Positions 1 to 64,000 of a DNA stretch of 64,000 nucleotides are shown one piece after another. Under the pieces are notes generated by a model. The model saw only the letters and a program-made list of their open reading frames with translations. It did no database searches and had not been told where the DNA came from. The position numbers were made by a program, and so were the translations under genes. The stretch is taken from assembly GCA_963793985.1 (NCBI GenBank), contig CAWCCG010000008.1, positions 25,707 to 89,706 of the forward strand, written 5' to 3'. Position 1 is the first letter of the stretch, and each line of letters begins with the position of its first letter. This stretch comes from an uncultured Alphaproteobacteria bacterium (GTDB taxonomy: Bacteria; Pseudomonadota; Alphaproteobacteria; Rhizobiales; Xanthobacteraceae).

Positions 1-458
1 ACTTATGTCCCATAGCGCTTGTACAACATCTTATAAAAATATGCAATGGTATATACCGGTCGGGTTGACTGTGTCTCGCGTGACACGTTTTTCTTGGTAT
101 CGGGCGCCGATCGACGGCAAAACAGATGCCGCAAAAATCGATATTGAAATTTTCCGTTCGAAATATCTTGCGGCGGGGTCGCCAAGGCGCTTTCAGGGCG
201 CACACATGGCCTGGGCTCGACGCATTGCCCGGCTTCGCCACGCGCATGAGGACGCGCCGTGCGGCCTTGTCGGGGCGCTCCACGAGCGCTGTCCCGAGAC
301 GAACGCGACAATCGCCATCCGAGGTATGCGCAGCCTGGAGCATGCGAGCTTGGCGAGCCTGGGGAGCCCATTTAGCCGCACGCCGATATGGTCCGGATGA
401 CTGCAGGCCGCACGCAAACCGCCGCACGCCAAGGCACGCCGGCGGACGCGCCCACGCG

Positions 459-487
459 AAAAGCCCCGGCTGCAAGCCGGGGCTTTC
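459..487 (-). terminator. Stem-loop terminator candidate downstream of the porin-like gene
   Basis: 8-bp GC stem (GCCCCGGC / GCCGGGGC) with a TGCAA loop, flanked by AAAA and TTT. It lies about 40 nt past the stop codon at 528. Confidence 0.5.
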
Positions 488-527
488 GGATCTGCGTTCC
501 TCTCGAGGCGTGCGGAACCGAGAAGGA

Positions 528-1337
528 TCAGAACTTGTAGTTCAGTCCGACCTTGACGAGGTTGACCGGCGACGGCTTCTGCTGCCAGCAGAAGCTCTGA
601 CCGAGTATCGAATCGGTGCCGCATGCGTTGTAGCCCGACTTGCCGTCGAGCCACATGTATTCGAATTTGCCGGTCCAGTGATCCCACATCGCATACTCGA
701 CACCGCCGCCCAGCGCGAAAGGCGTCTGCGACTTGCTGCCGGTCGCTGTGATGGTGTCGGGCACGCCCACGCCAGGCGTGATTGCGCTCACCGTGGCGCT
801 GGTATCGTAGAACGCGACGCCGGCCTTTCCGTAGAGGAGGATGCGCTCGTAGAAGACCCAACCCAAGCGGCCGGCGATGAGGCCGTAGGTGTTACCCAAC
901 TTGGAGGAGCCGATCACGTCGGTGCTGAGCGGCTCCACCGCCGACCCGCTCAGGCTCATGTAGCCGCCTTCGCCTTCGACGCCGACGACGATCCCCCCGA
1001 GCGGGGAATTCGCCGGACCCGACCAAAGCTGATAATTGCAGCCGGCGTTGCCACCGCCCACGAAGCTCGTATTCTCGCTATAGCTCCAGGGATTGGCACC
1101 GACCGGACTGAACAGCGGCGCAGGCACAGGCCCGCTGCTCCCGAGGTCCGTCGACTGCCAAGTATTGGCGGTGGCAAAGCCGATGTATCCGCCGACGTAG
1201 CAGCCGGTCCAGCTGAAGCGCGGAGCGACCGGCAATGGCGCCAGATCCGCAGCGCTAGCCGACTCGGCAACGCCAATGACTGCGCCGGCAAGCACAAGCG
1301 TTGCGAGCGCAGTTCGCGTTATAAAATTGTGTTTCAT
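528..1337 (-). CDS. Outer-membrane beta-barrel protein, Omp25/Omp31/RopB-like porin family
   Basis: 269-aa intact ORF. Signal peptide MKHNFITRTALATLVLAGAVIGVAESASA, then the WTGCYVGGYIG motif. Gly/Tyr-rich alternating strands and a C-terminal aromatic end (GLNYKF). Confidence 0.85.
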   Translation of the reverse strand: MKHNFITRTALATLVLAGAVIGVAESASAADLAPLPVAPRFSWTGCYVGGYIGFATANTWQSTDLGSSGPVPAPLFSPVGANPWSYSENTSFVGGGNAGCNYQLWSGPANSPLGGIVVGVEGEGGYMSLSGSAVEPLSTDVIGSSKLGNTYGLIAGRLGWVFYERILLYGKAGVAFYDTSATVSAITPGVGVPDTITATGSKSQTPFALGGGVEYAMWDHWTGKFEYMWLDGKSGYNACGTDSILGQSFCWQQKPSPVNLVKVGLNYKF

Positions 1338-2137
1338 TTCCGCAGCCCCAACCCCGTACGACGGCTCTGCCGCGCACAGGTCCCCGTATCACCCCAGCTT
1401 CGCCATCTTGATTTATGGAGGGGTAGTAAATCGATATTGTTAATCGGCCAATTTCATCTTTTTATAATATCTTTTTTGCCGCAACTCGCCGTTTTGCGTG
1501 AATGGGCAGCAACTGCGTGTCATGTTGCCCGAGATTCGCGCTGCGCCGCCCGGATTTCGGTGGAGCAAACGCGCGAATTCACTCCTATTGCAGATGCCCT
1601 CCACGACCCTCGTGCAACGATAGCCGCGTGCCGGGTCAACGCCAGAAATATTTTTTCTTTATGACTTTCTTACAACAACGCGGTCTGGCTCACCTCGAAA
1701 TCCCACCGGCCAGCCTTCATCTTCGCGCCAGGATATTGGACCGGACAGTCCCCGCATGGCGCGGCGTCGACCATGAGAACTCATCGCGTTTCGTCAATCG
1801 GTTGCGGCGCGGCGGCTGACAGTCGCCAAGCGACCGCCGTGGCACCGCGAGGCCCGCGCGCCGACACGCGCCGCAAACGTGCCAGCGCCGGTGGCAACGC
1901 CGGCGCTGCGCGGCTCGAGCGGTCGACGAGATCGAACACCGCCGCCGAACATCTTTTTTTCATATTCAATCGGCCGGTAGCGAACGGACTGCGCAGCCGG
2001 ATTTCACGAGCTCGCGGCGCCTCTGCAACCGCACTTTCGCCCTGCGGCACAAGCCTTGCGTACACTTCTGCGCCCTTGGCTGAAATCATTGGATGAGCGT
2101 CGTGCCGACTGCATATGCGAGGCTTGTTACGACGCGC

Positions 2138-3001
2138 ATGTCGCGCGGCCACAGCAAGACATCTGCACAGCTTCGCGCGACTGCGCTGCGGTGCGCGATG
2201 GCGGCCGCGGGATTCGCCGCGCACGCGTGCATGGCGATGACGTCGGCGCTCGCTGAGGATTCCGAGATCACCACCCGCCGCAGCTCCGAGCGGATCGGAT
2301 TCTCCAACGAGGAGATCGCCGACGGTTTCTTCAAGGTCGCGTTCGGGGCCGAGCTCCGCGTCGCCGGCGGTAACGATCGCATCCGCAAGTTCGAAGCGCC
2401 GGTGCGCGTCTTCATCGACAACCGGGTCCGGGCCGACCGCAGCGGCATGATCGCGAAGGTGGTCGCCGACATCGCCGAGCACGTCGATCAACTCGACATC
2501 GCAGTGACCCAGGACCGCCGCGCCGCGAACATGGTCGTCACGCTGGTGCGTCACCGGGATCTCAAGCAGACCATCCGCGCGTTCTACGGACCGGAGCGCG
2601 CACGGCAGATCGAGCAGCAGCTCAATCCCGAGTGCCTGTCCGGATTCGCCGAGGATCGCCAGCACCGCATCCAGCGCGCCGAGGTCATTCTCGCCGCGGA
2701 CGGCAGCGACTTCCGCTTCTTCGATTGCGCCTACGAGGAGCTGCTGCAGTCGCTCGGCCCGATCAACGACGATCGTTCGGTGCCCTGGACGATGTTCAAC
2801 GACGAGGTCCAGATGGGCTTCTTCGACGTATACGACCAGTATCTGCTCAACATCCTCTACGACTCGCGCATTCGGCCCGGAATGTCGCGCGATGAGGTGA
2901 GGGCCATGTTGCCTGAGGTCCTGCCGCAGGTGCGCGAGCGCGTGGCGCGCACCAATCCGCGGGCGCGTGCCGCATTGGAGGAAGCAAGCGGCTTACACTG
3001 A
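2138..3001 (+). CDS. DUF2927-like secreted protein
   Basis: ORF 2093-3001; the ATG at 2138 gives a signal-like N-terminus (AAAGFAAHACMAMTSALA). The body (FFKVAFGAE, IRKFEAPVRVFI, FFDCAYEELLQSLGPINDD, LLNILYD) matches my recollection of DUF2927. The antisense ORF 1781-2665 is a GC shadow. Confidence 0.6.
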   Translation: MSRGHSKTSAQLRATALRCAMAAAGFAAHACMAMTSALAEDSEITTRRSSERIGFSNEEIADGFFKVAFGAELRVAGGNDRIRKFEAPVRVFIDNRVRADRSGMIAKVVADIAEHVDQLDIAVTQDRRAANMVVTLVRHRDLKQTIRAFYGPERARQIEQQLNPECLSGFAEDRQHRIQRAEVILAADGSDFRFFDCAYEELLQSLGPINDDRSVPWTMFNDEVQMGFFDVYDQYLLNILYDSRIRPGMSRDEVRAMLPEVLPQVRERVARTNPRARAALEEASGLH

Positions 3002-3039
3002 CTGAATTGATCACGCGGTTGGGGTGCGGGGAAAGAGAA

Positions 3040-3071
3040 AACGGCTTCCGCTTCGACAAGCGGAAGCCGTT
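3040..3071. terminator. Bidirectional hairpin between convergent genes
   Basis: Perfect 14-bp stem AACGGCTTCCGCTT / AAGCGGAAGCCGTT with a CGAC loop. It sits between the stop at 3001 (+) and the stop at 3115 (-). Confidence 0.55.
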
Positions 3072-3114
3072 CGAGGTCTCCCGGCGAAGACCTGCGTTGA
3101 CTTGCCTTGCCCGC

Positions 3115-3348
3115 TTACTTCTTGGGCGGGTGATTGACGCCAACTCCTCCCGATGAGGAGGAGAAGCTCGTGATGTCGCTGCGGCTCTCGCGCACCACCG
3201 GGGCGCGGTTGCGCTTGTGGGCGGCCATCACGAAACCAGTGTCAGCCTGAATCGCCGCGTGAGACATCACCGGCGCAGCCGAAACGCCCGTCACCAACAA
3301 GATCGAGCCGAGCATGGCGCCTGCCATGCCAATCATTGCCTTGCGCAT
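3115..3348 (-). CDS. Small secreted hypothetical protein
   Basis: The ATG at 3348 is preceded by GGAGG. N-terminus MRKAMIGMAGAMLGSILLVTGVSAAP looks like a signal peptide. About 77 aa; no family recognised. Confidence 0.45.
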   Translation of the reverse strand: MRKAMIGMAGAMLGSILLVTGVSAAPVMSHAAIQADTGFVMAAHKRNRAPVVRESRSDITSFSSSSGGVGVNHPPKK

Positions 3349-3652
3349 GATTTCCTCCAGCACGAACGGCAGGTTGCCTGCCTTGCCGATGAATATGAGC
3401 CGTTTTGGCGATGTGCGCAAGAGTTATGCGAGTGCATCGAAATTAATCAACCAAAGAGCGTGGTCCGGATTTAGGCTGCCGGGACCAGCGGGTTTCGGAT
3501 GCTTCCAAGCCCGATTTTGCTTGGTAGTTCAGCAATGAGATCAATATAGCCAGGGTGTTGGGGCCTTCGTCCGCGAGAATGCCACGCGCGCGAGCGCACA
3601 TGCGCACAATCGTGGTGCCGCGCTCGGCATTAGCGCTGGAGGTGAGGATAAG

Positions 3653-4054
3653 TCAGGTCGCGCGGCGGCCGGCGGCGCCCAATGCGAGGCGCGTGCTGAT
3701 GATCCTCTCGAGCATGTCGAAGTCCACCGGCTTCACAACGAAATCATCGGCGCCGGCGAGCTGGGCCCGCAGGGCGACCTCGCGCTCGGACTGACCACTC
3801 AGGAAGATGAAGGGGATGTTCCGGAACGATGGCGCGGCGGCGGCCAGTCGATCGAGAACGTCGAAGCCGGACATGACGGGCATCATCAGATCCGACAGCA
3901 CCAGGTCGGGCGCTGCTTCGAAGATCGCCGAACAGCCTTCCTGCCCGCTGTAGGCCGTGCGCACCTCGTAGCCCCGATCGGTCAGATCCTCGGCGACCAG
4001 GTCGGCAATCTCGCGATCATCCTCGATGATCTGAATTCTCTTCGCGCCTGCCAT
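3653..4054 (-). CDS. Single-domain response regulator (CheY-like receiver)
   Basis: KRIQIIEDDREIADLV supplies the acidic pocket and LVLSDLMMPVMSGFDVL the phospho-acceptor Asp. FIFLSG and DDFVVKP supply the conserved Ser/Thr and Lys. No output domain and no adjacent kinase. Confidence 0.85.
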   Translation of the reverse strand: MAGAKRIQIIEDDREIADLVAEDLTDRGYEVRTAYSGQEGCSAIFEAAPDLVLSDLMMPVMSGFDVLDRLAAAAPSFRNIPFIFLSGQSEREVALRAQLAGADDFVVKPVDFDMLERIISTRLALGAAGRRAT

Positions 4055-4453
4055 CGCCGCCAGCCGAACCGATTCCACGCAACCTGCCCCCATACTGGGA
4101 CAATCCATTTGTTTTAGAGTAAAGCGGTTGCGCTGCAAAATATTATTAAAGTATTTTCTTGCGCAGCGAGGTAAAGATCAGCTGCATTTTCGCTCAGATT
4201 TCAGGCAGAGTTGGATGCTCCATGACGCCTTCGAAAGCACCCAGCTGACCCCGCGCCCCATCCCCTGCGAAATCGGAGAGCGCTTGCAGCGTGCGGCCAC
4301 GCCGCCCGCGACGCCGAGCGGGCGACCTCAACCCAACCAGAACGAGGCTTCAAGGGAATCGCGAAAAGACCGCTGACCCCAGAAGGGGACGGCGGTCATC
4401 GGTGCTGCGCGACAGGAACCAGCGGCGCCGGCTCGTGCCGACGCCGCGCAACC

Positions 4454-5233
4454 TTACCAGACCCTGAAGTTAATACCCGCGCGGAGCATCCATCCGCTGT
4501 CGGTGCCGGCGGTCACGACGTGCGCCGCGGTGACTGGACCAGCTCCCGTCGCCCCGCCGGCCATGAACTGCGACCCCTCGAGTTGGTACCACAGGCCTTC
4601 GACCTTCGCGCTGATGACGTTAGTGAACGCATATTCAAGTCCGCCGCCGACAGTGCCGCCGATCCGCGTCGCCGAATAGCTGTTGATGTAGTTCTCACCG
4701 GTCGCCGGAAACGCGAACGAGTAGTAGTAATTCGTATTGCCCAGCGCGAGACCGCCAGTCGCGTAGACGAGCAGACGATCGAAGGCATAGCCGACGCGCC
4801 CACGGATGGTCGAGATCGACTGCATATTCTCGGTGGCAGTGCCGGTCCCCGACACGAAGCCGGCTACGTTGGTATTGACCGACTTGGTGTTCTTCAGGTT
4901 TGCCCAGTCGGCATCCGCCTCGAGGCCGATGACATAGGCGGCCGCGGTCGGCTGCCAGTTACAACCGGCCTGACCGCCGGCGATGCCACCATGCGAGCTC
5001 TCGCCGTAAGTGCTCGGCGTCGCGCCGGACGAAAAGGCAGGACCAAAGAAGGTCGGGTCGTTGTTGCCGATCGTGAACGACATGCTGTTCCACGCGCCGC
5101 CGCCGTTCGCGCCGAAGTAGCACCCCGACCAGTTGTAATAGACAGGTGCGGGCGCCTTAAACGCGAGGTCGGCCGCAAATGCCGAGCTGCCGGCAAGCGT
5201 CGCTGCCACAGCGATAAGTACTATTCTCTTCAT
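4454..5233 (-). CDS. Outer-membrane beta-barrel protein, Omp25/Omp31/RopB-like porin family (paralog of 528-1337)
   Basis: Signal peptide MKRIVLIAVAATLAGSSAFA, then the WSGCYFGANGGGAW motif, and a C-terminal GINFRVW. Intact ORF. Confidence 0.85.
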   Translation of the reverse strand: MKRIVLIAVAATLAGSSAFAADLAFKAPAPVYYNWSGCYFGANGGGAWNSMSFTIGNNDPTFFGPAFSSGATPSTYGESSHGGIAGGQAGCNWQPTAAAYVIGLEADADWANLKNTKSVNTNVAGFVSGTGTATENMQSISTIRGRVGYAFDRLLVYATGGLALGNTNYYYSFAFPATGENYINSYSATRIGGTVGGGLEYAFTNVISAKVEGLWYQLEGSQFMAGGATGAGPVTAAHVVTAGTDSGWMLRAGINFRVW

Positions 5234-5472
5234 TGAGGCCCCCACAAATTGTCGTTGGCTAATGTTTTAACACCAGCGAGGCATCGAATCTGTAGCATTT
5301 TCGCCACACTCGAAATATAGTTACGCCTGTGTCGCAGGCAGCACTTGCCATTGCCTAATTTTCGCGCAGCCGCGCTTTTGAATCGGCCACGAAGCCACGT
5401 GTGGATTGCGACCCTTATGAGCAGCGAGATCGGGGAGGCTGATGAAATATCGCCATAAATGAGTGAGATCGA

Positions 5473-6249
5473 TTGACCCTGGACCATGCGTTTGGGTGGG
5501 GGTTCATGTTTCGCAAGGGCCTGGAGGGGCGACGACGCGGCAGCATTCTGGTTCAGCTCGGAGCGAGCGCGGGCGTGCTCGTGCTGCCGCCGCTGATGCT
5601 ATCTGCCGGCGTGGCGCTGTTCGGGTCCCAAACCGAGGACCGGCTGCAGATCGCCGCCGACCAGACCGTCGCATCCGCCGTCTCCAAGTCATCCGCCTTG
5701 ATCGCTCTGTCGCCACGTCCGCGCGAAATATCCAAGAGCGCCGACCGCCCGCCATTGCAAAACGAGCCGGCGGCCAGCGCCGCATCGTCCCCCGCCGCCG
5801 AACCCGTGATCGAGATCGTCGAAACGGACAAAGAGATGGAGGGCGATGTCGCGGCCGAGCCGACGCCATACCTCGGTCCCGTTCCGGTCACGCTCGTCGT
5901 TGTTCGCAAGGAGCCCGAACCGGAGGCGGACGAAGCCGAGGAGGAAACGGCTGCTCCCGCTACCGTCGCGTCCGTCGCACCTGATGTCATCCCGCAGGAT
6001 GTTCCCAAGCCGCCGAGCATTCGCATCGCCCATCCCCGCACCAAAGCGGACCGCGAGGAGACGCGCGCGTCGCGCCGGATCGCCGAGAAGCGTCCACGCG
6101 CCCCTGCCGGACACGCCCCCGCGGCGCACGGCCCCGTCGCGCACGCGCCCGTCGCGCACGGCGCGGCGCCGAAGCGCGTCACCGCGTCGGCTGGACCGAA
6201 AGCCAAGCCGAAAGGCGGCCTGCAGCGTCGCGCCGATCTCGAGAACTGA
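5473..6249 (+). CDS. Hypothetical Pro/Ala/Glu-rich protein with an N-terminal hydrophobic segment
   Basis: 258-aa ORF with one hydrophobic stretch (ILVQLGASAGVLVLPPLMLSAGVALF) followed by low-complexity sequence including HAPAAHGPVAHAPVAHGA. Its composition differs from the Arg-rich shadow ORFs on the other strand. No family recognised. Confidence 0.4.
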   Translation: MTLDHAFGWGFMFRKGLEGRRRGSILVQLGASAGVLVLPPLMLSAGVALFGSQTEDRLQIAADQTVASAVSKSSALIALSPRPREISKSADRPPLQNEPAASAASSPAAEPVIEIVETDKEMEGDVAAEPTPYLGPVPVTLVVVRKEPEPEADEAEEETAAPATVASVAPDVIPQDVPKPPSIRIAHPRTKADREETRASRRIAEKRPRAPAGHAPAAHGPVAHAPVAHGAAPKRVTASAGPKAKPKGGLQRRADLEN

Positions 6250-6480
6250 CGCCTCGTCGCGCTCCCGCCTTCGGTTGCCGACGCGCAGAGCTTAGCCTCG
6301 ACGTTATTCATCCCAACCCGTGGCCGGTCGCGAGCGAATTCGCTGTGGCCGAGCGCACGCGCGCCGCGGCGCCGCACCTCGGCCGATGGCGCCGCCATCC
6401 CCTGTGAAGTACTATCGCCGCGATGTCGCGGTCACCGTGCGCTTGACGCAGGTTGCGACCGCTTCCTAGAGGGAACAGTG

Positions 6481-7227
6481 ATGGCCGAGTCGGCAAAGTA
6501 CGCGCGCAGAGACGTCCTCAAACAGATTGCGACAGTCGCCGGTTCGGCGCAGCTCGCGCCCGCGGCGGCGGCGACGGCAGCGACCGCCGGCGCGGTCGGC
6601 ATCGCTCGGGCCGAAACGCCGGCCGCGCCGACGCCCACGCTTCCAGCCGGATACCAGTCGTTGAGTCTCGACGAAGCCGCGTTCGTCGAGGCGCTCGTCA
6701 ATGTCATGTGCCCGGCGGATCACCTGACGCCGAGCGGCGTCGATTGCGGACTTGCGGTCTTCATGGATCGCCAGCTCGCCGGCGGTTTCGGCCAGGGCGA
6801 GCGGCTTTACGCGCACGGGCCGTGGAAGAAGGGCAAACCGCAATTCGGCTACCAGCTTCCGCTCACGCCGGAGCAGTTCTTCAAGGTCGGCGTCGCTGCC
6901 GCGAATGCGGCGTGTCGAAAGCAATCCGGCAAGAGCTTCGACGCACTGACGCCGGCCGAGGCCGACGCGTTTTTGGCGCAGCTTGCGGGCGGCAAGGTCA
7001 CCGATGAGCGGGTGCCGCTCGCGTCCTGGTTCAACGAGCTCGTGTATCCGCTGTTCGAGCAGGCCTGCTATGCCGACCCGATTTACGGCGGCAACAACGA
7101 CAAAGTTTTCTGGCGCATGATCGGCTATCCGGGGCTGCCGGCGACGCATCAGCGCGACATCGTCACCTATCGTGGAAAGCCCTACCCCGGCGCCAACGAT
7201 CCCAAATCGATCGCCGACTTCAGCTGA
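6481..7227 (+). CDS. Gluconate 2-dehydrogenase subunit 3 (gamma) family protein with a Tat-type signal
   Basis: Twin-arginine motif ARRDVLKQIATVAGSA. The body (LSLDEAAFVEALVNVMCPAD, ACYADPIYGGNNDKVFWRMIGYPG) is typical of the small subunit paired with GMC flavoproteins. Intact. Confidence 0.8.
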   Translation: MAESAKYARRDVLKQIATVAGSAQLAPAAAATAATAGAVGIARAETPAAPTPTLPAGYQSLSLDEAAFVEALVNVMCPADHLTPSGVDCGLAVFMDRQLAGGFGQGERLYAHGPWKKGKPQFGYQLPLTPEQFFKVGVAAANAACRKQSGKSFDALTPAEADAFLAQLAGGKVTDERVPLASWFNELVYPLFEQACYADPIYGGNNDKVFWRMIGYPGLPATHQRDIVTYRGKPYPGANDPKSIADFS

Positions 7228-7239
7228 GGAGAACCGCAA

Positions 7240-9009
7240 ATGGCCACCAAGCTGAACAAACGGACCGTCGTCATCGTCGGCGGAGGACTGACCGCGGCAC
7301 TCGTTGCGCGGCAGCTGACCGCCAAAGGCACCGATGTCCTCGTGCTCGAGCGCGGCGCCGACCGGCGCAATGCCGCCGCGGCGAAGCTTCCCAATCAGCG
7401 CGACGAGCTGCGCTGGGACATCCGCGGCGGGCTCGGGCAGGACTGGTCGATCGGAGACCTACACGATCCGCCACAACCCCAAGCGACGAAGCGCTGCCGG
7501 CACGCCGGCTCGCTGCGTTTCTGCCCGGCGACGGCGTGGGCGGCGCCGCAAGCCATTGGAACGGCTTCACCTGGCGATGGTCGGAGTATGATCCGACGCT
7601 GCGCACCCGCCTCGAGACGCGCTACGGCAAGCAGGCGATCCCCGCGGACATGCCGATCGCAGGACTGGGGCGTGACCTATGCGGAGATGGAGCCCTATCA
7701 CCATCTGTTCGAGAAGCTCTACGGCCTCTCCGGCAAGGCCGGCAACATCAAGGGCGCGATCAGCCCGGCGGCAATCCGTTCGAAGCGCCGCGGCGCGACG
7801 ACTATCCGCAGCCGCCGCTCGAACCCACCGAAGCGGGGCTGATCTTCAAGGCCGCCTGCGAGAAGCTCGGCTACAAGCCCTTCATCGCGCCGTCGGGCAA
7901 TTCATCCGGCACCTACACCAATCCGGACGGCATGAAGCTCGGCGCCTGCCAGTACTGCGGCCACTGCGAGAAGTTCATGTGCGAGGCGCAGGCGAAGGCG
8001 ACGCCGGAGACGCTGCTCTATCCGGTCCTGTTCGAGCGGCAAGAGCTTCGAGATGCGGCATGCACTGCCACGTGTTCGGCGTCGATTACGACAAGCAGGC
8101 CAAGCGGGCGACCGGCGTGCGCTACGTCGATCTGCTGACCGGCGAGGAGTTCGAGCAGCCGGCGGATGTCGTCGTGCTCGCCGCCTTCACGATGACCAAC
8201 ACGCGGCTCCTGCTGCTCGGCGGCATCGGCAAGCCCTACGATCCGGCTTCGCGGCGCCGGCGTGGTCGGCAAGAACTTCTGCTACCAGACCAACTCCGCG
8301 GTGAACGTGTTCATGAAGGATTGGTGGATCAATCCGTTCCTGGCGAGCGGCAGCACCGGCACCACGATCGACGAGTTCAACAACGACAACTTCGACCACA
8401 GCGGTCTCGGCTTCCTCGGCGGGGCGGGCATCAGCGCCAATCTCACCAATGGACGGCCGATCGGAAGCCGCCGGCTGCCGCCCGGCACGCCGCGCTGGGG
8501 CACCAAATGGAAACAGGCGAGCGCGGACTGGTACGCGCATTCCTTCACCATGCAGGCCCAGGGCTCGAGCTATCCGCATCGCGACAACTATCTCGATCTC
8601 GATCCCGACTATCAGGACGCTTATGGCCAGCCGTTGGTGCGGATGACGTTCGACTGGCGCGACAACGACATGAAGATGTCGGAGTACTGCACGCAAGAAG
8701 ATGGCCGAGATCGCCAAGGCGATGGACGCGACGATCGTCGGGCCGGCGGCGCCGCGCAAGAGCCCGTTCGACACCCGCGTCTATCAGAGCACGCACGTCA
8801 CCGGCGGCACGCCGATGGGGACCGATCCCGAAGACCAGCGTCGTCTCGCCAGCACCTGCAGCACTGGGACGCGCAGAACCTGTTCGTCGTCGGCGCTTCC
8901 GTCTATCCGCACAACGCCGGCTACAACCCGACCGGCGCTCCTCGCCGCGCTGGCGCTGCGGCTCGGCGACGATCTCACGAGCTACGTCGAACGGCCGCGG
9001 ATGCTTTGA
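7240..9009 (+). pseudogene. GMC-family FAD oxidoreductase (gluconate 2-dehydrogenase flavoprotein-like), multiply frameshifted
   Basis: Rossmann N-terminus VVIVGGGLTAALVARQLTAKGTDVLVLERG. Homologous segments continue in alternating frames: ETYTIRHNP, DEALPARRLAAFLPGDGVGGAASHWNG, QDWGVTYAEMEPYHHLFE, CQYCGHCEKFMCEA, VVLAAFTMTNTRLLLLGGIG, VVGKNFCYQ...RMTFDW, YQSTHVTGGTPMG, NLFVVGASVYPHNAGYNPTG. I count at least 9 frame changes by eye. Confidence 0.8.
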
Positions 9010-9061
9010 GGCGCAGCCTTACCCCCTGCGCCGACAGCATCCGGCGCAGCATCGGCACGAT

Positions 9062-10405
9062 TCACTTCGCCTTATAGCTCACGCGGTAGATGACGCCGTT
9101 GCCGTCGTCACTGAACAGCAGCGCGCCGTCCTTGGCGAAGGCGACGTCGACCGGCCGGCCCCAGACGTTCTCCTGGTTCGTCGCGAAGCCGGTGACGAAA
9201 TCCTGGTATTCGCCGGTCGGCTTGCCGTCCTTGAACGGAAGGCGGACGATCTTGTATCCGGTGTGGAGCTTGCGATTCCATGAGCCGTGCAGGGCGACAA
9301 AGGCATCGCCTTTCATCGCCGCCGGAAACTGATCGCCGTCGTTGAAGGCGAGGCCGAGCGGCGCAGAATGCGGCTGGATCAGCACGTCCGGCACGGTGAC
9401 CTTGCCCTTGAGATCCGGCCGCGGACCGCCGGCCGGCCGCGTATCTTCATGGTCGCCGATGTAATACCAGGGCCAACCGTAGAAGTGGCCCTCCTGCACC
9501 GAGGTCACGTAATCCGGCGGCAGGTTGTCGCCGAGGAGATCGCGCTCGTTGGTCGCGCAGTAGACGGTTCCGGTGCCTGGCTGCACGGCAAGGCCGGAGC
9601 AATTGCGGATGCCGGTCGCGAAGACGCGCTTGTTCTTGCCATCGGGATCGTAGGCGAGCACATCGGCCCTCCATTCATCCCGGCCCCATGTCGAGCCCAG
9701 TGCGTGGCTCTTCTCGAAGGAGACGAGATCGGGCTTCGCGCCCATGTCCTCGGCGATGTTGCCCGCCGAGCCCACCGCCACGTACATCGTCCTGCCGTCG
9801 GGCGAGAAAGCGATGTCGCGCGTCCAGTGGCTGCCGCCGGTCGGCAGATCGGAGACGACGGTTTGCGCGGGACCGGACGCCTTGAGGTCGCCGCTCTGGT
9901 AGGGATAGCGGACGACATCTTTCGTTCCGGCGATGTAGACCCATTTCGGGTCGGGGCCGGGCGGATAGAACGCGATGCCGTAGGGGTTGCGCAGGCCCGA
10001 CGCGAAAGTCTCGACGACGTCGGGCTTGTCGGCGCCGGGTTTCGCGCGCAGCACCATCACCCGGCCGTCGTTGCTGCGCGCGACGAAGATATCGCCGTTC
10101 GGAGCGACGCGGATCACGCGCGCGCCGCCCATGCCGGTCGCGAACGGCGCGACCGTAAAGCCAGGCATGGTCGCGAGCGACGCGCCGGCGGGCTTGGCGA
10201 TGACCCGTGAAACGTTCGCCGTCGGCGGCGTCTCGAGCGGCGCCGCGAGATCGTTGACGGTGATCTTGCGGATGACGCCCGGCGCATCGGTCTGCCAGTC
10301 GCCGTACGCCGCTTTGCCGGTGCGCACGTCCTCGGCGTGCGCAAGGGTCGACGTCGCAAGAAACACGGCAACTGACGAAGCGGTCCGGATCGCAGCGCGC
10401 GTCAT
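9062..10405 (-). CDS. PQQ-dependent sugar dehydrogenase (soluble glucose/sorbosone dehydrogenase family)
   Basis: 447 aa, intact, with a signal peptide. Beta-propeller-type repeats: RNPYGIAFYP, HWTRDIAFSPDG, GIRNCSGLAVQPGTG, FYGWPWYYIG, HSAPLGLAF, GRPVDVAFAKDGALLFSDD. Confidence 0.85.
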   Translation of the reverse strand: MTRAAIRTASSVAVFLATSTLAHAEDVRTGKAAYGDWQTDAPGVIRKITVNDLAAPLETPPTANVSRVIAKPAGASLATMPGFTVAPFATGMGGARVIRVAPNGDIFVARSNDGRVMVLRAKPGADKPDVVETFASGLRNPYGIAFYPPGPDPKWVYIAGTKDVVRYPYQSGDLKASGPAQTVVSDLPTGGSHWTRDIAFSPDGRTMYVAVGSAGNIAEDMGAKPDLVSFEKSHALGSTWGRDEWRADVLAYDPDGKNKRVFATGIRNCSGLAVQPGTGTVYCATNERDLLGDNLPPDYVTSVQEGHFYGWPWYYIGDHEDTRPAGGPRPDLKGKVTVPDVLIQPHSAPLGLAFNDGDQFPAAMKGDAFVALHGSWNRKLHTGYKIVRLPFKDGKPTGEYQDFVTGFATNQENVWGRPVDVAFAKDGALLFSDDGNGVIYRVSYKAK

Positions 10406-10602
10406 GGTTCCTCCAGGATGGCCAGCGTGTGGGAGGCATGATCGGTGACGCCGATGACAGGGTCAACGCCGCGGCCGATCACGCTCTGCTGATCGCAGGC
10501 GGTCGCACGCTGTCGAGGAGATCCGCGAAAGCCGTCCAGATGCCGAGATAGATTAGCGAGCTTCGCGGTCGCGCCGAGGTTCCATCAGGCTATAGTGCCG
10601 CC

Positions 10603-11496
10603 TTAAAAGTCCGGCTTGCCGGCGGTCGGCATGGCGGGCGCCTTCTCGCCGCCGAAATGTCCGCCGCTGGTCTCGGCGCACACCATTTCCGGCCAGTCTC
10701 CGAGCGGACGCCGATAGCTGATCGAGGCCGACCACGGCTGCGTCAGGACGCCTTCATCCTCGACGGTGAATTCGAGCTGCAATCCCTTGCCTTTGTAGTT
10801 GGGATTGCGAGTCAGGCCGGGGTCCCGGCCGTACCGGGAGAGCCCCTTCTGGCCGCGTTCCTCCGCTTCCTTCGCGGCTTCGTAGTCGAGGAGGCGATAG
10901 CGCTCGACGATGTGCAGCGCCGGACTGTGCGGCGTACCGTACATATCCATCATGGCGAACGGCCCGATTTTCACGCCGACGGTGTCGATCACCAGCGTGT
11001 CGCCTTCGTAGTGGCCGACCGAATCTCCATACCAGGATGGGGTGACCTGCGCCGGATGCGGCTCGTTCAGGCGCACGTGCCGAACTTCGTGATCGTTGGA
11101 GTAGAGGATCGTGACCTGGTGCGGCTCCTGCAGCATCTGCATACCGATGTTGAAGAGAACGAACGGCACGCCACCGGGCCAGCACTGGTTGCTCGGGGTC
11201 GGGTAGTACGTTCCGGTCCGCGAAATCTCGCCGTGGTGCTTTACGATGTCCGCCGCGTGCGGCTTCAAGATCGGACTGGTGTAATCGCCGACCAGTTCGA
11301 AAATGTCGGGAATGCCGTCGCGCCGGGATCGGTTGGTTATCGGCCCCGCGCCCGAGGATGGCGGCTCGAAATCCGGCCACGTCAAGTGCGCCCATATCCC
11401 GGTAAAATCGGGGATCGCCGGCTTGGCGTCATCGGCCCGGATCGGCGCGGCCACCGTGATCACGAGCAAAATCGGAACCCACCGAGGAGAATTCAT
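10603..11496 (-). CDS. Secreted protein, uncharacterised two-Cys family (paralog P1)
   Basis: The ATG at 11496 follows GGAGG. Signal peptide MNSPRWVPILLVITVAAPIRA. Family motifs: PDFTGIW, NQCWPGGVP, WYGDSVGHYEGDTLVIDT, LHIVERY, VEDEGVLTQPW, VCAE. Intact. Confidence 0.7.
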   Translation of the reverse strand: MNSPRWVPILLVITVAAPIRADDAKPAIPDFTGIWAHLTWPDFEPPSSGAGPITNRSRRDGIPDIFELVGDYTSPILKPHAADIVKHHGEISRTGTYYPTPSNQCWPGGVPFVLFNIGMQMLQEPHQVTILYSNDHEVRHVRLNEPHPAQVTPSWYGDSVGHYEGDTLVIDTVGVKIGPFAMMDMYGTPHSPALHIVERYRLLDYEAAKEAEERGQKGLSRYGRDPGLTRNPNYKGKGLQLEFTVEDEGVLTQPWSASISYRRPLGDWPEMVCAETSGGHFGGEKAPAMPTAGKPDF

Positions 11497-11677
11497 CGTC
11501 GCCTCCATGCGGTTGTCATCGAGTATGGCAGTAGTCGGGTGAACCCTCGGGCTCGGTCAAATCGGATGCTGTCGCTGCAATTGATCGTAATTTCCGTACG
11601 CTCGAACGCGGGCGACTGAAAGGGCGCACTGCTCGGAATGCGCCGCCGGTCGGAGCCCGCAGTCACCGGCGCCGCAT

Positions 11678-12655
11678 TCAATCCGCGCGGGCGCCGGAGG
11701 CTCGCACGACCTTGGCCCATTTCTCGGTTTCCTCGCCGATGAATTTGCGGAACTCGCCGGGAGAGCTCGGCAGCACCGTGAGACCGAGTTCGGCGAACCG
11801 CGCAACGAGCTTGCGGTCGGCAAGGCCGGCGTTGATCTCCTTGTTCAGCCTGTCGATGATCTCCGCCGGCGTGGTCCGCGGCGCGCCCATCCCGTACCAG
11901 GAGCTCGCTTCGTAGCCGGGCAAGTACTCGCTCATCGCCGGCACGTCGGGCACCACGTCGAGGCGCGCGGCCGTGCTGACCGCGAGCGCCCTTATTTTGC
12001 CGGCCCTGATCTGGTCGATCGCCGCGGCAAGACCGCCGAAATAGACCTGAACCTGTCCGCCGAGAAGGTCGGCGAGCGCGGGAGCGTCTCCGCGATAGGG
12101 AATGTGCACCATCTTGATGCCGGCCATGTACTGGAACAATTCCCCGGCCATATGGGGCGTTGCTCCGACCCCGCTCGACGCCATGTTCACCTTGCCCGGA
12201 TTGGCTTTGACGTAGGCGATGAACTCGGGAACCGTCTTGACCGGCAATGACGCATTCACCTCCATCACGAGAGGCGAGCGCACGATGCCGGCGACCGGCG
12301 CGATATCGCGGACGAAATCGAACGCGAGCTTCTCGTAGAGCGTCACGTTGATCGTGTTCGTCGCGCCGACCACGAGCAGCGTGTAACCGTCCGGGGGCGC
12401 CCGCACCACGAGCTCGGTGCCGAGATTGGTTCCGGCGCCGGTGCGATTCTCGACGATGAACTGCTGGCCGGTGCGCTCAGACAGCCATTGGCAGATCAGC
12501 CGACCGGCAATGTCGGTCGAGCCTCCCGCGGCAAACGGCACGATCACCCGCACCGGCTTCACCGGATAGTCGAGAGCTCGCGCGAACCGCGCACTCGCGG
12601 GTAGTGCCGCAGCGCCGGCGGCAAGGTGAAGGAATTTGCGGCGTGAAAGCGCCAT
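11678..12655 (-). CDS. Bug/TctC-family tripartite tricarboxylate transporter substrate-binding protein
   Basis: Tat-like MALSRRKFLHLAAGAAALPA. Also YPVKPVRVIVPFAAGGSTDIAGR, ENRTGAGTNLG and GKVNMASSGVGATPHMAGE. Intact. No TctA/TctB genes are adjacent. Confidence 0.9.
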   Translation of the reverse strand: MALSRRKFLHLAAGAAALPASARFARALDYPVKPVRVIVPFAAGGSTDIAGRLICQWLSERTGQQFIVENRTGAGTNLGTELVVRAPPDGYTLLVVGATNTINVTLYEKLAFDFVRDIAPVAGIVRSPLVMEVNASLPVKTVPEFIAYVKANPGKVNMASSGVGATPHMAGELFQYMAGIKMVHIPYRGDAPALADLLGGQVQVYFGGLAAAIDQIRAGKIRALAVSTAARLDVVPDVPAMSEYLPGYEASSWYGMGAPRTTPAEIIDRLNKEINAGLADRKLVARFAELGLTVLPSSPGEFRKFIGEETEKWAKVVRASGARAD

Positions 12656-13031
12656 GACCTGCTCCCGATACGAAGACGTTTCGGAGCCAACAGCGCGGCT
12701 AACGCCTGCTCCACCGTCAACGAAGTTGGAGACTGTTTGCCGGCCGATGGCATTCTTGCTGCCGGTTTGGCCACGGGACCACGGCACGTCCCTGTGAGGC
12801 AGCTTTCTTCAAGACTTACATCATCGATGCCGCCCCTCGAAAGAGGGAGGCCGCCGTCGCTGTTTAGTTTCTTGGAACCAATTGGGCCAAAGGAAACCAG
12901 TTTCTGCCAAACGACGAGAATGAAGGATCGACACGCACAGACGCCGCCTGCCCCTTTCCAGCGCATACAGAACCGGTGTACGCTATCCATATGCTACCCG
13001 CAGAGCGATGAAAAAACATAGGGAGCATGGG

Positions 13032-13856
13032 ATGCGATATCGGAGGAAACGCTCGAGGTTTGTGAGTGTTTCGGCGGCGTTGATGCTCCCTTTTCTGTGG
13101 GGCGCAATGCCGACTGCGAGCGATGCCCAGGCGCCGTCGCTGCCGCGCGGTCCTGACGGCCATCCGAACCTGAACGGCATTTGGCAAACTCTCAACACGG
13201 CAAACTGGGACATCCAGGAACACGCCGCGCGAGCGGGATCGGTCGTCGCGCTCGGCGCTATCGGCGCCGTTCCGCCCGGGCTCGGAATCGTGGAGGGCAA
13301 TGAGCTGCCCTATCTACCGGCAGCCGCAGCAAAAAAGAAGGAAAACTTCGAAAACCGTCTGACCGCCGATCCGGAGGTCAAGTGCTACATGCCCGGCGTG
13401 CCGCGCGCCACGTATATGCCCTATCCGTTTCAAATCGTTCAGACTCCCAAATTCGTTCTGATGGCCTACGAATATGCGGGCGCCAACCGCACGATCTTCA
13501 TGGATAAGGCGCCCCCGGCCGCGGCCGACAGCTGGATGGGGCACTCGGTCGGCCGTTGGGAGGGGGATACGCTCGTCGTCGACGTGACCGCGCAGAACGA
13601 TGAGACCTGGTTCGACCGGGCCGGGAATTTCCACAGCGACGCGCTGCACGTGGTCGAACGCTATACGCCGCTGAGTGCCGACGCACTCACCTACGAAGCG
13701 ACCATAGAAGACCCGAAGGTGTTTTCGCGGCCCTGGAAGATCACGATGCCGCTCTACCGGCGGCTGGAAAAGAACGCGCAGCTCCTGGAATTCAAGTGCG
13801 TCGAATTCGTGGAAGAGCTCATGTACGGGCATCTTCGCAAACAAACCGGCAAGTGA
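13032..13856 (+). CDS. Secreted protein, uncharacterised two-Cys family (paralog P2)
   Basis: The ORF opens at 13008; the ATG at 13032 follows AGGGAG. Motifs: PNLNGIW, KCYMPGVP, WMGHSVGRWEGDTLVVDV, LHVVERY, IEDPKVFSRPW, FKCVEF. Intact. Same subtype as P6. Confidence 0.7.
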   Translation: MRYRRKRSRFVSVSAALMLPFLWGAMPTASDAQAPSLPRGPDGHPNLNGIWQTLNTANWDIQEHAARAGSVVALGAIGAVPPGLGIVEGNELPYLPAAAAKKKENFENRLTADPEVKCYMPGVPRATYMPYPFQIVQTPKFVLMAYEYAGANRTIFMDKAPPAAADSWMGHSVGRWEGDTLVVDVTAQNDETWFDRAGNFHSDALHVVERYTPLSADALTYEATIEDPKVFSRPWKITMPLYRRLEKNAQLLEFKCVEFVEELMYGHLRKQTGK

Positions 13857-13869
13857 ATTGGAGGTTCAT

Positions 13870-14919
13870 ATGAGCCATCGATTTCTCACTTCGGCGAGTA
13901 TTCCGCCCGCTGATCGCGGCCGCGTTGCTGGCGCCGCTCCCCGCCGCAGCCCAGCAGGCCGCGCCGCAGGCGCAGAGCGCAGCCAAGCCGTGGACGGCGC
14001 CGCGAACGGCGGACGGCAAGCCGGACCTGCAAGGGGTGTGGGATTATCGCACCATCACCCCCTTGGAGCGGCCGGTCGCGCTCGGAACCAAGGCGTTCTT
14101 CACCGACGAGGAAGCAGCGAAATACGAGCAACAGGAAAACAGCCGCCAGAATCGCGACACGATCGATCCCAAGGTCGGCGGCCTGAACTATCCGGCGGGT
14201 GGCGTCGTTCCCTACAATGAGTTCTGGTACGACCGCGGCGACAAGGTCGTCGGAACCAAGCGGACATCGCTGATCGTCGATCCGCCCAACGGTCGGCTTC
14301 CTCCCTTTACGCCCGAAGGTGAGGCGAAGGCCAAGCGGCGCGCCGAGATCGGACGCCAGGAGCAATTCGGACATCCCATCGCCGATTCCTGGGAAGACCG
14401 CCCGCTCGGAGAACGCTGCATTCTCGGGTCGAATGCCGGACCGCCGATGACGCCGGGCGCCGTACAACAACAATGTCCAGCTGTTCCAGACGCCCGGTCA
14501 CGTGGCACTCGTCAACGAGATGATCCACGAGGCCCGCGTCATTCCGATGGACGGCCGACCCCACCTGCACTATTCCGCAGTGGAAGGGAGACTCGCGCGG
14601 CCACTGGGAGGGTGACACGCTCGTCGTCGACACCACGAATTTCAAGCGCGAAACGAGCCTTCCCGGCTCCAGCGCCGCAATGCATCTCACCGAGCGCTTC
14701 ACCCGGACCGGCCCGGACACGTTGCTCTACGAGTTCACCGTAGACGATCCGTCGACATGGACGAAACCGTGGACAGCGGCGCTCCCGATGTCGAGGATCG
14801 ACGTCCCGGTCTACGAGTACGCCTGTCACGAAGGAAATTACGCCATGTCAGGCATCCTTGCTGGCGCACGCGCCGATGAAAAAGCCGCAGCAGACGCGGC
14901 GAAAAAAGCTTCGAAGTAG
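13870..14919 (+). pseudogene. Secreted protein, uncharacterised two-Cys family (paralog P3), frameshifted
   Basis: The ATG at 13870 follows GGAGG. The signal peptide (RRVFRPLIAAALLAPLPAAA) is already in another frame. Motifs: PDLQGVW, GERCILG, then YNNNVQLFQTPGHVALVNEMIHEARVIPMDGRPHL in a third frame, then EGDTLVVDTTNF, MHLTERF, VDDPSTWTKPW, YACHEG. At least 3 frame changes. Confidence 0.65.
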
Positions 14920-14954
14920 CTGCCGTTCCTTTTTTGATGAAGGAGTGTGGCACG

Positions 14955-15596
14955 ATGAGACGGCAAATCACGGTAGCCCTGTGCGCGGCGGCCCTTGGAT
15001 TTGTCGTCACGTCGCCTCTCGTGGTTGCCCAACAACGGGCCGGGAACTCCCCCGGCGGGGTGGCGACTGCGCCTGCCGTCGGCGCCGGCAGTGCCGCAAC
15101 GGACGGTCAGGTCTTTCTCACCATCAGGGATCTGATGGAATCGATCATCGATCCGTCCGCCGACACGCTTTGGGGCGCGGTCGGAACGGTGGTCGACAAT
15201 GACGGCATCCACGAGATGTTTCCGAAGACTGATGAAGAATGGCAGGAGCCGCGCCGTGCCGCCGTGCGCATCATCGAAGGCGGCAACCTGCTGATCATGC
15301 CCGGCCGCGACGCGGCGCCCCCCGGAGCCAAATCCGAAGCGCCGGGGGCCGAGCTCGAGCCGCCCGAGATCACCGTGCTCATCAAGGAGAAACGAACGAG
15401 CTTCGATGCCTTCGCGAGGGCGCTCCAAGGCGTCGGCGTGGAAGCGCTCGGAGCGATCGACGCCAAGGACACTTCTCTGCTGTTGGAAATCGGCGCCCGA
15501 ATGGAGAGTGTCTGCGAGGGGTGTCATCAGACATTCTGGTATCCGCAGGAAAAGGACGCGCGCGTAGGCAATAATCGACCTTCTCAGAATCGCTAG
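14955..15596 (+). CDS. Periplasmic c-type haem protein with a single C-terminal CXXCH (class II / cytochrome c-prime-like)
   Basis: The ATG at 14955 lies 9 nt after AGGAG. Signal peptide MRRQITVALCAAALGFVVTSPLVVA. The only CXXCH (CEGCH) is about 25 residues from the C-terminus, as in four-helix-bundle class II cytochromes. Intact. Confidence 0.6.
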   Translation: MRRQITVALCAAALGFVVTSPLVVAQQRAGNSPGGVATAPAVGAGSAATDGQVFLTIRDLMESIIDPSADTLWGAVGTVVDNDGIHEMFPKTDEEWQEPRRAAVRIIEGGNLLIMPGRDAAPPGAKSEAPGAELEPPEITVLIKEKRTSFDAFARALQGVGVEALGAIDAKDTSLLLEIGARMESVCEGCHQTFWYPQEKDARVGNNRPSQNR

Positions 15597-15614
15597 CTCA
15601 GCGAGAGGCACGAG

Positions 15615-16848
15615 ATGCGCATTCGACTTCAGAAGTCGATCGAGGTATCGGCGGCGATCGTATCGACGCTCTCGTTTTTTGCCGCCGTCGCCGTACCCGT
15701 TTGCACGGCGTCGGCCCAGGCTCCCGCGACATCCGGGGCTGGCGCGACATCCGGAGGAAACTTGGCGACCACGCTGAAGACGCCGTGGGGCGAACCCGAT
15801 CTGCAGGGCATCTGGACCGATGAAACCGACACGCCGTTCCAGCGCTCGCCGAAGTTCGCGAACCAGGAATTCTTCACCGAGGCGCAGCGGGCGGAATTCG
15901 ACCGCATAAGGTCCGACATGCGCGGACGCGACAACCGCGGCGCGCGCGGCAGCGAGCGCGACGTCTCCGGCGCCTACAATAATGTGTGGGGCGCGTTGAA
16001 GCGCACCAGCCCGCGCACGTCGATGATCGTCGATCCGCCGGACGGCCGCATCCCTGCGATGACGCCGGAGGCGCAAAAGATCACCAACGCCGATCGCGAC
16101 TTCCGCCTCGCGCTGATGCAGGCGACGCAGACCTGCAAGCTCAAGCTGCCCGGATGTGCCGGAGGCAAGCTACATCCCGACGCCGACGTCGCGCCGCGCG
16201 GAGTTTGCGCCGCGCTACAACACCGCGCGCATGAACCGCCACGACAGCCCGGAGGACGGCGCGCTGGCGGACCGCTGCCTCACGCTGGGGCTGCCCGAGT
16301 TCGGCGCCGGCAACGGCGGCGGCAGCTTCCGCCGCATCGTGCAGACGCCGGGCGGCATCGCCATCGCCTACGACGTCGGCCAGGGCCAGGGATGGCAGCG
16401 CAGCATCGTGATGAACGGCAGCCCGCACCTGCCGGCCGACATCCGCCAGTGGTTCGGCGATTCGCGCGGCCACTGGGAAGGCAACACGCTCGTCATCGAC
16501 GTCACGAATTTCAGCCCGAAGACCGACTATCGCGGCTCGCGCGAGAACCTGCATCTCGTCGAGCGCTGGACGCGTACCGCGCCGGATACGCTCGAATACG
16601 TCGCAACGATCGAAGATCCGACCGTGTGGACGAAGCCGTGGACCGTCAAGCAGGAGTTCAAGAAGCAGAACGAGCAGGAAAACCGCATCTATTACGAGCC
16701 GCGCTGCGTCGAAGGAAACTTCGGTTTTCCCGCGATGATGAAAACGGCGCGCCAGGAGGATCGCGACTTCGCCGAAGGCCGCGGGCCCGATCCGCTGACC
16801 AGGGACAACGCGTCCGGATTCCAGGAGCCGGATCCGCTGCAACAATGA
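15615..16848 (+). pseudogene. Secreted protein, uncharacterised two-Cys family (paralog P4), one frame change
   Basis: Signal peptide plus LKTPWGEPDLQGIW. The frame is lost just after TCKLKLPGCAGGK (about 16150). It resumes as YIPTPTSRRAEFAPRYNTARMNRHD, ADRCLTLGLP, WFGDSRGHWEGNTLVIDV, LHLVERW, IEDPTVWTKPW, PRCVEG. Confidence 0.7.
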
Positions 16849-16875
16849 GATGGCCGCAAGGCAGAGGACCAGTAG

Positions 16876-18053
16876 ATGCGTGAGCATTTCGCAGGTTTGA
16901 CGGTCGCCATTCCCGTGATCGCCGTTCGCCGTGATCGCGATCGCGTTCGGCGCTTCCGCCGCGGCGCCTCGGCGCAGGCCCTGAAGACGCCCTGGGGCGA
17001 GCCCGACCTGCAGGGCATCTGGACCGACGAAAGCGACACGCCGCTCCAGCGCTCGCCGAAATTCGCCAACCAGGAATTCTTCACCGACGCGCAGCGCGCC
17101 GATCTCGACAAGGAACGATCCGCCCTGCTGCGCCGCGACAAGCGCGTCGAGCGCGGCACCGAGCTCGACGTCGCCGGCGCCTACAACGCCCTGTTCATGA
17201 GCCAGAAGAGGACGGGCGCGCGCACGTCGCTGATCGTCGATCCGCCCAACGGCCGGATTCCGGCGATGACGCCGGACGCCGCGAAGGCCGCCGCAGCCGA
17301 TCGGGAATTTCGTCTCGCCCTGCTGCAGTCGACCGGGACCTGCAAGACGCAAGTCGATCGCCTGCAGCGGCGGCACAGTACGATCCGACCCCCTCGCCGC
17401 GTCTTGCCGAGCTTCCGCCGCGCTACAACACCGCGCGGATGAATCGCCACGACGGCCCGGAAGACGGCTCGTTGCCGGACCGCTGCCTGACCCTCGGCCT
17501 GCCCGAGTTCGGCGCTGCGACCGGCAGCTTCCGCCGCATCGTGCAGACGCCCGGCGGCATCACGATGTTCTACGACGTCGGCCAGGGCCAGGGCTGGCAG
17601 CGCAACATCGTCATGAACGGCAGCCCGCATCTGCCGGCCTCCGTTCGCCAATGGTTCGGCGACTCGCGCGGCCACTGGGAAGGCGACACGCTCGTCGTCG
17701 ACGTGACGAACTTCAGCCCGAAGACCGATTATCAGGGCGCGCGCGAGAACCTGCATCTCGTCGAGCGCTGGACACGGACCGGGCCGGACACGCTCGAATA
17801 CGTCGTGACCATCGAAGACCCGACGGTGTGGACGCGGCCCTGGACGGTCAAGCAGGAGTTCACCCGGCAGAGCGACCAGGAGAACCGGCTCTACACCGAG
17901 CCGCGTTGCATCGAAGGAAACTACGGTCTGCCGGGGCTGATACGCGGCGCACGCGCGGAGGAGCTCGCCTTCGCGGAAGGCCGCGGGCCTCACCCGGCGA
18001 CGAAGGACAACGCCACCGATTTCGTCGGTGTCGAAGACGATCCGCTGCAATGA
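16876..18053 (+). pseudogene. Secreted protein, uncharacterised two-Cys family (paralog P5, tandem duplicate of P4), frameshifted
   Basis: About nine in ten nucleotides match P4 over a stretch I aligned by eye. The hydrophobic signal core FAVIAIAFGASAAA is out of frame. Further breaks occur around TCKT / KSIACSGGT / QYDPTPSPRLAELPPRYNTAR (about 17345-17375). Downstream motifs are intact: WFGDSRGHWEGDTLVVDV, LHLVERW, PRCIEG. Confidence 0.7.
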
Positions 18054-18076
18054 CAGCGAATGGAGGGAGAAAATAC

Positions 18077-19039
18077 ATGCGCGACCGCTACCTGGGTTTG
18101 TTGATGACGGTTGCCCTTGCCGTGGCGGCCGTCGACGCCGTCACCTCCCTCGCCATGGCGCAGGCGCCGCAGATCGTGCGGCCGCCGGCCCGCATCGAGG
18201 GCAAGCCGAACTTTTCCGGCATCTGGCAGGCCAACAACGAGGCCAACTGGGACCTGCAGGCGCACGCGGCGCGGCCCGCCGCCGTGACCCAGCAGGGCGT
18301 CTACCCCTATGAGTACGCCCGCGTCCCGGCCGCGCCGGTGCTCGCGCTCGGCGCCGCCGGCGCGGTGCCGGGATCGCTCGGCGTCGTGCAGGGCGACGGC
18401 GAGATTCCGTACAAGCCGGAAGCCCTGGCGATCAAGAAGGAGAACCAGGAGCACTGGATCGACCGCGATCCCGAGCTCAAGTGCTATCTGCCGGGCATTC
18501 CGCGCGCGATGTATCTGCCCTATCCGTTCCAGATCACGCAGAGCACCAACAAAATCCATATGGCGTTCGAGTTCACCAACACCGCGCGCACGATCCATAT
18601 GGACAAGGTCGAGGGGCCGCCGGACGACACCTGGATGGGCCATTCGGTCGGGCGCTGGGATGGCGACACGCTGGTCGTCGACGTGACCAATTTCAACGAC
18701 CGCACCTGGTTCGACCGCTCCGGCGATTTTCACAGCGACGCGCTGCACCTCGTCGAACGCTTCACCATGATGTCGCCCGACATCATCTGGTACGAGGTGT
18801 CGATCGAAGACCCCAACGTGTTCACGCGGCCGTGGAAGATCGCGATGCCGCTCTATCGTCGCGTCGAACCGAACATCCAGCTCCTCGAGTTCCGCTGCAA
18901 CGAATTCGTCGAGGAGTTCATGTACGGAAATCTGCGCAAGACACCGCTGGTCAAGCACTGGGAGGGCGATACGATGACGATCGACATCACCCGCAAGGTG
19001 CCGCCCGGCGACCTCTTCTATCAGTGGTACGGCAGGTGA
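18077..19039 (+). CDS. Secreted protein, uncharacterised two-Cys family (paralog P6)
   Basis: The ATG at 18077 follows GGAGGGA. Signal peptide MRDRYLGLLMTVALAVAAVDAVTSLAMA. Motifs: PNFSGIW, KCYLPGIP, WMGHSVGRWDGDTLVVDV, LHLVERF, IEDPNVFTRPW, FRCNEF. Intact. Confidence 0.7.
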   Translation: MRDRYLGLLMTVALAVAAVDAVTSLAMAQAPQIVRPPARIEGKPNFSGIWQANNEANWDLQAHAARPAAVTQQGVYPYEYARVPAAPVLALGAAGAVPGSLGVVQGDGEIPYKPEALAIKKENQEHWIDRDPELKCYLPGIPRAMYLPYPFQITQSTNKIHMAFEFTNTARTIHMDKVEGPPDDTWMGHSVGRWDGDTLVVDVTNFNDRTWFDRSGDFHSDALHLVERFTMMSPDIIWYEVSIEDPNVFTRPWKIAMPLYRRVEPNIQLLEFRCNEFVEEFMYGNLRKTPLVKHWEGDTMTIDITRKVPPGDLFYQWYGR

Positions 19040-19166
19040 GGTCCGACAGTGAAGTCGGACAGGTGACATCGAAAGTGACATGGGACAGGCGCCGGATATC
19101 CCGATCCGGGAGTTGAGCCGCCGCGGCGACTTGGCGCTTGTCTCAAGTTCTATCCGCGGCAGGGAG

Positions 19167-19612
19167 ATGAACATGCGAACGAAGCTTGCCTTGATGATCG
19201 GTATCACGGGTCTCGCGGTGGCCGGCTGGTCGGCGGCGTCGTGGGCGCACCACGCGTTTGCCGCGGAGTTCGACGCCGACAAGCCGGTGACCTTCAAGGG
19301 CGTCATCACCAAGATGGAGTGGGTCAACCCGCACACCTGGCTGCATGTCGACGTGAAGAACCCCGACGGCACGACGGTGAACTGGGCGATCGAAGCCGGC
19401 ACGCCGAACGTGCTGTTCCGCCGCGGCTTCACCAAGGATTCGCTGCTGCCCGGAACCGAGATCGTGGTCGATGGATACCAGTCGAAAGACGGCAGCCGTC
19501 GCGCCAACGGCCGCGACCTGACCTTCCCGGACGGCCGCAAGCTGTTCCTCGGCTCGTCCGGCACCGGCGCTCCCTACGAGCTGACGCCGGGGCCGCGGGC
19601 AAGACCAACTGA
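19167..19612 (+). CDS. DUF6152-family periplasmic protein (3' end uncertain)
   Basis: Signal peptide MNMRTKLALMIGITGLAVAGWSAASWA, then HHAFAAEFDADKPVTFKGVITKMEWVNPHTWLHVDV, which matches my recollection of DUF6152. The frame has no stop until 20165 and runs over the next gene, so a frame error near the C-terminus is likely. The end given is the nearest alternative-frame stop. Confidence 0.65.
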
Positions 19613-19665
19613 GCTTGCTCGGCATACACAGCGCCGCACGCGGATCGGAATTCGACGGAATTGGA

Positions 19666-20223
19666 ATGTCGCCCCTGGCGTTCTTCGAACAGCTGGCGGA
19701 TACGCCGTGGAGCATGGCGCTTCACGAGTTGGAGATCGCCTATTCCATCCTCGAGTCGATCCACGTGTGGTCGCTCGTTCTGTTCTTCGGCCTGGTCATC
19801 GTCTTCGACCTGCGCCTGCTCGGCTGGGCGTTCCAGAAGGTGCCGGTATCGGAATTCTCCCGGCGCCTTCTGCCCTGGACCATCCTCGGCTTCGTGCTCA
19901 TGGTCATCAGCGGCGTGCTGCTGGTCTACGCGATCCCGGTGCGGTCCTATCAGAACCTGTTCTTCAGGTTCAAATTGATCCTGCTGCTGCTCGCCGGCAT
20001 CAACGTGCTGATCTTTCACTCGCGGGTCTATCCCGGCATCGAGAAGTGGGACAACGACGCGAAGCCGCCGCGGGCCGCGAGGCTCGCCGGCGCGTTTTCT
20101 CTCGTGCTGTGGATCGGCATCGTCGTGTCCGGACGCATGATCGCCTACAACTGGTTCGACTGTGACCGGCAGCCGCAACCGGACATCATCAATCTCCTGA
20201 CCAGTTGCACACCGACCGAGTAG
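19666..20223 (+). CDS. Polytopic membrane protein, DUF6644-like
   Basis: MSPLAFFEQLADTPW, then 4-5 hydrophobic helices. Conserved ESIHVW...VFDLRLLGW in helix 1 and SLVLWIGIVVSGRMIAY at the end. Intact. Confidence 0.6.
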   Translation: MSPLAFFEQLADTPWSMALHELEIAYSILESIHVWSLVLFFGLVIVFDLRLLGWAFQKVPVSEFSRRLLPWTILGFVLMVISGVLLVYAIPVRSYQNLFFRFKLILLLLAGINVLIFHSRVYPGIEKWDNDAKPPRAARLAGAFSLVLWIGIVVSGRMIAYNWFDCDRQPQPDIINLLTSCTPTE

Positions 20224-20226
20224 GCG

Positions 20227-20704
20227 ATGGACCTCCTGCCGTTCTTCCAGTGGTGCTACCAGACGGACATCGGCGTCACGATACGAAATTCGATGTGGCT
20301 GTTCCCCGCCATCGAGGCCTTTCACCTGCTCGGCTTCGGACTGACCGCCGGCGCGGTGCTGGTCGTCAATTTGCGTCTCCTCGGCGTCGGACTGGGTCGG
20401 CAGCCGGTCGCGCAGATCGCGGCGAGCGCCGAGCCGTGGCTGATGCTCGGCGTCGCCATGATGATCGTGTCCGGCGTTCCGCTGTTCCTCGCCGAAGTCG
20501 ATCAAGTGCCTCTACAGCTTCGCCTTCTGGGTGAAGATGATCTGTTTCGTCCTGGTGCTCATCTTCACGTTCACGTTCTATCGCTACGTGACGCGGACGA
20601 AGTCGGCCTCCGACCGGACGTCGGTCGCCCGATCGGCCGCGGTGATATCGCTGGTCCTGTGGGCCGGCGTCGCCTGGGGCGGACGCTGGATCGGATTTTC
20701 CTGA
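20227..20704 (+). pseudogene. Polytopic membrane protein, DUF6644-like paralog, one frame change
   Basis: MDLLPFFQWCYQT..., IEAFHLLGFGLTAGAVLVVNLRLLGV. The frame is lost near 20500 and resumes as KCLYSFAFWVKMICFVLVLIFTF...SLVLWAGVAWGGRWIGFS, with the stop at 20702-20704. Confidence 0.55.
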
Positions 20705-20787
20705 AGACGCGGCTGATCTGCGTCGTTCGGGGCGAGCGGCCCGCAGCAGCCGACCGAGCGCCGCGAAAACTCGAGGGAGGTCAAGTC

Positions 20788-21910
20788 ATGCGTGATCTGC
20801 GACGTTCGATCGTTCTTTCCGCCGCCGCCATCGCCGCCTTCACCGCCATCGCTTACGGCGGTGCAGCCCGCGCTGTCGCTCGATCCGGACTTTGCCGCCA
20901 TCGAAGCGCAGGAGAACGCCGCCAACAGCAAGGCCGGCCCGCGCGTCGTGCCGGGCCGCGCGATCCCGGTGCCGGGCACCGTGAGCCCGCAACTGCAGGC
21001 GACGATCGCCGCGCCCTATCGCATCCCGGCATGGGACGCCGATCCGAAGAGCGCGGCCGAGTGGAAAGACCTCATCACCAGGCTCGCCGACGCCGGCAGC
21101 GCAGCGCGCCGCGAAGCGCGCGAGAAGCTCGGCGTCACCATGGAGCCGACGGTGATCGGCGGAGTGAAGGCTTTCATTCTGACGCCGAAGGAAATCCGGC
21201 CGGAGAACCGCAACCGCCTGCTGATCCACGTGCACGGCGGCGGCTACGTCTACGGTCCCGGCGAGGCGGGCACCGGCGAGGCCACGCTGATGGCCGCCTT
21301 TGGCGGCTACAAGGTGATCTCCATCGACTATCGCATGCCGCCCGACTTCCCCTACCCGGCGGCGATGGACGACGCCATGGCGGTGTGGCGCGAAGCGGTC
21401 AAGATGCAGAACCCGCGCAACATGGCGATCTTCGGCACCTCGACCGGCGGCGGCATGACGCTCGCCATGATCCTGCGCGCCAAGCAGGAAGGCCTGCCGC
21501 TTCCGGCCGCGATCGCGCCCGGCACGCCGTGGTCCGATCTCACCGAGACCGGCGACACCTACAAGACCAACGAGTGGCTCGACAACGTCCTCGTCAGCTA
21601 CAACGGCTATCTCGTCCACGCCGCGAAGCTTTACGCCGCCGGACACGACCTGAAGGACCCCCAGCTCTCGCCGATCTACGGCGACTTCACCGGCTTTCCG
21701 CCGGCGATCCTGACCAGCGGCACGCGCGACCTGTTCCTGAGCCTCACCGTGCTCACGCACCGCAAGCTTCGCCGCGCCGGCGTCGAAGCCGAGCTTCAGG
21801 TCTATGAGGGCATGTCGCACGCCCAGTACAATTTCGATGCCTTTGCGCCGGAGACCAAGGAGGTCTTCACCGAGATCGCGCGCTTCTTCGACCAGCACCT
21901 CGGCAAGTGA
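20788..21910 (+). pseudogene. Secreted alpha/beta hydrolase (esterase/lipase, HGGG-type), one frame change in the signal region
   Basis: The ATG at 20788 follows GAGGGAGG and gives MRDLRRSIVLSAAAIAAFTAIAYGG. A shift near 20865 leads into ORF 20792-21910. That ORF carries the HVHGGGYVYG oxyanion motif, the GTSTGGG nucleophile elbow, and later DLFL / H residues. Confidence 0.8.
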
Positions 21911-21981
21911 CGCCGACGTAGCGAGCCGTCGGAGACCTGAATCCGCCAGAAGACCTGCACGGCACTTCCCATTCTCAGATG

Positions 21982-22071
21982 GTCATGGCCGGGCTTGTCC
22001 CGGCCACCCCGATCATCAGGGCACGGCCGTGCCAACATTATCGGGGTCGCCGGGACAAGCCCGGCGATGAC
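21982..22071. repeat. Nested-hairpin intergenic repeat (Bradyrhizobiaceae REP-like element)
   Basis: Arms GTCATGGCCGGGCTTGTCCCGGCCAC and GTCGCCGGGACAAGCCCGGCGATGAC form an inverted repeat of about 26 bp with 2 mismatches. Each arm is itself palindromic (GCCGGG...CCCGGC). A central GGCACGGCCGTGCC palindrome lies between them. Confidence 0.6.
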
Positions 22072-22110
22072 GGCGTGAGTTGACCGCAGCCGGCGATCAG
22101 TTCCGCCTTG

Positions 22111-22999
22111 TCACCGCGAAAACTGACGCAGCGTGAAAACATCCGCGATCGGCATCGCGTCGCTCTCGCGCTCGAGCCGGCACCAGTGGTCCACCCGGCC
22201 ATGCATCGCGACGCCGCCCGCGCAGCACGACGGCGACACGGTCGCCGGGCTCGATGTTGCCGTGATAGACGATGTCGCGCCGGCGCGTCGTCGTGCGCGG
22301 GTCGAGCGGCCGGAAGAACGCCCATTCGGCACGGTCGACGAAGGCCTGGAAGCTCGAGAAATAGAGAAAATCCGCGCCGTTGAAATCCTGTGCCGGGCAG
22401 GGATCGATCACGAGCCGATCGAGCACCGGTGCGTCGGCGCGCACGAAGCCGAGGTGCTCCTTCCAACTGTCGCGGCGCAGCGCCGCCACCGTCTCCTCGA
22501 TAATCCGCGAATTCTCGCGACGACACGACCGGCGGCAGACCCGGCACCTCGACGCGGGCGATCGAGCGGTTGCGTCCCTGCCTCCATCCGCTTGACGAAC
22601 AGCGAGGTCATGACGACCTCGCCGAGCGGACGACCGCGCACGCGCGACCGCGTGCACGCTCATGAACCGGGTGCGCGAAATCCGCGTCAGCCGGGAGCGG
22701 AATTCGAGCGCATCGTGTTCGCGCGCGGCATCGAAGCGCGCCTCGCGCACGGTGACGGCGATGAACGCCGCGTAGACCGGATCGCCGTCGTCGTCGCGGA
22801 AATCCGGCACCGCGCGCCCCGCGGCTTGCGCGAGCAGGAACCAATGACGGTGCCCGCATTCGCGCAGCAGCCAGGTCTCGGAGAGGCCGCCGAGGCAGAG
22901 ATGGGGCATGCCGAGCACGATCTCGTCCGACAGCGCCGGCGCCACCGGGCCGCCGCCGAGGATGCGATCGATCTCGAGGTAACCGAGCGGGATGTTCAT
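22111..22999 (-). pseudogene. Putative double hot-dog-fold protein (Pnap_2097 / LnmK-like), frameshifted
   Basis: MNIPLGYLEIDRILGGGPVAPALSDEIVLGMPHLCLGGLSETWLLRECGHRHWFLLAQAAG matches my memory of the Pnap_2097-type family. The middle is out of frame. The C-terminal part is DFNGADFLYFSSFQAFVDRAEWAFF...IVYHGNIEPGDRVAVVLRG. The tail in ORF 22111-22332 is AMHGRVDHWCRLERESD. Confidence 0.5.
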
Positions 23000-23001
23000 G
23001 G

Positions 23002-24304
23002 CTACGATCCGATCGCGGCTTCGTTGAGCGCGGCTTCGACGCTGGGCCCGGTTCATGCCGACCCGCGCCTCGATGTGCTCGGCGAGATATTCGGCGTCGC
23101 GCGCCACGCCGGAAAAGCGTCCCGAGCCCCAGGTGTAGAGCCAGGGCAGCCCGAGAAAGTAGACGCCCGGCAGGGGGGTCACGCCGCGGACATGTGCGGG
23201 TTGCCCGCGGCCGTTGAAGACCGGCAGGTCGAGCCAGCTGTAGTCGGTGCGAAAGCCGATGCACCAGACGATCGAGGTGATGCCGGCCGCGCGATAGTCG
23301 AGCTCCTCGCGTTCGTGGGGCGGCGCCCATACCGGCGTGTAGCGGGCCTCCGTCGGCGCCTCGATGCCGCGCTTGGCGATGAAGCCGTCGATGCTGGTCT
23401 TGATGCTCTCCGAGACCTGGTCGGCCTGATCGAGACATTGCGCGAGGTCGTCGTCGCAGATCAGCCGGTCGCCGGCGACGTCGAGCAGGCGGCCGTAGAG
23501 CTCCATGCCCTCGCGCGCGCGCTGCCGCAGGTCGATGTCGCGGCCGCCGTCGCGGCCGGTGACGTAGTGATTGGTCTTGTCGCGCACGCCTTCGCGCAGC
23601 GGATGCTCGTGCACCGGCAGGTCGTAGTAGCCCATGAGGTGCAGCCACTCGACCACGTCCTTGCCGCGATAGCGCCGCGACACCCGCGGCGCGTCGCCGA
23701 CGCAGAGATGCACCTTGCGGCCGGCGAGATGCAGGTCCTCGGCGATCTGGCAGCCCGATTGCCCGCTGCCCACCACCAGCACGGCGCCGGGCGGAAGCTG
23801 GTCCGGATTGCGGTATTCGGAGGAATTGATCTGCACGAGGTCGGGATCGAGCCGTTCGGCGCAGCGCGGGATCACCGGAATCTGGTAGCCGCCCGCCGCG
23901 ATCACCACCTGGTCGGCGAGATAGAGGCCTTCGGTGGTCTCGAGCGTGAAGCCGTGCTGCGGATTGCTGCGCAGGCCCTTCACCGCGACGCCTTCGCGCA
24001 GCGGCGGCTCGAACGACGCGACGAAGCCGTCGATGTAGTCGACGATCTCGTCGCGCAGCATGAAGCCGTAGGGGTCGGCGCCCTGGTAGGGAAAGCCCGG
24101 CAGCTGGCACTGCCAGTTCGGCGTCACCAGGCAGAACGTGTCCCAGCGCTCGGCGCGCCAGGCGTGGCCGGCGCGCTTCTTCTCGAACACGACGTGATCG
24201 ATGCCGCTGCGCTTGAGATACCAGCTGATCGAGAGGCCGGCCTGGCCGCCGCCGATCACCGCGACCGAAAGGTGCGCGAGCGGAGCGGGCTGGGAAGCGT
24301 TCAT
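23002..24304 (-). CDS. MSMEG_0569-family flavin-dependent oxidoreductase (Nit1C flavoprotein); no in-frame stop as sequenced
   Basis: The ATG at 24304 follows GGAGGC; an alternative ATG at 24322 forms an ATGA overlap with the upstream stop. Dinucleotide folds VAVIGGGQAGLSISWYL and VLVVGSGQSGCQIAEDL. The frame reads straight into the next gene. A one-base shift near 23050 would end it at the TAG at 23002-23004, two nt before that gene's ATG. Confidence 0.8.
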
Positions 24305-24318
24305 GGGAGAGCCTCCAT

Positions 24319-24607
24319 TCATTCGTCGAAAGCGTCGACCGCGACCCGCGCGGCGGGATCGCCGATAAACGCGCTCGCCATCGTCTCGATGCGGGCGAGC
24401 TGGGCGAGCGCGCGGCTGCACGGCATGCCGTACTTCGCCCTCACCCGATCGCTCGCGATGCCGAGCGCGGTGCGGCTGCGCGCCAGGAAATCGGTGAGCG
24501 CATAGTCGGTGCCGACCGCGAAGTAGTCCTTGATCACCAGCGACGGCGAATAGCAGCTCTCGGAGCGTGCCGTCGGGCCAGCGGATGTGAAAGCGCATTT
24601 CAGGCAT
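24319..24607 (-). pseudogene. MSMEG_0570-family nitrogen-starvation response protein (Nit1C Hp2), one frame change
   Basis: MPEMRFHIRWPDGTL, a shift near 24540, then VIKDYFAVGTDYALTDFLARSRTALGIASDRVRAKYGMPCSRALAQLARIE. The start overlaps the upstream stop by 8 nt. Confidence 0.65.
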
Positions 24608-25764
24608 GGGCGGCCTCGGCGAGCGCTTCGTAGGCCGGAAGATGCGCATGCGCCGACGCGGCTCCAGTCGTGGCGCGCCGCGACCGCGAAGCCGCGCGCA
24701 ACGAGGGCGTCGCGGCCCGGCTCGTTCCAGCGCGGCCATCATCGCTGCGCGATCGAGGCGGCGTCGCTGGGATCGCACCAGGCGACGTCGCCGTCGTCGA
24801 GATATTCGGTGAACGGCGGCGATGCGCGAGGTCACCACCGGCACGCCGCTCGCCATCGCCTCCAGCACCACGAGGCCGAAGCCCTCCTTCACCGAGGGAA
24901 ACACCAGCGCATCGGCGGCGCGATAGAGCGCCGGCATCAGCGCCTGGGGCAGCGGGCCGGTGCGGATCACCGCGCGCTCCGGCAAGCCGCTTGCGGCCAG
25001 CGCCGCCGCGAACTCGGCCTGGTAGGCGTCATGGTCGAGCAGCGAGGCGCCGCCGGCGATCACCAGGCACGCCGACGGATGCCGTCGCATGGACGATGCG
25101 AAAGGCTTCGAGGATGGCAATCGTGTTCTTGCGCTTTTCGACGCCGCCGATCGCGAGGAACACACGGGCGCCGGCCGGCAGCTTCAGCAGCGCCCGCAGC
25201 GCGGCATCGCTGTCGTCCGGCACCGGCGAAAACCGCTCGGTGTCGACGCCGTTGCCGACGAGGTGCGGAACACGGCCGAACTCCTTCTGCGAGCCGGTCG
25301 CGCCACAGGCGGCTCACCACGAACAGACGATCGGCCGACACGATCGCCCGCGTCTGCAGCGCCGAGAGCCGCGGATCGGCAAAGCTGTCGACGTGATGCA
25401 CGGTGCGGGCAAAGCCGCGGATCAGGCCGCGCTCCCTCAGCGTCGCCAGCGCATTCCCCGAAATTCCGTCCTGCGCGTGCCAGACGTCGAAGCGCCGATG
25501 GCCTGCGACTTCGAAATGTCGGACGTAGTCGGCGATGCGGGTCTCGACCATGGCGGTGACGTCGCGCCCGACCGGCGATGCCGCGACGCTCACGGTCGCG
25601 CAGCGTGTCGGCCGGAAGAATCCGGCGCCGCTCGCATCCGGCGCATGGACCGTCGCCTCGTGGCCGAGCCGGCACAGCGCGTCGCCGAGCTCGAGCGCGT
25701 GGACGACGCCGCCTCGCGGATTGGTGGAATGCGCGAGGATGGCGATGCGCAGGCGCGGCTTCAT
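24600..25764 (-). pseudogene. MSMEG_0565-family group-1 glycosyltransferase, frameshifted
   Basis: MKPRLRIAILAHSTNPRGGVVHALELGDAL at the N-terminus. Then EFGRVPHLVGNGVDTERF and VFLAIGGVEKRKN in another frame. Then LVIAGGASLLDHDAY...ALVFPSVKEGFGLVVLEAMASGVPVV (the GT1 E-x7-E region). The tail AYEALAEAAHA is in yet another frame. At least 3 frame changes. ATGA overlap with the upstream gene at 25761-25764. Confidence 0.8.
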
Positions 25765-26756
25765 GCGAGCACCCCCGCGGCGACGAGGCGCGCCTTGCCG
25801 CAGCCGATCAGCGGCTCGCGCTCGAAGTCCCAGATGGTCTCCGTCGCGCGCCCGTCGGTGATGGCGACACGGCTTCCGCGCGCGATCGCGCCGATCTCGG
25901 CCGCGGCGATGCCGCGCGCGGCAAAGCGGCCGATCACGGCATCGACCTTCGCCGGCGCGACGGCGAGGATGTAGCCGTAGCTCGGAAACGTCTGCAGCCA
26001 GCGCTCGAGCGCGACGCCGTCCGGGCGCGGCACCGCGGTGACGTCGATGGTCGCGGCCACGCCCGAGCATTCCGCCAGCATCATCGCGGTGCCGACGATG
26101 CCGCCCTGGGAAATGTCCTTGGCCGCACAGGCAAGACCCGCTTCGGCGATCGCCGGCAGCACTTCGAGATCGCCGCGCAGCCGCGCCGGCGGCGCGTCGG
26201 TCGCGGCTTCCCAGTTGGAGAACGGCTCGCGATAGCGGCCGCGCAGGTCGATCGCCGCCACCAGCCGGTCGCCGGGCCTGGCGTCGAACGAGGTCAGCAG
26301 CCGCCTGGCGCGGCCGAGGATCGCGACCGAGAGCTGGCCGCGGTCGGTGCGCGTGTTGGTGTGGCCGCCGACCACCGGCACGCCGAAGGCGCGCGAGGCG
26401 GCGCGCATGCCCGCCAGCACCGGCTCGGCATCCGCATCGCTCGCCGCCCACACCGCATCGACCACCGCGATCGGCCGCCCGCCCATCGCCGCCACGTCGG
26501 AGATATTGACCATGACGCCGCACCAGCCGGCGAACCAGGGATCGCCGGCGACGAATTCGTTCATGAAGCCTTCGATGGCGAGCAGCAGGTAACCGTCGCC
26601 GTCCGGGATCGCCGCGCAATCGTCGCCCACGGGAACGGCGCTGTCGCCCGACACGCCGAGCCGCGCCACCGCCGCCGCGATGTCGCGCTTGGCCGCGACG
26701 CCGCGGCTCGCCCGCAGCGTCGCGGCGATGCGGTCGATGGCGACAGTGCCGAGCAT
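25761..26756 (-). CDS. Sll0787-family AIR synthase-like protein
   Basis: MLGTVAIDRIAATLRASRG, GDDCAAIPDGDGYLLLAIEGF, NISDVAAMGGRPIAVVD, VVGGHTN, KDISQGGIVGTAMMLAE (PurM/ThiL-like fold motifs). Intact. Confidence 0.8.
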   Translation of the reverse strand: MLGTVAIDRIAATLRASRGVAAKRDIAAAVARLGVSGDSAVPVGDDCAAIPDGDGYLLLAIEGFMNEFVAGDPWFAGWCGVMVNISDVAAMGGRPIAVVDAVWAASDADAEPVLAGMRAASRAFGVPVVGGHTNTRTDRGQLSVAILGRARRLLTSFDARPGDRLVAAIDLRGRYREPFSNWEAATDAPPARLRGDLEVLPAIAEAGLACAAKDISQGGIVGTAMMLAECSGVAATIDVTAVPRPDGVALERWLQTFPSYGYILAVAPAKVDAVIGRFAARGIAAAEIGAIARGSRVAITDGRATETIWDFEREPLIGCGKARLVAAGVLA

Positions 26757-26766
26757 CGCGCCCTCC

Positions 26767-27330
26767 TTACGCCGCCCGCCGGGGCAGCGACAGGAAGCCG
26801 GTCTCCGGATCGGCGATCGGCGGGTAGTAGGCGAGATCGGCCTGCATGAAGTGATGCGGCCGGCCGCGCAGCTCGATCTCCTCGATGGTGCGCCAGTGCA
26901 GGCGCCGGAACAGCAGCGCGTTCTGGCTCTGCACATGGGCATAGAAGCGGCGGCAGCCGCGGGCATGGGCCGAGCACACGGCGAGGCGGATCAGCGCGGC
27001 GCCGAGCGCGCCGATGCGGCGATAGTCGGCGGCGACGGCGAGGCGCGAACCCCACCACACGCCAGGCTCGGCCTCGTGAATGCGCACGGTGCCGACCACG
27101 TCGTGCGGCGCGACGCCGAGCGAGGAGATCGCGACCAGCGGGATCGCGATGGCGTCGATGTCGTCGCGATCGTCGCCCGCGAAGATGCCCTGCTCCTCGC
27201 AGAACACCTGCCGCCGCAGCGCCGCGGCCTCGCGGCGCTCCCAGGCTTCGGTCGCGAACTTCACCCGGTATTCGGCCGGCAGGAACACGGGGAACGGATC
27301 GAAGATCATGCGACGCCCCTGCTGCGGCAT
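26767..27330 (-). CDS. MSMEG_0567/Sll0786-family GNAT N-acetyltransferase
   Basis: Intact, 187 aa. ALRRQVFCEEQGIF, GTVRIHE, RRIGALGAALIRLAVCSAHARGC (acetyl-CoA binding Q/R-x-x-G-x-G/A region). Confidence 0.8.
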   Translation of the reverse strand: MPQQGRRMIFDPFPVFLPAEYRVKFATEAWERREAAALRRQVFCEEQGIFAGDDRDDIDAIAIPLVAISSLGVAPHDVVGTVRIHEAEPGVWWGSRLAVAADYRRIGALGAALIRLAVCSAHARGCRRFYAHVQSQNALLFRRLHWRTIEEIELRGRPHHFMQADLAYYPPIADPETGFLSLPRRAA

Positions 27331-28453
27331 CTCCCGGTACCGCGCTCATAGGTCGAGAGCGCCGAGCAGGCGCCGCATTTGCCGCAGCCGGCCTTGATGT
27401 CGGTCGCGCGCAGGCCGGCGGCGCGCAGCATCTGCGCGAGCGGCCGCAGGATCTCGTGCATGAATGCGGGCTGCGGCGGCGGATGGCTTTCGAGCGGCGT
27501 TCCGGAGATCGGCACGAACGGCACCACGAAGGGATAGACGCCGAGCGCGATCAGCTTCTCGCTGTCGCGAGGATCGCCTCCCTGGTGTCGCCGAGGCCGG
27601 CGAGGATGTAGGTCGACACCTGCCCGCGCCCGAACACCGGAACCGCGGCCGCGAAGGCCTCGAAATAGCGATCGAGCGGAAACCTGCGCCTTGCCGGGCA
27701 TGATGCGGGCGCGCACCTCGCGGCGTCACGGCCTCGAGATGCATGCCGAGCGCATCGATGCCGGCGTCCTTCATGCGGGCGAACCAGGCGTCGTCGTCGG
27801 GCGGCTCGCACTGGCCCTGGATCGGCAGCGCGACGGCGGCCTTCACCGCCGCGGCGCTCTCGGCGAGGATCGCGGCGCCGCGGTCGCGGCCGGGCGGCGT
27901 GCCGGTGGTCATCACCATGTGGGAGACGCCGTCGAGCTCGACCGCGGCCTTGGCGACCTCGGCGAGCTGCGCCGGCGTCTTGCGCTCGATGGTGCGGCCG
28001 GCGGCGAGCGACTGGCCGATGGCGCAGAACTGGCAGGTCTTGGTGCGGCTCTGATAGCGGATGCAGGTCTGCAGCACGGTGGTGGCGAGCACGTCGCGGC
28101 TGTGCAGCACCGCGATCTTCCAATAGGGAATGCCGTCGGCGGTCACGCAGATCGTAGAAGCGCGGGCGCACCGGAAAGCTCACCTCGCCGAGCATCACGC
28201 CGTCGCGGCTGACCCGGCTGCGGCCGAGTGCGTCCGGCTTGTCGACGAAATACGGGCTCTCGAAGGCCGGCGCGGTGTGGACCGGCACCATGACGGTCAT
28301 GCCGTCGATGGTCATCGCCTTGTGGTCGGACGGGCCGGCGCCGCCGCGGCGGCTCTCGTGGCCGGCCTTGGGATCAACGAGCCGGACTCCGTAGGACTGC
28401 AACTCGTTGATCAGCTGCGCGGTCGGCATGGCTGTCGGCATGGTCGGCTTCAT
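27306..28453 (-). pseudogene. MSMEG_0568-family radical SAM protein, multiply frameshifted
   Basis: [27 protein letters not shown]. Then [18 protein letters not shown] (Cys cluster) and [44 protein letters not shown]. Then [44 protein letters not shown] and [23 protein letters not shown]...[10 protein letters not shown] in alternating frames. At least 4 changes. Confidence 0.75.
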
Positions 28454-29424
28454 CGGATGCACTCCCGATCGGGGGCGAGGCGGATGCGGCGGCGCGTGTT
28501 TCCATCGGGCGCGCCGGGCGATTGTCGAGAACGAGGTGGAGAAGTTCGGGGCGGGCGTAGTGGCCGACCGAGTCCATCATCCGCTTGCGCTTGACGATGA
28601 GGCCCATGTCGAGATCGGCGATGAGGATGCCCTCCCCTTGGGTCAGCGGCGGCACCACATGCGCGCCTTCCGGCGACACGATCGCGGTCATGCAGCCGCC
28701 GCGCAGCGCCTTGCGCAGCTTCTCGTCGGGCGAGATTTTCGCGATCTGCTCTTCGGTCAGCCAGCCGGTGGCGTTGACGACGAAGCAGCCGCTTTCGAGC
28801 GCGTGGTGACGGATCGTCACCTCGATCTGGTCGGCGAAGATCGGCCCCACCATGGAGCCCGGAAACTGGGCGACATGGATTTCCTCGTGCTGCGCCATCA
28901 GGGCGTAGCGGGCGAGCGGATTGTAGTGCTCCCAGCAGGCGAGCGCGCCGATGCGCCCGGCGGCGGTGTCGACCACCGACGAGGCCGGCGCCGTCGCCCT
29001 GCCCCCAGATCATCCGCTCGTGAAACGTCGGCGTGATCTTGCGGCGCTTGAGGACGAGGCGGCCGTCGGCATCGAAGATGAGCTGGGCGTTGTAGAGCGA
29101 GCCGTGGTCGCGCTCGTTGACGCCGAGCGCGACGACGATGCCGTGGCGGCGCGCCGCGCTCGCGACCGCCTCCGTCACCGGCCCCGGAACCACCACGGCA
29201 TTGTCGTAGAGCCGGATGTGCTCGGCGCCGGTGAGAACGGGCGGGTAGACGAAGGAGAAATACGGATACCAGGGCACGAAGGTCTCGGGAAACACCACGA
29301 GCTTCGCGCCCTTCTCCGCGGCCTCGGCGATGGCGCCGAGGACCTTGGCGACCGTGCCGCTGCCGCTGTCGAGATCGGGCGCGATCTGCACCGCCGCGAC
29401 ACGGACGCTCGCCTTCTCCGCCAT
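28374..29424 (-). pseudogene. Nitrilase (Nit6803 / Nit1C-type), frameshifted
   Basis: [25 protein letters not shown] (catalytic Glu), [20 protein letters not shown] shift near 28960 precedes [14 protein letters not shown] (catalytic Cys) and AQFPGS. The 3' end is ambiguous. The current frame stops at 28374. The N-terminal frame stops at 28450, in an ATGA overlap with the radical SAM start at 28453. Confidence 0.85.
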
Positions 29425-29466
29425 CTCTCGCCTCCTCCGGCGCCGGCCGGCTCGTGCACGCCCGGA

Positions 29467-29948
29467 TCAGACGGTCCAGGTGTGGAGCATGAAGGCATTG
29501 TCCTTGCGGTGCAGGAGGATGAGGTCGAGCACGTCGAGCGGATTGATCGGACGAATGCCCGGAATGAGCGACGGCTCGCCATGCCCGTACAGCGCCTGCA
29601 GCGCAAAGCGACAGGCATAGACCTTGCCACCCTCGCCCATGAACTTGGTCAGCTGGTTGTTGAAGTTCTGATGACCGGGAAATGCTTCGTCGCCGAGTTT
29701 CGGGAAGCCGCGCTGGACGCCGAGCGTCACGCCCGGACCGTAGAGCAGCACCGAGGTCTCGAAGCCCTTGCGCTGCAGGCGAGTGCCTGCAGCATGTTGA
29801 CGAGGCCGATCGATCCTTCGAAGGCGACGGTGTGGAAGGTGACGAGCGCCTTTTCGCCCGGTGCGGCCTTTACGTCCTCGAAGACCTTCTCTTCGTAGTC
29901 GACCAGGAAATCACCTTTCTGGTGAGCAGGCGCGGTCACGGCAGGCAT
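29467..29948 (-). pseudogene. MSMEG_0572/Sll0783-family nitrogen-starvation response protein (Nit1C Hp1), one frame change
   Basis: The ATG at 29948 lies 5 nt after [61 protein letters not shown], a shift near 29770, then [55 protein letters not shown]. Confidence 0.7.
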
Positions 29949-30032
29949 GTTGTCCTCCTAGCGGGCTAGCGGGGGCGTGAGAGATCGATCCTTCGATCGC
30001 GACTTCGATCGCGACTTGGCGCTCGGAGATTT

Positions 30033-30049
30033 TGCAAAGGCCATGCCAA
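30033..30049 (-). promoter_or_regulatory. Sigma-54 (RpoN) -24/-12 promoter candidate for the Nit1C operon
   Basis: The minus strand reads TTGGCATGGCCTTTGCA. That is TGGCAT-N5-TTGCA against the consensus TGGCAC-N5-TTGCW. It lies about 85 nt upstream of the first ATG at 29948. Confidence 0.55.
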
Positions 30050-30365
30050 TGGATGGAATGCATATGCATTCATCATAACCATTCATTTTGCGATCAATTA
30101 TGCAGTCAATTGAAAATGGATTGCCGATTTCAGCGCCGCTCGCGTCGCCAGCGCGGCGACCAAAAAGGCACCGGAATGCTGCGGTTTTATGCAGTTTGTA
30201 CGGGTTGACTCGCACTGAAACGGCGCGACAGAATTGCTTCCCTCGAACGCGATTTCCTCTCGAAATCGACCGCGCAGCAATATACAGTCAATCGCAGTTT
30301 CGTTCCCGGTTGACCGGGCCGCGCATTCTCGAAATGCCGACGTTCGGTCGGAGCACGCTCGATAC

Positions 30366-31749
30366 ATGCAGGACTGGACGCCGAACCTCGCCTCGAGCGA
30401 CAAGCCGCGCTATCTCGCCATCGCCGACGCCATCGCCGACGACATTCGCAGCGGCCGTCTCGCCGCTTCCGATCGCCTGCCGCCGCAGCGCAAGCTCGCG
30501 CGACGCCTCGACATCGATTTCACCACCGTCGCGCGCGGCTATCTCGAGGCGCAGAAGCGCGGCCTGATCGAATCCCATGTCGGGCGCGGCACCTTCGTGC
30601 GCAAATCGGCGCGGCGCGTTCACAGCTCCGATGGCGCGCCATCCGGAGATCGTCGACCTCTCGATGAACCTGCCGCCGGAGCCCGACGATCCGGAGCTGC
30701 TCGACCGCATGCAGGACGGCCTCGAGGCGGTCGGACGCGATCTCGTCTCGCTGATGCGCTACCAGGGTTTCGGCGGCGTGCAGGCCGACAAGGACGCCGC
30801 TTCGAACTGGCTGAGCCGCCGCGCGCTGGTGCCGCCGCAGGATCGGCTGTTCATCGCGCCCGGCGCGCACTCCGCGCTGCTCGGCATCTTCGGCCTCGTC
30901 GCCAAATCCGGCGACGTGATCCTCTCGGAGGACCTCACCTATCCCGGCACCCGCTCGATCGCGGCGCAACTCGGCCTCAAGCTCGTCGGGCTGCCGATGG
31001 ACGATGAAGGCATCGATGCCGACGCCTTTGCCGACGCGTGCGCGCGGCTCGCGCCCAAGGCCCTCTATCTCAATCCGACGCTGCTCAATCCGACGACGCA
31101 TACGATCTCGGAGCGGCGACGGATCGCCATCGCCGAGGTCGCCCGCCGGTTCGGCGTGCCGATCATCGAGGACGATCCCTACGGCTTTCTCCCCGTGGGC
31201 GGCCCGCCGCCGTTCGCGGCGGTCGCGCCGGAGCTCACCTGGCATGTCGCCGGGCTCGCCAAATGCCTCGGCGCCGGCCTGCGCGTCGCCTATGTGGTGG
31301 CGCCGGACGTGCGCTCCGGCTGGCTGTTCGCGGCCGCGGTCCGCACCGCGACGGTGATGGCCTCGCCGCTGACCGTCGCGCTGGCGACACGCTGGATCGC
31401 CGACGGCACCGGCGACGCGCTGCTCGCCGCGGTGCGCCGGGAATCGATCGAGCGCCAGCGCCTCGCCGCGGCGATCCTGCCGACGAGCGGCATCCGCACC
31501 GATCCGATCGGCTTTCATTTGTGGGTGTCGCTGCCGCCGCCATGGACGCGTTCCGCCTTCGTCGGCCACATGCGCTCGACCGGCATCGGCGTCGTCGCGA
31601 GCGACGCCTTCGCGACGCAGGGCACGCCGCCCGAGGCGGTGCGGGTCTGCCTCGGCGGTCCGCCCGACCGCGCCGCGGTGCGCAACGCGCTCGAATTCAT
31701 GGCGCACGCACTCGCGGAATCGCCGGCGATCGCATCGACGTTCCTCTGA
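30366..31749 (+). pseudogene. MocR-type GntR regulator with a PLP aminotransferase-like domain, one frame change
   Basis: wHTH: PRYLAIADAIADDIRSGRLAASDRLPPQRKLARRLDIDFTTVARGYLEAQKRGLIESHVGRGTFV. A shift near 30620 precedes the fold-type I domain: DLSMNLPPEP, IAPGAHSALLGIFGL, YLNPTLLNPTTHTIS, IIEDDPYGF, GLAKCLGAGLRVAY. Divergent from the Nit1C operon. Confidence 0.85.
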
Positions 31750-31854
31750 CGCCGAGCAGCCGCGTCTTCCTCACACTTCCGCCGCTATTTCCCGGAGTTC
31801 GTCTGTCGTGGCCCCGGCCGGGCAACGCTCGGTCACGTCCATCCGCGGGTTCCG

Positions 31855-33151
31855 ATGACCACAGACGTCAAGACTGCCGGCACCGAGGCGCCAGCCGCGG
31901 CACAGCAGCCGGAGCCGCCGGCAAAGGCCGAGCCGCCGAAGTTCTCCAGCCTATCAGATGTTCCTGGTGGCGCTGCTCGCCTTTCTGCAGTTCTCCATCA
32001 TCCTCGACTTCATGATCATCTCGCCGCTCGGCGCGATCATCATGCCGGACCTCGACATCACCCCGCAGCGGTTCGGCGAGATCGTGTCGGCCTATGCCTT
32101 CAGCGCCGGCGCCTCGAGCCTGCTCGCCGCCGGCTTCGCCGACCGCTTCGACCGCAAGAAGTTCCTGCTGTTCTTCTATTGCGGCTTCGTCATCGGCACC
32201 GCGCTGTGCGCGCTGGCGATCGAGCTATCCGCAGCTTCTGGTCGCGCGCGTGGTCACCGGCATCTTCGGCGGCGTGATCGGCTCGGTGGTTCTCGCGATC
32301 GTCACCGATCTGTTTCCGCTCGCGATGCGCGGACGCGTGATGGGCGTCGTGCAGACCGCGTTCTCGGCGAGCCAGGTGCTCGGCATCCCCGCCGGCATCT
32401 ACATCGCCAATCTCTGGAACTGGCACGTCACGTTCCTCGTGATCGTCCTCGTCGCGGTGCCGGTCGGCGTGATCATCGCGTTCTTCATGAAGCCGGTGGC
32501 GGGCCATCTCGCCCTGAAGCAGGAAGCGAGCCCCTGGCGGCATCTCACCGGCACCATCTTCGTGCCGCGATACGTGCTGTCCTTCGCCACCACGGCCCTG
32601 CTCGTCACCGGCGGCTACATGCTGATGCCGTTCGGCAGCGTGTTCACCGTGAACAACCTCGGCATCGCGCTCGCCGACCTGCCGACCATCTATCTCGTGT
32701 CGGGCGTCTTCACCATCTTCACCGGCCCCCTGGTCGGGCAGGCGCGGCGATGCGTTCGGCAAATTCCCGACCTTCGTTTTCGGCTGCGCGCTCACCATTC
32801 TGATGGTGCTCATCTACACGCACCTCGGCCGGGTGTCGCTGTTCACCGTCATCCTCGTCACCGTGCTGATGTTCGTCGGCATTTTTTCGCGCATGATCCC
32901 GTCGCAGGCGCTCATGTCCGCGATCCCCGAAATCACCAAGCGCGGCTCGTTCAACGCGGTCGGCGCATCGGTGCAGCAATTCTCCGGCGGAATCGCCTCG
33001 GTGATCGCCGGGCTCATCGTCGCGCAGGGCCCGACGGGAGAGCTCCAGCGCTTCGACGTGTTGGGCTACATCGTCATCTCGACGACGCTTGGTGTCTCTC
33101 GTTCTGATGTACTTCATCAACAAGGTGGTGAACGAGGGCTCTCGCTCGTGA
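31855..33151 (+). pseudogene. MFS transporter, frameshifted
   Basis: FLVALLAFLQFSIILDFMIISPLGAIIMP, GFADRFDRKKFLL (MFS loop 2-3 motif), LVARVVTGIFGGVIGSVVLAIVTDLFP, then further helices in other frames. Frame changes near 31950, 32225 and 32745, plus a last one near 33090-33100. The stop is at 33149-33151 in the last frame. Confidence 0.75.
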
Positions 33152-33330
33152 GGGGCTGTAAAACTATCCTATGACCTCGTCCTGAGGAGCGGCTAAGCGA
33201 AGCGCGCGTCTCGAAGGACGGCCACGGGCCGCAGCGTGTTGCGGACATCCGAATCCCTTGAACGAAGACGCCGTCGCCTAAAGTGCCGCAGCTTCGTACA
33301 GGCGATCGATGTCAGTCTGATGAGCCCACA

Positions 33331-34166
33331 ATGAGTGATGACATCGCATCCCTCGTAGAAGGCTCCGAGCCTAGCAGGCACCGGCGAGACGCGCTGCTAC
33401 GTCCGCATGTGACGGTTCGCGGGCTCACCAAGCGGTTCGGCGCGAGCTTACGTCTACGACGGCTTCGATCTCGACATTCCCCGCGGCGAGCTCGTTTCGA
33501 TCTTCGGGCCGAACGGCTGCGGCAAGAGCACGCTGATCAACATGATCGCCGGGCTCGTGCCCGCCGATGCCGGCAAGGTGCTGTTCGACGGCAAGCCGAT
33601 CCGCGAAATCTCGTTCGGCTACGTGTTTCAGAACTACCGGGAAGCGCTGTTCCCGTGGCTGCGCGCGTTCGACAACATCGCAGTATCCGCTCCGATTCAG
33701 GAACATCGCGCCCCGCGAGCGGCGCGACCGCGTCGAGCGGCTGATCGCCCATCTCGGCGTCACCCTCGACTTCAATCGCTATCCTTACGAGCTCTCGGGC
33801 GGCCAGCAGCAGCTCGTGTCGATCATGCGCGCGCTCGTCGTCGAGCCGGAAATCCTGTTTCTCGACGAGCCGTTCTCGGCACTCGACTACGAGATGACGC
33901 TCTACATGCGCGAGCAGCTCCAGCGCATCTTCATGGAAAGCGGCACCACGACGCTCCTCGTCTCGCACGATCTCGAGGAGGCGGTGTTTCTCGCCGACCG
34001 CGTGCTGCTGCTCTCCCGCGGCCCGGCGCGGATCGCCGCCTATCCGTCCTACAAGGCGCCGCGACCGCGCACCGGTGCCACGCTGTCGGAGCCGGAGTTC
34101 GTGGCGCTGAAGTCGCACTGCCTCGAGATTTTCCAGCGCGAGGTGCGCGCGAAGCCGCAGCCGTGA
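33331..34166 (+). pseudogene. ABC transporter ATP-binding protein (NitT/TauT family), frameshifted
   Basis: Walker A (GPNGCGKSTL), Q-loop (VFQNYREALFPW), signature (LSGGQQQ), Walker B (ILFLDEPFSALD) and H-loop (LLVSHD). The N-terminal third is spread over three frames. No cognate permease is on this strand. Confidence 0.85.
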
Positions 34167-34200
34167 AGCGATCAGCGCACCTTGCGAGGAATCGCGAAGC

Positions 34201-34221
34201 GGGCGCCGGAAACCGGCGCCC
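34201..34221. terminator. Hairpin between convergent ABC genes
   Basis: Perfect GGGCGCCGG-AAA-CCGGCGCCC stem-loop between the stop at 34166 (+) and the stop at 34232 (-). There is no U-tract, so termination activity is uncertain. Confidence 0.45.
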
Positions 34222-34231
34222 GCCAAAAGCG

Positions 34232-35224
34232 TTACTTCATCGCGTCGTAGACCTTGTGCGTCCAGGCCCCGGTCGGCTTCTTGGTGATCACGGGATCGGA
34301 GCCGCCGGTGAGCAGCGTCGACACGGTGCGCTCGTAGTCCTGCGGGATCGAGCTTGCCGTCGCCGGTGGCGAGGAGCTTGGCGATCTCGCCCATCATGCG
34401 CTTCTGGTGCTTCTCGGTCTGGGCGCCGGTGGTGTCGGCGGCGAGCACGATCTTCGCCGCTTCGTCGGGGTTCTTGCGGGCGAAGTCCCAGCCCTTCATC
34501 GACGCCTTCACGAACTTCGCCATCTTGGCGACGAAGGCGGGATCGGAGAGCTTGCTCTCCATCACGTAGAGGCCGTCCTCCGAGCGTCGCCACGCCTTCG
34601 TCCTCGTACTTGAAGACGACGAGCTGCGAGGGCTTGTAGCCGCCGTCGATGACCTGCCAGTACTCGTTGTAGGTCATGGTCGAGATGCAGTCGGCCTGCT
34701 TCTGCAGCAGCGGATCGACGTTGAAGCCCTGCTTGAGCATCTTCACGCCGCCGGGCGAGCCGTCGGTCTTGATGTTGAGCTTCGACATCCACGACAGGAA
34801 CGGATACTCGTTGCCGGAGAACCAGACGCCGATCGTCTTGCCCTTGAGGTCGGCCGGCTTCTTGATGCCGGTGTCGGCGCGGCAGGTGAGCTCGAGGCCG
34901 GAGCGCTTGAACGGCTGGGAGATGTTGACGAGCGGCACGCCCTTTTCGCGCGACGCCAGCGCCGACGGCATCCAGTCGATGATGACGTCGGCGCCGCCGC
35001 CCGCGATCACCTGCGCCGGCGCGGTATCCGGGCCGCCGGGATTGATGGTGACGTCGAGCCCGGCGTCCTTGTAGTAGCCCTTGGCGGCGGCGACGTAGTA
35101 GCCGGCGAATTGCGCCTGGGTGACCCATTTGAGCTGGAGCGTGACCTTGTCGGCGGCGTGCGCCGCGGTCGCGAGCGGAGCCGCCGAGCAGCAGGCCCGC
35201 AGCGATTGCGAATGTTTTCTTCAT
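34232..35224 (-). pseudogene. ABC substrate-binding protein (NMT1/THI5-like, NitT/TauT family), frameshifted
   Basis: Signal MKKTFAIAAGLLLGGSA. Then ADKVTLQLKWVTQAQFAGYYVAAAKGYYKDAGLDVTINPGG, DVIIDWMPSALASREKG, LKGKTIGVWFSGNEYP, MESKLSDPAFVAKMAKFVKASMKGWDFARKNPDEAAKIV and a tail ending YDAMK. At least 3 frame changes. Confidence 0.8.
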
Positions 35225-35253
35225 GTTGGTTCTCTCCAGCTGCGACCGCCGAG

Positions 35254-37301
35254 TCAGGTCCGATAGGACGGGTGCCAGAACGTCGTCGCACGCTCGGCGA
35301 GCGCGACGATGCCGTAGAAGGCCATGCCGGCAATCGCCGCCAGGGCGATCTCGGCCCACACCATGTCGAGTGACATTCTCGCCACTTCGATCGAGATGCG
35401 AAAGCCTATTCCCCGGGTCGGGGTGCCGAAGAATTCGGCAACGATGGCGCCGATCAGGGCGAGAGTCGAGTTGATCTTGAGGGCATTGAAGATGAACGGC
35501 ATGGCCGCCGGCAGGTTGAGCTTGGTGAGCGTCTGGGCGGGCGTCGCGCCATAGGAGCGCATGAGGTCGCGCTCGATGTGCCCGGCCGCGGACAAGGCCG
35601 GCGAGCGTGTTCACCAGCATCGGGAAGAACGTGATGATGGCGACCACGGCGGCCTTGGACGGCCAGTCGAAGCCGAACCACATCACCATGATCGGGGCGA
35701 TGCCGACGATCGGCAGCGCGGAGATGAAGTTTCCGATCGGCAGCAGGCCGCGGCCGAGGAAGGTGAAGCGGTAGGCGATGATCGCCACCAGGAACCCGGC
35801 GCCGCAGCCGATGACGTAGCCGGTCAGCATGCCGCGCACGAAGGTCTGCACGAAATCCTCGGCGAGCGTCGCGAGCGAGCCCGAGAACCGCGCGGCCGTC
35901 GCGCTCGGCGACGGCATCAGGACCGCGGGAACACCGAAGCCGCGCACGGCGACCTCCCAGAGATAGAACACGAAGCCGCCGAACAGCACGGGGATCGCGA
36001 GGTCGAGGCGCGGCGCAGGACCGCGTTCTGCGGCCTCGACCGCGGCAAGGCCGGTGACGACGAGGCTCGCGGCGAGCCAGCCCGCCAGCACCAGGGACCA
36101 GAAGCCGGAGCCGGCGTTCCCGGCGACACCGGGATCGCCGAGCAGCTGGACCGTGACGACACAGGTGAGGATGACGCCGGCGAACGCCAGCGGCACCGAG
36201 AACCCGAACGCCGCGGCCGCAAAGAGCACGGCAGCCGCGAGCGTCGCCACGAGCAGCGGCGGATGGTCGGCGAAGGCGATCGCGACGCCGAGCGGCAGCA
36301 CCAGGGCGGCGAGGGCCAGCAGCGCCGCGGCGAGATACCAGGGTTTCGCCGGACGCCTCACGGCTTCGCTCCCATCCACCGCGGCCGTCCATCGCTCGGC
36401 GAGGCTGATGATCCCGACGAGGACGGCCGCGAGGATCGCCGCGGCAAACAGCGCCGCCCAGATCTGCAGGGTCTGGCCGTAATAGGAGCCGGCGAGCAGC
36501 CGCGCGCCGATCCCGGCCTGCGCCCCGGTCGGCAGCTCCGCGACGATCGCCCCGATGAGCGAGATCGTGACCGCGACCTTGAGGCTCGCGAACAGGAACG
36601 GCACCGAGGCGGGCAGGCGCAGCTTCCACAGCACCTGGGAGGGCGTCGCCGACCAGGTGCGCATGAGGTCGCGCTGGATCGGGTCCGGCGAGGTCAGCCC
36701 CTTCACCATGCCGATCGCCACCGGAAAGAAGCACAGATAGGCCGAGATCAGCGATTTCGGCAGCAGCCCGCGCAGGCCGATGGAACCGAGCACCACGATG
36801 ATGATCGGCGCGACGGCGAGGATCGGCACCATCTGCGAGCAGATGATCCAGGGCATCAGGCTCTTTTCCAGCACGCGCACATGCACGATCGCGCACTGCG
36901 AGCACGATGCCGAGCGCGGTGCCGAGGAGAAAGCCGACGAAGGTCGCCGAGAGCGTGACCCAGCTGTGATAGAGGAGGCTGCGCGGCGAATCCGGCGGAT
37001 AGCCGAACACGAGATCGATGAACTGCAGCACGATCTGGTGCGGCGCCGGAACCAGCGGCCGCTCGGCATCGAGGGTGCCGGCGATGAGGTCGGCGAGCGT
37101 GTAGGCGGTCTCCTCGCGCTCGAAGGCATCGCGCACCAGGGCCATGTTCATCAGCACCGCCGCGACGTACCAGATGACGACGAGCACAGCCAAGACGACG
37201 AGGACCGGCGCGAGATCGGCGAGCCAGGACGGCGATCGCCAGCGCGGCGGCCCACCGGCTGGCGCATTGGCGCTCGTCACCGGCAGATCGCTACTCGTCA
37301 T
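35254..37301 (-). pseudogene. Fused two-domain ABC permease (NitT/TauT family), frameshifted
   Basis: Two BPD-type transmembrane domains lie in one reading frame with no stop between them. EAA-like loops are GLTSPDPIQRDLMRTWSATPSQVLWKLRLPASVP and AAGHIERDLMRSYGATPAQTLTKLNLPAAMP. About 100 hydrophobic residues link the two domains. Frame changes near 36900 and 35590. Confidence 0.75.
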
Positions 37302-38121
37302 AGGAATGCCCCGACCGCAGGCCCATGCGCACCCGCTGCGCGATCTTCAGGAACTCCGGGGTCTCGCGGATTTCGAGCGTGCGCTCGCGCGGGAAATCGC
37401 AGGGGATCACATCGATGATACGTCCCGGCCGCGGCGACATCACCACGATCCTGGTCGAGAGGAAAACCGCCTCCGGAATCGAGTGGGTGACGAACACCAC
37501 CGTCTTTCCGGTCTGGTTCCACAGCCGCAGCAGTTGCTCATTGAGGTGATCGCGCACGATCTCGTCGAGCGCGCCGAACGGCTCGTCCATCAGCAGCAGC
37601 GCCGGATCGAACGAGAGCGCGCGCGCGATCGAGGCGCGCTGCTGCATGCCGCCGGACAATTGCCAGGGAAACTTCCGCTCGAAGCCGGAGAGATTGACGA
37701 GCGCGAGATAGCGCGCCGCCCGCGCTCTCCGCTCCTCCGCCGAGTAGCCCATGATCTCGAGCGGCAGCATCACGTTGCGCTCGATGGTCCGCCACGGATA
37801 GAGCGCCGGGGCCTGGAACACGTAGCCGTAATGCCGCTTGAGCCGGGCTTCGTCGGGGGTCACGCCGTTGACGGCGATCGTCCCGGCGGTCGGCTGCTCG
37901 AGGTCGGCGATCACCCGCAGCAGCGTGGTCTTGCCGCACCCCGACGGCCCGATGAAGGAGACGAATTCGCCGGCGGCGATCTGCAGGTCGATCTTGGAGA
38001 GCGCCTGCACCTCGCCGTCCGCCGTCGCAAAGGTGAGCGAAACGCCTTTCGCGTCGACGGCGAGCGGCCATCGCTCGGCGGATTGCCTTGATTCTGTGCC
38101 GGAAGCCAACGATGTGTGCAT
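37291..38121 (-). CDS. ABC transporter ATP-binding protein (NitT/TauT family)
   Basis: Intact. Walker A (GPSGCGKTT), VFQAPALYPW, LSGGMQQR, LLLMDEPFGALD, VFVTHS. Overlaps the permease start by 11 nt. Confidence 0.9.
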   Translation of the reverse strand: MHTSLASGTESRQSAERWPLAVDAKGVSLTFATADGEVQALSKIDLQIAAGEFVSFIGPSGCGKTTLLRVIADLEQPTAGTIAVNGVTPDEARLKRHYGYVFQAPALYPWRTIERNVMLPLEIMGYSAEERRARAARYLALVNLSGFERKFPWQLSGGMQQRASIARALSFDPALLLMDEPFGALDEIVRDHLNEQLLRLWNQTGKTVVFVTHSIPEAVFLSTRIVVMSPRPGRIIDVIPCDFPRERTLEIRETPEFLKIAQRVRMGLRSGHSYDE

Positions 38122-38237
38122 CACCTGGTCGCGCGGACGAGTCCTTTCGGCACCGGCTGGTCGTCGGAAAGGCCATCTTGGGCGCAGCCCCGGCCGTTGA
38201 CAATATACGCCGCGTGCCGGTCCGACGTCGGCGCAGG

Positions 38238-38269
38238 ATTTGATCGGGCGGAGAGATTTGATCGGGCGG
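38238..38269. promoter_or_regulatory. Tandem direct repeat in a divergent promoter region (possible operator)
   Basis: ATTTGATCGGGCGG occurs twice with an 18-bp period (38238-38251 and 38256-38269). It lies between the ABC ATPase start (38121, -) and the XDH-family start (38388, +). Confidence 0.35.
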
Positions 38270-38387
38270 GAGCGGCGCGGATCCAGCCGCACGGCAGGCG
38301 CCGTGCCGGGCGACGCATGCACGGCGCGGCCACACTTCAGGCATTCCATGCTTGCAACGGCTCGGGACCTCGGGCGATATCAGGGCA

Positions 38388-40730
38388 ATGACGACGCGGT
38401 ATTTCGGCGCCCCGACGAAGCGCAACGAGGATCCCCGGCTGCTGCGCGGCCGCGCCCTGTTCGTCGACGACGTCGCGCTGCCGAACCTCGCGCATGCGGC
38501 GTTCCTGCGCAGCGCGGTCGCCCACGGGCGCATCCGGGGCATCGACGCCGAGGCGGCGCGACGGCGCGACGGCGTCATCGCGGTCTACACGGCGGAGGAC
38601 CTCGGCGCCTACTGGAAGCCGGGACCGCTGCTGGTGCCGCCGCCCCCGATCCCGGGCATCACCTTCAACCTGCGCACCCATGTTCCGCTCGCCAAGGACA
38701 AGGTGCGCCATGTCGGCGAGCCGCTGGCGATCGTCATCGCGCGCAGCCGCCACGTCGCCGAGGATGCGCTGGCCGACATCGTGGTCGACATCGATCCGCT
38801 CCCCGCCGTCGTCGATCTCGAAGGCGCGCTCGCGGCGGGATCGGCGCTGGTCCATGACGACCTCGGCACCAACGTCGCGGCCCACGTCCGCCAGACCAAG
38901 GGCGATTACGCGAAGGCGGCGGCACGGGCCGCGCATGTGATCAAGCGGCGCTTCCTCTACGACCGCGGCGCCTCCTCGCCGATCGAGACGCGCGGCATCG
39001 TCGCCAACTGGGACGCGCGGGCGGACCAGCTCACCGTGTGGGACACCACGCAGGCGCCGGTGTTCCTGCGCGGCGGCCTCGCCGGAATGCTGGGCCTGAG
39101 CGAACGCCAGGTGCGGGTGATCGCGCCCTTCGTCGGCGGCGGGTTCGGCCCCAAGATCATGCTGTTCTATCCGGAAGAAGTGCTGCTGCCGTGGGCGGCG
39201 ATCCGGCTCGGCCAGCCGATCAAGTGGATCGAGGACCGGCGCGAGCACTTCTTTGCCACCACCCATGAGCGCGGCCAGATTCACGACGCCGAGATCGCGC
39301 TCGACCGCGACGGCCGCATCCTCGGCGTCAAGGACGTGTTCCTGCACGACGGCGGCGCCTATGACCCTTATGGGCTCACGGTGCCGATCAACAGCCAGTG
39401 CACCCTGCTCGGGCCCTATGTGGTGCCGAACTACGACAGCACCTTCACCGCCGTCTTCACCAACAAGCCGATCGTCACCCCCTATCGCGGCGCCGGGCGC
39501 CAGCACGGGGTGTTCGTCATCGAACGGCTGCTCGACCTCGCGGCGCGCGAGCTCGGGATCGACCGCGCCGAAATCCGCCGGCGCAATTTCATCCCGGCCG
39601 ACGCGTTTCCCTACGACAACGAGCTCATCTACCAGGACTTCACGCGGCTCTCCTACGACAGCGGCAATTACGAGCCGATCCTCGATCGGGCGCTGGAGCT
39701 CATCGGCTACGAGGCCTTCCGCAAGGACGAGCAGCCGCGCCTGAAGGCGCAAGGGCGCCACGTCGGCCTCGGCATCGCCTGCTATGTCGAGGGCACCGGG
39801 ATCGGCCCCTATGAGGGCGCCAAGATCCAGGTGCAGGCGAGCGGCAAGGTGAGCCTCGCCACCGGCATCGGCACCCAGGGCCAGGGGCATTTCACGAGCT
39901 TCGCCCAGATCGCGGCCGACCAGGTCGGCGTCGACGTCCGCGACATCGACGTCGTCACCGGCGACACCGATCAGTTCTACTGGGGCGCCGGCACCTTCGC
40001 GAGCCGCGGCGCCGTGGTGGCGGGCACCGCGGTCTACGAGGCCGGCAAGGCGGTGCGCGAGAAAATCCTGCGGCTCGCGTCCGAACACTTCGAATGCGCC
40101 GAGGAGGACCTCGAGCTCGCCGACGGCAAGGTCTCGATCGCCGGCGTGCCCGGCAAGTCGGTCCGCCTCGGCGAACTCGCCATGAAGGCGAACCCGATGC
40201 GCGGGGCGGTGCGCCCGGGCGCCGAGCCGGGGCTCGAGTCCACCAAGTATTTCGGGCCGCCGTCGGGAGCGACGGCGAGCGGCGTCCACGCGATGATCAT
40301 CGAGGTCGATCCGGAGACGCTCGCGATCGAAATCCGCAAATACGTCGTGGTGCACGACTGCGGCACGGTGATCAATCCGATGATCCTCGCCGGCCAGATT
40401 CATGGCGGCGTGGCGCAGGGCATCGGCAACGCGTTCTTCGAGAAGCTCGTGTTCGACGCCGAGGGGCAGTTGCTCAACGCCACGCTCGCCGACTACCTGC
40501 TGCCCTCCTCGACCGACGTGCCAAACATGGAGCTCGCGCACACCGTGACCAAATCGCCGCTCAATCCGCTCGGCATCAAGGGGGCCGGCGAGGCCGGCGC
40601 CATACCGGTCGGGCCGCTGTTCGCCCAGGCGATCGAGGACGCGCTCGATCTCGGCGCGCACGGCGTCGAGATCCTGGAGATACCGTTGAGCCCGGCGCGA
40701 CTCTGGCAGCTCGCGACCAAGTCGCGATGA
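38388..40730 (+). CDS. Xanthine dehydrogenase / aldehyde oxidase / CoxL-family molybdopterin-binding subunit
   Basis: Intact, 780 aa. MTTRYFGAPTKRNEDPRLLRGRALFVDDV, RFLYDRGASSPIETRG, GGGFGPK, YRGAGRQHG, GTGIGPYEG, GQGHFTSFAQIAAD, GTFASRG, NPLGIKGAGEAG. No [2Fe-2S] or FAD subunit gene is adjacent. Confidence 0.9.
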   Translation: MTTRYFGAPTKRNEDPRLLRGRALFVDDVALPNLAHAAFLRSAVAHGRIRGIDAEAARRRDGVIAVYTAEDLGAYWKPGPLLVPPPPIPGITFNLRTHVPLAKDKVRHVGEPLAIVIARSRHVAEDALADIVVDIDPLPAVVDLEGALAAGSALVHDDLGTNVAAHVRQTKGDYAKAAARAAHVIKRRFLYDRGASSPIETRGIVANWDARADQLTVWDTTQAPVFLRGGLAGMLGLSERQVRVIAPFVGGGFGPKIMLFYPEEVLLPWAAIRLGQPIKWIEDRREHFFATTHERGQIHDAEIALDRDGRILGVKDVFLHDGGAYDPYGLTVPINSQCTLLGPYVVPNYDSTFTAVFTNKPIVTPYRGAGRQHGVFVIERLLDLAARELGIDRAEIRRRNFIPADAFPYDNELIYQDFTRLSYDSGNYEPILDRALELIGYEAFRKDEQPRLKAQGRHVGLGIACYVEGTGIGPYEGAKIQVQASGKVSLATGIGTQGQGHFTSFAQIAADQVGVDVRDIDVVTGDTDQFYWGAGTFASRGAVVAGTAVYEAGKAVREKILRLASEHFECAEEDLELADGKVSIAGVPGKSVRLGELAMKANPMRGAVRPGAEPGLESTKYFGPPSGATASGVHAMIIEVDPETLAIEIRKYVVVHDCGTVINPMILAGQIHGGVAQGIGNAFFEKLVFDAEGQLLNATLADYLLPSSTDVPNMELAHTVTKSPLNPLGIKGAGEAGAIPVGPLFAQAIEDALDLGAHGVEILEIPLSPARLWQLATKSR

Positions 40731-41595
40731 TCCTCGTCACCGGAGCGGCCGGCAAGACCGGCATGGCGGTCATCGGGGCCTTGGCCGCGCGCGGCGCCGC
40801 GGTGCGCGCTCTGGTCCGTCATCGCCGACCGGTCGGCCGCGGTCGCCGCGCAGGGCGCCCACGAGATTGCGGTCGGCGCCTTCGAAGATGCCGCCGCGCT
40901 CGCCGCAGCGGCGGACGGGGCCCGCGCGATCTATCACATCTGCCCGAACGTGAGCCCGCACGAGATAGCCTACGCCCGGGCCGTGATCGCCGCGGCGAAG
41001 GCGGCCGGCGTTCCGCGCTTCGTCTATCACTCCGTGCTGCACCCGCAGATCGAGGCGATGCCGCACCACTGGGCGAAGCTCAGGGTCGAGGAGCTGCTGC
41101 TCACGTCCGGCCTCGCGGTGACGGTCCTCCAGCCGACCGCCTACATGCAGAACATCCTGGCGGGCTGGCGCTCGATCGTCGAGGACGGCGTCTATCGCGT
41201 GCCCTACCCGGTCGCCACGCGGATCAGCCTCGTCGATCTGCGCGACGTGGCCGAGGCCGCCGCGCGCGTCCTCACCGAGGACGGCCATGTCGGCGCGACC
41301 TACGAGCTGGTCGGCACCCCTGCCCTGACCCAGACCGAGGTCGCCGAAACCTTGAGCCTCGCGCATCGGGCGGCCGGTGCGCGCGGTCGCGGAAACCGTC
41401 GAAGCCTGGGAGAGCCGCGCCCGCGCCGCGGGCATGGGCGATTACCAGCGCGAGACCTTGGCCGCCATGTTCCGCAGCTACGCCGCCCATGGTCTCGTCG
41501 GCAACGCCAACGTTCTCACTTGGCTCCTGGGACGCAGTCCGACCACGCTTGCCGCAGTTCGCGGCGGACGCGTCGCGCGGAGCGGTCAGCTATAG
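40727..41595 (+). pseudogene. NmrA-like / atypical SDR NAD(P)-binding protein, frameshifted
   Basis: ATGA overlap with the XDH-family stop. MILVTGAAGKTGMAVIGALAARGAAVRALVR (Rossmann), then IYHICPNVSPHEIAYARAVIAAAKAAGVPRFVYHSVLHPQ, LQPTAYMQN, YELVG. Frame changes near 40830 and 41370. Confidence 0.75.
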
Positions 41596-43015
41596 GGCGG
41601 CCAGCCGATCGGGTTCGCCTGCTGCACGAGCTTCGCGACCGAGAGGATCAGCGGCTCCTCGAACCGCGGCGCGACGATCTGCAGACCGACCGGCAAGCCC
41701 GTCCGCGGTCTTGCCGGCGGGAACGCTGCCGGCCGGCAGGCCGACCAGCGTCACCAGAAACGCCGGGGCGATCCAATCGATGTAGTTCTCGAGACGGCGG
41801 CCGGCGACCTCGGTCGGAAAGTTCATCTCGATCGGGATAAGGCTTCACCGGCGCGGCGGGCGTGAGCAGGACATCGAAGCGCTCGAACAGACTCGCGGAA
41901 GCGGTGAAACACCGCGAGCCGTGCCGCCTCCGCCGCCGCGAGATCGGCGGCAGTGACCGCGAGGCCGCGCTCGACACTGCCGCGAAGATTTTCGCCGAAT
42001 TCGGCGAGCCGCCCGAGACGCGCGTGCTGTTGCCCCACCATCCAGGCGCCGCGCCAGACCTGGTAGGGGTCGCGGCCCTCCGACACATCGAACGCGATCT
42101 CCTCGACCGTCGCGCCGGCATCTGCCGAGACGCTCGCGCCCCGGCGCGGCAGATCTCGTCGATCTCGGGATCGACGCCGATGCCGGCGATGTCGGCAGCG
42201 TAGGCGATGCGCAGGCCCCGGCGCATCGCTCGTGCCGGCGACGACCTCGCGCGCGCTGCGCCACGGCGGCGCGACCGAGATCGGCGACAGGCGGCTCAAT
42301 CCCACCATCGCGTCCAGCATCAGCGCCGCATCCTCGGCGCTGCGGGCGAGCGGGCCGTGGACCTGGCCGGGGTCCCAGCCGAGCGGCATCGGATGGTTCG
42401 GCGTCAGCCCCGGCGTCGGCCGGATTCCGACGATGCCGCAGAACGCCGCGGGAATGCGGATCGACGAGCCGAAGTCGGTGCCCTGGGCGAGCGGCAGCAT
42501 GCCTGACGCGACCGCGACCGCCGAGCCGCCCGACGACCCCGCCGGCGACAGCGCGGGGTTCCAGGGATTGCGGGTCGCACCGAACACCGCGTTGACGGTG
42601 TTGGCGCCGGTCGCGAATTCCGGCGTGTTGGTCTTGGCGAGCAGGATGGCGCCGGCGGCCTTGAGGCGGCGGACCACTTCGGCGTCCTCCACCGGGACGA
42701 AGTCGGCATGAGAGCGGCGATCCGTAGGTGGTGCGGATGCCGGCGGTCTCGGTGACGTCCTTGACGCCGAAGGGCAGGCCTTCGAGCGAGCCCTGTCGGC
42801 TCGCCCGCCATGATCCTGGCTTCGGCGCGGCGCGCGGCCTCGCGGGCCGTGTCGGCGGCGAGAGTGACGATCGCATTGAGGCGGGGGTTGAGGCGCGCGA
42901 TGGCCGCGAGATGCGCGTCGAGCACCTCGACCGGGCTCACCGCCCGCGCGCGCATCATCGCGGCGAGCTCGACGGCGGACTTCCGCGTCAGTGCCTCGTC
43001 GGCGGTCGCCATCAC
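41586..43015 (-). pseudogene. Amidase-signature family amidase, multiply frameshifted
   Basis: LEGLPFGVKDVTETAGIRTTYGS, AILLAKTNTPEFATGANTVN, NPWNPALSPAGSSGGSAVAVASG (Gly/Ser-rich AS signature), GTDFGSSIRIPAAFCG, LLTPAAPVKPYP, GLPAGSVPAG, and a tail ending IGWPPYS. At least 7 frame changes by eye. Its start overlaps the permease stop. Confidence 0.8.
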
Positions 43016-43764
43016 TTTCCCGACCAGTGGACGAACCGCCGCTCGATCAGGAGGAACATCAGGTTCAGCCCGTAGCCCAGCGCGCCGGCGGCGAAGATCG
43101 CGGCATACATGTCGGGCATCGCGAACAATTGCTGCGCCTCGAACACGCGCTGGCCGAGCCCGTCGGTCGAGCCGATGAACATCTCCGCCACCACGACGAT
43201 GACGAGGGCGAGCGACACGCCGTTGCGCAGCCCGACGAAGGTCTGCGGCAGCGATTCCATCAGCATGACGTCGAGGAGCACCTGCAGCCGCGAGGCGCCC
43301 ATCGCCTTCGCGGCGAGAAGCCGCGTCTTGCGCGCGTTCATCACGCCATAGGCGACGTTGAACAGGATGACGAGCGCCGCACCGAACGCCGCGACCGAAA
43401 TCTTGGTGCGGTCGCCGACCCCGAACAGCACGAGGAACAGCGGGAACAGCGCCGAGGCCGGCGTCGAGCGGAAGAAGTCGATGACGAACTCGACCGAGCG
43501 GTAGACCGGCAGCGACGCGCCGAGCACGATGCCGAGCGGGATCGCGATCACCGCCGCGATCAGCGTCGCAAGCGCGGTACGCTCGACCGTGATGACGAAG
43601 TCATGGCCGAGCTGTCCGCCGAACCCCTTCCACATGGCGCGGAACGTATCGGCCGGCGACGGCAGCAGCACGGGATCGATGACCTTGCTCCACACCGCGA
43701 TCCACCACAGCGCGATCAGCCCGATGACGCCGACCACCGGCAGGAAGGGTTCGAGGCGTTTCAT
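43012..43764 (-). CDS. ABC transporter permease (NitT/TauT family)
   Basis: Intact. MKRLEPFLPVVGVIGLIALWW, EAA-type loop NARKTRLLAAKAMGASRLQVLLDVMLMESLPQ, six hydrophobic helices. Confidence 0.85.
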   Translation of the reverse strand: MKRLEPFLPVVGVIGLIALWWIAVWSKVIDPVLLPSPADTFRAMWKGFGGQLGHDFVITVERTALATLIAAVIAIPLGIVLGASLPVYRSVEFVIDFFRSTPASALFPLFLVLFGVGDRTKISVAAFGAALVILFNVAYGVMNARKTRLLAAKAMGASRLQVLLDVMLMESLPQTFVGLRNGVSLALVIVVVAEMFIGSTDGLGQRVFEAQQLFAMPDMYAAIFAAGALGYGLNLMFLLIERRFVHWSGK

Positions 43765-43784
43765 GGTGCGCGTCTGCACCTAGC

Positions 43785-43923
43785 GTCATTCCGGGGCAGT
43801 GCCAACGGGTCCGGCCTTTGGCCGGCCCGATGACAGGCTCCGCACTGAACCCGGAATCCAGACATGGCAGCTCGCCCCACTGCCTGGATTCCGGGTTCGC
43901 GCTGACGCGCGCCCCGGAATGAC
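43785..43923. repeat. Nested-hairpin intergenic repeat (Bradyrhizobiaceae REP-like element)
   Basis: Outer perfect 13-bp inverted repeat GTCATTCCGGGGC / GCCCCGGAATGAC. Inner perfect 15-bp inverted repeat GAACCCGGAATCCAG / CTGGATTCCGGGTTC. Also a CCGGCCTTTGGCCGG hairpin. It lies between the binding-protein and permease genes. Confidence 0.6.
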
Positions 43924-43950
43924 GGCGGAGCGCGGTGCCGCGCGCCCACT

Positions 43951-44923
43951 TCAGAACACCTGGATGAACTTGTTCACGTCGACCTTCTCCGGCAGCGTGC
44001 CTGCGGTCACCGAGAAATCGATGAACTTCTGATAGTCCGCGCGGTCCTTCGGCGTGAGATCGCGCGCCATGAAGAAGCGGAGCAGCGGCACGGTGTCGGC
44101 GACGTCCTCGGGCGTGAAGGTGTTCTTGACGAGGTGCTTGCGCGCCTCGGCCGGATTGGTGTTGATGAAATCGATCGCCTTCGCCCAGGCCGCGGCGAAG
44201 CGCTTGGCGACATCCGGGCGCGCCTTGATGAAGTCGCTCGACATTGCGCATCCCCCGGCGAAGGCGTTGGCGTCGGGATCGCCGAGCACGTACCGGGCAA
44301 TGACACCGGCCTCGAGGGTGGTGGCGACTCCAAGCTTGCGCATGGTCGACGCGTTCGGCTCGAGCGTGTAGCCGGCATCGAACGTGCCGGCGGTCATCAC
44401 GTTGACGTGCTGGCCCATGTCGAGCTGGTCGATCGTGTAGTCGCCCTCTTTGAGGCCGACGGCCGCCAATACCGCTTTGGCCATGGTGACGTTGGCGGGC
44501 CCCGGCGCCGACATGATCTTGGCGCCCTTGAGGTCCTTCAGGCTCGTCGCCTTGAAGCCCCTGCGGACGACGAATTGCTCCATAGGGTAGGTGCGGTTCT
44601 GGCCGTTGAGCGAGATGTACATCGCGACGCCGGGCTTCTTGAGATCGGCGTTGATGCCCTCGATGGTCACCAGCACCGCGGAGACATCGATCTGGTTGGT
44701 GATCAGCGCCGCGACGTTCGGCGGGCCGCCGATCAGCCGCGTCATCTCCGGCGACGATGTTCTGCTCCTTGAAGAAGCCGCGCTCCAGCGCGACGAAATA
44801 CGGCAGCGAAGAGCTGACCGGGAACACGCCGACATTCACCTTGTCCTGCGCCATCGCCGGGGCTGCGCCGAACGCCGCGGCACAGAGCACGGCGGCGAGA
44901 AGCGCGCGCCGAGGACGGGACAT
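43951..44923 (-). pseudogene. ABC substrate-binding protein (NitT/TauT family), one frame change
   Basis: Signal MSRPRRALLAAVLCAAAFGAAPAMA. Then VNVGVFPVSSSLPYFVALERGFFKEQNI, a shift near 44750, then the rest in ORF 43951-44835 (LKDLKGAKIMSAPGPANVTMAKAVL). Confidence 0.8.
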
Positions 44924-45017
44924 GCGGTGTGCTCATCATGGCCTCCTGCAGGAATTGCCACGGCCGCGGGCGGCCGACATCATTCTCCGACGTCGACTTC
45001 ACTCTGCGACGTCGGCC

Positions 45018-46112
45018 TCATTCGCCGACATCGACTATTGCAATGACCGGGCCACCACCCTGCGGTCCCTGGTGCATGGCGTCGACCGACACGAACACGG
45101 CGGGATCGCCGATCGCCGCCGCGGCGACGCCGCCGACCGCGGCCTTGGAATGGCGGTGGTGATGGACGTCGGAATCGTCGAGCATGATCTGGCGGCGTCC
45201 CCGCAAGGTGCCGCGGTGGTCGGCCTCGCATTTCATGAAGCAGTTGACGACGCGGCCCTTGAGGTCCTCGGCCCGCGGCCGCTCGGGAAGCTCGAGGCCG
45301 GCGTTGCGGATGGCGTCGTAGATGCCGTCGATGTCGATGGCGTCGCGCATCACCGCATGGCCGATGCGGTAGCGGCCGCCGGCGCCCGCCTTGTTGCCGA
45401 GCAGCACGATCTGCGCCTGGACGAGCTCGACGCCCGAGGAGCACGACGCCACCGACGAATAGAGATCGAGGTCGCGGCAGATCTGCTCGGCGCGCGGCAT
45501 CGCGGTTTCCCCGAGCGCGACGGCGATGCCGAGCGCCGTCGTGCCGTTCGAGACACCCATCGAGTCGTGCACCTCGCAGGCGACGTGCTTGCCCCGGCTC
45601 TCGGCGTCGCGCACGGAATCGATGGTCAGCAGCGGCGTCTTGGTCTGGACGTAATGCACGTCCTTCGGATCGGAGATGCCGGCGTCGGCCATCGCGAGCT
45701 TCACGGCGGCCGCGACCTTCTCCACCATGGCGGGCCGGCCGATGTCCTCCGGCAGCAGCTCCTCGCTCAGCGCCGTGCCCATGGCGAGGCGCGGCGCGTT
45801 GGCCGGCCCGGTCTTGGCGTTGCGCGCGAACACCGTCGCATGCGGGGTGATGACGCCGTCGCAGCCGCCCGACCACACCATCGGGATCTGGTGGATGTCG
45901 GCCTCGCCGCGGGTGCCGAGCTTGAGCAGGATGCGGCGGAACGCCTGGTCGGCGAGAATGCGGGTGAAGTCGTTGACCCCGCCATTCCCTTCGGTCTTGC
46001 CGATCACGGCGATCACTTCGTCGGCCTTGAACTGTCCGGCCGCGATCCGCTCGGCGAGACCGCTCGCGTCCTGGACATTCTTCAGCTCGATTTTCGCGAC
46101 TTCGATCGCCAT
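45018..46112 (-). CDS. Ring-opening amidohydrolase of the cyanuric acid hydrolase (AtzD/TrzD) / barbiturase family
   Basis: Intact, 364 aa. [19 protein letters not shown] is the family hallmark (AtzD has GKTEGNGCVND). The three-fold internal repeat architecture is suggested by recurring Ser/Lys-containing segments ([28 protein letters not shown]). The substrate cannot be told from the sequence. Confidence 0.85.
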
Positions 46113-46136
46113 TCTCGTCTTGCTCCGCAGAATTGC

Positions 46137-48051
46137 TCAGCGCATGCGCGGCGCAAATTCGCCGCGCAGCATTTTCGTAAAACCGGTGCCGCGATCGATC
46201 ATCGACGGCGGACCCGTGCGTTGCGCACGCAAGGCGGCGCGCCGCTCGGCCGTGGCCGGCCTCGTCGACGGCGACATCCGCAGTCCCCACGCCCGCGGTG
46301 CCTGCGTCCGCGAATACCACACCGTAATCGTCGCGCGCGCGATCGAGCGAGACGCGCCCCTCGACGACGTCGGCGAGCACCAGCGCCGGCTCGCGCTCGA
46401 GCGGATCGCCCCAGCCGCCGCCGCCGGTCGTGACGACGCGCACGATCTGGCCCTTGAGCACGGGCTCGCCATCGACGAGGCCGCCGAGCTCGCGCGCCTC
46501 GCCCTCGAGGTCGACGGTGACGCAGAACGGCTCGCCGGCCTTGCCGCCGTTGAGGCCATAGCAGCCGAGCCGCACCCGGTCGGCGGTGACGATGGTGCGG
46601 CAATCGACCAGCGCGCGGTAGTGCTTCTCGTAGCCGAGACCGCCGCGCCGCTTGCCGGCGCCGCCGGAATCGGTGCGCAGCGCGAGCTTCTCCACCAGCA
46701 GCGGGAAACGGGTCTCGGTGAATTCCGCCGGCTGGTTGCGGGAGTCCGGCACGATGTGAATGGCGTCGTTGCCGTCGGCGTAGTAGCGCCCGCCGGAGCC
46801 GCCGCCGAGCACCTCGCGCGACAGGAACGGCTTGCCGGCGGCATCGGTGCCGAAAAAGCCGGTGTAGCGGATGGTCTCCTGGTCGGCCGGCATCCGGCCG
46901 TCGACCGCCTGGGCGACGACGCCTGCCAGGAGCCCGAGGCAGCGCAGCAGCACGAACGAGCGCGCATTGGTGGCCGCCGGCCATTCCGGCGTGATCAGCG
47001 TCCCCTTCGGCGGAAACTTGACCGTGAACACGTCGCAGACGCCTTCGTTGACGTGGATCTCGGCCGCGCGCTCCGGCGTCTCGGCGAGATTGCGCAGGAT
47101 CGGCGCGATCCATTTGATGAGGAACGCGCCGTCGGCGTAATCGGCCGGCCAATTGATCGGACCGGTGGATTGCGGGTCGGTGCCGGTGAAGTCGAGCGTG
47201 ATGCGATCACCGGCCTTGGTCATGGCGAGCGCGATCTTGTGGAGCTTGGGGTCGGTGACCCCGTCGTGCTCGACGTAATCTTCCCAGCGATATTCGCCGT
47301 CGGCGATCCGCGGCAGCAACTCGTCGCGGAAGATGGTGGCGCATTTGTCGAGGATGGTCTGGAAGCAGGCCTCGACCTGGGCGCGGCCGAACCGCTCGAA
47401 CAGCGCGGCCATGCGCTGCGCCCCCATCAGGCAGGCCTGCACCTCGCTGTCGAGGTCGGCGGCGAGCATCTCGGGAACGCGGGTGTTGCGCTTGATGATG
47501 GTGAAGACCGCCTCGTTGCGCACGCCCTCGGCGTAGAGCTTGACCGGCGGGATCGCGAGCCCTTCCTCGAACACCGTGACCGCCGTGCCCGGCATCGAGC
47601 CCGGCACGCGCCCGCCGATGTCGTCATGGTGCCCGAACGCCTGGATGTAGGCGACCACCTCGCCGTCGTGGAACACCGGCACCGTGCTGCAGAGGTCCGG
47701 CAGATGGCCGATGCTGCCTTCGGTGAGGTAGGTGTCGTTCATCAGGAACACGTCGCCGGGACGCATGGTCTCGGGGGGAAAATCGCGCACCACGGCGTTC
47801 GGCATCGCCGAATAGGAGCGGCCGGTGAGCTTGCGGCAGTAGCGGTCGAACAGGCCGACGCGGTAGTCGTGGGCCTCGCGGATCATCGGGCTGCGCGCGG
47901 TGCGCTCGATCGCGTATTCGATCTCGGCCTCGATCGAATTGAGCGTGCCTTCGACGATCTGCAGCACGATCGGGTCGACCGGCGTGTCGTTGCGCCGCTC
48001 AGGGGTCGGCCACGGCTTGGCCGCGGCGGGACTTTGTTGAATATTCATCAC
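46137..48051 (-). pseudogene. hyuB: Hydantoinase B / oxoprolinase family protein, one frame change near the 3' end
   Basis: DPIVLQIVEGTLNSIEAEIEYAIERTARSPMIREAHDYRVGLFD, DVFLMNDTYLTEGSIGHLPD, GGGSGGRYYADGNDAIH, SGGAGKRRGGLGYEK, TTGGGGWGDPLER. A shift near 46260 leads to a tail ending FAPRMR. Confidence 0.85.
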
Positions 48052-50143
48052 GTCGTTCTCGGCGAAGCCTTTGCGGATCGCACGACCAGGATGCCGTGCG
48101 GATCGACCTCCGCGTCCTGGCCCGGAAACACCACCGTCGTCGATCCGAACTCCTCGATCACGGCGGGGCCCGCGAGCCGGGAGCCGGCCGGCAGCGCCGC
48201 GCGATCATAGATCGGCGTATCGCGGAACGCGCCATCGAAAAACACCCCGCGCCGCGATTTCGGCGCGGCCGTTTGCGTCGCTGCTGGCGCGAGCTTCGGC
48301 AGGCTCGGCCGCTCGATCAGCCCGAAGCCGGACACGCAGAAATTCACCAGCTCGACCTTCTGCGCGCCGGCATAATCGTAGCCGAAGGTGCGCCGGTGCA
48401 TGGCATGAAAGGCGTCGATGAGGCCTTCGAGAAACGCCGCGTCGATCGCGCCCGCCGGCGCCGGCACCCGCACTTCCATGGATTGTCCGGCGTAGCGCAG
48501 GTCCGCTTCGCGCATCATGCGCATGCGCGCCGGCGCGATGCCGTCGGCGAGGAGCGTCGCGGTCGCGGCCTGCTCCATCTCCGCATAGGCCGCGGCGATG
48601 GCGTCGAGATCGGCGGCGTCCTCGTGCATGACCTTGGTGCGGATGTGATCGGTGCGCCAGTCGACCGCGAGCAGGCCGAAGGCGCTCAGATTGCCGGGAT
48701 CGAGCGGCACGATGCAGGCCTTCATGCCGAGCAGCTCCATCACCGCCGGCGACTGCGCCGGCCCGGCGCCGCCGAACGAGAGCAGCGCGAAGGCGCGGGG
48801 ATCGATGCCGCGTTGGATGGTCATCTGGCGGATCGCATTGGCCTGGCTCCAGTTCGCGATCTCGATGATGCCGTGGGCGAGCTCCTCCGCGCTCATGTTG
48901 CCGGGGAGCCGACGCGCCAGCGCCGCGAGCCCCGCACGCGCACGATCGGCATCGAGCGCGATGCCGCCGCCGATGAGCGCCGGCGGGATACGTCCGAGCA
49001 CGAGATTGGCATCGGTGATGGTCGGCTCGCTGCCGCCGTTCGGATAGCACATCGGGCCGGGCTCGGCGCCGGCGCTGCGCGGCCCCACCTTGAGGTGGCC
49101 CTCGCGGCGTGAGCCAGGCGATCGACCCGCCGCCGGTGCCGATCGTCTCGATGTCGATCATCGGAATCCGGATCGGAAACGGCCCGACCGATCCCGCATT
49201 CGTCACCTGCGGCTTGCCGCCTTCGATCAGGCAGAGATCGGTCGAGGTGCCGCCGGCATCGAGGGTCACGACGTCGGGAAAGCCGGCGATGCCGGCGATG
49301 ACCGCGCTGCCGAGCGCGCCGGCCGCCGGCCCCGACAAGGCGGTGGTGATCGGCTTGCGCACGACTTCGCTCGCGCTCGCGACCCCGCCGCTCGACTGCA
49401 TCACCAGGAACGGCACGTCCTTGAGCCCCTCGCCCGAGCTCGTCGTGCACGCGCCGGAGATAGCGTTCCATGTGCGGCTTGACGAAAGCGTCGACCAGCG
49501 TCGTCACCGTGCGCTCGTACTCGCGGTATTCCGGCAGGACGGAGGAGGACAGCGACAGCGTCGCCTCCGGGTACTCCTGCGCGACGATCTCGGCGGTACG
49601 CCGCTCATGGGCGGGGTTGGCATAGGAGTGGATCAGCGAAATGCCGATGGCGCGGATGCCGCGCTCGCGGAAGAACCGCGCCGCGGCGCGCACGCTCGCT
49701 TCGTCCAATGGACGCAGCTCTTCGCCCTTGTAGTCGAGCCGGCCGCCGACCTCGCACACGAGGCGCAGCGGCACGATCCGTTCCGGCTTCACCCAGAAAT
49801 ACGAGTTGCCGTAGCCCTCGGGCACCGATTGCCGCGCGATCTCGAGAATGTGGCGGAAGCCCGCGGTGACGATCAGCCCGAGCGAGGAGATCTCACCCTG
49901 CAGCAGCGCGTTGGTGGCGACGGTGGTGCCGTGGGCGAGGCTGGTGACGTCCGCAGCGGCGGCGCCGGCCTTCTCCAGGATCGCCGCTACGCCGCGCACA
50001 AGTCCCACTGCGGGATTCGACGGCGTGCTCGCGACCTTGGTGACCCGCATCGCACCCGAACCGGTGTCGACGGCAACGATGTCGGTGAAGGTCCCGCCGG
50101 TGTCGATGCCGATCCGAAAGCGCGAAGTTCCTGTCTGCGCCAT
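48048..50143 (-). pseudogene. hyuA: Hydantoinase A / oxoprolinase family protein, two frame changes
   Basis: FRIGIDTGGTFTDIVAVD, HGTTVATNALLQ, SLIHSYANPAHE, VMQSSGGV, VTLDAGGTSTDLCLI, IETIGTGGGSIAW, LLSFGGAGP. Shifts near 49430 and 49095. The stop overlaps the hyuB start. Confidence 0.85.
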
Positions 50144-50322
50144 CCCTGTCTCTGCCGTCCGCACTCCCCCCGCTGTTCGACATCGAGCGCGCGGCACGTG
50201 TCAATAGGACCAAGAGATTAGTCCCACAGACCGATCGCGCGATGACGGGGGCCGCGAGCTTTGATGAGGCCGCGGAAACGGGCTAGATTCGCTCCGGGTG
50301 AGGCGACCGAACGGAGCTTTCC

Positions 50323-50578
50323 ATGCGCCTTCCGATTCTATCCATCTTGCTGATCGCTGCAGCGCTTGCCGCCGAGATGGTTCCTGCGGCGGCTCAATCG
50401 CCCACCAGCTATCCCTGGTGCGCCAGGATGCCCAAGATCCGATGGCGACGCCACGTCCTGCTACTTCACGAGCTACCGGCAGTGCATGACGACGCTGTCC
50501 GGCATCGGCGGATATTGCTACCAGAGCCCCTATTATCACGCGGCCGCCGCCAAGGGCCGTCCGCGCGTTGTCAGGTGA
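50323..50578 (+). pseudogene. DUF3551-family small secreted protein, one frame change
   Basis: Signal MRLPILSILLIAAALAAEMVPAAA, then YPWCA. A shift near 50430 precedes GDATSCYFTSYRQCMTTLSGIGGYCYQSPYY, the Cys pattern I associate with DUF3551. Confidence 0.65.
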
Positions 50579-50642
50579 GACGGACAGCCAAGCTTTGACT
50601 GCGCAAGGGTGGCGTAGCGCACACCGTCCCTGTCGCGCGTGA

Positions 50643-50957
50643 TCATCCGCGGCCTGCCGAAGAGGCGGCTTTCCCTTTGCCGCGTTTGGCGGCCCGCGAG
50701 AAGCTGCTCGTGGTACAGCATGAGCAACTGCCGCCGTGGGCGCCGGCCGACGATCGGCCCTCGCCGCCGCTGCGCTCGCTCGCCGCCCGGGCGAGCCGCG
50801 TCGACGGCGAAGCCGTCGAGCAATAGGGGGCGGTGAGCATGACGCGCGGTGCGCTGGCCTGGCACAGCGGGCAGTCGGCCGGCAGCTCGTATTCCGACAT
50901 CGACCGCATCAGCTTGAACGGCCCGCAGCCTTCGCACAGGTATTCGTAAACCGGCAT
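50643..50957 (-). CDS. FmdB-family zinc-ribbon protein
   Basis: MPVYEYLCEGCGPF...CPLC (a CxxC...CxxC ribbon), followed by a Ser/Ala/Gly-rich tail. The ATG at 50957 follows GGAGAGG. Confidence 0.7.
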   Translation of the reverse strand: MPVYEYLCEGCGPFKLMRSMSEYELPADCPLCQASAPRVMLTAPYCSTASPSTRLARAASERSGGEGRSSAGAHGGSCSCCTTSSFSRAAKRGKGKAASSAGRG

Positions 50958-51204
50958 CAACCTCTCCGGAGGAACCTAGGGTCGCGACAAGAATATGGCG
51001 CGGCGGTTCCGCGGCGCCACTGTTTTTTCATGCCATGCGTTTTTCAGTGACGGCGCTCGCCTGTCGGGCACGAAGCGCCGCATCACCCGTCCTTCACCGT
51101 GTACCGCAGCCTCCTTTTGAGCAGGACCGAGCCATCTGCGGCAATCCTGCACAATCGTTCTCGGACGCAGCCCCTACGTCACGCGTGCCTGGGGACTAAA
51201 GGAG

Positions 51205-51453
51205 ATGAAGATGATGCCTCATGCACTGCGTCTTGCGGCGGCGGCAGCCGCCATCGGGATCATGAGTGTCGGGACGCTCTCGCAAGCGCTCGCGCAGACC
51301 GTGCCGCATCCTCACGCGAGGGGCTACGCGCGTACCTATCGGCCGCCGCCCGCGGCATATCAGGAGTACCCCTACAGCTATTCCTACGGCGGGTACAGCT
51401 ACGGCGGATACACCAACCGCGGCGGCTGCTCGGATTCGCCGGCGGAATGCTGA
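51205..51453 (+). CDS. Small secreted Tyr/Gly-rich hypothetical protein
   Basis: AAAGGAG then ATG. Signal MKMMPHALRLAAAAAAIGIMSVGTLSQALA, then YPYSYSYGGYSYGGY. No family recognised. Confidence 0.4.
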   Translation: MKMMPHALRLAAAAAAIGIMSVGTLSQALAQTVPHPHARGYARTYRPPPAAYQEYPYSYSYGGYSYGGYTNRGGCSDSPAEC

Positions 51454-51616
51454 TCGCGGCGCCTGCGGCCGATCCGATCGCAGGCCGATGCTGCTCAGAC
51501 GATCCTCTCAAACAGACAGCGCCCACGGATGTGCCCGTGGGCGCGCTTCCGGCGGATGGAGATGCCGTGTGCACCGAAACGTCCGGTAGATGCGCATGGC
51601 TCTCCTTAACAGCGAC

Positions 51617-51827
51617 ATGACCGACAAGATAAAGGACGCCAGGCACTGGCGCGATCGATCGGCCGAGATCCGGGCCCGCGCTGCCGAAATGCAGGACGGG
51701 GCTTCCCGCCGCGTGATGCTTTCCATCGCGGAGAGCTACGAAGCTCCTGGCGCAGCGGGCGGAAGGAAGTCGCCGATCGATCCGACAAGACCGGGCAGGA
51801 AGACTGACAACGGCTTCGCGCCGGTGA
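51617..51827 (+). pseudogene. Small helical hypothetical protein (possible frame change)
   Basis: MTDKIKDARHWRDRSAEIRARAAEMQDGASRRVMLSIAESYE continues most plausibly in another frame as KLLAQRAEGSRR, with the stop at 51825-51827. It resembles small proteins common in Bradyrhizobium. Weak call. Confidence 0.3.
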
Positions 51828-51937
51828 TGATCCTCGCCGAGGGTCGCGAGCGGGCGTGTCGCGCGCCGCACGTTGACGGCTCCCAGACGTCGACTTAGCC
51901 TCCATGCTCACTCCGTCAGAGCATGAGGAGGTTCGGC

Positions 51938-52638
51938 ATGCACCGCTATGTCGTTTCCGATGCCGTAAAGACGCGCCTCCTCGAGAGACAAGGCAAGCTC
52001 GCCAGCCGCGACACGATCGATGCCGCGCGCGCGGCGCTGGTCGTCGTCGACATGCAGAACCACTTCGTCGCTCCGGGGTTTCCCGCCGAAGTGCCGCTCG
52101 TCGCGCGAGATCGTGCCGAACATCAATCGCCTGGCGCAGGCGATGCGCGCCGCCGGCGGAACGGTCGTGTGGATTCAGACGACGGCGGCGGGCGGGCTCG
52201 AGGAGTGGAGCAACTACCACCGCCACATGCTCACTCCGGAGCGCCGGCAGAAGCGCCTCGCCAGCCTCGATGAGAGCCGCCGAGGGTTTCAAGCTCTTTC
52301 CGGCGCTCGAGGTGCTGCCGGACGATCTGCGGGTCAAGAAGATCAAGTACAGCGCGTTCATCGCGGGATCGTCGGACATCGACGCGCAGCTCAAGAGCCG
52401 CGGCATCGACAGCGTGCTGATCACCGGCACGGCGACGAACGTGTGCTGCGAATCGAGCGCGCGCGACGCCATGATGCTCGACTACCGCGTGACCATGGTC
52501 TCCGATGGCAACGCCACCTGGACCGACGAGGAGCACGCCGCCACGCTGAACAGCTTCCTGCTGTTCTTCGGGGACGTGATGACGACCGACGAAGCGATCG
52601 CGAAGCTCGTTCCGGTGATGAGCCGCAAGAGCGCGTAA
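51938..52638 (+). pseudogene. Isochorismatase-family cysteine hydrolase, two frame changes
   Basis: AALVVVDMQNHF (catalytic Asp), a shift, NINRLAQAMRAAGGTVVWIQ, a shift, KIKYSAFIAGSSDIDAQLKSRGIDSVLITGTATNVCCESSARDA (Lys and the catalytic Cys in TNVCCES). Confidence 0.75.
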
Positions 52639-52916
52639 GAGCGGCGTCGCCGGCACCCTCCGGCGCGAGAATACTTGACGGCGCTCTCCCAGCCGGCCGG
52701 GCGTGGGCCAGCCCGTCCGCCTTCCGGAAAACATCACCCTTTCGTGCTGCGCGCGGATGATGTAGCCTTGGCCACGCGCTGCCGGGGACGTGCCGAAGTC
52801 CAGAACAAGTCGCAGCGGCGTTGCCGACGGCCGGCGAGGCATTTCGAGAATGGACTGAAATTGAGGGGCGGATCGCGGACGACAATTTGCCGTCGTCGCG
52901 CATTTCGAGACCGCCG

Positions 52917-54530
52917 ATGGAGGGCGTGATGATTGGCTGTCGCTTGGTTGCCGCGCTGACCGGTTTGCTGCTCCTCCTTCTGCCGGCGCGGGGCGAGGTG
53001 CTGCGCATCGCGATGACCGCCTCGGACATCCCGACCACGACCGGCATGCCGAACAACGGCTTCGAGGGCATGCGCTTCCTCGGCTATCCGATCTTCGAGG
53101 GGCTGGTGCTGTGGGATCTGTCCAGCGCCGACCAAGCTCGCCGGCTTGCGGCCCGGCCTCGCCGAAAGATGGGAGCAGGCCACGGACGACAAGAAGACCT
53201 GGATCTTCCACCTGCGCCACGGCGTGAAGTTCCACGACGGCACCGACTTCAACGCCGACGCGGTGATCTGGAATCTCGACCGCTACTTCAAGAACGACAG
53301 CCCGCAATTCGAGCCGCCGGCCGCCGGCATCGACGCGCGCGCGCGTGCCGGTGATGGACAGCTATCGCAAGATCGACGACTACACGGTGGCGATCACCAC
53401 CAAGGAGCCGGCGTCCTATTTCCCCTATATGGCGGTCTACATCTTGTTCACCTCGCCGGCCTCGTTCGAGAAGGCCGGCCACGATTGGGGAAGGTCGCGA
53501 CGCTGCCGGCCGCCGGCACCGGGCCCGTTCCGGATCACCAAGGTGGTGCCGCGCGAGATCGTCGAGCTTGCCCGCTTCGACGACTATTGGGACGCCGGCC
53601 ACAAGGCAAGGTCGACGGCATCCGCCTCTTGCCGATGCCCGGAGGCCGACCAGCCGGCTCGCCGCGCTGCGCTCGGGCCAGGTCGACTGGATCGAGGTGC
53701 CGCCGCCCGACGGCATCCCCTCGCTCAAGGCGGCGGGCTTCGACGATCGTCACCAATTCCTATCCGCATGACTGGCCGTGGATGTTCAACATCGGCGCGA
53801 CCAACTCGCCGTTCAAGGACGTGCGGGTGCGCCAGGCGCTCAACTACTGCATCGACCGCGCCGGGCTGGTCGCGCTCCTCAACGGCACCGCCGAGCCCTC
53901 GGTCGGCTGGCTCAAGCCGACCGACGCCGGGCTTCGGCAAGCCGGCGAACCGCTACGGCTTCGATCCCGCCAAGGGAAAGGCGCTGCTCGCGGCGGCGGG
54001 CTACACGGCGGCGAAGCCGCTCTCGTTCAAGGTGATGATCTCGACCTCCGGCTCCGGCCAGATGCTGCCGCTGCCGATGAACGAGTACCTGCAGGACAAT
54101 CTCAAGCAGGCCTGCGGCGTCAACGTCGATTTCGACACCGTGGAATGGCAGGTGCTGCTCACCGCCGTGCGCGCGACGCCCGACAGTCCGACGCTGCACG
54201 GCGCGATGGCGCTCAATGTCTCGTCGCCGTCGTCCGACGTCGGCATCATGGCGCGCTACTTCTCGTCGGCCAACTTCTCCCCCAATGGCTTCAACTTCGA
54301 GCAGTGGAAGGACGACAAGTTCGACGCGGCGCTGGCGACACTCGCCGCAGCGACCGACGCCGGCCACCATCGATGCGTCCTACCGGACCGCCAATGAGCG
54401 GCTGGTCGACAATCCGCCGTGGCTCTTCATCGTCCATGACCTCAACCCGCGGGCCATGACCAAGCGGGTCCAGGGCTTCGTCTCGGCGCAGTCGTGGTTC
54501 CTCGATCTCACCCTGGTCAGCTTGCACTGA
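52917..54530 (+). pseudogene. ABC substrate-binding protein, family 5 (peptide/nickel/opine type), multiply frameshifted
   Basis: Signal IGCRLVAALTGLLLLLLPARG. Then [89 protein letters not shown] and [13 protein letters not shown], spread over all three frames. At least 9 frame changes by eye. Confidence 0.8.
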
Positions 54531-54709
54531 TCTGAGCGGGCGCGTTGATGCGAGCATGCGCTCGGCGCATGCCCTGGGGCGGCCTTGCCTCGGTTGTGAT
54601 CCTGCTCGCCCCGGGCTCGGACAACGCCTACGAACCGGCAAAACCGGCATGAAATATGCCTCCATGCGCGATGAAATCAGCGGGAAATGCCCAATCCGGA
54701 GGACATGCC

Positions 54710-56323
54710 ATGCCACGTCTGTTGGCCCTCATTGCCGCGATCATCCTGACGGCGAGGCGGCGCGGGCGCTGCGCTCGCGCAAGGCACGCTGCGCATCGGC
54801 ATGACGGCGTCGGACATTCCGCTGACGACCGGCCAGACCGACAACGGCGGCGAGGGCATGCGCTTCCTCGGCTATACGGTCTACGACGCGCTCATCAACT
54901 GGGACCTGAGCTCGCGCGCGACAAGGCGTCCGACATCGTCCCCGGGCTCGCCGACCTCGTGGGCGGTCGATGAAGCCGACAAGACGCGCTGGATCGTTCA
55001 AGCTGCGCCCCGGCGTGACCTTCCATGACGGCAGCGACTTCACCGCCGACAGTCGGCGGTCTGGAACCTCGACAAGCTCCTCAACGACAGAGTCGCCGCA
55101 ATACGACCCGCGCCAATCGGCGACAGGGGCGCACGCGCATTCCGGCCGTCGCGTCGTACCGCGCCGTCGACGACTATGACGGTCGAGATCATCACCAAGG
55201 CGCCGGACGCGACGCTGCCCTATCAGATCGCCTGGGTCATGATGTCGTCGCCGGCGCAGTTCGAGAAGGTCGGCAGGAACTGGGATGCCTTCGCCAAGAC
55301 GCCGTCCGGCACCGGCCCGTGGAAGCTCGACCGCCTTCGTGCCGCGCGAGCGCGCCGAGATGGTGCCGAACCCCGACTATTGGGACAAGAAGCGGGTGCC
55401 GAAGCTCGACAAGATGGTGCTGATCCCGCTGCCCGAGGCGAATGCGCGGATCGCGGCGCTGCGCGCCGGCCAGGTCGACTGGATCGAGGCGCCGCCGCCC
55501 GATGCCGTGACCGTCGCTCACCAAGGCGCCGGATACAGTCATCATCACCAATGCGTATCCGCACAACTGGACCTGGCACCTGTCGCGCGTCGCCGGCTCG
55601 CCGTGGAACGACATCCGCGTGCGCAAGGCCGCCAATCTCGCGATCGACCGCGAGGGCATGAAGGAATTGCTGTCCGGCCTCATGATCCCGGCGAAGGGCT
55701 TCTTCCCGCCGGGCCATCAATGGTTCGGCAATCCGAAGTTCAACCTGACCTACGATCCGGCGCAGGCGAAGAAGCTGCTGGCGGAAGCCGGTTACGGCCC
55801 GAACAAGCCGCTCACCACCAAGATCCTGATCTCGGCGTCAGGCTCGGGCCAGATGCAGCCGTTGCCGATGAACGAGTTCGTCCAGCAGAATCTCGCCGAG
55901 GTCGGCATCAAGGTCGACTTCGAGGTGGTCGAGTGGAACACCCTCATCAACATCTGGCGGGCCGGCGCCAAGCATGACAGCTCCCGCGGCGCCACCGGCA
56001 TGAACTACACCTACTTCATCCAGGACCCCTTCACCGCGCTCATCCGGCACGTCCAATGCGACTTCGCGCCGCCGGCCGGGACCAATTGGGGCTACTATTG
56101 CGATCCCGAGATGGACAAGCTGCTCGGCGAGGTGCGCGCCGCCTTCGATCCTGCCGAGCAGACCAAGGTGCTGCAGAAGGTCCACGAGAAATACGTCGAC
56201 GACGCGCTGTTCCTGATGGTGACCCACGACGTCAATCCGCGCGCCATGAGCCCGAAGGTGAAAGGCTTCGTGCAGGCGCAGAACTGGTTCCAGGATTTTT
56301 CGCCGATCTGGATGGCGAAGTGA
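54710..56323 (+). pseudogene. ABC substrate-binding protein, family 5 (paralog), frameshifted in its first half
   Basis: [60 protein letters not shown], and VRKAANLAIDREG onward, which is intact in ORF 55619-56323. About 5-6 frame changes before 55620. Confidence 0.8.
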
Positions 56324-56399
56324 CGAGAGCGCTCGCGTCGCTGACACCGGGTCCGGCTTACACGCGATCCGGCACGATGGCTTCGCAGGCCTCGATGCG

Positions 56400-57354
56400 A
56401 TGCTGATCTACACCTTGAAGCGCCTCGTCTACGTGACGCCGGTCGTGATCGGCGTCAGCATCATCTGCTTTCTCCTCGTCCACATCGCGCCGGGCGATCC
56501 GCTCTCCGCGATCCTGCCGGCCGATGCGACGCAGGAGCTTGGTCGACCAGATGCGCGCCGAATACGGCTTCGACAAGCCGCTGCCGGTGCAATACGCGCT
56601 GTGGTTCTGGCAGGTCCTGCACGGCAATCTCGGCACCTCGATCGCGACCGGCCGGCCGGTCGCGAGCGAAGTGTCGCGCGCGGTCGGCAACACCCTGATC
56701 CTGGCGAGCGTCGCCACGTTGATCGGGTTCGCCTTCGGCACGTTCTTCGGCTTCGTCGCCGGCTACTTCCGCGGCTCGTGGCTCGACAGGACTGCGTCGC
56801 TGGTGTCGGTGCTCGGCGTGAGCGTGCCGCATTACTGGCTCGGCATGGTGCTCGTCATCATCTTCTCGGTCGAGCTCAACTGGCTGCCGCCGACCGGCGC
56901 CGGGCCCGACGGCTCGGCCGCGTGGCGCCCCGACGCGGCGCATCTGCGCTACATCATCCTGCCCGCGATCACCATGTCGGTCATCCCGATGGGCGTGATC
57001 GCGCGCACGGTGCGGGCGCTGGTCGCCGAAATCCTCGACCAGGAATTCGTGCAGGCGCTGCGCGCCAAGGGCCTGCGCGAGTTCGGCGTGTTTCGCCACG
57101 TCGTGACCAATGCGGCGCCGACTGCGCTCGCCGTGATGGGCCTGCAGCTCGGCTATCTGCTCGGCGGCTCGATCCTGATCGAGACCGTGTTCTCCTGGCC
57201 GGGCACCGGCTTCCTGCTCAATGCGGCGATCTTCCAGCGCGACCTGCCGCTGCTGCAGGGGACCATCCTGGTGCTGGCGCTGTTCTTCGTCATGCTGAAC
57301 CTCATGGTCGACGTGGTGCAGACCGCGCTCGATCCGCGAATCAAACGGGCCTGA
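56400..57354 (+). pseudogene. ABC permease (DppB/OppB-like), one frame change
   Basis: MLIYTLKRLVYVTPVVIGVSIICFLLVHIAPGDP, a shift near 56540, then ORF 56524-57354 with the EAA loop FVQALRAKGLREFGVFRHVVTNAAP. Confidence 0.85.
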
Positions 57355-57359
57355 CGCAG

Positions 57360-58257
57360 ATGACGGCCGTCACCGACATCGGTTTGGACGCGCCATCCAT
57401 ACACCGGGAGGCCGCATCGCCCGCGGCTATTGGGCCGGCGGTCGGCCGCCGGCTGCTTCGCGATCCCGTCGCGGTCGTCGCCGCGGTCATCATTCTCGCG
57501 ATCGTGCTGTCCGCGATCTTCGCGCCGTGGATCGCGCCCGCCGATCCCTATCGCGGCGCGATGCTGCGCCGCCTGCGCCCGATCGGCGACGCGCTCTATC
57601 CGCTCGGCTCCGACGAACTCGGCCGCGATATGCTGAGCCGCCTCATCTATGGCGGCCGCCTGTCGCTGCTGATGGGCCTGCTGCCCGGTCGTCTTCGCGT
57701 TCTGCGTCGGCTCGGCGATCGGGATTTTCGCGGGCTTCGTCGGCGGCCGCGTCAACACGCTGATCATGCGCACGGTCGACGTGTTCTTCGCCTTTCCCTC
57801 CGTGCTGCTCGCGATCGCGCTCTCGGGCGCGCTCGGCGCCGGCATCGTCAACGCCATCGCCTCGCTCACCGTCGTGTTCACGCCGCAGGTGACGCGCATC
57901 GCGGAAGCGGTCACCACCCAGATCAGGACGCGCGACTTCGTCGAAGCGGCGCGGGTCAGCGGCGCCGGGCCGTTCGCCATCATCCGGGTGCATGTGCTCG
58001 GCAACGTGCTGGGGCCGATCTTCGTCTATGCGACGAGCCTGATCAGCGTGTCGATGATCCTCGCCTCCGGCCTGTCGTTCCTCGGCCTCGGCTCCAAGCC
58101 GCCGGAGCCCGAATGGGGCCTGATGCTCAATACGCTGCGCACGGCGATCTACGTCCAGCCGGTGGTGGCGGCGCTGCCGGGCGTCATGATCTTCATCACC
58201 TCGATCTCGTTCAACCTCCTCTCCGACGGCCTGCGGTCGGCGATGGAGGTCAAGTGA
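57360..58257 (+). pseudogene. ABC permease (DppC/OppC-like), one or two frame changes
   Basis: LRDPVAVVAAVIILAIVLSAIFAPWIAPADPY, GSDELGRDMLSRLIYGGRLSL, a shift near 57690, then ORF 57766-58257 (FVEAARVSGAGPFAIIRVHVLGNV). Confidence 0.85.
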
Positions 58258-59324
58258 TGGAGTGGCTCCGCGACGACATCCGCGCGCGCGATCGCGGCGG
58301 GCCGGCGCAGCCGCTGTTGTCGGTACGCGACCTCGTCAAGCATTTCGGCGGCCAGCCGCATCTGGCTCGGCGAACATGCGGGCGAACGACGCGGCGCGGT
58401 GCGCGCCGTCGACGGCGTCTCGTTCGAGGTGGCGAAGGGCGAGACGCTCGGCATCGTCGGCGAGTCCGGCTGCGGCAAGTCGACGCTCGCGCGCCTCATC
58501 ATGCAGATCATGCCGGCCGACGCCGGCGAATTGCTGTTCGACGGCCAGGCCGTCGGGACCCCGGAGCTCGAGCTCGCGCAATACCGCCGCGAGGTGCAGA
58601 TGGTGTTCCAGGACAGCTACGCCTCGCTCAATCCGCGCCTCACCGTCGAGGAGACCGTGGCGTTCGGGCCGCGGGTGCATGGTGTGCCCCGGCGCGCAGG
58701 CGGTCGCCCGCGCCCATGATTTCATCTCGCGCGTCGGGCTCGATCCCGTGCGCTTTGCGGCGCGCTATCCGCACGAGCTGTCCGGCGGGCAGCGCCAGCG
58801 CGTCAACATCGCCCGCGCGCTCGCCCTCGCAGCCGCGGTTGCTCATCCTCGACGAAGCGGTGTCGGCGCTCGACAAGTCGATCGAAGCGCAGGTGCTCAA
58901 CCTGCTCGTCGACCTCAAGGCCGAGTTCGGGCTCACCTACATGTTCATCTCGCACGATCTCAACGTCGTGCGGTTCATGTCCGACCGCGTGATGGTGATG
59001 TATCTCGGCAAGGTCGCCGAGCTCGGCGGCTCCGACGTCCTCCTGGCCAATCCGCGCCACCCCTACACGATGGCCCTGCTCGCCTCGATGCCGTCGATGG
59101 ATCCGGACCATCGCACCATGGAGGCGCCGCTGACCGGGGATCCGCCCAACCCGATCAATCCGCCGGCGGGCTGCCGCTTCCATACCCGCTGCCGGTTCGC
59201 CGCGCCGATCTGTGCCGAGGTCGCGCCGCCTCTCGCCGAGGTCGGGCCCACTCACCGGGTCGCTTGCCTGATGGCGACGCCGGGCTCCGGCTATCCCCTG
59301 CCTCGCGCGCCGGTCGCGGCATGA
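58257..59324 (+). pseudogene. ABC ATP-binding protein (DppF/OppF-like), frameshifted
   Basis: TGATG start overlap with the upstream stop. Walker A (GESGCGKST) in ORF 58399-58719, LSGGQRQR, Walker B (LLILDEAVSALD), ISHD, and the C-terminal oligopeptide-type Cys motif CRFHTRC. About 3 frame changes. Confidence 0.85.
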
Positions 59325-60313
59325 GCGCTGCTTCCCCGATCGTGAAGGTGGACGGCCTTACGGTCGAGTTCATCGGCGGCGACAAGCCGGTGCGCGCGGT
59401 CGCCGGCGTCGACCTGATGCTGCGCCCCGGCGAAGCGCTGGCGCTGCTCGGCGAGTCGGGCTCGGGCAAGAGCGTGACGCTGCGCGCGCTGATGCGCCTC
59501 CTCCCGGAGCGCCGCGCCGTCATCGGCGGCAGGATCGCGGTCGACGGTGGGGACGTACGTGCCATGTCGGCGAATGCGCTCTCCGCCTATCGCGGCCGCA
59601 CAATTGCGATGATCTTCCAGGAGCCGGGCCTCGCCTTCGACCCGGTCTACCGCGTCGGCGACCAGATCGTGGAAGCCGTCACCCGGCACGAGGGCATCTC
59701 GCGGCGTGAAGCGCGCGCCCGCGCGCTCGAGCTGTTCGAGCGCGTGCGCATCCCCTCGGCGGCGCAACGGCTCGACAACTACGCCCACGAAATGTCCGGC
59801 GGGATGCGCCAGCGCGCCATGATCGCGCTCGCGCTCGCATGCCGGCCCAAGGTGCTGCTCGCCGACGAGCCGACCACCGCGCTCGATGCCACCGTCCAGA
59901 TCCAAGTTCTGCTGCTGCTGCGCGAGTTGCAGCGGGAGCTCGGCCTCGCGGTGATCTTCGTCACCCATGACATCGGCGTCGCCATCGAGATCGCCGACCG
60001 CATCGCGGTGATGTATGCGGGAAAGATCGTCGAGACCGGAACCTGCCGGGACGTCATTCGCAGCCCCGCGCATCCTTATACGCGCGGCCTGCTCGCCTCC
60101 CGCACCGGCGGCGCCCACGTCAAGGGCGAGCGCCTTGCCGCGATCCCCGGCGCGCCTCCCGATCTCGCCAATCTGCCGGCAGGCTGCGCCTTCGCCCCCC
60201 GCTGCCGGGAGATGCAGCCGGCCTGCCAACGGGAGGTGCCGCCGGACGTAACTCTGGGCAACGGCCACAGCGCCCGCTGCCTGTTGTTGTCCGCCCCCAT
60301 CGCGGTGGGCTGA
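59321..60313 (+). CDS. ABC ATP-binding protein (DppD/OppD-like)
   Basis: Intact. ATGA overlap with the upstream stop. Walker A (GESGSGKSV), MSGGMRQR, LLADEPTTALD, VTHD, and C-terminal CAFAPRC. Confidence 0.9.
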   Translation: MSAASPIVKVDGLTVEFIGGDKPVRAVAGVDLMLRPGEALALLGESGSGKSVTLRALMRLLPERRAVIGGRIAVDGGDVRAMSANALSAYRGRTIAMIFQEPGLAFDPVYRVGDQIVEAVTRHEGISRREARARALELFERVRIPSAAQRLDNYAHEMSGGMRQRAMIALALACRPKVLLADEPTTALDATVQIQVLLLLRELQRELGLAVIFVTHDIGVAIEIADRIAVMYAGKIVETGTCRDVIRSPAHPYTRGLLASRTGGAHVKGERLAAIPGAPPDLANLPAGCAFAPRCREMQPACQREVPPDVTLGNGHSARCLLLSAPIAVG

Positions 60314-60475
60314 TCGCGCTCGTCCGGGAAGCGCTGACATCCCCCAACCTCAAGACCGGGCGCGGCGGTCGACGGCGCAAATATTGCATATTCCTTGACC
60401 TCGTCAGCATGCAATGAGCCGAGAAGCTTGCAGTCCGGAGAGATCGACCGCCGAGATGCGCCGCGGAAGCAATCG

Positions 60476-61450
60476 ATGAACCGTCGTCAATTCATGCGTT
60501 GGGCAGCGGGCGCCGCCGTGCTCCCCGCCACGGCCCGAATCGCTGCAGCCCAGGCGTGGCCGGCGCGATCGATCCGCGCCTTCGTCACGGCAGGTGCAGG
60601 GAGCGCCGTCGACGTCGTGCCTCGCGTGGTGTTCGATCAGCTCGCGATCCAGCTCGGACAGCCGATCGTGGTCGAGAACCGCGGTGGAGCGGGAGGGACG
60701 ATCGCGGTCACCATGGTCGCGAGGGCTCCGCCCGACGGGTACACGATCCTCGCTGCATCCTCGGCGCTCACCGTCGCGCCGTGGCTCCATCCGAGCCTGC
60801 CCTACGATACGTCGCGGGACCTTGCCGCGATCGCGACTCTCGGCTCCATACCGAACGTGCTCGTCACCTCGCCGTTGAACGGGTCGAAAACGATTGCCCA
60901 GTTCATTGCCGCGGCAAAGGCAAAGCCGGGATCGTTCAACTACGCCTCGACCGGCGTCGGCACCGCGACCCACATGAGCGCGGAACGCTTTCGTGTCAGT
61001 GCGGGGATCGAAGCCGTTCACGTTCCGACCAAAAGCGGGCCGGAAGCACTGACGGAGGTTTTGTCGGGACGCGCCGACTTTTATCTCTGCCCACTGGCGA
61101 CGGCCCTGCCGTTCATTCGCGACGGCAAGGTGCTGGGCCTGGCGGTGAGCGGCGCAAAGCGTCTGGCGGAGTTGCCCGACGTTCCGACCACCTCGGAAGC
61201 GGGTCTCGCCGACGCGGATTACACGTTCTGGCTCGGCTTGTTCGCGCCCCGCCGCACCGCGCCGGATATCGTCCAAAGGCTGCACGACGAAACGGTCAAG
61301 GCCATGCGTACGCCGATCGTCGCCGAAAAGCTCGCGACGCTGGGTGTCGCGCCGATGCCGATGGCGCCTGAACAATTCGACACCATCGTCAAGGATGAGA
61401 TCGCGTCGAACGCCCTGCTGGTCAGAGCCGCAGGTATCAGGCCGGATTGA
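60476..61450 (+). CDS. Bug/TctC-family substrate-binding protein
   Basis: Intact. Tat-like MNRRQFMRWAAGAAVLPATARIAAA. RAFVTAGAGSAVDVVPR, ENRGGAGGTIA, FNYASTGVGTATHMSAE. Confidence 0.9.
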   Translation: MNRRQFMRWAAGAAVLPATARIAAAQAWPARSIRAFVTAGAGSAVDVVPRVVFDQLAIQLGQPIVVENRGGAGGTIAVTMVARAPPDGYTILAASSALTVAPWLHPSLPYDTSRDLAAIATLGSIPNVLVTSPLNGSKTIAQFIAAAKAKPGSFNYASTGVGTATHMSAERFRVSAGIEAVHVPTKSGPEALTEVLSGRADFYLCPLATALPFIRDGKVLGLAVSGAKRLAELPDVPTTSEAGLADADYTFWLGLFAPRRTAPDIVQRLHDETVKAMRTPIVAEKLATLGVAPMPMAPEQFDTIVKDEIASNALLVRAAGIRPD

Positions 61451-61498
61451 TCCGAAACCATGACTCTCGACGAAACCCAGAAGGACGACATGGTCGCC

Positions 61499-62517
61499 AT
61501 GAAACGTTGGTTCACCTCTCTCGCCTTGCTGCTGCCGTTCCTGCTCTGCGGTGCGGCCTCGGCACAGAACACCGCGCCCGCCAGGGCAAGACGTTCGTCA
61601 TGAAGCTCGCCACCCCGACGCTCAACGACGGGCAGCACGAGTGGATGCGTCGCTACGCGGCCGCGATCGAGGCGAAGTCCGGCGGCCGCATCAAGGCGGA
61701 GCTCTATCCGGCGAGCCAGCTCGGCTCGATCCCGCGCATGATCGAAGGCACCCAGCTCGGCTCGATCCAGATGTTCCTCGCGCCGCCCGAGTTCTTCGTC
61801 GGGGTCGATCAACGCTTCGAGCTGATGACGGCAGCCGGCCTGATGGGGAACGACGAGCAGGCGATCAAGACGCTCAGCGATCCGGAATTCTCCAAGGCCT
61901 TTCTCGCGATCGGCGTCAACAAGGGCCTGATCGGCGTGAGCCTGTTCTTCGGCAGCCCGAGCGCTTTCGTGATGCGCGCGCCGCTGCGCACACTCGGCGA
62001 CCTCAAGGGCCGGAAAATCCGGGTCCTGGCCTCGCCGTTCCAGATCGACCAGATCGCAAAGCTCGGCGGCACGGGCGTCCCGCTGTCGCTCGGCGACGTG
62101 CTGCCGGCATTGCAGCAAGGAACCATCGACGGCGCTCTCGGCAATCTCGGCGTCTTCACCGCGCTCGGCTACTACGACACCGCGAAGCACATGAACGAGA
62201 CCGGCCATTCCTTCAACATCATCATGGCGGCGATGAGCAAGCGCTGGTTCGACACGCTGCCACCCGATCTGCAGGCCATGGTGCTCGCCACCGCGGAGGA
62301 GGTCGGCGCCGGGGTCAATCCGTGGGTGCTCGATTTCCTGGTTCGGCAGCGCAAGATCTGGGTCGAAAAAGGCGGCGAGCTGGAATCGCTTTCGCCCGCC
62401 GACAAGGCCGAGATGATGGCCAAGGTCGGACCGGTGGCCGAGGACATCGTCAAGACCAAGCCCGAGCTCAAGCCGATGTGGGAGTTGCTGCGCGCGGCGG
62501 CGAAACGCAGCATGTAG
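61499..62517 (+). pseudogene. TRAP-type (DctP-family) solute-binding protein, frame change after the signal peptide
   Basis: Signal MKRWFTSLALLLPFLLCGAASA is in one frame; in-frame ATGs also occur at 61460 and 61490. A shift near 61585 precedes ORF 61447-62517 (ELYPASQLGSIPRMIEGTQLGSIQMF, GRKIRVLASPFQ). No DctQ/DctM genes are nearby. Confidence 0.75.
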
Positions 62518-62582
62518 GCCGACGGCGCGACGTGCTAGATGTTGTTCGCGTGACGACGGGCCCTCGAAAGGGAGCAACGGCG

Positions 62583-63593
62583 ATGAAGTCTCTTGCCTCG
62601 GTCGCCGATCTCCCGCGCCGGTCCCTTCTCCTCGGCGCGCTCATTGCCGCGATGAGCCTGATCGATCCCCGCGTCGGCGTAGCGCAGGGCACGGCACTCA
62701 CGCCGCTGCCGGTCGTCGTCATCAGCGTCAGCGTGACCATCTGGCCGGCGATCGTCGCCGACAAGAAGGGCTTCTTCAAGGAGGAAGGTCTCGACGTCGA
62801 CTTCATCAATTCCGGCGCCAGCACGCGCTCGCTGCAGCAGGTCGCGGCCGGCAGCGCGCCGATCGGCAGCTCGTCGATGGTCGATACGTTGCGCGCCATC
62901 GGCGGCGGCGCGAGGGTCAAGGTGTTCCTCAACAGCCTTGCGGTCGGCACCCACAGCCTGATCGGATCGAAGACCATCAAATCGGTGCCGGAGCTCAAGG
63001 GCAAGCGCGTGATGACCGGCGGCCCCGGCGACATCACCAACCTGTGGTGGATCGCCATGGCCCGCCATTACGGGCTCGATCCGCAGAAGGACGTCGAGCT
63101 CATCTTCTCCGGTTCGACCTCGGCGCGGCTCGGCGCCCTGATATCCGGCGGCGTCGATGCGACCATGCTGTCGACGCCGCAGAGCTTCAAGGCGATCGAG
63201 GACGGCTATGCCGATCTCGGCGCGGTGGCGCCGTTCCTCGGCGAATTCCCGATGATGATCTGGCACGTCAACGAGGCATGGGGGCGCGGCCACGAAAATG
63301 AGCTCGCCGCCTTCGTGCGCGCCCACGACAAGGCGGTGCGCTATCTCTCCGATCCTATGAACAAGGCCGAGGTGTCGCAGATGCTCGCCAAGGCTTCGGG
63401 CGCGAGCCTCGACGACGCGCTCAAGACCTGGGACATGTGCATGCAGGTGAAAGCCTTCGTCGCCGACGGCGCGATCTCCGACGAAGCGACCGCACGCGTG
63501 CGCGACACGCTGCTCGCCTCGGGCGACCTCAAGGCGTCGGCGCCCCCCGCGGCCTATGTCGACCGCCGCTTCATGGGGCTGGCGCCGAGGTAG
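62583..63593 (+). CDS. ABC-type substrate-binding protein (NMT1/THI5-like)
   Basis: Intact. The ATG follows AAGGGAG. Tat-like signal LPRRSLLLGALIAAMSL. WPAIVADKKGFFKEEGLDVDFI, LKGKRVMTGGPGDITNLWW. Confidence 0.8.
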   Translation: MKSLASVADLPRRSLLLGALIAAMSLIDPRVGVAQGTALTPLPVVVISVSVTIWPAIVADKKGFFKEEGLDVDFINSGASTRSLQQVAAGSAPIGSSSMVDTLRAIGGGARVKVFLNSLAVGTHSLIGSKTIKSVPELKGKRVMTGGPGDITNLWWIAMARHYGLDPQKDVELIFSGSTSARLGALISGGVDATMLSTPQSFKAIEDGYADLGAVAPFLGEFPMMIWHVNEAWGRGHENELAAFVRAHDKAVRYLSDPMNKAEVSQMLAKASGASLDDALKTWDMCMQVKAFVADGAISDEATARVRDTLLASGDLKASAPPAAYVDRRFMGLAPR

Positions 63594-63717
63594 CCGGGTT
63601 CATTGGCCGGCTCCTGTGCGGCGACTCGCCCGGCCCTTCATCCACGCGATTGTCGGTTCGAGCCTCGCACGCGAGCGCGGGCCTTGAACTCGCGCCGGCG
63701 ACATCAACATAAGATTC

Positions 63718-64000
63718 ATGTCCAGTGGCAATATAAAAACGGTTACGCCGGTAATGATCGCACCTTTTCGGTTCGGCGTGCCAGCTGCGACCCCGAATTC
63801 TGGGATGTTTTCAAAGGATCGGCCGAGGCGGGGCCCTGGTCGACCACCCGGCTCGCTCAACAAGAATCCCCCGCACGATGAAGGACGCGGCCGTTGCGGC
63901 GGCCAAGGAGCTGGGTCGGCTCCCTCGCAACAAATGGGCCGAGGAAGCGAACAAGGGTGATCCCGACAACGGCCTGAAGGGCTTCTTCAAGGTAATGGCG
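63718..64000 (+). other. Partial ORF of unknown function at the window edge (possibly frameshifted)
   Basis: It follows a locally AT-richer stretch. MSSGNIKTV...KDRPRRGPGRPPGSLNKNPP (a basic GRP-type segment) continues best in another frame as KDAAVAAAKELGRLPRNKWAEEANKGDPDNGLKGFFKVMA and runs off the window. Confidence 0.25.

Follow-up and report, generated by a model that had tools for sequence, protein, structure and literature searches.

What do six related secreted proteins do next to a haem protein, a DUF6152 protein, two membrane proteins and an esterase? This is the question raised by a gene cluster in the window, that is, in the whole 64-kb stretch of DNA that was analysed (Table 1).

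Table 1. Features of the cluster, in window coordinates.
Feature	Position	Strand	Description	Remarks
P1	10603..11496	-	divergent paralog, 297 aa	intact ORF; exact sequence public
Bug/TctC-family periplasmic solute receptor	11678..12655	-	325 aa	PF03401, 1.5e-66
Upstream conserved block of P2	12955..13000	+	TAC-N9-GTA, LysR-type T-N11-A box	
P2	13032..13856	+	short-type paralog (S), 274 aa	intact; exact match P0001
P3	13870..14919	+	long-type paralog (L), ~348 aa	split frames
Class II-type c cytochrome	14955..15596	+	213 aa, C-terminal CEGCH	exact sequence public
P4	15615..16848	+	long-type paralog (K), ~403-410 aa	split frames
P5	16876..18053	+	long-type paralog (K), ~392 aa	split frames
P6	18077..19039	+	short-type paralog (S), 320 aa	intact; exact sequence public
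DUF6152 protein	19173..19612	+	145 aa precursor	PF19649, 3e-33
DUF6644 membrane protein 1	19666..20223	+	185 aa, ~4 TM helices	PF20349, 6e-11
DUF6644 membrane protein 2	20227..20704	+	158 aa	comparison with intact L165 orthologue
Secreted HSL-family esterase	~20788..21910	+		Abhydrolase_3, 2e-40
sGDH/TrAA12-like six-bladed PQQ-dependent dehydrogenase	9062..10405	-		PF07995 GSDH, 1.7e-16; context only

Six paralogs and their reading frames

An earlier note on this DNA had described six paralogs of one architecture, and all six are found where it placed them, P3 to P5 after frame reconstruction; a scan of the 64-kb window for further members of the family returned none. The shared motifs that it listed are all recovered exactly in the reconstructed proteins, with the late Cys (C-x-E) present in six of six and the early Cys (C-x3-G-x-P) in five, P3 being the exception, and Sec-type signal peptides bear out the claim that the paralogs are secreted. 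The similarity is not due to chance, since pairwise BLASTP E-values range from 4.7e-8 (P1/P4) to 0 (P4/P5). Of the three proposed subtypes, P2/P6 (59% identity) and P1 on its own (24-32% identity to the other paralogs; BLASTP 3e-17 against P2) stand, whereas P3 has to be separated from P4 and P5, to which it is ~35% identical; P4 and P5 share 70% identity, P5 being a tandem duplicate of P4. Individual members have their own peculiarities: an extra Cys pair in P4 (TCK..PGCAGG), a 30-residue insert between the LHIVER and EDEG motifs in P1, and a C-terminal extension in P6, which lies directly upstream of DUF6152 and has GGAGGGAG 7 nt ahead of its ATG. P1 is downstream of the Bug/TctC gene (start set by comparison with the relative L165) in the same minus-strand operon and upstream of the sGDH-type PQQ dehydrogenase, and hence sits between receptor and PQQ enzyme; the TctC-P1 pair recurs in L165 and L167-L169.

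The earlier note could attach no characterised family to these proteins, and by sequence this remains so: Pfam gave no match for the six window pieces or for any of the 52 sequences in alignment A2, searches of NCBIfam and the PDB, by sequence and by profile, were equally empty, and public entries identical to P1, P2 and P6 are labelled 'hypothetical protein'. A profile search nevertheless returns at least 19,034 representatives (50% identity clusters) at E<=1e-3, and 11,426 at the stricter E<=1e-10; 14 of the best 150 representatives are tandem two-domain fusions. Judged by sequence, the paralogs are true members of a very large secreted family that carries no database annotation.

Insertions of one or two bases break the window frames of P3, P4, P5, DUF6152, the second DUF6644 gene and the esterase, and frame analysis spreads P3, P4 and P5 over two or three reading frames each. 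Relative to L165, which is collinear, there are single-base insertions in P3 (13906, 14462, 14571), P4 (16169) and the second DUF6644 gene (20497), single-base insertions at 17350 and 17376 in P5 with further indels at 16925-16961, and, towards the 3' end of DUF6152, an indel at 19593 that adds two bases; the signal-peptide region of the esterase is scrambled by indels. Because L165 keeps all the broken genes intact (P3 348 aa, P4 403 aa, P5 392 aa, second DUF6644 protein 158 aa), and because the deposited 99,122-bp record already holds the resulting fragment ORFs, the breaks are errors in the deposited assembly rather than biology. That the out-of-frame genes are instead decaying, and the cluster non-functional in this organism, is extremely improbable: the breaks are isolated insertions amid otherwise well-conserved coding sequence, occur throughout the window (for example in a GMC oxidoreductase gene at 7536-9283), and leave correct frames without premature stops, while L001, another 'contig_NNN'-style assembly, is frameshifted elsewhere in the same genes and the collinear relatives L165 and L166, as well as L167, have every gene intact.

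A conserved unit of paralogs and DUF6152

Which of these genes belong together? Approached from the paralog side, DUF6152 is present in 68 of the 84 loci that the paralog profile retrieves. Approached from the other side, 72 of 86 independently found metagenome DUF6152 ORFs have a paralog right beside them in the same orientation; 11 of the remaining 14 start within ~560 bp of a contig end. Linkage is very strong both ways, contrary to the lack of conserved synteny that the earlier note had named as a result that would count against it, and the adjacency spans several bacterial phyla. With S for the short-type paralog, L and K for long-type paralogs and D for DUF6152, the gene orders are S-L-D (42), S-D (25), L-D (17) and K(n)-S-D (15); short and long paralogs sit side by side in pairs and, in some organisms, are fused in tandem. 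What is conserved is a short paralog, a long paralog, then DUF6152, a two- or three-gene core. What had been proposed as a ten-gene system therefore survives as this core but not as ten genes. As part of an explanation that we hold only tentatively as a whole, the window cluster would comprise two module copies, P2-P3 and P4-P5-P6-DUF6152, plus an optional membrane/cytochrome sub-module. Genomes carry several diverged cassettes, with up to five in one 20-kb locus (L022, for example). Our literature search found no description of the paralog-DUF6152 module, in keeping with the earlier claim that it is undescribed.

The accompanying genes are less constant. DUF6644 occurs in 19 of the 84 loci, the cytochrome in 17 and both together in 12, so that these genes are indeed present, as had been claimed, but as an optional sub-module in ~20% of loci rather than as universal parts. 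Since ~80% of loci have neither within 10 kb, redox wiring is not general to the core. Among 29 DUF6644 family members, Pfam matches DUF6644 in 29, DUF2214 in 13, DUF4405 in 4, CopD in 3 and UPF0093 in 1; the CopD match of DUF6644 protein 1 (E 0.002) is below threshold, CopD scoring 19 bits against a Pfam threshold of 32.1. H34 (in TM1), K104, W150 and R158 are invariant in the DUF6644 alignment, as are M61 (first helix region), C187, C190 and H191 in that of the cytochrome, whose family profile finds cytochromes c' in the PDB at 5e-5 and whose homologue in L076 matches PF01322 at 6.5e-5. The esterase, of the Abhydrolase_3/HSL family with HVHGGGY and GTSTGG motifs (336 bits against the NCBIfam GTSAG HSL subfamily, under the cut-off of 380), is matched by related ORFs in just 2 of the 84 loci and is a cluster member in the lineage of the window alone.

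The absence of a regulator, also noted earlier, holds for the window only, since a LysR regulator adjoins P1 in a close relative and the LysR-type box upstream of P2, which may be regulatory, lies in a block that is kept in the alignment of the window, L165 and L004. PQQ beta-propeller genes are found in 24-27 of the 84 loci, directly adjacent and co-oriented in nine. This association amounts to enrichment only, at about one gene in every 37-58 kb of locus DNA, and the phyla concerned carry many PQQ-dehydrogenase genes anyway. The adjacent enzymes are a mix of WDYD (lanthanide-type) and WDYT forms, and the L167 orthologue of the sGDH-type enzyme matches TrAA12 and GSDH. Outer-membrane protein barrels are present in 14 loci, and in L076 the gene run PQQ-ADH, S, L, D, M, M has a TonB receptor divergent from it and the cytochrome gene on the other strand.

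Predicted folds and invariant residues

The AlphaFold model of P2 (pLDDT 89.9, pTM 0.83) runs from a short GIW strand through a helical insert and the remaining barrel strands to a C-terminal helix, and its best 50 Foldseek matches in the PDB are all FABP, CRBP, CRABP or SAHS (probability ~1, E from 2e-3, target TM 0.43-0.58). The predicted paralog fold is an FABP-like calycin barrel behind a helical insert. Counted over 124 diverse representatives, in P2 numbering, conservation is highest for R153 (124/124), E209 (123/123) and R210 (120/123), followed by S172 (115/124), Y221 (113/122) and D227 (109/120); position 206 is H, R or K in 114/123. The pair of conserved cysteines that had been pointed out in the window is kept in 90-95% of the representatives (C118 in 110/116, C256 in 101/112). 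In the model, C118 lies just ahead of the first barrel strand and C256 between the last strand and the C-terminal helix, and the two probably form a disulfide. R153, R210, Y221, S172, [H/R/K]206 and D227 would share one face of the barrel strands, as deduced from DSSP hairpin register rather than from coordinates, and on the same grounds we take this face to be the cavity.

For DUF6152, cleavage after SWA gives a mature N-terminus HHAFAAEFD, in which H1, H2 and F4, together with N27-P28-H29 further on, are invariant in sets of 38 and 52 sequences; the Ala at position -1 of the cleavage site is conserved as well. Its model (pLDDT 79.7) matches OB folds in Foldseek, so that DUF6152 is, by prediction, an OB-fold protein in which signal-peptidase cleavage exposes an invariant His-His. 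The five N-terminal residues are modelled with low confidence, so the model shows no metal site.

What the module may do

The module looks like one that binds a ligand in the periplasm and couples this to a metal or redox partner. Our best explanation overall, put forward with more reserve than conviction, is that anionic-ligand-binding barrels work with such a partner. R153, R210 and Y221, with S172, [H/R/K]206 and D227, would clamp the anionic group of a small ligand, most likely a carboxylate, and the two barrels would act as a heterodimer. DUF6152 would supply a metal site, most likely for Cu(II) or another borderline metal, with the N-terminal amine and His, together with His29, as ligands. 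In the most complete form, two DUF6644 four-helix proteins (one invariant His each) and a Met/His class II cytochrome c would tie the module to the membrane, a link that may carry electrons or metal.

A possible, if doubtful, alternative is that the module traffics metal, perhaps for Ca/Ln-dependent PQQ enzymes: DUF6152 would be a metallochaperone like CusF, CopC or YcnI, the DUF6644 pair a CopD-like importer and the cytochrome a metal reductant, while the barrels would bind a metal or metallophore complex, like the calycins ZinT and siderocalin. The processed His-His and NPH of DUF6152 on an OB fold, the weak CopD and DUF2214 matches, the many invariant carboxylates and cationic residues on the barrels, the divergent TonB-dependent receptor of L076 along with the outer-membrane barrels, and the lanthanide-type motif of some adjacent PQQ-ADHs all speak for it. 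However, several diverged cassettes per genome, up to five of them in one locus, are unusual for metal homeostasis, most loci have no membrane transporter, the CopD scores fall short of the Pfam threshold, and DUF6152 sequences have no conserved Met or Cys cluster. Moreover, the WDYD/WDYT mix argues against a lanthanide-specific link, and in the one conserved upstream block we noticed a LysR-type look rather than a metal-regulator box.

Could the barrels be passive carriers? They might ferry a hydrophobic or carboxylated cargo through the periplasm, linking outer-membrane barrels with enzymes or transporters; candidate cargoes are fatty acids, products of alcohol or ester breakdown, or the tricarboxylate cofactor PQQ. 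DUF6152 would then be a mere docking or adaptor subunit, free of redox or metal chemistry. The FABP-like fold, the invariant Arg/Arg/Tyr cluster and the neighbourhood of esterases and lipases (in the window, and GDSL lipases near the module in L001), PQQ dehydrogenases and a TctC carboxylate receptor are what one would expect, and PQQ is imported, not made, by many Gram-negative bacteria that have PQQ enzymes (PMC12124388). We nonetheless consider it unlikely, as the His-His and NPH of DUF6152 are left unexplained, as are, in ~20% of loci, a cytochrome c and a pair of His-bearing membrane proteins dedicated to the module, and cassette multiplicity speaks against a carrier of a single cofactor.

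It is improbable that the barrels are themselves enzymes, for instance hydrolases with a triad of S172 (in G-x-S-x-G), His206 and Asp227 on a beta-barrel scaffold: all six paralogs share G-[DH]-S-x-G, S172 (93%) and D227 (91%) are conserved, strand register would make H206 and D227 cross-strand partners and esterases lie nearby, but position 206 is His in only 82/123, a catalytic His could not be replaced by the Arg or Lys that 32 representatives have there, and none of the Pfam, profile and Foldseek searches links the barrels to a hydrolase family.

A role in ligand processing is suggested by the large number of diverged copies in each genome and by what lies nearby, namely recurrent PQQ dehydrogenases, TonB-type outer-membrane barrels, esterases and a Bug receptor. 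On these grounds we favour capture of a carboxylate-bearing periplasmic substrate for a metal-dependent redox step over single-metal homeostasis, keeping in mind that a single cofactor or metal complex shared by all would also account for binding residues that every subtype conserves.

How does this compare with known systems? CusF has a Met-rich Cu(I) motif that DUF6152 lacks. The likeness of the paralogs to FABPs is at the level of the fold only (E ~2e-3, TM ~0.5) and hence ties them to no family of known biochemical function, the kind of match that the earlier note had named as counting against it. At that level, FABP and CRABP clamp the anionic group of their ligand with an Arg-Arg-Tyr triad, to which R153, R210 and Y221 of the paralogs may be likened.

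Gene integrity and the paralog family

Reading the region in all frames, we find that three of the six secreted barrel-family paralogs are uninterrupted, and that P3, P4 and P5 each carry one to three frame changes. The exact sequences of P1, P2, P6 and the haem protein are public on one 99,122-bp NCBI/ENA contig, named only 'hypothetical protein', and P5 fragments of 188 aa and 204 aa are also on record from that contig, so the frameshifts are present in the deposited assembly. L165, a JGI contig from a close relative, is collinear with the window over 10602-29185 at a DNA identity of 84-92% and has every gene intact. When window and L165 are aligned gene by gene, the breaks appear as isolated 1-2 base insertions, mostly outside homopolymers, in at least seven genes; further indel stretches are listed below. 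The deposited assembly is error-rich. In L001, a second long-read-style contig, the same genes are broken, but at other positions. Because the L165 genes are intact and the L001 breaks lie elsewhere, we conclude from these alignments that the frame changes are assembly errors in what should be functional genes. Pseudogenisation is therefore rejected as a rival, and programmed frameshifting or natural splitting of P4 and P5 is out, given single-base insertions against intact orthologues and the different break positions in L001.

Features of the window, with insertions relative to L165 and protein lengths in L165
Feature	Position	Strand	Subtype	Reading frame	Insertions in window	Length in L165 (aa)
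GMC oxidoreductase gene (indel stretch)	7536-9283	plus		frameshifted		
PQQ dehydrogenase gene (sGDH)	9062-10405	minus				
Operon TctC receptor, P1, sGDH	9062-12655	minus				
P1	10603-11496	minus	P1 alone	intact		297
TctC receptor		minus				325
Block upstream of P2	12955-13000					
P2	13032-13856	plus	S	intact		271
P3		plus	L	broken	13906, 14462, 14571	348
Cytochrome						220
P4		plus	K	broken	16169	403
Extra Cys pair, P4	16120-16180	plus				
P5		plus	K	broken	17350, 17376	392
Extra Cys pair, P5	17340-17385	plus				
P6	18077-19039	plus	S	intact		320
DUF6152					19593	145
DUF6644, first	19615-20223					185
DUF6644, second				broken	20497	158
Indel stretch	20745-20903					
Esterase						386
Downstream cluster	22097-29185	minus				

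With frames reconstructed, the single architecture that the earlier note had ascribed to the six paralogs is borne out: all six motifs that it listed occur in P1-P6, every pair is related by BLASTP (E-values from 4.7e-8 to 0), and the two conserved Cys are present in each. Its three subtypes need amending. P2 and P6 do group together and P1 does stand alone, but P3 separates from P4/P5, giving four subtypes (short-type S, long-type L, K-type long K, and P1). P4 and P5 have an extra Cys pair (TCK..C.GG) in their long N-terminal insert, missing from the S, L and P1 types, which probably forms a second disulfide. No family member beyond P1-P6 was found in the 64-kb window. That the six-paralog cluster is real, and intact in relatives, is firmly established.

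The earlier note could attach no characterised family to the paralogs, and our searches agree. The six had no Pfam match at E<=0.01, NCBIfam gave none for the window proteins, and neither phmmer nor profile searches of PDB sequences with the barrel family returned a match; even at E<=5, no Pfam match was common to more than 2 of the 52 members of alignment A2. The profile of the window paralogs matches 19,034 cluster representatives (50% identity) at E<=1e-3 and 11,426 at E<=1e-10, and a word-index search gave at least 8,000 matches, all named 'hypothetical protein' among the 120 matches listed. This is, firmly, a huge unannotated secreted family. Its precursors, of 274-410 aa, carry Sec-type signal peptides. 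Tat export would imply cofactor insertion in the cytoplasm; RRx## occurs in only 19 of 275 N-termini, with no conserved twin-arginine motif, and we therefore reject Tat export and, with it, insertion of a cofactor in the cytoplasm.

Tandem two-domain fusions of 450-560 aa make up 14 of the 150 best representatives (P0121, P0130, P0131, P0142, P0150, P0159, P0164, P0168, P0175, P0200, P0221, P0236, P0254 and P0269), an arrangement in favour of two barrels being physically paired. Several of these fusions have a P1-like second domain.

The paralog-DUF6152 module and its surroundings

A paralog-side scan of one genome per species yielded at least 597 confirmed matches, with 80 loci among those listed; the listed matches come from Acidobacteriota (Bryobacterales, Vicinamibacterales, Terriglobia, Holophagales), Gemmatimonadota, Gammaproteobacteria (Halieaceae, Steroidobacter and others) and Alphaproteobacteria. 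HMMs built for the module components and searched against 84 loci recovered about 250 paralog ORFs, along with DUF6152 in 68 loci, DUF6644 in 19, the cytochrome in 17 and a relative of the esterase in two. In a reciprocal test starting from 86 DUF6152 ORFs in metagenome contigs, 72 had a co-oriented adjacent paralog (upstream in 61), and of the 14 exceptions, 11 begin no more than ~560 bp from the end of a contig. The ten-gene system proposed in the earlier note thus survives in part: the linkage of paralogs to DUF6152 stands, DUF6644 and the cytochrome are optional, but the esterase drops out. We consider it firmly established that the linkage to DUF6152 is obligate and that the DUF6644 pair and the class II cytochrome c are optional additions.

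The commonest gene order is S-L-DUF6152 (42 times), followed by S-DUF6152 (25), L-DUF6152 (17) and K(n)-S-DUF6152 (15). On these counts, the window contains an S-L pair (P2-P3) and a K-K-S-DUF6152 series (P4-P5-P6-DUF6152), with the cytochrome gene between them. In L022, L055 and L073, as many as five diverged cassettes of barrels and DUF6152 lie on both strands of one 20-kb locus, which points to expansion by cassette duplication.

The two paralogous DUF6644-like membrane proteins reported previously are both there. The first scores above the PF20349 threshold (43.1 bits; gathering cut-off 27), and the second, frame-broken in the window and intact in L165, reaches 25.7 bits. PF20349 is matched by all 29 DUF6644 homologues (best 4e-47), with weaker Pfam matches to DUF2214 (13 of 29), DUF4405 (4), CopD (3, at E<=1) and UPF0093 (1); for the first ORF itself, CopD (PF05425) stays below threshold at 19 bits against a cut-off of 32.1. 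Each protein has about four hydrophobic helices, with an invariant His in the first, and the genes are always paired in tandem. The haem protein likewise has the single C-terminal CXXCH expected of it (CEGCH, 21 residues before the end). Across 15 homologues, C187, C190 and H191 never vary, nor does a Met early in the mature part; this Met, in the first helix region, would fit a Met/His low-spin c-556 type. At E<=1e-3 the family profile finds 25 cytochrome c' sequences in the PDB (best 5.2e-5), and the homologue in L076, a Halieaceae locus, matches PF01322; the window cytochrome alone has no Pfam match and reaches only E=0.17. In many of the homologues in alignment A6 (L020, L043, L061, L083, L032, L062, L027, L076) a Cys ends the signal peptide, which suggests lipoproteins. 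The signal peptide of the window protein is an ordinary one, and its 20-residue insert, rich in Pro, Ala and Glu, recurs only in L001, L004 and L027. Both DUF6644 and cytochrome lie beside the core in 12 loci, and in ~80% of loci this sub-module is not found within 10 kb. We read it as a putative membrane link, for electron transfer or metal transport.

The flanking assignments also hold. The HGGG-type esterase matches PF07859 (Abhydrolase_3, 2e-40), with HVHGGGY and GTSTGG in its translation, and scores 336 bits against the NCBIfam GTSAG subfamily, under the cut-off of 380. The Bug receptor gene matches PF03401 (225 bits, 1.5e-66). It heads a minus-strand operon in which this TctC receptor gene and P1 are followed by a six-bladed sGDH/TrAA12-like PQQ dehydrogenase; TctC and P1 are found side by side again in L165 and L167-L169. 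Beside P1, L165 has a LysR gene where the window has the sGDH gene, and a frameshifted GMC oxidoreductase gene lies just beyond the latter. The block upstream of P2 (TTTCCAGCGCATACAGAACCGGTGTACGCTATC), conserved in L165 and L004, contains a LysR-type TAC-N9-GTA dyad. Note that a promoter and terminator scan of 10400-22300 gave counts not above those of shuffled sequence and is uninformative on operon limits.

Clustering all ORFs of the 84 loci, we find that the commonest further neighbours are PQQ beta-propeller dehydrogenases, present in 24-27 loci and directly adjacent and co-oriented in nine. Their density, about one gene per 37-58 kb of locus DNA, may reflect enrichment near the loci. A lanthanide-specific link is out as a general rule: adjacent PQQ-ADHs carry WDYD and WDYT alike. 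Next come CarboxypepD_reg plus outer-membrane-barrel proteins (14 loci). In L076, one operon holds PQQ-ADH, S, L, DUF6152 and two DUF6644 genes, with a divergent TonB-dependent receptor and the cytochrome on the other strand. In the Longimicrobiales locus L061, a single ORF (14040-17303) that adjoins a DUF6644-DUF6644-cytochrome sub-module encodes a PQQ beta-propeller and a serine beta-lactamase/esterase domain; the two domains may be truly fused, or the stop-to-stop ORF may have run two genes together. An unrelated cluster downstream in the window, collinear with L165, encodes a 294-aa protein without Pfam match, a flavin-dependent N-hydroxylase-like enzyme, a GT4 glycosyltransferase, an AIRS-like protein, a GNAT acetyltransferase, a radical SAM enzyme and a CN hydrolase, and looks like a small-molecule biosynthesis set.

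Predicted folds and possible function

P2 was modelled with AlphaFold2 on an alignment of 52 diverse sequences. The model (mean pLDDT 89.9, pTM 0.83) has a short first strand with G-I-W, a helical insert of ~80 residues, eight strands (133-243) and a C-terminal helix, an order compatible with an FABP/iLBP barrel that has a helical lid after its first strand. Against the PDB, the best 50 Foldseek matches are all fatty-acid, retinol or retinoic-acid binding proteins or tardigrade SAHS, at a probability of ~1 but with E-values only from 2e-3 and target TM of 0.43-0.58. A calycin-like barrel is thus the predicted fold of the family; the modelled resemblance is at the level of fold, and no family of known function was matched in structure either.

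Among 124 diverse representatives, R153 (P2 numbering) is present in all 124, E209 in 123/123, R210 in 120/123, S172 in 115/124, Y221 in 113/122 and D227 in 109/120; position 206 is His, Arg or Lys in 114/123, and the Cys pair is kept at C118 (110/116) and C256 (101/112). We assigned residue faces by ordinary hairpin registers on the DSSP strands of the model. R153 falls on one face with I155 and M157, and S172 on one with W176, L181 and V183; H206, V208, R210, T212, Y221, I225 and D227 share another. Because hydrophobic and invariant polar residues mix on these faces, the opposite ones being mostly polar, the faces of R153, S172, H206, R210, Y221 and D227 would line the cavity. R153, R210 and Y221 are conserved at 93-100%, their placement in the cavity coming from strand register only. 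Two or three cationic residues together with a Tyr and a Ser would be expected to bind an anionic group.

The DUF6152 gene matches PF19649 at 114.3 bits (gathering cut-off 27, E=3e-33). The mature protein starts HH[AS]F-x-AEFD directly after a conserved Ala, as seen in 76 sequences from the loci and 51 from databases; H1, H2, F4 and N27-P28-H29 are invariant, and W46, E49 and R58 are invariant or nearly so. Histidine-brace copper proteins are characterised by a His that becomes exposed when the signal peptide is cleaved, and by analogy DUF6152 may bind metal through its N-terminus. A model from database sequences is an OB fold (pLDDT 79.7, residues 1-5 at low confidence), closest in the PDB to SSB and the LysRS N-terminal domain (E ~2e-3, TM ~0.5), which excludes a CopC-like beta-sandwich. 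CusF was not among the 50 best structural matches; no conserved Met was seen, and the His/Met/Met (+Trp) metal motif of CusF is absent.

How might these parts work together? In falling order of confidence, the barrels would bind an anionic small-molecule group, they would act as heterodimers, DUF6152 would bind metal via its N-terminus, and the full system would carry out a metal-dependent redox step on periplasmic substrates. A more far-reaching version, that short barrel, long barrel and DUF6152 form an unrecognised class of periplasmic metalloenzyme, strikes us as improbable. A copper (or other metal) centre would be built from the free N-terminal His-His of the OB-fold subunit, two FABP-like barrels would hold carboxylate-bearing substrates against it, and electrons would come from the class II cytochrome c, the His-bearing four-helix membrane proteins or neighbouring PQQ dehydrogenases. 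If true, bacteria would here have a counterpart, by logic rather than by ancestry, of LPMOs paired with PQQ or cytochrome electron donors.

Two rival explanations are that the module serves metal trafficking, or that the barrels passively carry a ligand or cofactor, PQQ included. A paper on PQQ import mentions no barrel- or DUF6152-type partner (PMC12124388), and in the literature searched we found nothing joining pyrroloquinoline quinone with lipocalin-like periplasmic proteins. The idea that the barrels are hydrolases with a Ser-His-Asp triad is weakened, since a quarter of representatives have Arg or Lys instead of His at position 206.

The barrel family counts at least 19,000 clusters at 50% identity, which places it among the larger protein families without any annotation, and it is plentiful in the dominant heterotrophs of soils and the sea (Acidobacteriota, Gemmatimonadota, Halieaceae, Steroidobacter, Xanthobacteraceae). 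The interest of the module comes mainly from this size, a sharply defined architecture and testability: a testable unit is now defined, two barrels and DUF6152, joined in some cases by two DUF6644 proteins and cytochrome c, and the question is which anion and which metal. Were the module to prove a periplasmic ligand-processing or metal-delivery system tied to PQQ enzymes, a gap in our picture of periplasmic substrate use by these organisms would be closed and two Pfam DUFs would gain a function.

Comparison with known systems

FABP/CRBP/CRABP and tardigrade SAHS, the sole structural matches among the best 50 for the P2 model, share its order of elements (G-x-W first strand, helical insert, remaining barrel strands). 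FABP and CRABP hold carboxylates in an Arg-Arg-Tyr clamp, which the paralogs' invariant Arg, Arg and Tyr may recall. However, sequence similarity is undetectable in Pfam and PDB searches and TM is only ~0.5; the helical insert spans 80-190 residues rather than a helix-turn-helix; and whereas FABPs are cytosolic, ~130-140 aa long and without signal peptide, the paralogs are Sec-exported from their larger precursors, carry a conserved Cys pair and come paired or fused, and their OB-fold partner is obligate.

Periplasmic calycins are beta-barrel ligand or metal binders, and bacterial examples include YceI, which binds isoprenoid quinone and is genetically paired with a membrane b-type cytochrome (b561), ZinT/YodA, which binds zinc, and Blc. 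The YceI pairing loosely resembles that of the barrels with DUF6644 and cytochrome, but no paralog matches the Pfam models of these proteins, and none of them is known to have a counterpart of the DUF6152 partner or of the short-plus-long pairing.

DUF6152, a small secreted OB fold, resembles CusF in that respect but lacks its Met/His/Trp motif. In CopC, YcnI and LPMO-type histidine braces, an N-terminal His is freed by signal-peptide cleavage, as in DUF6152, yet the fold is not the beta-sandwich of CopC. Some DUF6152 genes have genes for membrane proteins weakly similar to the CopD family behind them, as in CopD-partnered copper systems, although the CopD match is sub-threshold and the membrane genes are missing from ~80% of loci. 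The obligate partners of DUF6152 are calycin barrels, which are not known from the CusF, CopC, YcnI or PCuAC systems. The cytochrome is like cytochrome c'/c-556 in its C-terminal CXXCH haem site and family profile match (5e-5). It differs from class II cytochromes c in being ~90 residues longer, with an insert (AAPPGAKSEAPGAELEPPE) and a long N-terminal region, and in having several homologues with a lipoprotein-type Cys.

XoxF/PQQ-ADH accessory gene sets have been described in Acidobacteria and Gemmatimonadetes (PMC10875860; bioRxiv 10.64898/2026.07.10.737718), the same phyla, with conserved small secreted hypothetical proteins and TonB-dependent transporters adjoining PQQ enzymes. The hypothetical proteins in those papers are ~110-130 aa long, and neither DUF6152 nor the barrel family is mentioned in either (PMC10875860; bioRxiv 10.64898/2026.07.10.737718). 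The small protein of the preprint lacks any conserved domain and is predicted to have a lanthanide site of Asp/Glu residues (bioRxiv 10.64898/2026.07.10.737718), whereas DUF6152 combines a Pfam domain with a motif based on His.

The system was thought to be undescribed, and we found no description of the module in Pfam, NCBIfam, the PDB or the literature searched, nor any literature mention of DUF6152, DUF6644, PF19649 or PF20349. The folds of its components are familiar and two components are already DUF-numbered, with the barrel family lacking both model and name; we rate the module as a new kind of system.

Follow-up and report, generated by a model that had tools for sequence, protein, structure and literature searches.

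A Nit1C-type nitrilase cluster from an alphaproteobacterial lineage, probably intact in the organism and frame-broken in its record

In the 64-kb stretch of DNA that we analysed (the window), the minus strand from 29948 to 22111 holds a genuine Nit1C operon that is probably unbroken in the organism, the frame breaks in its genes most likely being errors of the record. It is a further copy of an already described nitrilase cluster, of a type that is common and routinely annotated by automatic pipelines; a RefSeq record already carries automatically assigned family names for the cluster genes, and the nitrilase alone is present in 528 plasmid records. The nearest relatives of the host lineage are Alphaproteobacteria and Xanthobacteraceae MAGs.

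Gene content and layout

Nine closely packed or overlapping genes lie on one strand in the order nitB-nitC-nitD-nitE-nitF-glycosyltransferase-nitG-nitH, followed by a ninth, Pnap_2097/LnmK-like gene (Table 1), and no arrangement is more frequent than this gene order in the 80 related genome loci compared. In an NCBIfam profile search, the uncorrected ORF pieces match TIGR04044, TIGR04048, TIGR04043, TIGR04045, TIGR04049, TIGR04047 and TIGR04046; with the indels removed, all nine proteins, including the product of the 0570 gene (TIGR04042), score above the curated cut-offs, and no family test failed. A preliminary description had proposed a complete Nit1C cluster (MSMEG_0565-0572/Sll0783-0787) of eight minus-strand genes, and its gene content and order agree with the family matches. 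The eight members stand, but the unit is larger: it has nine genes, a MocR-like regulator transcribed divergently from them, and a sigma-54 promoter.

Table 1. Features of the cluster and its control region, with bit scores against family models (curated cut-offs in brackets; "corrected" marks scores obtained with indels removed)
Feature	Position	Strand	Indels and remarks	Model and bits (cut-off)
Pnap_2097-family LnmK-like ninth gene, ~292 aa	22111..22999	-	four 1-nt insertions: ~22641, 22571-22579, 22492-22500, 22201-22209	TIGR04099 339.8 (125); TIGR04098 LnmK 298.6 (100)
nitH, MSMEG_0569-family flavin-dependent oxidoreductase (class B FMO-like)	23002..24304	-	1-nt insertion ~23037-23039	TIGR04046 669 (498.35)
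nitG-like, MSMEG_0570 family, 95 aa	24319..24607	-	1-nt insertion ~24564	TIGR04042 131.5 corrected (79.85)
MSMEG_0565-family GT4 glycosyltransferase	24600..25764	-	five 1-nt insertions, one 1-nt deletion: ~25286, 25084, 24816, 24748 (deletion), 24723, 24662	TIGR04047 500.7 corrected (259.85)
nitF, sll0787-family AIR-synthase-like (PurM superfamily)	25761..26756	-	intact	TIGR04049 479.6 (321.3)
nitE, MSMEG_0567/Sll0786-family GNAT N-acetyltransferase	26767..27309	-	intact, no indels	TIGR04045 243 (68.45)
nitD, MSMEG_0568-family radical SAM	27306..28462	-	start uncertain, 28462 to 28429; 1-nt insertions ~28146-28149, 27719-27720, 27676-27679; 1-nt deletion ~27560-27564	TIGR04043 614.8 corrected (303.7)
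nitC, Nit6803-family nitrilase, 349 aa	28374..29424	-	1-nt insertion ~28977-28979	TIGR04048 572.6 corrected (502.6)
nitB-like, MSMEG_0572/Sll0783 family, 160 aa	29467..29948	-	1-nt deletion ~29781-29783	TIGR04044 288.5 corrected (109.85)
Divergent control region, 417 bp	29949..30365	.	holds candidate operator sites	
Sigma-54 (-24/-12) type promoter element TGGCATGGCCTTTGCA	30033..30048	-	predicted, motif match	
MocR-type regulator (GntR wHTH + PLP aminotransferase-fold), closest to EhuR	30366..31749	+	1-nt insertion ~30628	NF052286 432.4, full length (480)

The raw pieces of the nitB-like gene score 85 and 169 bits and the raw halves of nitC 247 and 304 bits, the nitC insertion sitting just upstream of the catalytic cysteine motif. 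NitC is 70% identical to Nit6803 (PDB 3WUY; 509.7 bits), and its FPETF, KRRKITP and ACWEH motifs align around the Glu, Lys and Cys residues that PMC7815647 names as catalytic. NitD matches Pfam Radical_SAM and carries cysteines at 133/143/146 (CX9CX2C) and 359/362/365. NitF matches Pfam AIRS and AIRS_C, with ThiL, HypE, PurL and SelD as distant PDB matches, and NitH matches Pfam Pyr_redox_3 and Lys_Orn_oxgnase as well as the flavin monooxygenases 4USR, 4USQ and 4A9W in the PDB. The flavoprotein ORF lacks an in-frame stop, as had been described, because the nitH insertion, ~35 nt before the TAG at 23004-23002, makes translation continue in the ninth gene's frame; the last 0.9 kb that had been included in the flavoprotein is this separate gene, whose ATG lies 2 nt past the flavoprotein stop. 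Of the 76 loci that could be assessed, 15 have a Pnap_2097 gene within or beside the cluster, and one also accompanies it in a Methylocystis plasmid.

Two of the overlaps that had been taken as signs of translational coupling, both read directly in the sequence, are kept in L001, a related public MAG, and in a second relative, L002: the ATGA at 25764-25761, which joins nitF and the glycosyltransferase gene, and the 8-nt overlap ATGCCTGA at 24607-24600, which holds the glycosyltransferase stop and the nitG-like start. A third ATGA, at 24322-24319, is likewise present in the letters of the window, but its ATG is out of the nitH frame in relatives and comes into frame here only through an additional T, specific to the window, at ~24308, so that the start/stop overlap with the flavoprotein is a product of the inserted base. 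The real nitH start is the ATG at 24304, preceded by GGAGG. The ORF coordinates reveal a fourth overlap that had not been listed: the radical SAM and GNAT genes share an ATGA at 27309-27306, and L002 has an equal 4-nt overlap between the two.

Control region and proposed function

The predicted sigma-54 element has its 3' end 84 nt ahead of the nitB-like ATG, and the motif has a single match in the whole window (0.07 expected). With up to one mismatch allowed, it recurs in the 300 nt preceding the 0572 gene in 51 of 92 loci as against 4 of 450 random windows, and its columns are invariant in alignment A1. Both copies of ATTGACTG in the window fall in the control region (30103-30110 and 30285-30292), which also holds a 13-nt tandem repeat at 30061-30086; these repeats are candidate operator sites. 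The motif blocks of the region are invariant in six relatives, while the rest of it is only 60% identical. The regulator is syntenic in loci L001-L012, and in 41 of 82 loci it is divergent from the 0572 gene and less than 900 nt away. Its assignment as an EhuR equivalog was ruled out by a score below the curated cut-off (Table 1). No AAA+ activator is encoded beside the cluster, and scanning the window for motifs in all six frames revealed none either. A sigma-54 promoter requires an AAA+ activator and a MocR protein is not of that kind, and the regulatory model is therefore incomplete.

The NitC nitrilase converts nitriles to the acid and ammonia, and the Nit1C cluster is strongly induced under nitrogen limitation (PMC5939895, PMC7815647, PMC6039565, PMC11049912). 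In Pseudomonas the cluster is needed for growth on cyanide or nitriles (PMC5939895); the links to nitrogen starvation and cyanide assimilation drawn in the preliminary description are correct (PMC5939895, PMC6039565). That description had also called the substrate and the roles of the non-nitrilase genes undefined, and so they are still termed in PMC7815647 (2021) and PMC11049912 (2024); the literature searched contained no later paper resolving the Nit1C substrate or the non-nitrilase roles.

We propose that, under nitrogen limitation, sigma-54 RNA polymerase and an unlinked NtrC-type activator would fire the promoter, and that the MocR-like protein would tune the output of the promoter when its PLP domain binds an amine ligand. 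The cluster enzymes would then form one pathway, in whose last step NitC would free ammonia from a nitrile. As for the chemistry, an amino compound might be N-acetylated by the GNAT protein and N-oxygenated by the FMO-like NitH, after which the PurM/HypE-like NitF might spend ATP to dehydrate the N-oxygenated compound to the nitrile; the radical SAM protein, NitB, NitG, the glycosyltransferase and the LnmK-like protein might tailor or carry the substrate. We regard this particular route as doubtful. As it stands, the scheme is drawn by analogy with protein superfamilies and gives no account of the radical SAM protein, NitB and NitG.

A possible though less favoured view, compatible with the operon reading and not exclusive of it, is that the cluster mainly makes a small redox-active metabolite and that the nitrilase performs one synthetic step, as in the 'gpr' view from M. 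smegmatis. There the cluster raises NADPH/NADP and gives peroxide resistance (PMC6039565), NADPH balance and peroxide resistance being influenced by it in both M. smegmatis and Synechocystis; in the latter, mutation of sll0783 is reported to alter NADPH-dependent PHB accumulation (PMC3901256). The genes are tagged 'biosynthetic process' in RefSeq annotation, and LnmK-like acyltransferase/decarboxylases are typical of biosynthetic pathways. The next-best families of the glycosyltransferase are MshA and BshA, makers of low-molecular-weight thiols, and the flavoprotein and the radical SAM protein weakly resemble the bacillithiol disulfide reductase YpdA and the lipoyl synthase LipS2, respectively; all of these secondary matches, however, fall far below the cut-offs. 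In Pseudomonas, mutation of nitB or nitC specifically prevents growth with cyanide and nitriles as nitrogen source (PMC5939895), which argues against this view. Furthermore, the glycosyltransferase is missing from the Pseudomonas clusters (PMC7815647) and only 15 of the 76 loci have the Pnap_2097 gene, so neither can be core chemistry, and no cluster product is reported in the literature searched.

Nature of the frame breaks

The nine cluster genes contain 18 single-base indels. Fourteen of these fall in six of the eight genes first listed (0572, one; nitrilase, one; radical SAM, four; glycosyltransferase, six; 0570, one; flavoprotein, one), in agreement with the earlier observation that six are frame-broken and the GNAT and AIR-synthase-like genes intact. 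Relative to the closest relative, the JGI metagenome contig L081 (91.6% nucleotide identity), in which each of the nine genes occupies one unbroken frame, the window has 16 additional and 3 missing single bases over 7.65 kb. Most of the indels are seen in none of seven other relatives, and they lie mostly outside homopolymers. A frame-tracking HMM counted 58 frameshift-like switches in 52.8 kb of coding sequence in the window, 51 of them of the insertion type, distributed evenly at 4-11 per 8-kb bin; the same model gave 0-0.34 switches per kb on eleven control loci. Outside the cluster, SBP_bac_5 and MFS_1 Pfam domains are divided between frames, and L001 has seven insertion-type breaks of its own at other positions. 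We infer that the ~19 cluster breaks are most likely record errors, for example uncorrected long-read consensus errors, although an insertion bias without homopolymer context is atypical of current nanopore assembly errors and counts against an artefact. As the breaks characterise the whole 64-kb window and are most likely technical, they are uninformative on the biology of the cluster.

It is very improbable that the breaks are real and that the cluster, along with most of the genome, is decaying to pseudogenes, as in a mutator lineage or one that became host-restricted recently. Broken frames do affect six of the eight genes first listed as well as the regulator and the ninth gene, and the window has 140 lineage-specific amino-acid changes against 75 in L001, a modest surplus that could reflect slightly relaxed selection or extra noise in the substitutions. 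Breaks are nevertheless spread evenly, with a density of ~2 per kb for the cluster and of 1.1 per kb or more for the window as a whole, no stop codons occur within the cluster genes once the indels are removed, and the cluster dN/dS is 0.137, compared with 0.117-0.184 in intact relatives. Bacterial mutation is deletion-biased, opposite to the 16:3 (cluster) and 51:7 (window) excess of insertions found here. The inserted bases are nearly uniform in composition (G5, T5, C3, A3) despite a GC content of ~70% in the region, and no gene-sized deletions were seen, with gene order fully kept relative to L081, L084 and L002. Genuine indels bypassed in expression by programmed frameshifting, transcriptional slippage or RNA editing can practically be dismissed, given the absence of slippery context at sites that are mostly outside homopolymers and mostly found in none of the seven other relatives, and given that unrelated genes throughout the window show dozens of such events.

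Comparison with known systems

The gene-order comparison places the cluster with the Burkholderia/Rubrivivax variant of Nit1C (Podar et al. 2005, PMC1199592), with which it shares the same seven core genes, their order and their single strand. In both, the glycosyltransferase gene separates ORF5 (AIR-synthase-like) from ORF6 (small conserved protein), and the core genes end with the flavoprotein. The present copy differs in its extra Pnap_2097/LnmK-like gene 2 nt past the flavoprotein, in its divergent MocR-like regulator and in its origin from an alphaproteobacterial lineage that is represented by metagenomic sequences only. With nitABCDEFGH of P. pseudoalcaligenes/oleovorans CECT5344 and P. 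fluorescens NCIMB 11764 it shares the nitB-nitH families and their order. NitA is a sigma-54 activator in Pseudomonas, and the cluster described here has a conserved -24/-12 promoter motif; its neighbour, however, is a MocR-type regulator, with no NitA-type AAA+ activator adjacent or in the window, and it has both the glycosyltransferase and the LnmK-like gene that the Pseudomonas nit cluster lacks.

The gpr operon of M. smegmatis, MSMEG_0565-0572, contains the same eight families, glycosyltransferase included, and is the source of the NCBIfam names; it is induced by nitrogen starvation and, unlike the present cluster, is controlled by GlnR through an upstream GlnR box (PMC6039565). A ninth, LnmK-like gene has not been described in that operon, in contrast to what we find here. 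We take its gene order to differ as well, with the GNAT and AIR-synthase-like proteins fused.

The Synechocystis families Sll0783, Sll0786 and sll0787 of the sll0783-sll0787 cluster are all represented here, and the 70% identity noted above relates our nitrilase to that cluster's Nit6803. In the cyanobacterial loci examined, the flavoprotein gene is divergent at the opposite end of the cluster and the sigma-54 motif is absent; cyanobacteria are not known to have sigma-54, and their Nit1C cluster responds to NtcA. The regulator, lastly, recalls the EhuR/EnuR-type MocR regulators of ectoine catabolism (NF052286). Although it remains below their cut-off of 480 and no ectoine genes lie nearby, it matches this model over its full length, with the next subfamily, YczR, at 176 bits, and like them it is divergent from its presumed target operon.

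Gene content and junctions of the Nit1C cluster

The minus strand from 29948 to 22111 carries, in the ORF listing and in family scans of the raw sequence, pieces of seven Nit1C families in the gene order claimed by the preliminary description, with most of the genes spread over two or more frames in the raw ORFs. After removal of the single-base indels no in-frame stop remains and all of the corrected proteins exceed their curated NCBIfam cut-offs, which upholds the proposal of a complete set (MSMEG_0565-0572, or Sll0783-0787) with no member scoring below threshold. The glycosyltransferase family TIGR04047, the mark of the eight-gene Nit1C variant, is present. The region is one more member of a well-known cluster that can be annotated automatically.

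Features of the cluster and its control region, with family scores in bits against the model cut-off
Feature	Position	Strand	Model and score	State of the ORF or remark	Frame-breaking indels
MSMEG_0572/Sll0783 protein (NitB-like)	29948-29467	minus	TIGR04044, 288.5 vs 109.85	corrected	1
Nit6803-family nitrilase (NitC)		minus	TIGR04048, 572.6 vs 502.6	one inserted base removed	1
MSMEG_0568 radical SAM protein (NitD)		minus	TIGR04043, 614.8 vs 303.7	four corrections	4
MSMEG_0567/Sll0786 GNAT (NitE)		minus	TIGR04045, 243 vs 68.45	uncorrected	0
sll0787 AIR-synthase-like protein (NitF)		minus	TIGR04049, 479.6 vs 321.3	uncorrected	0
MSMEG_0565 glycosyltransferase		minus	TIGR04047, 500.7 vs 259.85	six corrections	6
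MSMEG_0570 small protein (NitG-like)		minus	TIGR04042, 131.5 vs 79.85	corrected	1
MSMEG_0569 flavoprotein (NitH)		minus	TIGR04046, 669 vs 498.35		1
Pnap_2097-family protein	22999-22111	minus	TIGR04099, 339.8 vs 125	four corrections	4
MocR-type regulator, GntR DNA-binding domain and PLP aminotransferase fold	30366-31749	plus		divergent from the cluster	1
Sigma-54 -24/-12 element TGGCATGGCCTTTGCA	30048-30033	minus		only match in 64 kb, 0.07 expected	
ATTGACTG octamers	30103-30110, 30285-30292			only two in the window; invariant in six relatives	
13-nt tandem repeat ATGAATGNNTATG, two copies	30061-30086	minus		adjoins the downstream ATTGACTG copy	

The nitrilase gene directly follows the 0572 gene, with 42 nt between that gene and the nitrilase ATG, and its raw halves score 247 and 304 bits with TIGR04048. 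The corrected protein falls within its family, being 70% identical to Nit6803 (PDB 3WUY; 509.7 bits), and aligns with 3WUY at the FPETF, KRRKITP and ACWEH motifs, which surround the catalytic Glu, Lys and Cys residues named in PMC7815647. A tail of about 45 residues extends past the family model (window 28374-28462), so that the end of the nitrilase gene and the beginning of the radical SAM gene share about 55-90 nt, read in different frames; two related loci, L002 and L081, show the same overlap. The radical SAM protein has a CX9CX2C motif formed by Cys133, Cys143 and Cys146 as well as a second, C-terminal CX2CX2C motif. The nearest solved relatives of the AIR-synthase-like protein, a PurM-superfamily member, are HypE and ThiL, and the flavoprotein resembles class B flavin monooxygenases (PDB 4USR and 4A9W) with partial Lys/Orn N-monooxygenase and Pyr_redox_3 matches. 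Our sequence search of the PDB returned no match for the radical SAM or the 0570 protein and a chance-level match only for the 0572 protein.

The genes are co-linear on one strand, with spacers of 2 to 42 nt. Two of the junctions read earlier as translational coupling, the ATGA at 25764-25761 (AIR-synthase-like stop and glycosyltransferase start) and the 8-nt overlap ATGCCTGA at 24607-24600 (glycosyltransferase stop and 0570 start), are present and are kept in both L001 and L002, and a further ATGA at 27309-27306 overlaps the radical SAM and GNAT genes. The third proposed junction, an ATGA at 24322-24319, is also present, but its ATG is in the flavoprotein frame only by way of an extra T near 24308 that is specific to the window, and the equivalent ATG in relatives is out of that frame; the true flavoprotein start is the ATG at 24304, after a GGAGG. 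At the other end of this gene, the reported lack of an in-frame stop is true of the raw ORF, but an insertion at about 23037-23039 hides the TAG (23004-23002) and reading continues into a separate ninth gene, whose ATG (22999) lies 2 nt beyond that TAG.

The list of eight genes was thus correct in what it named but missed this ninth, Pnap_2097/LnmK-like gene, which had been merged into the flavoprotein; the run-on ORF of 1022 aa (22097-25165) contains the full match. The corrected protein also matches TIGR04098 (LnmK) over its full length with 298.6 bits against a cut-off of 100. Pairwise comparison with LnmK structures gives a marginal match (E = 0.007), so an LnmK-like activity is not implied.

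Single-base indels across the window

By alignment to L001, L002 and five more relatives, together with frameshift-aware protein-to-DNA alignment guided by the L002 proteins, we mapped 18 single-base indels, which fall in seven of the nine cluster genes and leave their frames broken in the sequence as given. These counts agree with the earlier observation that six of the eight listed genes are broken and that the GNAT and AIR-synthase-like genes are not. Most of the indels are absent from all seven relatives aligned, and in L002 all nine genes are intact. Compared with L081, the closest relative (JGI metagenome contig Ga0209006_10012608, 91.6% nucleotide identity over 7.65 kb), the window has 16 single-base insertions and 3 deletions; the inserted bases (G5, T5, C3, A3, in DNA of about 70% GC) lie mostly outside homopolymers.

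The same signal is present throughout the 64 kb. A three-periodic Markov frame tracker (HMM), which records same-strand frame switches without a stop codon, found 58 switches in window 1-64000 (52.8 kb of predicted coding sequence), 51 of them of the insertion (+1) type and spread evenly at 4-11 per 8-kb bin; eleven control loci gave 0-0.34 per kb. As the tracker caught just 9 of the 18 known events in the cluster, a sensitivity of about 50%, the true density across the window is probably about 2 per kb. Pfam searches on stop-free ORF pieces likewise showed an ABC substrate-binding protein (55285-56323) and an MFS transporter (31958-33107) whose domains are spread over more than one frame. The most fragmented stretch of the window, 6668-9005 on the plus strand, holds two successive genes, the first for gluconate 2-dehydrogenase subunit 3 and the second for a GMC-oxidoreductase-like protein, in about ten frame segments, with Pfam matches (Gluconate_2-dh3, GMC_oxred_C) from fragments only.

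We infer that the frame breaks are very probably technical, a property of the sequence record and not of the biology, because the same signal runs window-wide and the closest relative is intact. It is highly improbable that they are real and reflect decay of the whole genome. The breaks are specific to the window, with L081 and L084 keeping one frame per gene and aligning end to end with the corrected window proteins (95-97% amino acid identity for the 0572 protein, nitrilase, radical SAM protein and flavoprotein), and they cover the window evenly from end to end. Bacterial mutation is deletion-biased, whereas the bias here is strongly toward insertion; taken with the non-homopolymer contexts and the near-even choice of bases, this character is odd for mutation. 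Selection is still visible in the corrected frames, with a dN/dS of 0.137 between the window and L002 (0.117 for L001-L002 and 0.184 for L006-L002) and no nonsense codons in the cluster genes compared. Comparable noise is found in L001, a public MAG contig of the same clade (CAWCZY010000008.1, MFD01716.bin.2.88), where seven insertion-type frameshifts at about 8172, 9174, 9304, 9392, 9594, 11903 and 11994 affect the genes for the AIR-synthase-like protein, the glycosyltransferase and the Pnap_2097-like protein, at other positions than in the window, so such noise exists in assemblies of these organisms. Pseudogenisation confined to the cluster is rejected, since frameshift density and direction are equal outside it, and homopolymer-type errors are rejected on the indel contexts. 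With about one to two single-base insertions per kb throughout, broken, fused, truncated or stop-less ORFs anywhere in the window are suspect, and should be taken as artefacts until the reads are checked.

Control region, ninth gene and conservation among relatives

Upstream of the operon we observe a single sigma-54 element (pattern TGGCAC-N5-TTGCA, with GG at -24 and GC at -12). In 51 of 92 loci, versus 4 of 450 random windows, the 300 nt ahead of the 0572 gene contain a match with one mismatch at most. Equivalent sites are found across many non-cyanobacterial loci, among them L001-L012, L013, L026, L032, L040, L046 and L052. A six-frame search of the window for AAA+ activator signatures (GAFTGA, ELFGHE, Walker-type) found none, and the cognate activator may be encoded elsewhere, NtrC being one example. 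Neither Rfam nor tRNA scans gave a match anywhere in the window, so the operon is not preceded by a riboswitch or leader RNA belonging to a known family. A simple scan for sigma-70 promoters and terminators returned no operon signal above background; a single terminator-like match (22159-22144) falls within the ninth gene.

The 417-bp intergenic region aligns with relatives at 60% overall, yet contains invariant blocks, namely the sigma-54 element, the two ATTGACTG boxes and the 13-nt repeat. The boxes and the repeat are candidate operators of the divergent regulator. This protein matches the EhuR model NF052286 over its full length with 432.4 bits, below the cut-off of 480, and the next subfamily scores 176 bits; we therefore class it as MocR-like, nearest to the EhuR subfamily, and not as EhuR. 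In 41 of the 82 loci that could be assessed, from alpha-, beta- and gammaproteobacterial records, a divergent MocR-type gene is found no more than 900 nt from the 0572 gene. Cultured relatives among the loci include Methylobrevis pamukkalensis (L013) and a Herbaspirillum (L023), the latter with this arrangement of regulator and operon. Together, these features show nine tightly coupled genes forming an operon, which a conserved sigma-54 promoter precedes and a dedicated MocR-like regulator adjoins. Both the conserved promoter and the PLP-dependent MocR/EhuR-like regulator adjoining about half of the related clusters are modest leads, and the ligand of the regulator is a possible shortcut to the substrate of the pathway.

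Of 76 assessable loci, 15 have the Pnap_2097-like gene, in every case in or right beside the cluster: 11 have it after the flavoprotein gene and 4 have it between the AIR-synthase-like and flavoprotein genes. It directly follows the AIR-synthase-like gene (about 7-9 kb in) at L022, L034, L043, L064 and L069, which are Polyangia/Myxococcales MAGs except for L034, an uncultured proteobacterial MAG, and it does so again on a Methylocystis iwaonis plasmid (L161 12230-13156), whose RefSeq record already carries the family names on all these genes. That the gene has two insertion points in one cluster speaks for a functional link, and this recurrence is likewise a modest lead.

With the flavoprotein as query, species-representative genomes yielded 80 loci, none identical to the window's; the nearest relatives, at up to 92% amino acid identity, are MAGs of uncultured Alphaproteobacteria and Xanthobacteraceae. 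The same gene order recurs in 17 of the 80, and 5 others show it with the ninth gene added. Relatives are syntenic with the window from 22124 to 31749, a span that includes the regulator gene, and synteny ends there; the flanks, a convergent alpha/beta hydrolase gene (20792-21910) and the broken MFS transporter gene, are not conserved. GC content reaches its window maximum of 0.705-0.728 in the cluster core (24001-28000), compared with 0.61-0.66 at 1-6 kb and 12-16 kb. This peak and the stopping of synteny exactly at the cluster borders fit the horizontal mobility described for Nit1C. Nit1C-type genes are common on enterobacterial plasmids: a plasmid collection contains 528 records with a Nit6803-family nitrilase, Klebsiella supplying 373 of them and Escherichia 30. 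In one MAG (MFD05580.bin.2.85), two contigs, L009 and L010, each carry a full regulator-plus-Nit1C locus with flavoproteins 80-81% identical to the window's, which points either to a genome with two copies or to a bin of mixed origin.

Possible chemistry and comparison with known systems

For the purified nitrilase Nit11764 the preferred substrates are cinnamonitrile and fumaronitrile, and the physiological role, in the words of the study, "remains unclear" (PMC7815647). NitB and NitG are listed as proteins of unknown function in a 2024 genomic survey (PMC11049912), and our literature search found neither a later paper resolving the chemistry or product nor a described link of a MocR or LnmK-like protein to Nit1C. 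The MocR of PMC8567248 controls cio-nit4, a separate cluster. The links to nitrogen starvation and to cyanide use drawn in the preliminary description are both backed by work on other organisms, namely Mycobacterium smegmatis (PMC6039565) and Pseudomonas (PMC5939895). In the literature, expression responds to nitrogen limitation, and the last chemically defined step is hydrolysis of a nitrile to acid and ammonia. Here an unlinked NtrC-type activator probably drives the sigma-54 promoter, which the MocR-like protein would tune in response to an amine forming an aldimine with its PLP.

One scheme would have a proteobacterial Nit1C subtype, defined by the dedicated EhuR-like MocR regulator, the sigma-54 promoter and, in a minority of loci, the LnmK-like gene, convert a primary-amine compound to an intracellular nitrile and then hydrolyse it, with the PLP domain sensing an N-acetylated, diamino-acid-like ligand. 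We consider this scheme unlikely. In it the substrate might be N-acetylated by the GNAT and the acetylated compound N-oxygenated by the FMO-like NitH, both steps being assigned with low confidence. HypE dehydrates a carboxamide to a cyano group. By analogy, and with equally low confidence, the HypE/PurM-like NitF might dehydrate the intermediate to a nitrile with ATP, and NitC would then hydrolyse it with release of ammonia. The radical SAM protein, NitB, NitG, the glycosyltransferase and the LnmK-like protein would be left with tailoring or carrier functions. Were the scheme true, the ligand of the regulator would directly identify the Nit1C substrate. The operon might instead make a redox-active metabolite, a possible if doubtful reading that fits weak similarities to MshA/BshA, YpdA and LipS2 as well as the phenotypes of M. 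smegmatis, in which GlnR increases expression of the eight genes more than 100-fold when nitrogen is scarce, and the cluster raises NADPH/NADP and gives peroxide resistance (PMC6039565).

Nit1C chemistry is not made easier to test by the window copy, which is a routine instance of a widespread operon with a curated model for every gene and names already public; its sole unusual trait, the broken frames, very probably comes from the sequence record. The Pseudomonas cluster consists of nitBCDEFGH with the sigma-54 activator NitA, and its nitA, nitB and nitC mutants are unable to use cyanide or aliphatic nitriles; the substrate proposed for NitC is a 2-hydroxynitrile that arises chemically from cyanide and oxaloacetate (PMC5939895). 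In place of NitA, the window cluster has a MocR-type neighbour, with no AAA+ activator signature in the 64 kb. The seven conserved genes by which Podar et al. (2005) defined Nit1C stand in the same order here (PMC1199592), and the window glycosyltransferase gene, between the AIR-synthase-like gene and 0570, occupies the same place as in their Burkholderia and Rubrivivax variant, where it lies between ORF5 and ORF6 (PMC1199592).

What the first reader, a model, noticed from the sequence alone, without database searches (positions are those of the whole stretch)
41586..50143. Operon joining hydantoinase A/B, a cyanuric acid hydrolase/barbiturase homolog, an ABC importer and an amidase: candidate N-heterocycle catabolic pathway
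All on the minus strand with short gaps or overlaps are hyuA, hyuB, an intact AtzD/barbiturase-family ring-opening amidohydrolase, a NitT/TauT binding protein, a permease and an amidase-signature enzyme.

Established chemistry offers two readings.
- s-Triazine route: cyanuric acid hydrolase, then biuret, then allophanate, which is hydrolysed by an amidase-signature enzyme.
- Oxidative pyrimidine route: barbiturase, then ureidomalonate, cleaved by ureidomalonase, which I recall as amidase-signature.

Neither canonical route includes an ATP-dependent hydantoinase/oxoprolinase-type A/B pair. The combination therefore suggests a different or extended cyclic-amide substrate.
Basis: partly seen in the sequence, partly recalled or inferred. 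Interest (0 to 1): 0.6.

Follow-up and report, generated by a model that had tools for sequence, protein, structure and literature searches.

The report
Barbiturate-route pyrimidine breakdown operon with HyuAB
This soil alphaproteobacterium carries a conserved gene cluster that most likely imports a pyrimidine and degrades it through barbiturate, and it includes an ATP-dependent ring-opening enzyme pair (HyuAB) whose role in that old, poorly mapped pathway has not been described.

Summary
The six genes are present, in the stated order, on the minus strand. In this assembly hyuA, hyuB, the binding protein and the amidase are broken by at least 13 single-base insertions. These are a genome-wide artefact of this assembly, not gene decay.

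The AtzD-family protein is a barbiturase-clade enzyme, not a cyanuric acid hydrolase:
- It scores 502 bits against solved barbiturase 5HWE and 324 bits against the best cyanuric acid hydrolase.
- It shares a clade (SH-aLRT 94) with the barbiturase representative.
- It has 4 of 5 barbiturase specificity residues and none of the five cyanuric-acid-hydrolase specificity residues.

The order hyuA-hyuB-bar-importer-amidase recurs in most of 80 related loci, nearly all Xanthobacteraceae. It usually faces an NmrA-like gene and a three-subunit XDH-family Mo-hydroxylase. In some genomes one operon reads hyuAB, FAD, FeS, Mo subunit, uracil-permease-like gene, bar. An actinomycete (Embleya) holds the same core set.

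The best reading is an oxidative pyrimidine (barbiturate) pathway. It offers candidate genes for uracil dehydrogenase and ureidomalonase, plus an undescribed HyuAB step tied most closely to the Mo-hydroxylase.

This scan has already noted the HyuAB-barbiturase association several times in actinobacterial DNA. This window is the alphaproteobacterial variant.

The parts
48048..50143 (-). hyuA: the ATP-binding (ASKHA) subunit of an ATP-dependent hydantoinase/lactamase-type enzyme. It is split over three frames by two single-base insertions (~49429, ~49108).
   Evidence: Pfam Hydant_A_N, Hydantoinase_A and Hydant_A_C are spread over three frames. tblastn shows 87-95% identity to intact orthologues. 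The motifs DTGGTFTD, DAGGT and GAEPGP are present. The best solved match is N-methylhydantoinase at 477 bits.
46137..48051 (-). hyuB: the metal-site subunit. One single-base insertion at ~46259 shifts the last 39 codons, which is why the open frame appears to run on for 1023 aa.
   Evidence: Pfam Hydantoinase_B scores 457 bits. tblastn against intact orthologues and the indel list locate the break. The Asp62-His116-Asp119-His141 tetrad aligns to CapB Asp41/His99/Asp102/His124 (PMC8453981).
45018..46112 (-). bar: an intact 364-aa cyclic amide hydrolase of the barbiturase clade (protein P0001).
   Evidence: PF09663 matches full length at 469 bits. It scores 502 bits to barbiturase 5HWE against 324 bits to a cyanuric acid hydrolase. 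Tree placement is, the anchor and the active-site residues.
43951..44946 (-). Periplasmic binding protein of the NMT1/THI5 (SsuA/NitT/TauT) type, with two single-base insertions (~44925, ~44754).
   Evidence: Pfam NMT1. tblastn shows 92-97% identity to the G014 orthologue. The indels are listed. Soil contigs omit the base at 44754.
43785..43923 (.). Dispersed nested-hairpin repeat. It occupies the spot where most relatives carry the importer's ATPase gene.
   Evidence: About 100 copies of its ~45-nt core occur in this genome. Summed depth in soil metagenomes is very high. An ATPase gene sits at this position in L031, L072 and L090.
43012..43779 (-). ABC permease (BPD_transp_1), intact.
   Evidence: Pfam. 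It is 97% identical to the G014 orthologue.
41590..43015 (-). Amidase-signature enzyme, the candidate ureidomalonase (N-malonylurea hydrolase). It is broken by at least 7 insertions.
   Evidence: Pfam Amidase pieces lie in three frames. The indels are listed. The catalytic motifs PFGVKDV, GSSGGS and GSSIRIPA are all encoded. The orthologue lies directly after bar in the 10 loci I labelled as lacking hyuAB and the transporter (11 transporter-less, amidase-bearing loci in the automatic tally).
40727..41595 (+). NmrA-like NAD(P)-binding protein, convergent with the operon. It has two frame breaks.
   Evidence: tblastn finds three pieces in different frames. The intact orthologue in L031 matches Pfam NmrA at 100 bits. 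An orthologue of 47% identity lies in the Embleya island.
38352..40730 (+). XDH-family molybdopterin large subunit, the candidate uracil/thymine dehydrogenase large subunit. The FeS and FAD subunit genes found next to it in relatives are missing here.
   Evidence: Pfam Ald_Xan_dh_C, MoCoBD_1 and MoCoBD_2. The nearest solved proteins are quinoline 2-oxidoreductase and form-II CoxL at about 500 bits. FeS and FAD genes are adjacent in L031, L090, G200 and G179.
33684..34148 (+). C-terminal half of the displaced ABC ATPase orthologue of this importer. The N-terminal half was not mapped.
   Evidence: tblastn shows 70% identity to the in-operon ATPase of L031, against 38% or less for other ATPases.
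51904..52638 (+). Isochorismatase-family hydrolase upstream on the other strand. It may or may not belong to the system.
   Evidence: Pfam Isochorismatase. The NCBIfam RutB match is weak at 60 bits. An isochorismatase gene directly precedes bar in L049.

Best explanation
This is the alphaproteobacterial (Xanthobacteraceae) form of a gene cluster for taking up a pyrimidine and degrading it oxidatively through barbiturate.

Inferred order of steps:
1. The NMT1-type ABC importer brings in the base. Some relatives also carry a uracil-permease-like NCS2 carrier.
2. The XDH-family Mo-hydroxylase hydroxylates it (uracil to barbiturate, thymine to 5-methylbarbiturate).
3. The barbiturase-clade enzyme opens barbiturate to ureidomalonate.
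4. The amidase-signature enzyme cleaves that product (ureidomalonase-like, giving urea plus malonate).

HyuAB is an ATP-dependent cyclic-amide hydrolase that belongs to the same system and is most tightly tied to the Mo-hydroxylase. Its step is undescribed. My preferred guess is that it opens a hydroxylase product which barbiturase does not accept, such as 5-methylbarbiturate from thymine.

Status of each claim:
- Shown here: family identities, catalytic residues, barbiturase-clade placement, conservation of gene order, co-occurrence.
- Inferred: every substrate, the role of the amidase, the role of HyuAB.

The broken frames in this window are consensus errors of the assembly, so the operon is presumably functional in the organism.
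For: Barbiturase identity:
- 502 bits to solved barbiturase 5HWE against 324 bits to the best cyanuric acid hydrolase.
- It shares an SH-aLRT 94 clade with representative P0123, which scores 685 bits to 5HWE.
- The residues of the three Ser-Lys dyads and the conserved Arg54-equivalent arginine are present. The published barbiturase signature Asn/His/Lys/Val is matched at 4 of 5 positions (signature from PMC3758960).

Pathway context:
- In L031 the order is LysR, hyuA, hyuB, bar, binding protein, ATPase, permease, amidase. This block faces NmrA, then Mo, FeS and FAD subunits.
- In L090 and G179 one strand reads hyuA, hyuB, FAD, FeS, Mo, uracil-permease-like NCS2, bar.
- bar is followed directly by the amidase in the 10 loci I labelled as lacking hyuAB and the transporter (11 transporter-less, amidase-bearing loci in the automatic tally), one of which (L049) I annotated.
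- The Mo subunit is nearest to N-heterocycle hydroxylases such as QorL (501 bits), not to xanthine dehydrogenase (153 bits).

HyuAB linkage:
- 57 of 74 informative loci carry hyuAB, and in 50 it lies directly upstream of bar.
- HyuB orthologues (80% identity or more) and Bar orthologues occur in the same 11 of 41 relatives. HyuB paralogues are 36% identical or less.
- Embleya (Actinomycetota) holds hyuA (52%), hyuB (63%), NmrA-like (47%), bar (64%), an XDH trio and nucleobase permeases within about 29 kb.
- G200 has hyuA-hyuB-FAD-FeS-Mo (74-78% identity for hyuA, hyuB and the Mo subunit, 59-66% for the FAD and FeS subunits) next to urease genes, and no AtzD-family gene at all.
- The ATP motifs and the metal tetrad are intact.

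Artefact.
Against: - No activity has been measured for any protein of this clade.
- The fifth specificity position is Asp, in 120 of 121 close homologues and in all 80 loci. Characterised and actinobacterial barbiturases have Ser or Ala there. The true substrate could therefore be a barbiturate analogue.
- In this genome the FeS and FAD subunit genes are not next to the Mo subunit, and no clear orthologue was found elsewhere.
- The amidase matches no characterised subfamily: its best NCBIfam hits are generic and below cut-off.
- Barbiturase-type genes occur without HyuAB: in genome G160 no HyuB was found, and in the 10 bar-amidase loci none lies within the fetched flanks. HyuAB occurs without barbiturase (G200). 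The two are therefore not obligate partners.
- The classical pathway needs no ATP-dependent step.
Confidence: 0.68

Rival explanations
1. The cluster degrades a related but different N-heterocycle rather than uracil via barbiturate. Candidates are an amino- or 5-substituted barbiturate, or a bicyclic base whose two rings are opened in turn by HyuAB and the barbiturase homologue. On this reading the Asp-bearing barbiturase clade has a shifted specificity.
For: - A clade-wide Asp sits at a published specificity position.
- Two ring-opening enzymes travel together.
- The modules are separable: HyuAB plus XDH without bar in G200, next to a luciferase-like monooxygenase and urease; bar plus amidase with three amidohydrolases and no XDH in L049.
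- A TRZ/ATZ-type deaminase lies upstream in G002.
Against: - Four of five signature residues, and about 70% overall identity by inspection of the alignment (not computed), match the enzyme shown to act on barbiturate.
- A uracil-permease-like carrier sits inside the operon in L090 and G179.
- The actinobacterial versions, which have Ala at the fifth position, also carry HyuAB, so the Asp is not what brings HyuAB in.
Confidence: 0.2
2. s-Triazine route: the AtzD-family enzyme is a cyanuric acid hydrolase, and the amidase acts as an AtzE- or AtzF-like carboxybiuret or allophanate hydrolase.
For: - The NCBIfam equivalog model 'cyanuric acid amidohydrolase' scores the orthologue at 452 bits, above its 360-bit cut-off.
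- An isochorismatase-family gene (the fold of biuret hydrolase) lies about 1.8 kb upstream.
Against: - None of the five CAH specificity residues (Arg, Thr, Arg, Gly, Gly) is present.
- The protein is closer to barbiturase by about 180 bits.
- It sits in the barbiturase clade.
- The amidase scores 217 bits against a 461-bit AtzE cut-off and 193 bits against a 487-bit allophanate hydrolase cut-off.
- The genome has a separate CAH-signature paralogue on C51.
Confidence: 0.04
3. The operon is truly decaying in this strain: the frameshifts are real mutations and the pathway is dead here.
For: - At least 13 frame breaks lie within 8.6 kb.
- The in-operon ATPase and the FeS/FAD genes are missing from their usual places.
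- rpoB is intact.
Against: - All but one of the breaks are single-base insertions (the other adds 2 bases).
- The same excess of +1 shifts is seen on nearly every contig (about 1470 or more genome-wide) and not in relatives.
- Catalytic motifs are all preserved.
- Identity to orthologues stays at 87-95% on both sides of each hyuA break.
- Independent contigs lack the inserted bases.
Confidence: 0.05
4. HyuAB is functionally unrelated to the barbiturase route. It would be, for example, an N-methylhydantoinase or 5-oxoprolinase that merely shares a nitrogen-regulated operon.
For: - The best solved match is N-methylhydantoinase.
- HyuAB-less barbiturase loci and a barbiturase-less HyuAB locus both exist.
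Against: - This HyuAB subfamily (52-63% identical across phyla, 36% or less to paralogues) is found next to bar and/or the orthologous Mo-hydroxylase in every locus examined.
- hyuA/hyuB overlap, and hyuB and bar are separated by only 27 nt.
- No creatinine or sarcosine genes were seen nearby.
Confidence: 0.08

Closest known systems
Oxidative pyrimidine pathway of Rhodococcus erythropolis JCM 3132: uracil/thymine dehydrogenase, barbiturase (Bar, PDB 5HWE) and ureidomalonase (Soong et al. 2001, 2002, as cited in PMC3758960)
   Same: - The ring-opening enzyme belongs to the barbiturase clade and has the Asn/His/Lys/Val signature.
- A Mo-hydroxylase and an amidase, suited to the first and third steps, are encoded alongside it.
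   Different: - Proteobacterial host.
- Asp at the fifth specificity position.
- A dedicated NMT1-type ABC importer.
- An ATP-dependent HyuAB pair and an NmrA-like protein, neither of which has a place in the described three-step pathway.
- I found no open paper that assigns genes to the dehydrogenase or to ureidomalonase.
Cyanuric acid hydrolases AtzD/TrzD and the atzDGEHF operon of Pseudomonas sp. ADP
   Same: - The same Toblerone-fold family (PF09663) with three Ser-Lys dyads.
- An amidase-signature enzyme lies downstream.
   Different: - All five CAH specificity residues differ.
- The amidase is not AtzE or AtzF by score.
- I saw no AtzG/AtzH genes in the operon, and did not search for them.
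- The genome's own CAH-like paralogue is at another locus.
ATP-dependent lactamases/hydantoinases of the HyuA/HyuB family: N-methylhydantoinase (PDB 7HK5) and caprolactamase CapAB (PDB 6YRA, PMC8453981)
   Same: - Two-subunit architecture.
- ASKHA ATP motifs in HyuA.
- Asp-His-Asp-His metal site in HyuB.
- No gamma subunit gene, so the enzyme is of the hydrolase type rather than the acetone-carboxylase type.
   Different: - Only 477 and 231 bits to N-methylhydantoinase, and below every NCBIfam equivalog cut-off.
- The genomic partners are a Mo-hydroxylase and a barbiturase, not creatinine or caprolactam genes.
Actinobacterial hyuA-hyuB-CoA-transferase-carbamate kinase-bar clusters, noted earlier in this scan and seen here in Embleya sp. 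NBC_00888
   Same: The core set is shared: HyuAB, NmrA-like, barbiturase, XDH-family trio and nucleobase permeases.
   Different: - The window has an amidase-signature enzyme and an ABC importer.
- It has no CoA-transferase III, carbamate-kinase-like gene or CN-hydrolase.
- The fate of the opened ring therefore probably differs: hydrolytic and urea-releasing here.

Membership tests
Cyclic amide hydrolase (AtzD/TrzD/Bar, Toblerone fold, PF09663) | Full-length match to the family model | tested here: met
   PF09663 residues 4-361 match model positions 1-358 of 358 at 469 bits. TIGR02714 scores 483 bits for the orthologue.
Cyclic amide hydrolase (AtzD/TrzD/Bar, Toblerone fold, PF09663) | The residues of the three Ser-Lys dyads (AtzD Lys42, Ser85, Lys162, Ser233, Lys296, Ser344) plus Arg54 | tested here: met
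   K39, S81, K158, S225, K294, S342 and R51 are all present. The residue list comes from PMC3758960.
Barbiturase (class/group VI, EC 3.5.2.1) | Specificity signature Asn194, His324, Lys328, Val348, Ser/Ala349 (Bar numbering) | tested here: inconclusive
   N189, H319, K323 and V343 match. The fifth position is D344, not Ser or Ala, and this is conserved in 120 of 121 close homologues.
Barbiturase (class/group VI, EC 3.5.2.1) | Groups with the characterised barbiturase rather than with cyanuric acid hydrolases | tested here: met
   It lies in an SH-aLRT 94 clade with P0123, inside a 100-supported 19-row clade. P0123 scores 685 bits to 5HWE. The query scores 502 bits to barbiturase against 324 bits to a CAH.
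Barbiturase (class/group VI, EC 3.5.2.1) | Hydrolyses barbiturate and is inhibited, not turned over, by cyanurate | not testable with these tools
   This needs an enzyme assay.
Cyanuric acid hydrolase (EC 3.5.2.15) | Signature Arg195, Thr321, Arg325, Gly345, Gly346 (AtzD numbering) | tested here: not met
   The window protein has N, H, K, V, D. The C51 paralogue and the CAH representatives have R, T, R, G, G.
HyuA/HyuB ATP-dependent hydantoinase/lactamase family | HyuA ATP-binding motifs DxGGTxxD, DxGGT and GxxPGP | tested here: met
   DTGGTFTD, DAGGT and GAEPGP are encoded in the window's three frame pieces and in the intact G002 orthologue. The motifs come from PMC8453981.
HyuA/HyuB ATP-dependent hydantoinase/lactamase family | HyuB Asp-His-Asp-His metal-binding tetrad | tested here: met
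   D62, H116, D119 and H141 align with CapB D41, H99, D102 and H124.
Acetone carboxylase type of the same superfamily | A third small gamma subunit gene and closest similarity to the carboxylases | tested here: not met
   Only 27 nt separate hyuB from bar, so there is no small ORF. Acetone carboxylase scores 239 and 58 bits, against 477 and 231 bits for N-methylhydantoinase.
Amidase signature family (PF01425) | Lys / cis-Ser / Ser catalytic motifs | tested here: met
   PFGVKDV, GSSGGS and GSSIRIPA are encoded in the window. Pfam Amidase matches pieces of the gene.
AtzE (1-carboxybiuret hydrolase) / allophanate hydrolase AtzF | Score above the NCBIfam family cut-off | tested here: not met
   AtzE PRK09201 scores 217 bits against a cut-off of 461. 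Allophanate hydrolase scores 193 against 487. The PDB AtzE entry 6C62 reaches only 142 bits.
Uracil/thymine dehydrogenase (EC 1.17.99.4) as a three-subunit Mo-FeS-FAD hydroxylase | Mo, [2Fe-2S] and FAD subunits encoded together with the barbiturase | tested here: inconclusive
   All three are present in L031, L090, G179 and Embleya. In this window only the Mo subunit is present, and no orthologous FeS or FAD gene was found in the assembly. I know of no reference sequence for the enzyme.

The most novel reading that the evidence does not exclude
HyuAB and the orthologous XDH-family hydroxylase form a functional pair that adds an undescribed ATP-dependent ring-opening step to the oxidative pyrimidine pathway. 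One possibility is hydrolysis of 5-methylbarbiturate from thymine. Another is ATP-driven opening of a hydroxylated ring that barbiturase cannot take. The cluster would also give the first gene assignments for two long-orphan activities: uracil/thymine dehydrogenase and ureidomalonase.
Probability: 0.35. Interest if true: 0.7.

Novelty: new variant of a known kind. Interest (0 to 1): 0.5.

Why it matters
The oxidative (barbiturate) route of pyrimidine breakdown was described biochemically in the 1950s, but as far as I could find only barbiturase has a gene. Close homologues of this barbiturase-clade gene are common in soil metagenome collections, and the cluster recurs in related Xanthobacteraceae assemblies. 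It places three genes side by side: a candidate uracil/thymine dehydrogenase, barbiturase and a candidate ureidomalonase. That makes both orphan enzymes directly testable.

The cluster also shows that an ATP-consuming HyuAB enzyme is a conserved, cross-phylum companion of this route. The textbook three-step scheme may therefore be incomplete.

On the practical side, the NCBIfam equivalog model for cyanuric acid amidohydrolase scores these barbiturase-clade proteins above its cut-off. Automatic annotation may therefore over-count s-triazine degraders in soil.

Tried and rejected
- Literature: no open paper links hyuAB to barbiturase or assigns genes to uracil dehydrogenase or ureidomalonase. 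Seffernick et al. 2012 (PMC3415516) is not held. The HyuA of the guanidine review is the unrelated E. coli D-hydantoinase.
- The barbiturase representative P0123 gave only a 4.8-kb contig with no useful context.
- The Nonomuraea locus showed bar alone within 12 kb either side.
- The context of the C51 CAH-like paralogue (rpsI and other unrelated genes) gave no triazine genes.
- rpoB is intact. This at first argued against assembly error, until the genome-wide frame-shift count showed that the errors are real but sparser on average (0.23 per kb) than in this operon.
- The idea that Asp344 goes with HyuAB was rejected. Embleya has Ala there and carries HyuAB, and the HyuAB-less loci also have Asp.
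- Obligate HyuAB-barbiturase co-dependence was rejected by G200 and G160.
- The sequencing runs found hold related strains (at most 24% of words) as contigs, not the source sample. They show that the insertions are absent from relatives but cannot prove the error directly. No RNA data were obtained, so co-transcription is untested.

Full report
**Observation**

Pfam finds the following:
- The three hydantoinase-A domains, spread over three reading frames.
- Hydantoinase_B.
- A full-length PF09663 (AtzD/TrzD) protein of 364 aa.
- An NMT1-type binding protein.
- A BPD_transp_1 permease.
- Amidase pieces in three frames.

I used intact orthologues from two congeneric genomes (G014, 89% DNA identity; G002) as tblastn queries and as alignment partners. 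That located every frame break:
- hyuA: two breaks (~49429, ~49108).
- hyuB: one break (~46259). This explains the apparent 1023-aa open frame that runs across the next gene.
- Binding protein: two breaks (~44925, ~44754).
- Amidase: at least seven breaks.
- All but one are single inserted bases in this genome relative to both relatives; the exception is a 2-base insertion in the amidase (~42133).

The AtzD-family gene and the permease are intact. Gene junctions are tight. hyuA/hyuB overlap as GTGA, hyuB/bar have a 27-nt spacer with GGAG, and permease/amidase overlap as TGATG. The exception is a ~175-nt gap that holds a dispersed repeat.

**Are the frame breaks real?**

I built a reference-free test. 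A seven-state HMM tracks which codon phase carries the high GC3 signal, and it counts same-strand phase changes of +1 (as an inserted base gives) and of +2.
- It recovers eight of the known breaks in the operon.
- Genome-wide it finds 2493 '+1' against 1023 '+2' shifts. This is an excess of about 1470, or 0.23 per kb, on both strands and on nearly every one of the 52 contigs.
- The same test gives no excess on 555 kb of short-read or isolate loci (-0.05 per kb) or on 652 kb of other long-read loci of the same family (0.00 per kb).

Other evidence agrees. Contigs from four soil metagenome runs, laid on the region, all omit one base at 44754, 49109 and 49427. Marker completeness is 66% for a 6.4-Mb, 52-contig assembly. 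Catalytic motifs are preserved in every broken gene.

I conclude that the breaks are consensus errors, as an earlier agent concluded for another operon of this window (note e1-3981572). rpoB happens to be clean.

**What the AtzD-family protein is**

- Against solved structures the best match is barbiturase 5HWE at 502 bits. The Moorella cyanuric acid hydrolase scores 324 bits and AtzD 240 bits.
- I built a maximum-likelihood tree of 76 rows: 71 near-full-length representatives from a 1.8-billion-protein library, the window protein, the C51 paralogue and three close homologues. The window protein falls in a 14-row clade (SH-aLRT 94) inside a 19-row clade (100).
- That clade contains P0123, which scores 685 bits to 5HWE and so stands in for the characterised Rhodococcus enzyme.
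- Peat et al. 2013 (PMC3758960) list five active-site positions that separate the two specificities. Cyanuric acid hydrolases have Arg195/Thr321/Arg325/Gly345/Gly346. Barbiturases have Asn/His/Lys/Val/Ser-or-Ala.
- The window protein has Asn189, His319, Lys323, Val343 and Asp344, together with the residues of all three Ser-Lys dyads and the conserved Arg54-equivalent arginine.
- The Val-Asp pair is present in 120 of 121 close homologues and in all 80 related loci.
- The genome's second family member (contig C51, 41% identical) has the cyanuric-acid-hydrolase signature and matches AtzD best.

The s-triazine reading therefore fails and the barbiturase reading holds. One caveat remains: a clade-specific Asp sits at a specificity position.

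The NCBIfam 'cyanuric acid amidohydrolase' equivalog scores the orthologue at 452 bits, above its 360-bit cut-off. Automatic naming may therefore mislead.

**The other enzymes**

HyuA and HyuB:
- They match N-methylhydantoinase best (477 and 231 bits). Caprolactamase, acetophenone carboxylase and acetone carboxylase follow.
- All NCBIfam equivalogs are below their cut-offs.
- The ATP motifs and the Asp-His-Asp-His metal site defined for CapAB (PMC8453981) are conserved.
- There is no gamma-subunit gene.

The amidase has the Lys/cis-Ser/Ser motifs. It belongs to no characterised subfamily, and AtzE and allophanate hydrolase score far below their cut-offs.

**Conservation and context**

A scan of one genome per species found 473 relatives. 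The best 80 (81-92% identical) are almost all Xanthobacteraceae assemblies: Pseudolabrys, Bradyrhizobium, Tardiphaga and Rhodoplanes, including the isolate R. tepidamans DSM 9987.

Counts among these loci:
- 57 of 74 informative loci carry hyuAB, and in 50 it lies directly upstream of bar.
- 48 of 60 carry the amidase downstream.
- 45 of 60 carry the importer.

The usual full arrangement, as in L031, is LysR, hyuA, hyuB, bar, binding protein, ABC ATPase, permease, amidase. This block faces an NmrA-like gene followed by the Mo, [2Fe-2S] and FAD subunits of an XDH-family hydroxylase.

The window differs in two respects:
- The in-operon ATPase is replaced by a repeat element. Its 70%-identical orthologue lies at 33684-34148.
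- The FeS and FAD genes are not beside the Mo subunit.

Other arrangements:
- In L090 and G179 a single strand reads hyuA, hyuB, FAD, FeS, Mo, an NCS2 carrier whose best match is uracil permease, bar, and then the importer or an amidase.
- The 10 loci I labelled as lacking hyuAB and the transporter (Pseudolabrys sp. MAGs and unnamed bins) have bar followed by the amidase (11 in the automatic tally). The one I annotated (L049) has no hyuAB or XDH. There bar is preceded by an isochorismatase-family gene, three amidohydrolases and an NMT1-type importer.

The Mo subunit resembles N-heterocycle hydroxylases: quinoline 2-oxidoreductase at 501 bits and form-II CoxL at 500 bits. Xanthine dehydrogenase scores only 153 bits.

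**How tightly is HyuAB tied in?**

- Among 41 relatives, HyuB orthologues (80% identity or more) and Bar orthologues (85% or more) occur in exactly the same 11 genomes. All other HyuB hits are 36% identical or less. These genomes are kin, so this is not a statistical test.
- An even sample of 250 alphaproteobacterial genomes found three more barbiturase-type genes. G179 is linked to hyuAB. G080 has only a 52% HyuB homologue far away. G160 has none.
- The reciprocal search found G200. This 98%-complete genome has hyuA-hyuB-FAD-FeS-Mo (74-78% identity for hyuA, hyuB and the Mo subunit, 59-66% for the FAD and FeS subunits) beside a luciferase-like monooxygenase and urease genes. It has no AtzD-family gene at all.
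- Outside the phylum, Embleya sp. NBC_00888 holds the following within about 29 kb: hyuA (52%), hyuB (63%), an amidohydrolase, an NCS1 permease, a PucR regulator, an NmrA-like gene (47%), a CoA-transferase III, a carbamate-kinase-like gene, bar (64%, Val-Ala), a CN-hydrolase, an XDH trio and an NCS2 permease.

HyuAB is therefore a conserved but separable companion. Its tightest partner is the Mo-hydroxylase, while bar's tightest partner in Xanthobacteraceae is the amidase.

**Interpretation**

The cluster reads as the oxidative pyrimidine pathway: import, Mo-dependent hydroxylation to barbiturate, ring opening by barbiturase, and amidase cleavage of ureidomalonate. Only the family assignments, residues and linkages are shown here. 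All substrates are inferred.

HyuAB's step is unknown. It travels with the hydroxylase and can occur without barbiturase. I therefore favour ATP-dependent opening of a hydroxylase product that barbiturase does not accept, for example 5-methylbarbiturate from thymine. My recollection that barbiturase is specific for barbiturate comes from the older literature and was not checked here. Alternatives are a bicyclic substrate whose two rings are opened in turn, or a hydantoin-type by-product.

**Relation to earlier notes of this scan**

Several earlier reports on actinobacterial DNA describe the same HyuAB-barbiturase association, with CoA-transferase and carbamate kinase. I treated them as leads and checked the core claim on the Embleya record only.

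**Verdict**

- This is a new variant of a known kind of system.
- Interest is moderate, because the unexplained HyuAB step and two orphan-enzyme candidates become directly testable.

Noticed in passing
window 43785-43923 (core ~43884-43930): This is a dispersed nested-hairpin repeat. Its ~45-nt core occurs about 100 times in this genome and has very high summed depth in four soil metagenome runs. Here it sits where relatives carry the importer's ATPase gene.
   Followed up: partly
whole genome G000 (all 52 contigs): There is a genome-wide excess of +1 reading-frame shifts: 2493 against 1023, or about 0.23 per kb. This indicates roughly 1500 or more single-base insertion errors. Any 'pseudogene' call in this assembly is suspect.
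   Followed up: yes
L013:10571-11665 (orthologue of window 45018-46112): The NCBIfam equivalog NF052395 'cyanuric acid amidohydrolase' scores this barbiturase-clade protein at 452 bits, above its 360-bit cut-off. No barbiturase-specific model appeared among the hits. Such genes are likely to be auto-annotated as cyanuric acid hydrolases.
   Followed up: partly
G000 contig C51:161460-162533 (L099:9001-10098, minus strand): A second AtzD-family paralogue (41% identical) carries the cyanuric-acid-hydrolase signature R/T/R/G/G and lies next to rpsI. No triazine-pathway genes were seen nearby. It shows Glu at the Lys162-equivalent column, which may be another assembly error.
   Followed up: partly
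L104 (G200:C8:54000-73900): This 98%-complete alphaproteobacterial genome has no AtzD-family gene. It does carry hyuA-hyuB-FAD-FeS-Mo orthologues in one operon. They are flanked by a luciferase-like (RutA-family fold) monooxygenase, urease genes and a Peripla_BP_6 ABC importer.
   Followed up: partly
L049:2699-12513: This is the one annotated example of a HyuAB-less, XDH-less locus type. Its order is Amidohydro_3, ABC ATPase, permease, NMT1 binding protein, Amidohydro_1, Amidohydro_2 (the decarboxylase/hydratase family that includes isoorotate decarboxylase), isochorismatase, bar, amidase. It may feed barbiturate-type rings by hydrolytic rather than oxidative steps.
   Followed up: no
L103 (Embleya sp. 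NBC_00888, NZ_CP108785.1:2152000-2188000): This 5.7-Mb actinomycete replicon is filed as a 'plasmid'. It holds a ~29-kb nucleobase-catabolic island with hyuAB, PucR, NmrA-like, CoA-transferase III, a carbamate-kinase-like gene, bar, a CN-hydrolase, an XDH trio, and NCS1 and NCS2 permeases. The held (PLSDB) gene table lists no features for this stretch.
   Followed up: partly
window 38352-41595: The XDH-family Mo subunit stands without adjacent FeS or FAD subunit genes, although relatives have them. No clear orthologue of either was found elsewhere in the assembly. The translationally coupled NmrA-like gene has two frame breaks.
   Followed up: partly
G015 (C4:273714-275609 and C11:162159-163251): In this one congeneric genome the HyuB orthologue and the (frame-split) bar orthologue lie on different contigs. 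In the other congeners they are adjacent.
   Followed up: no
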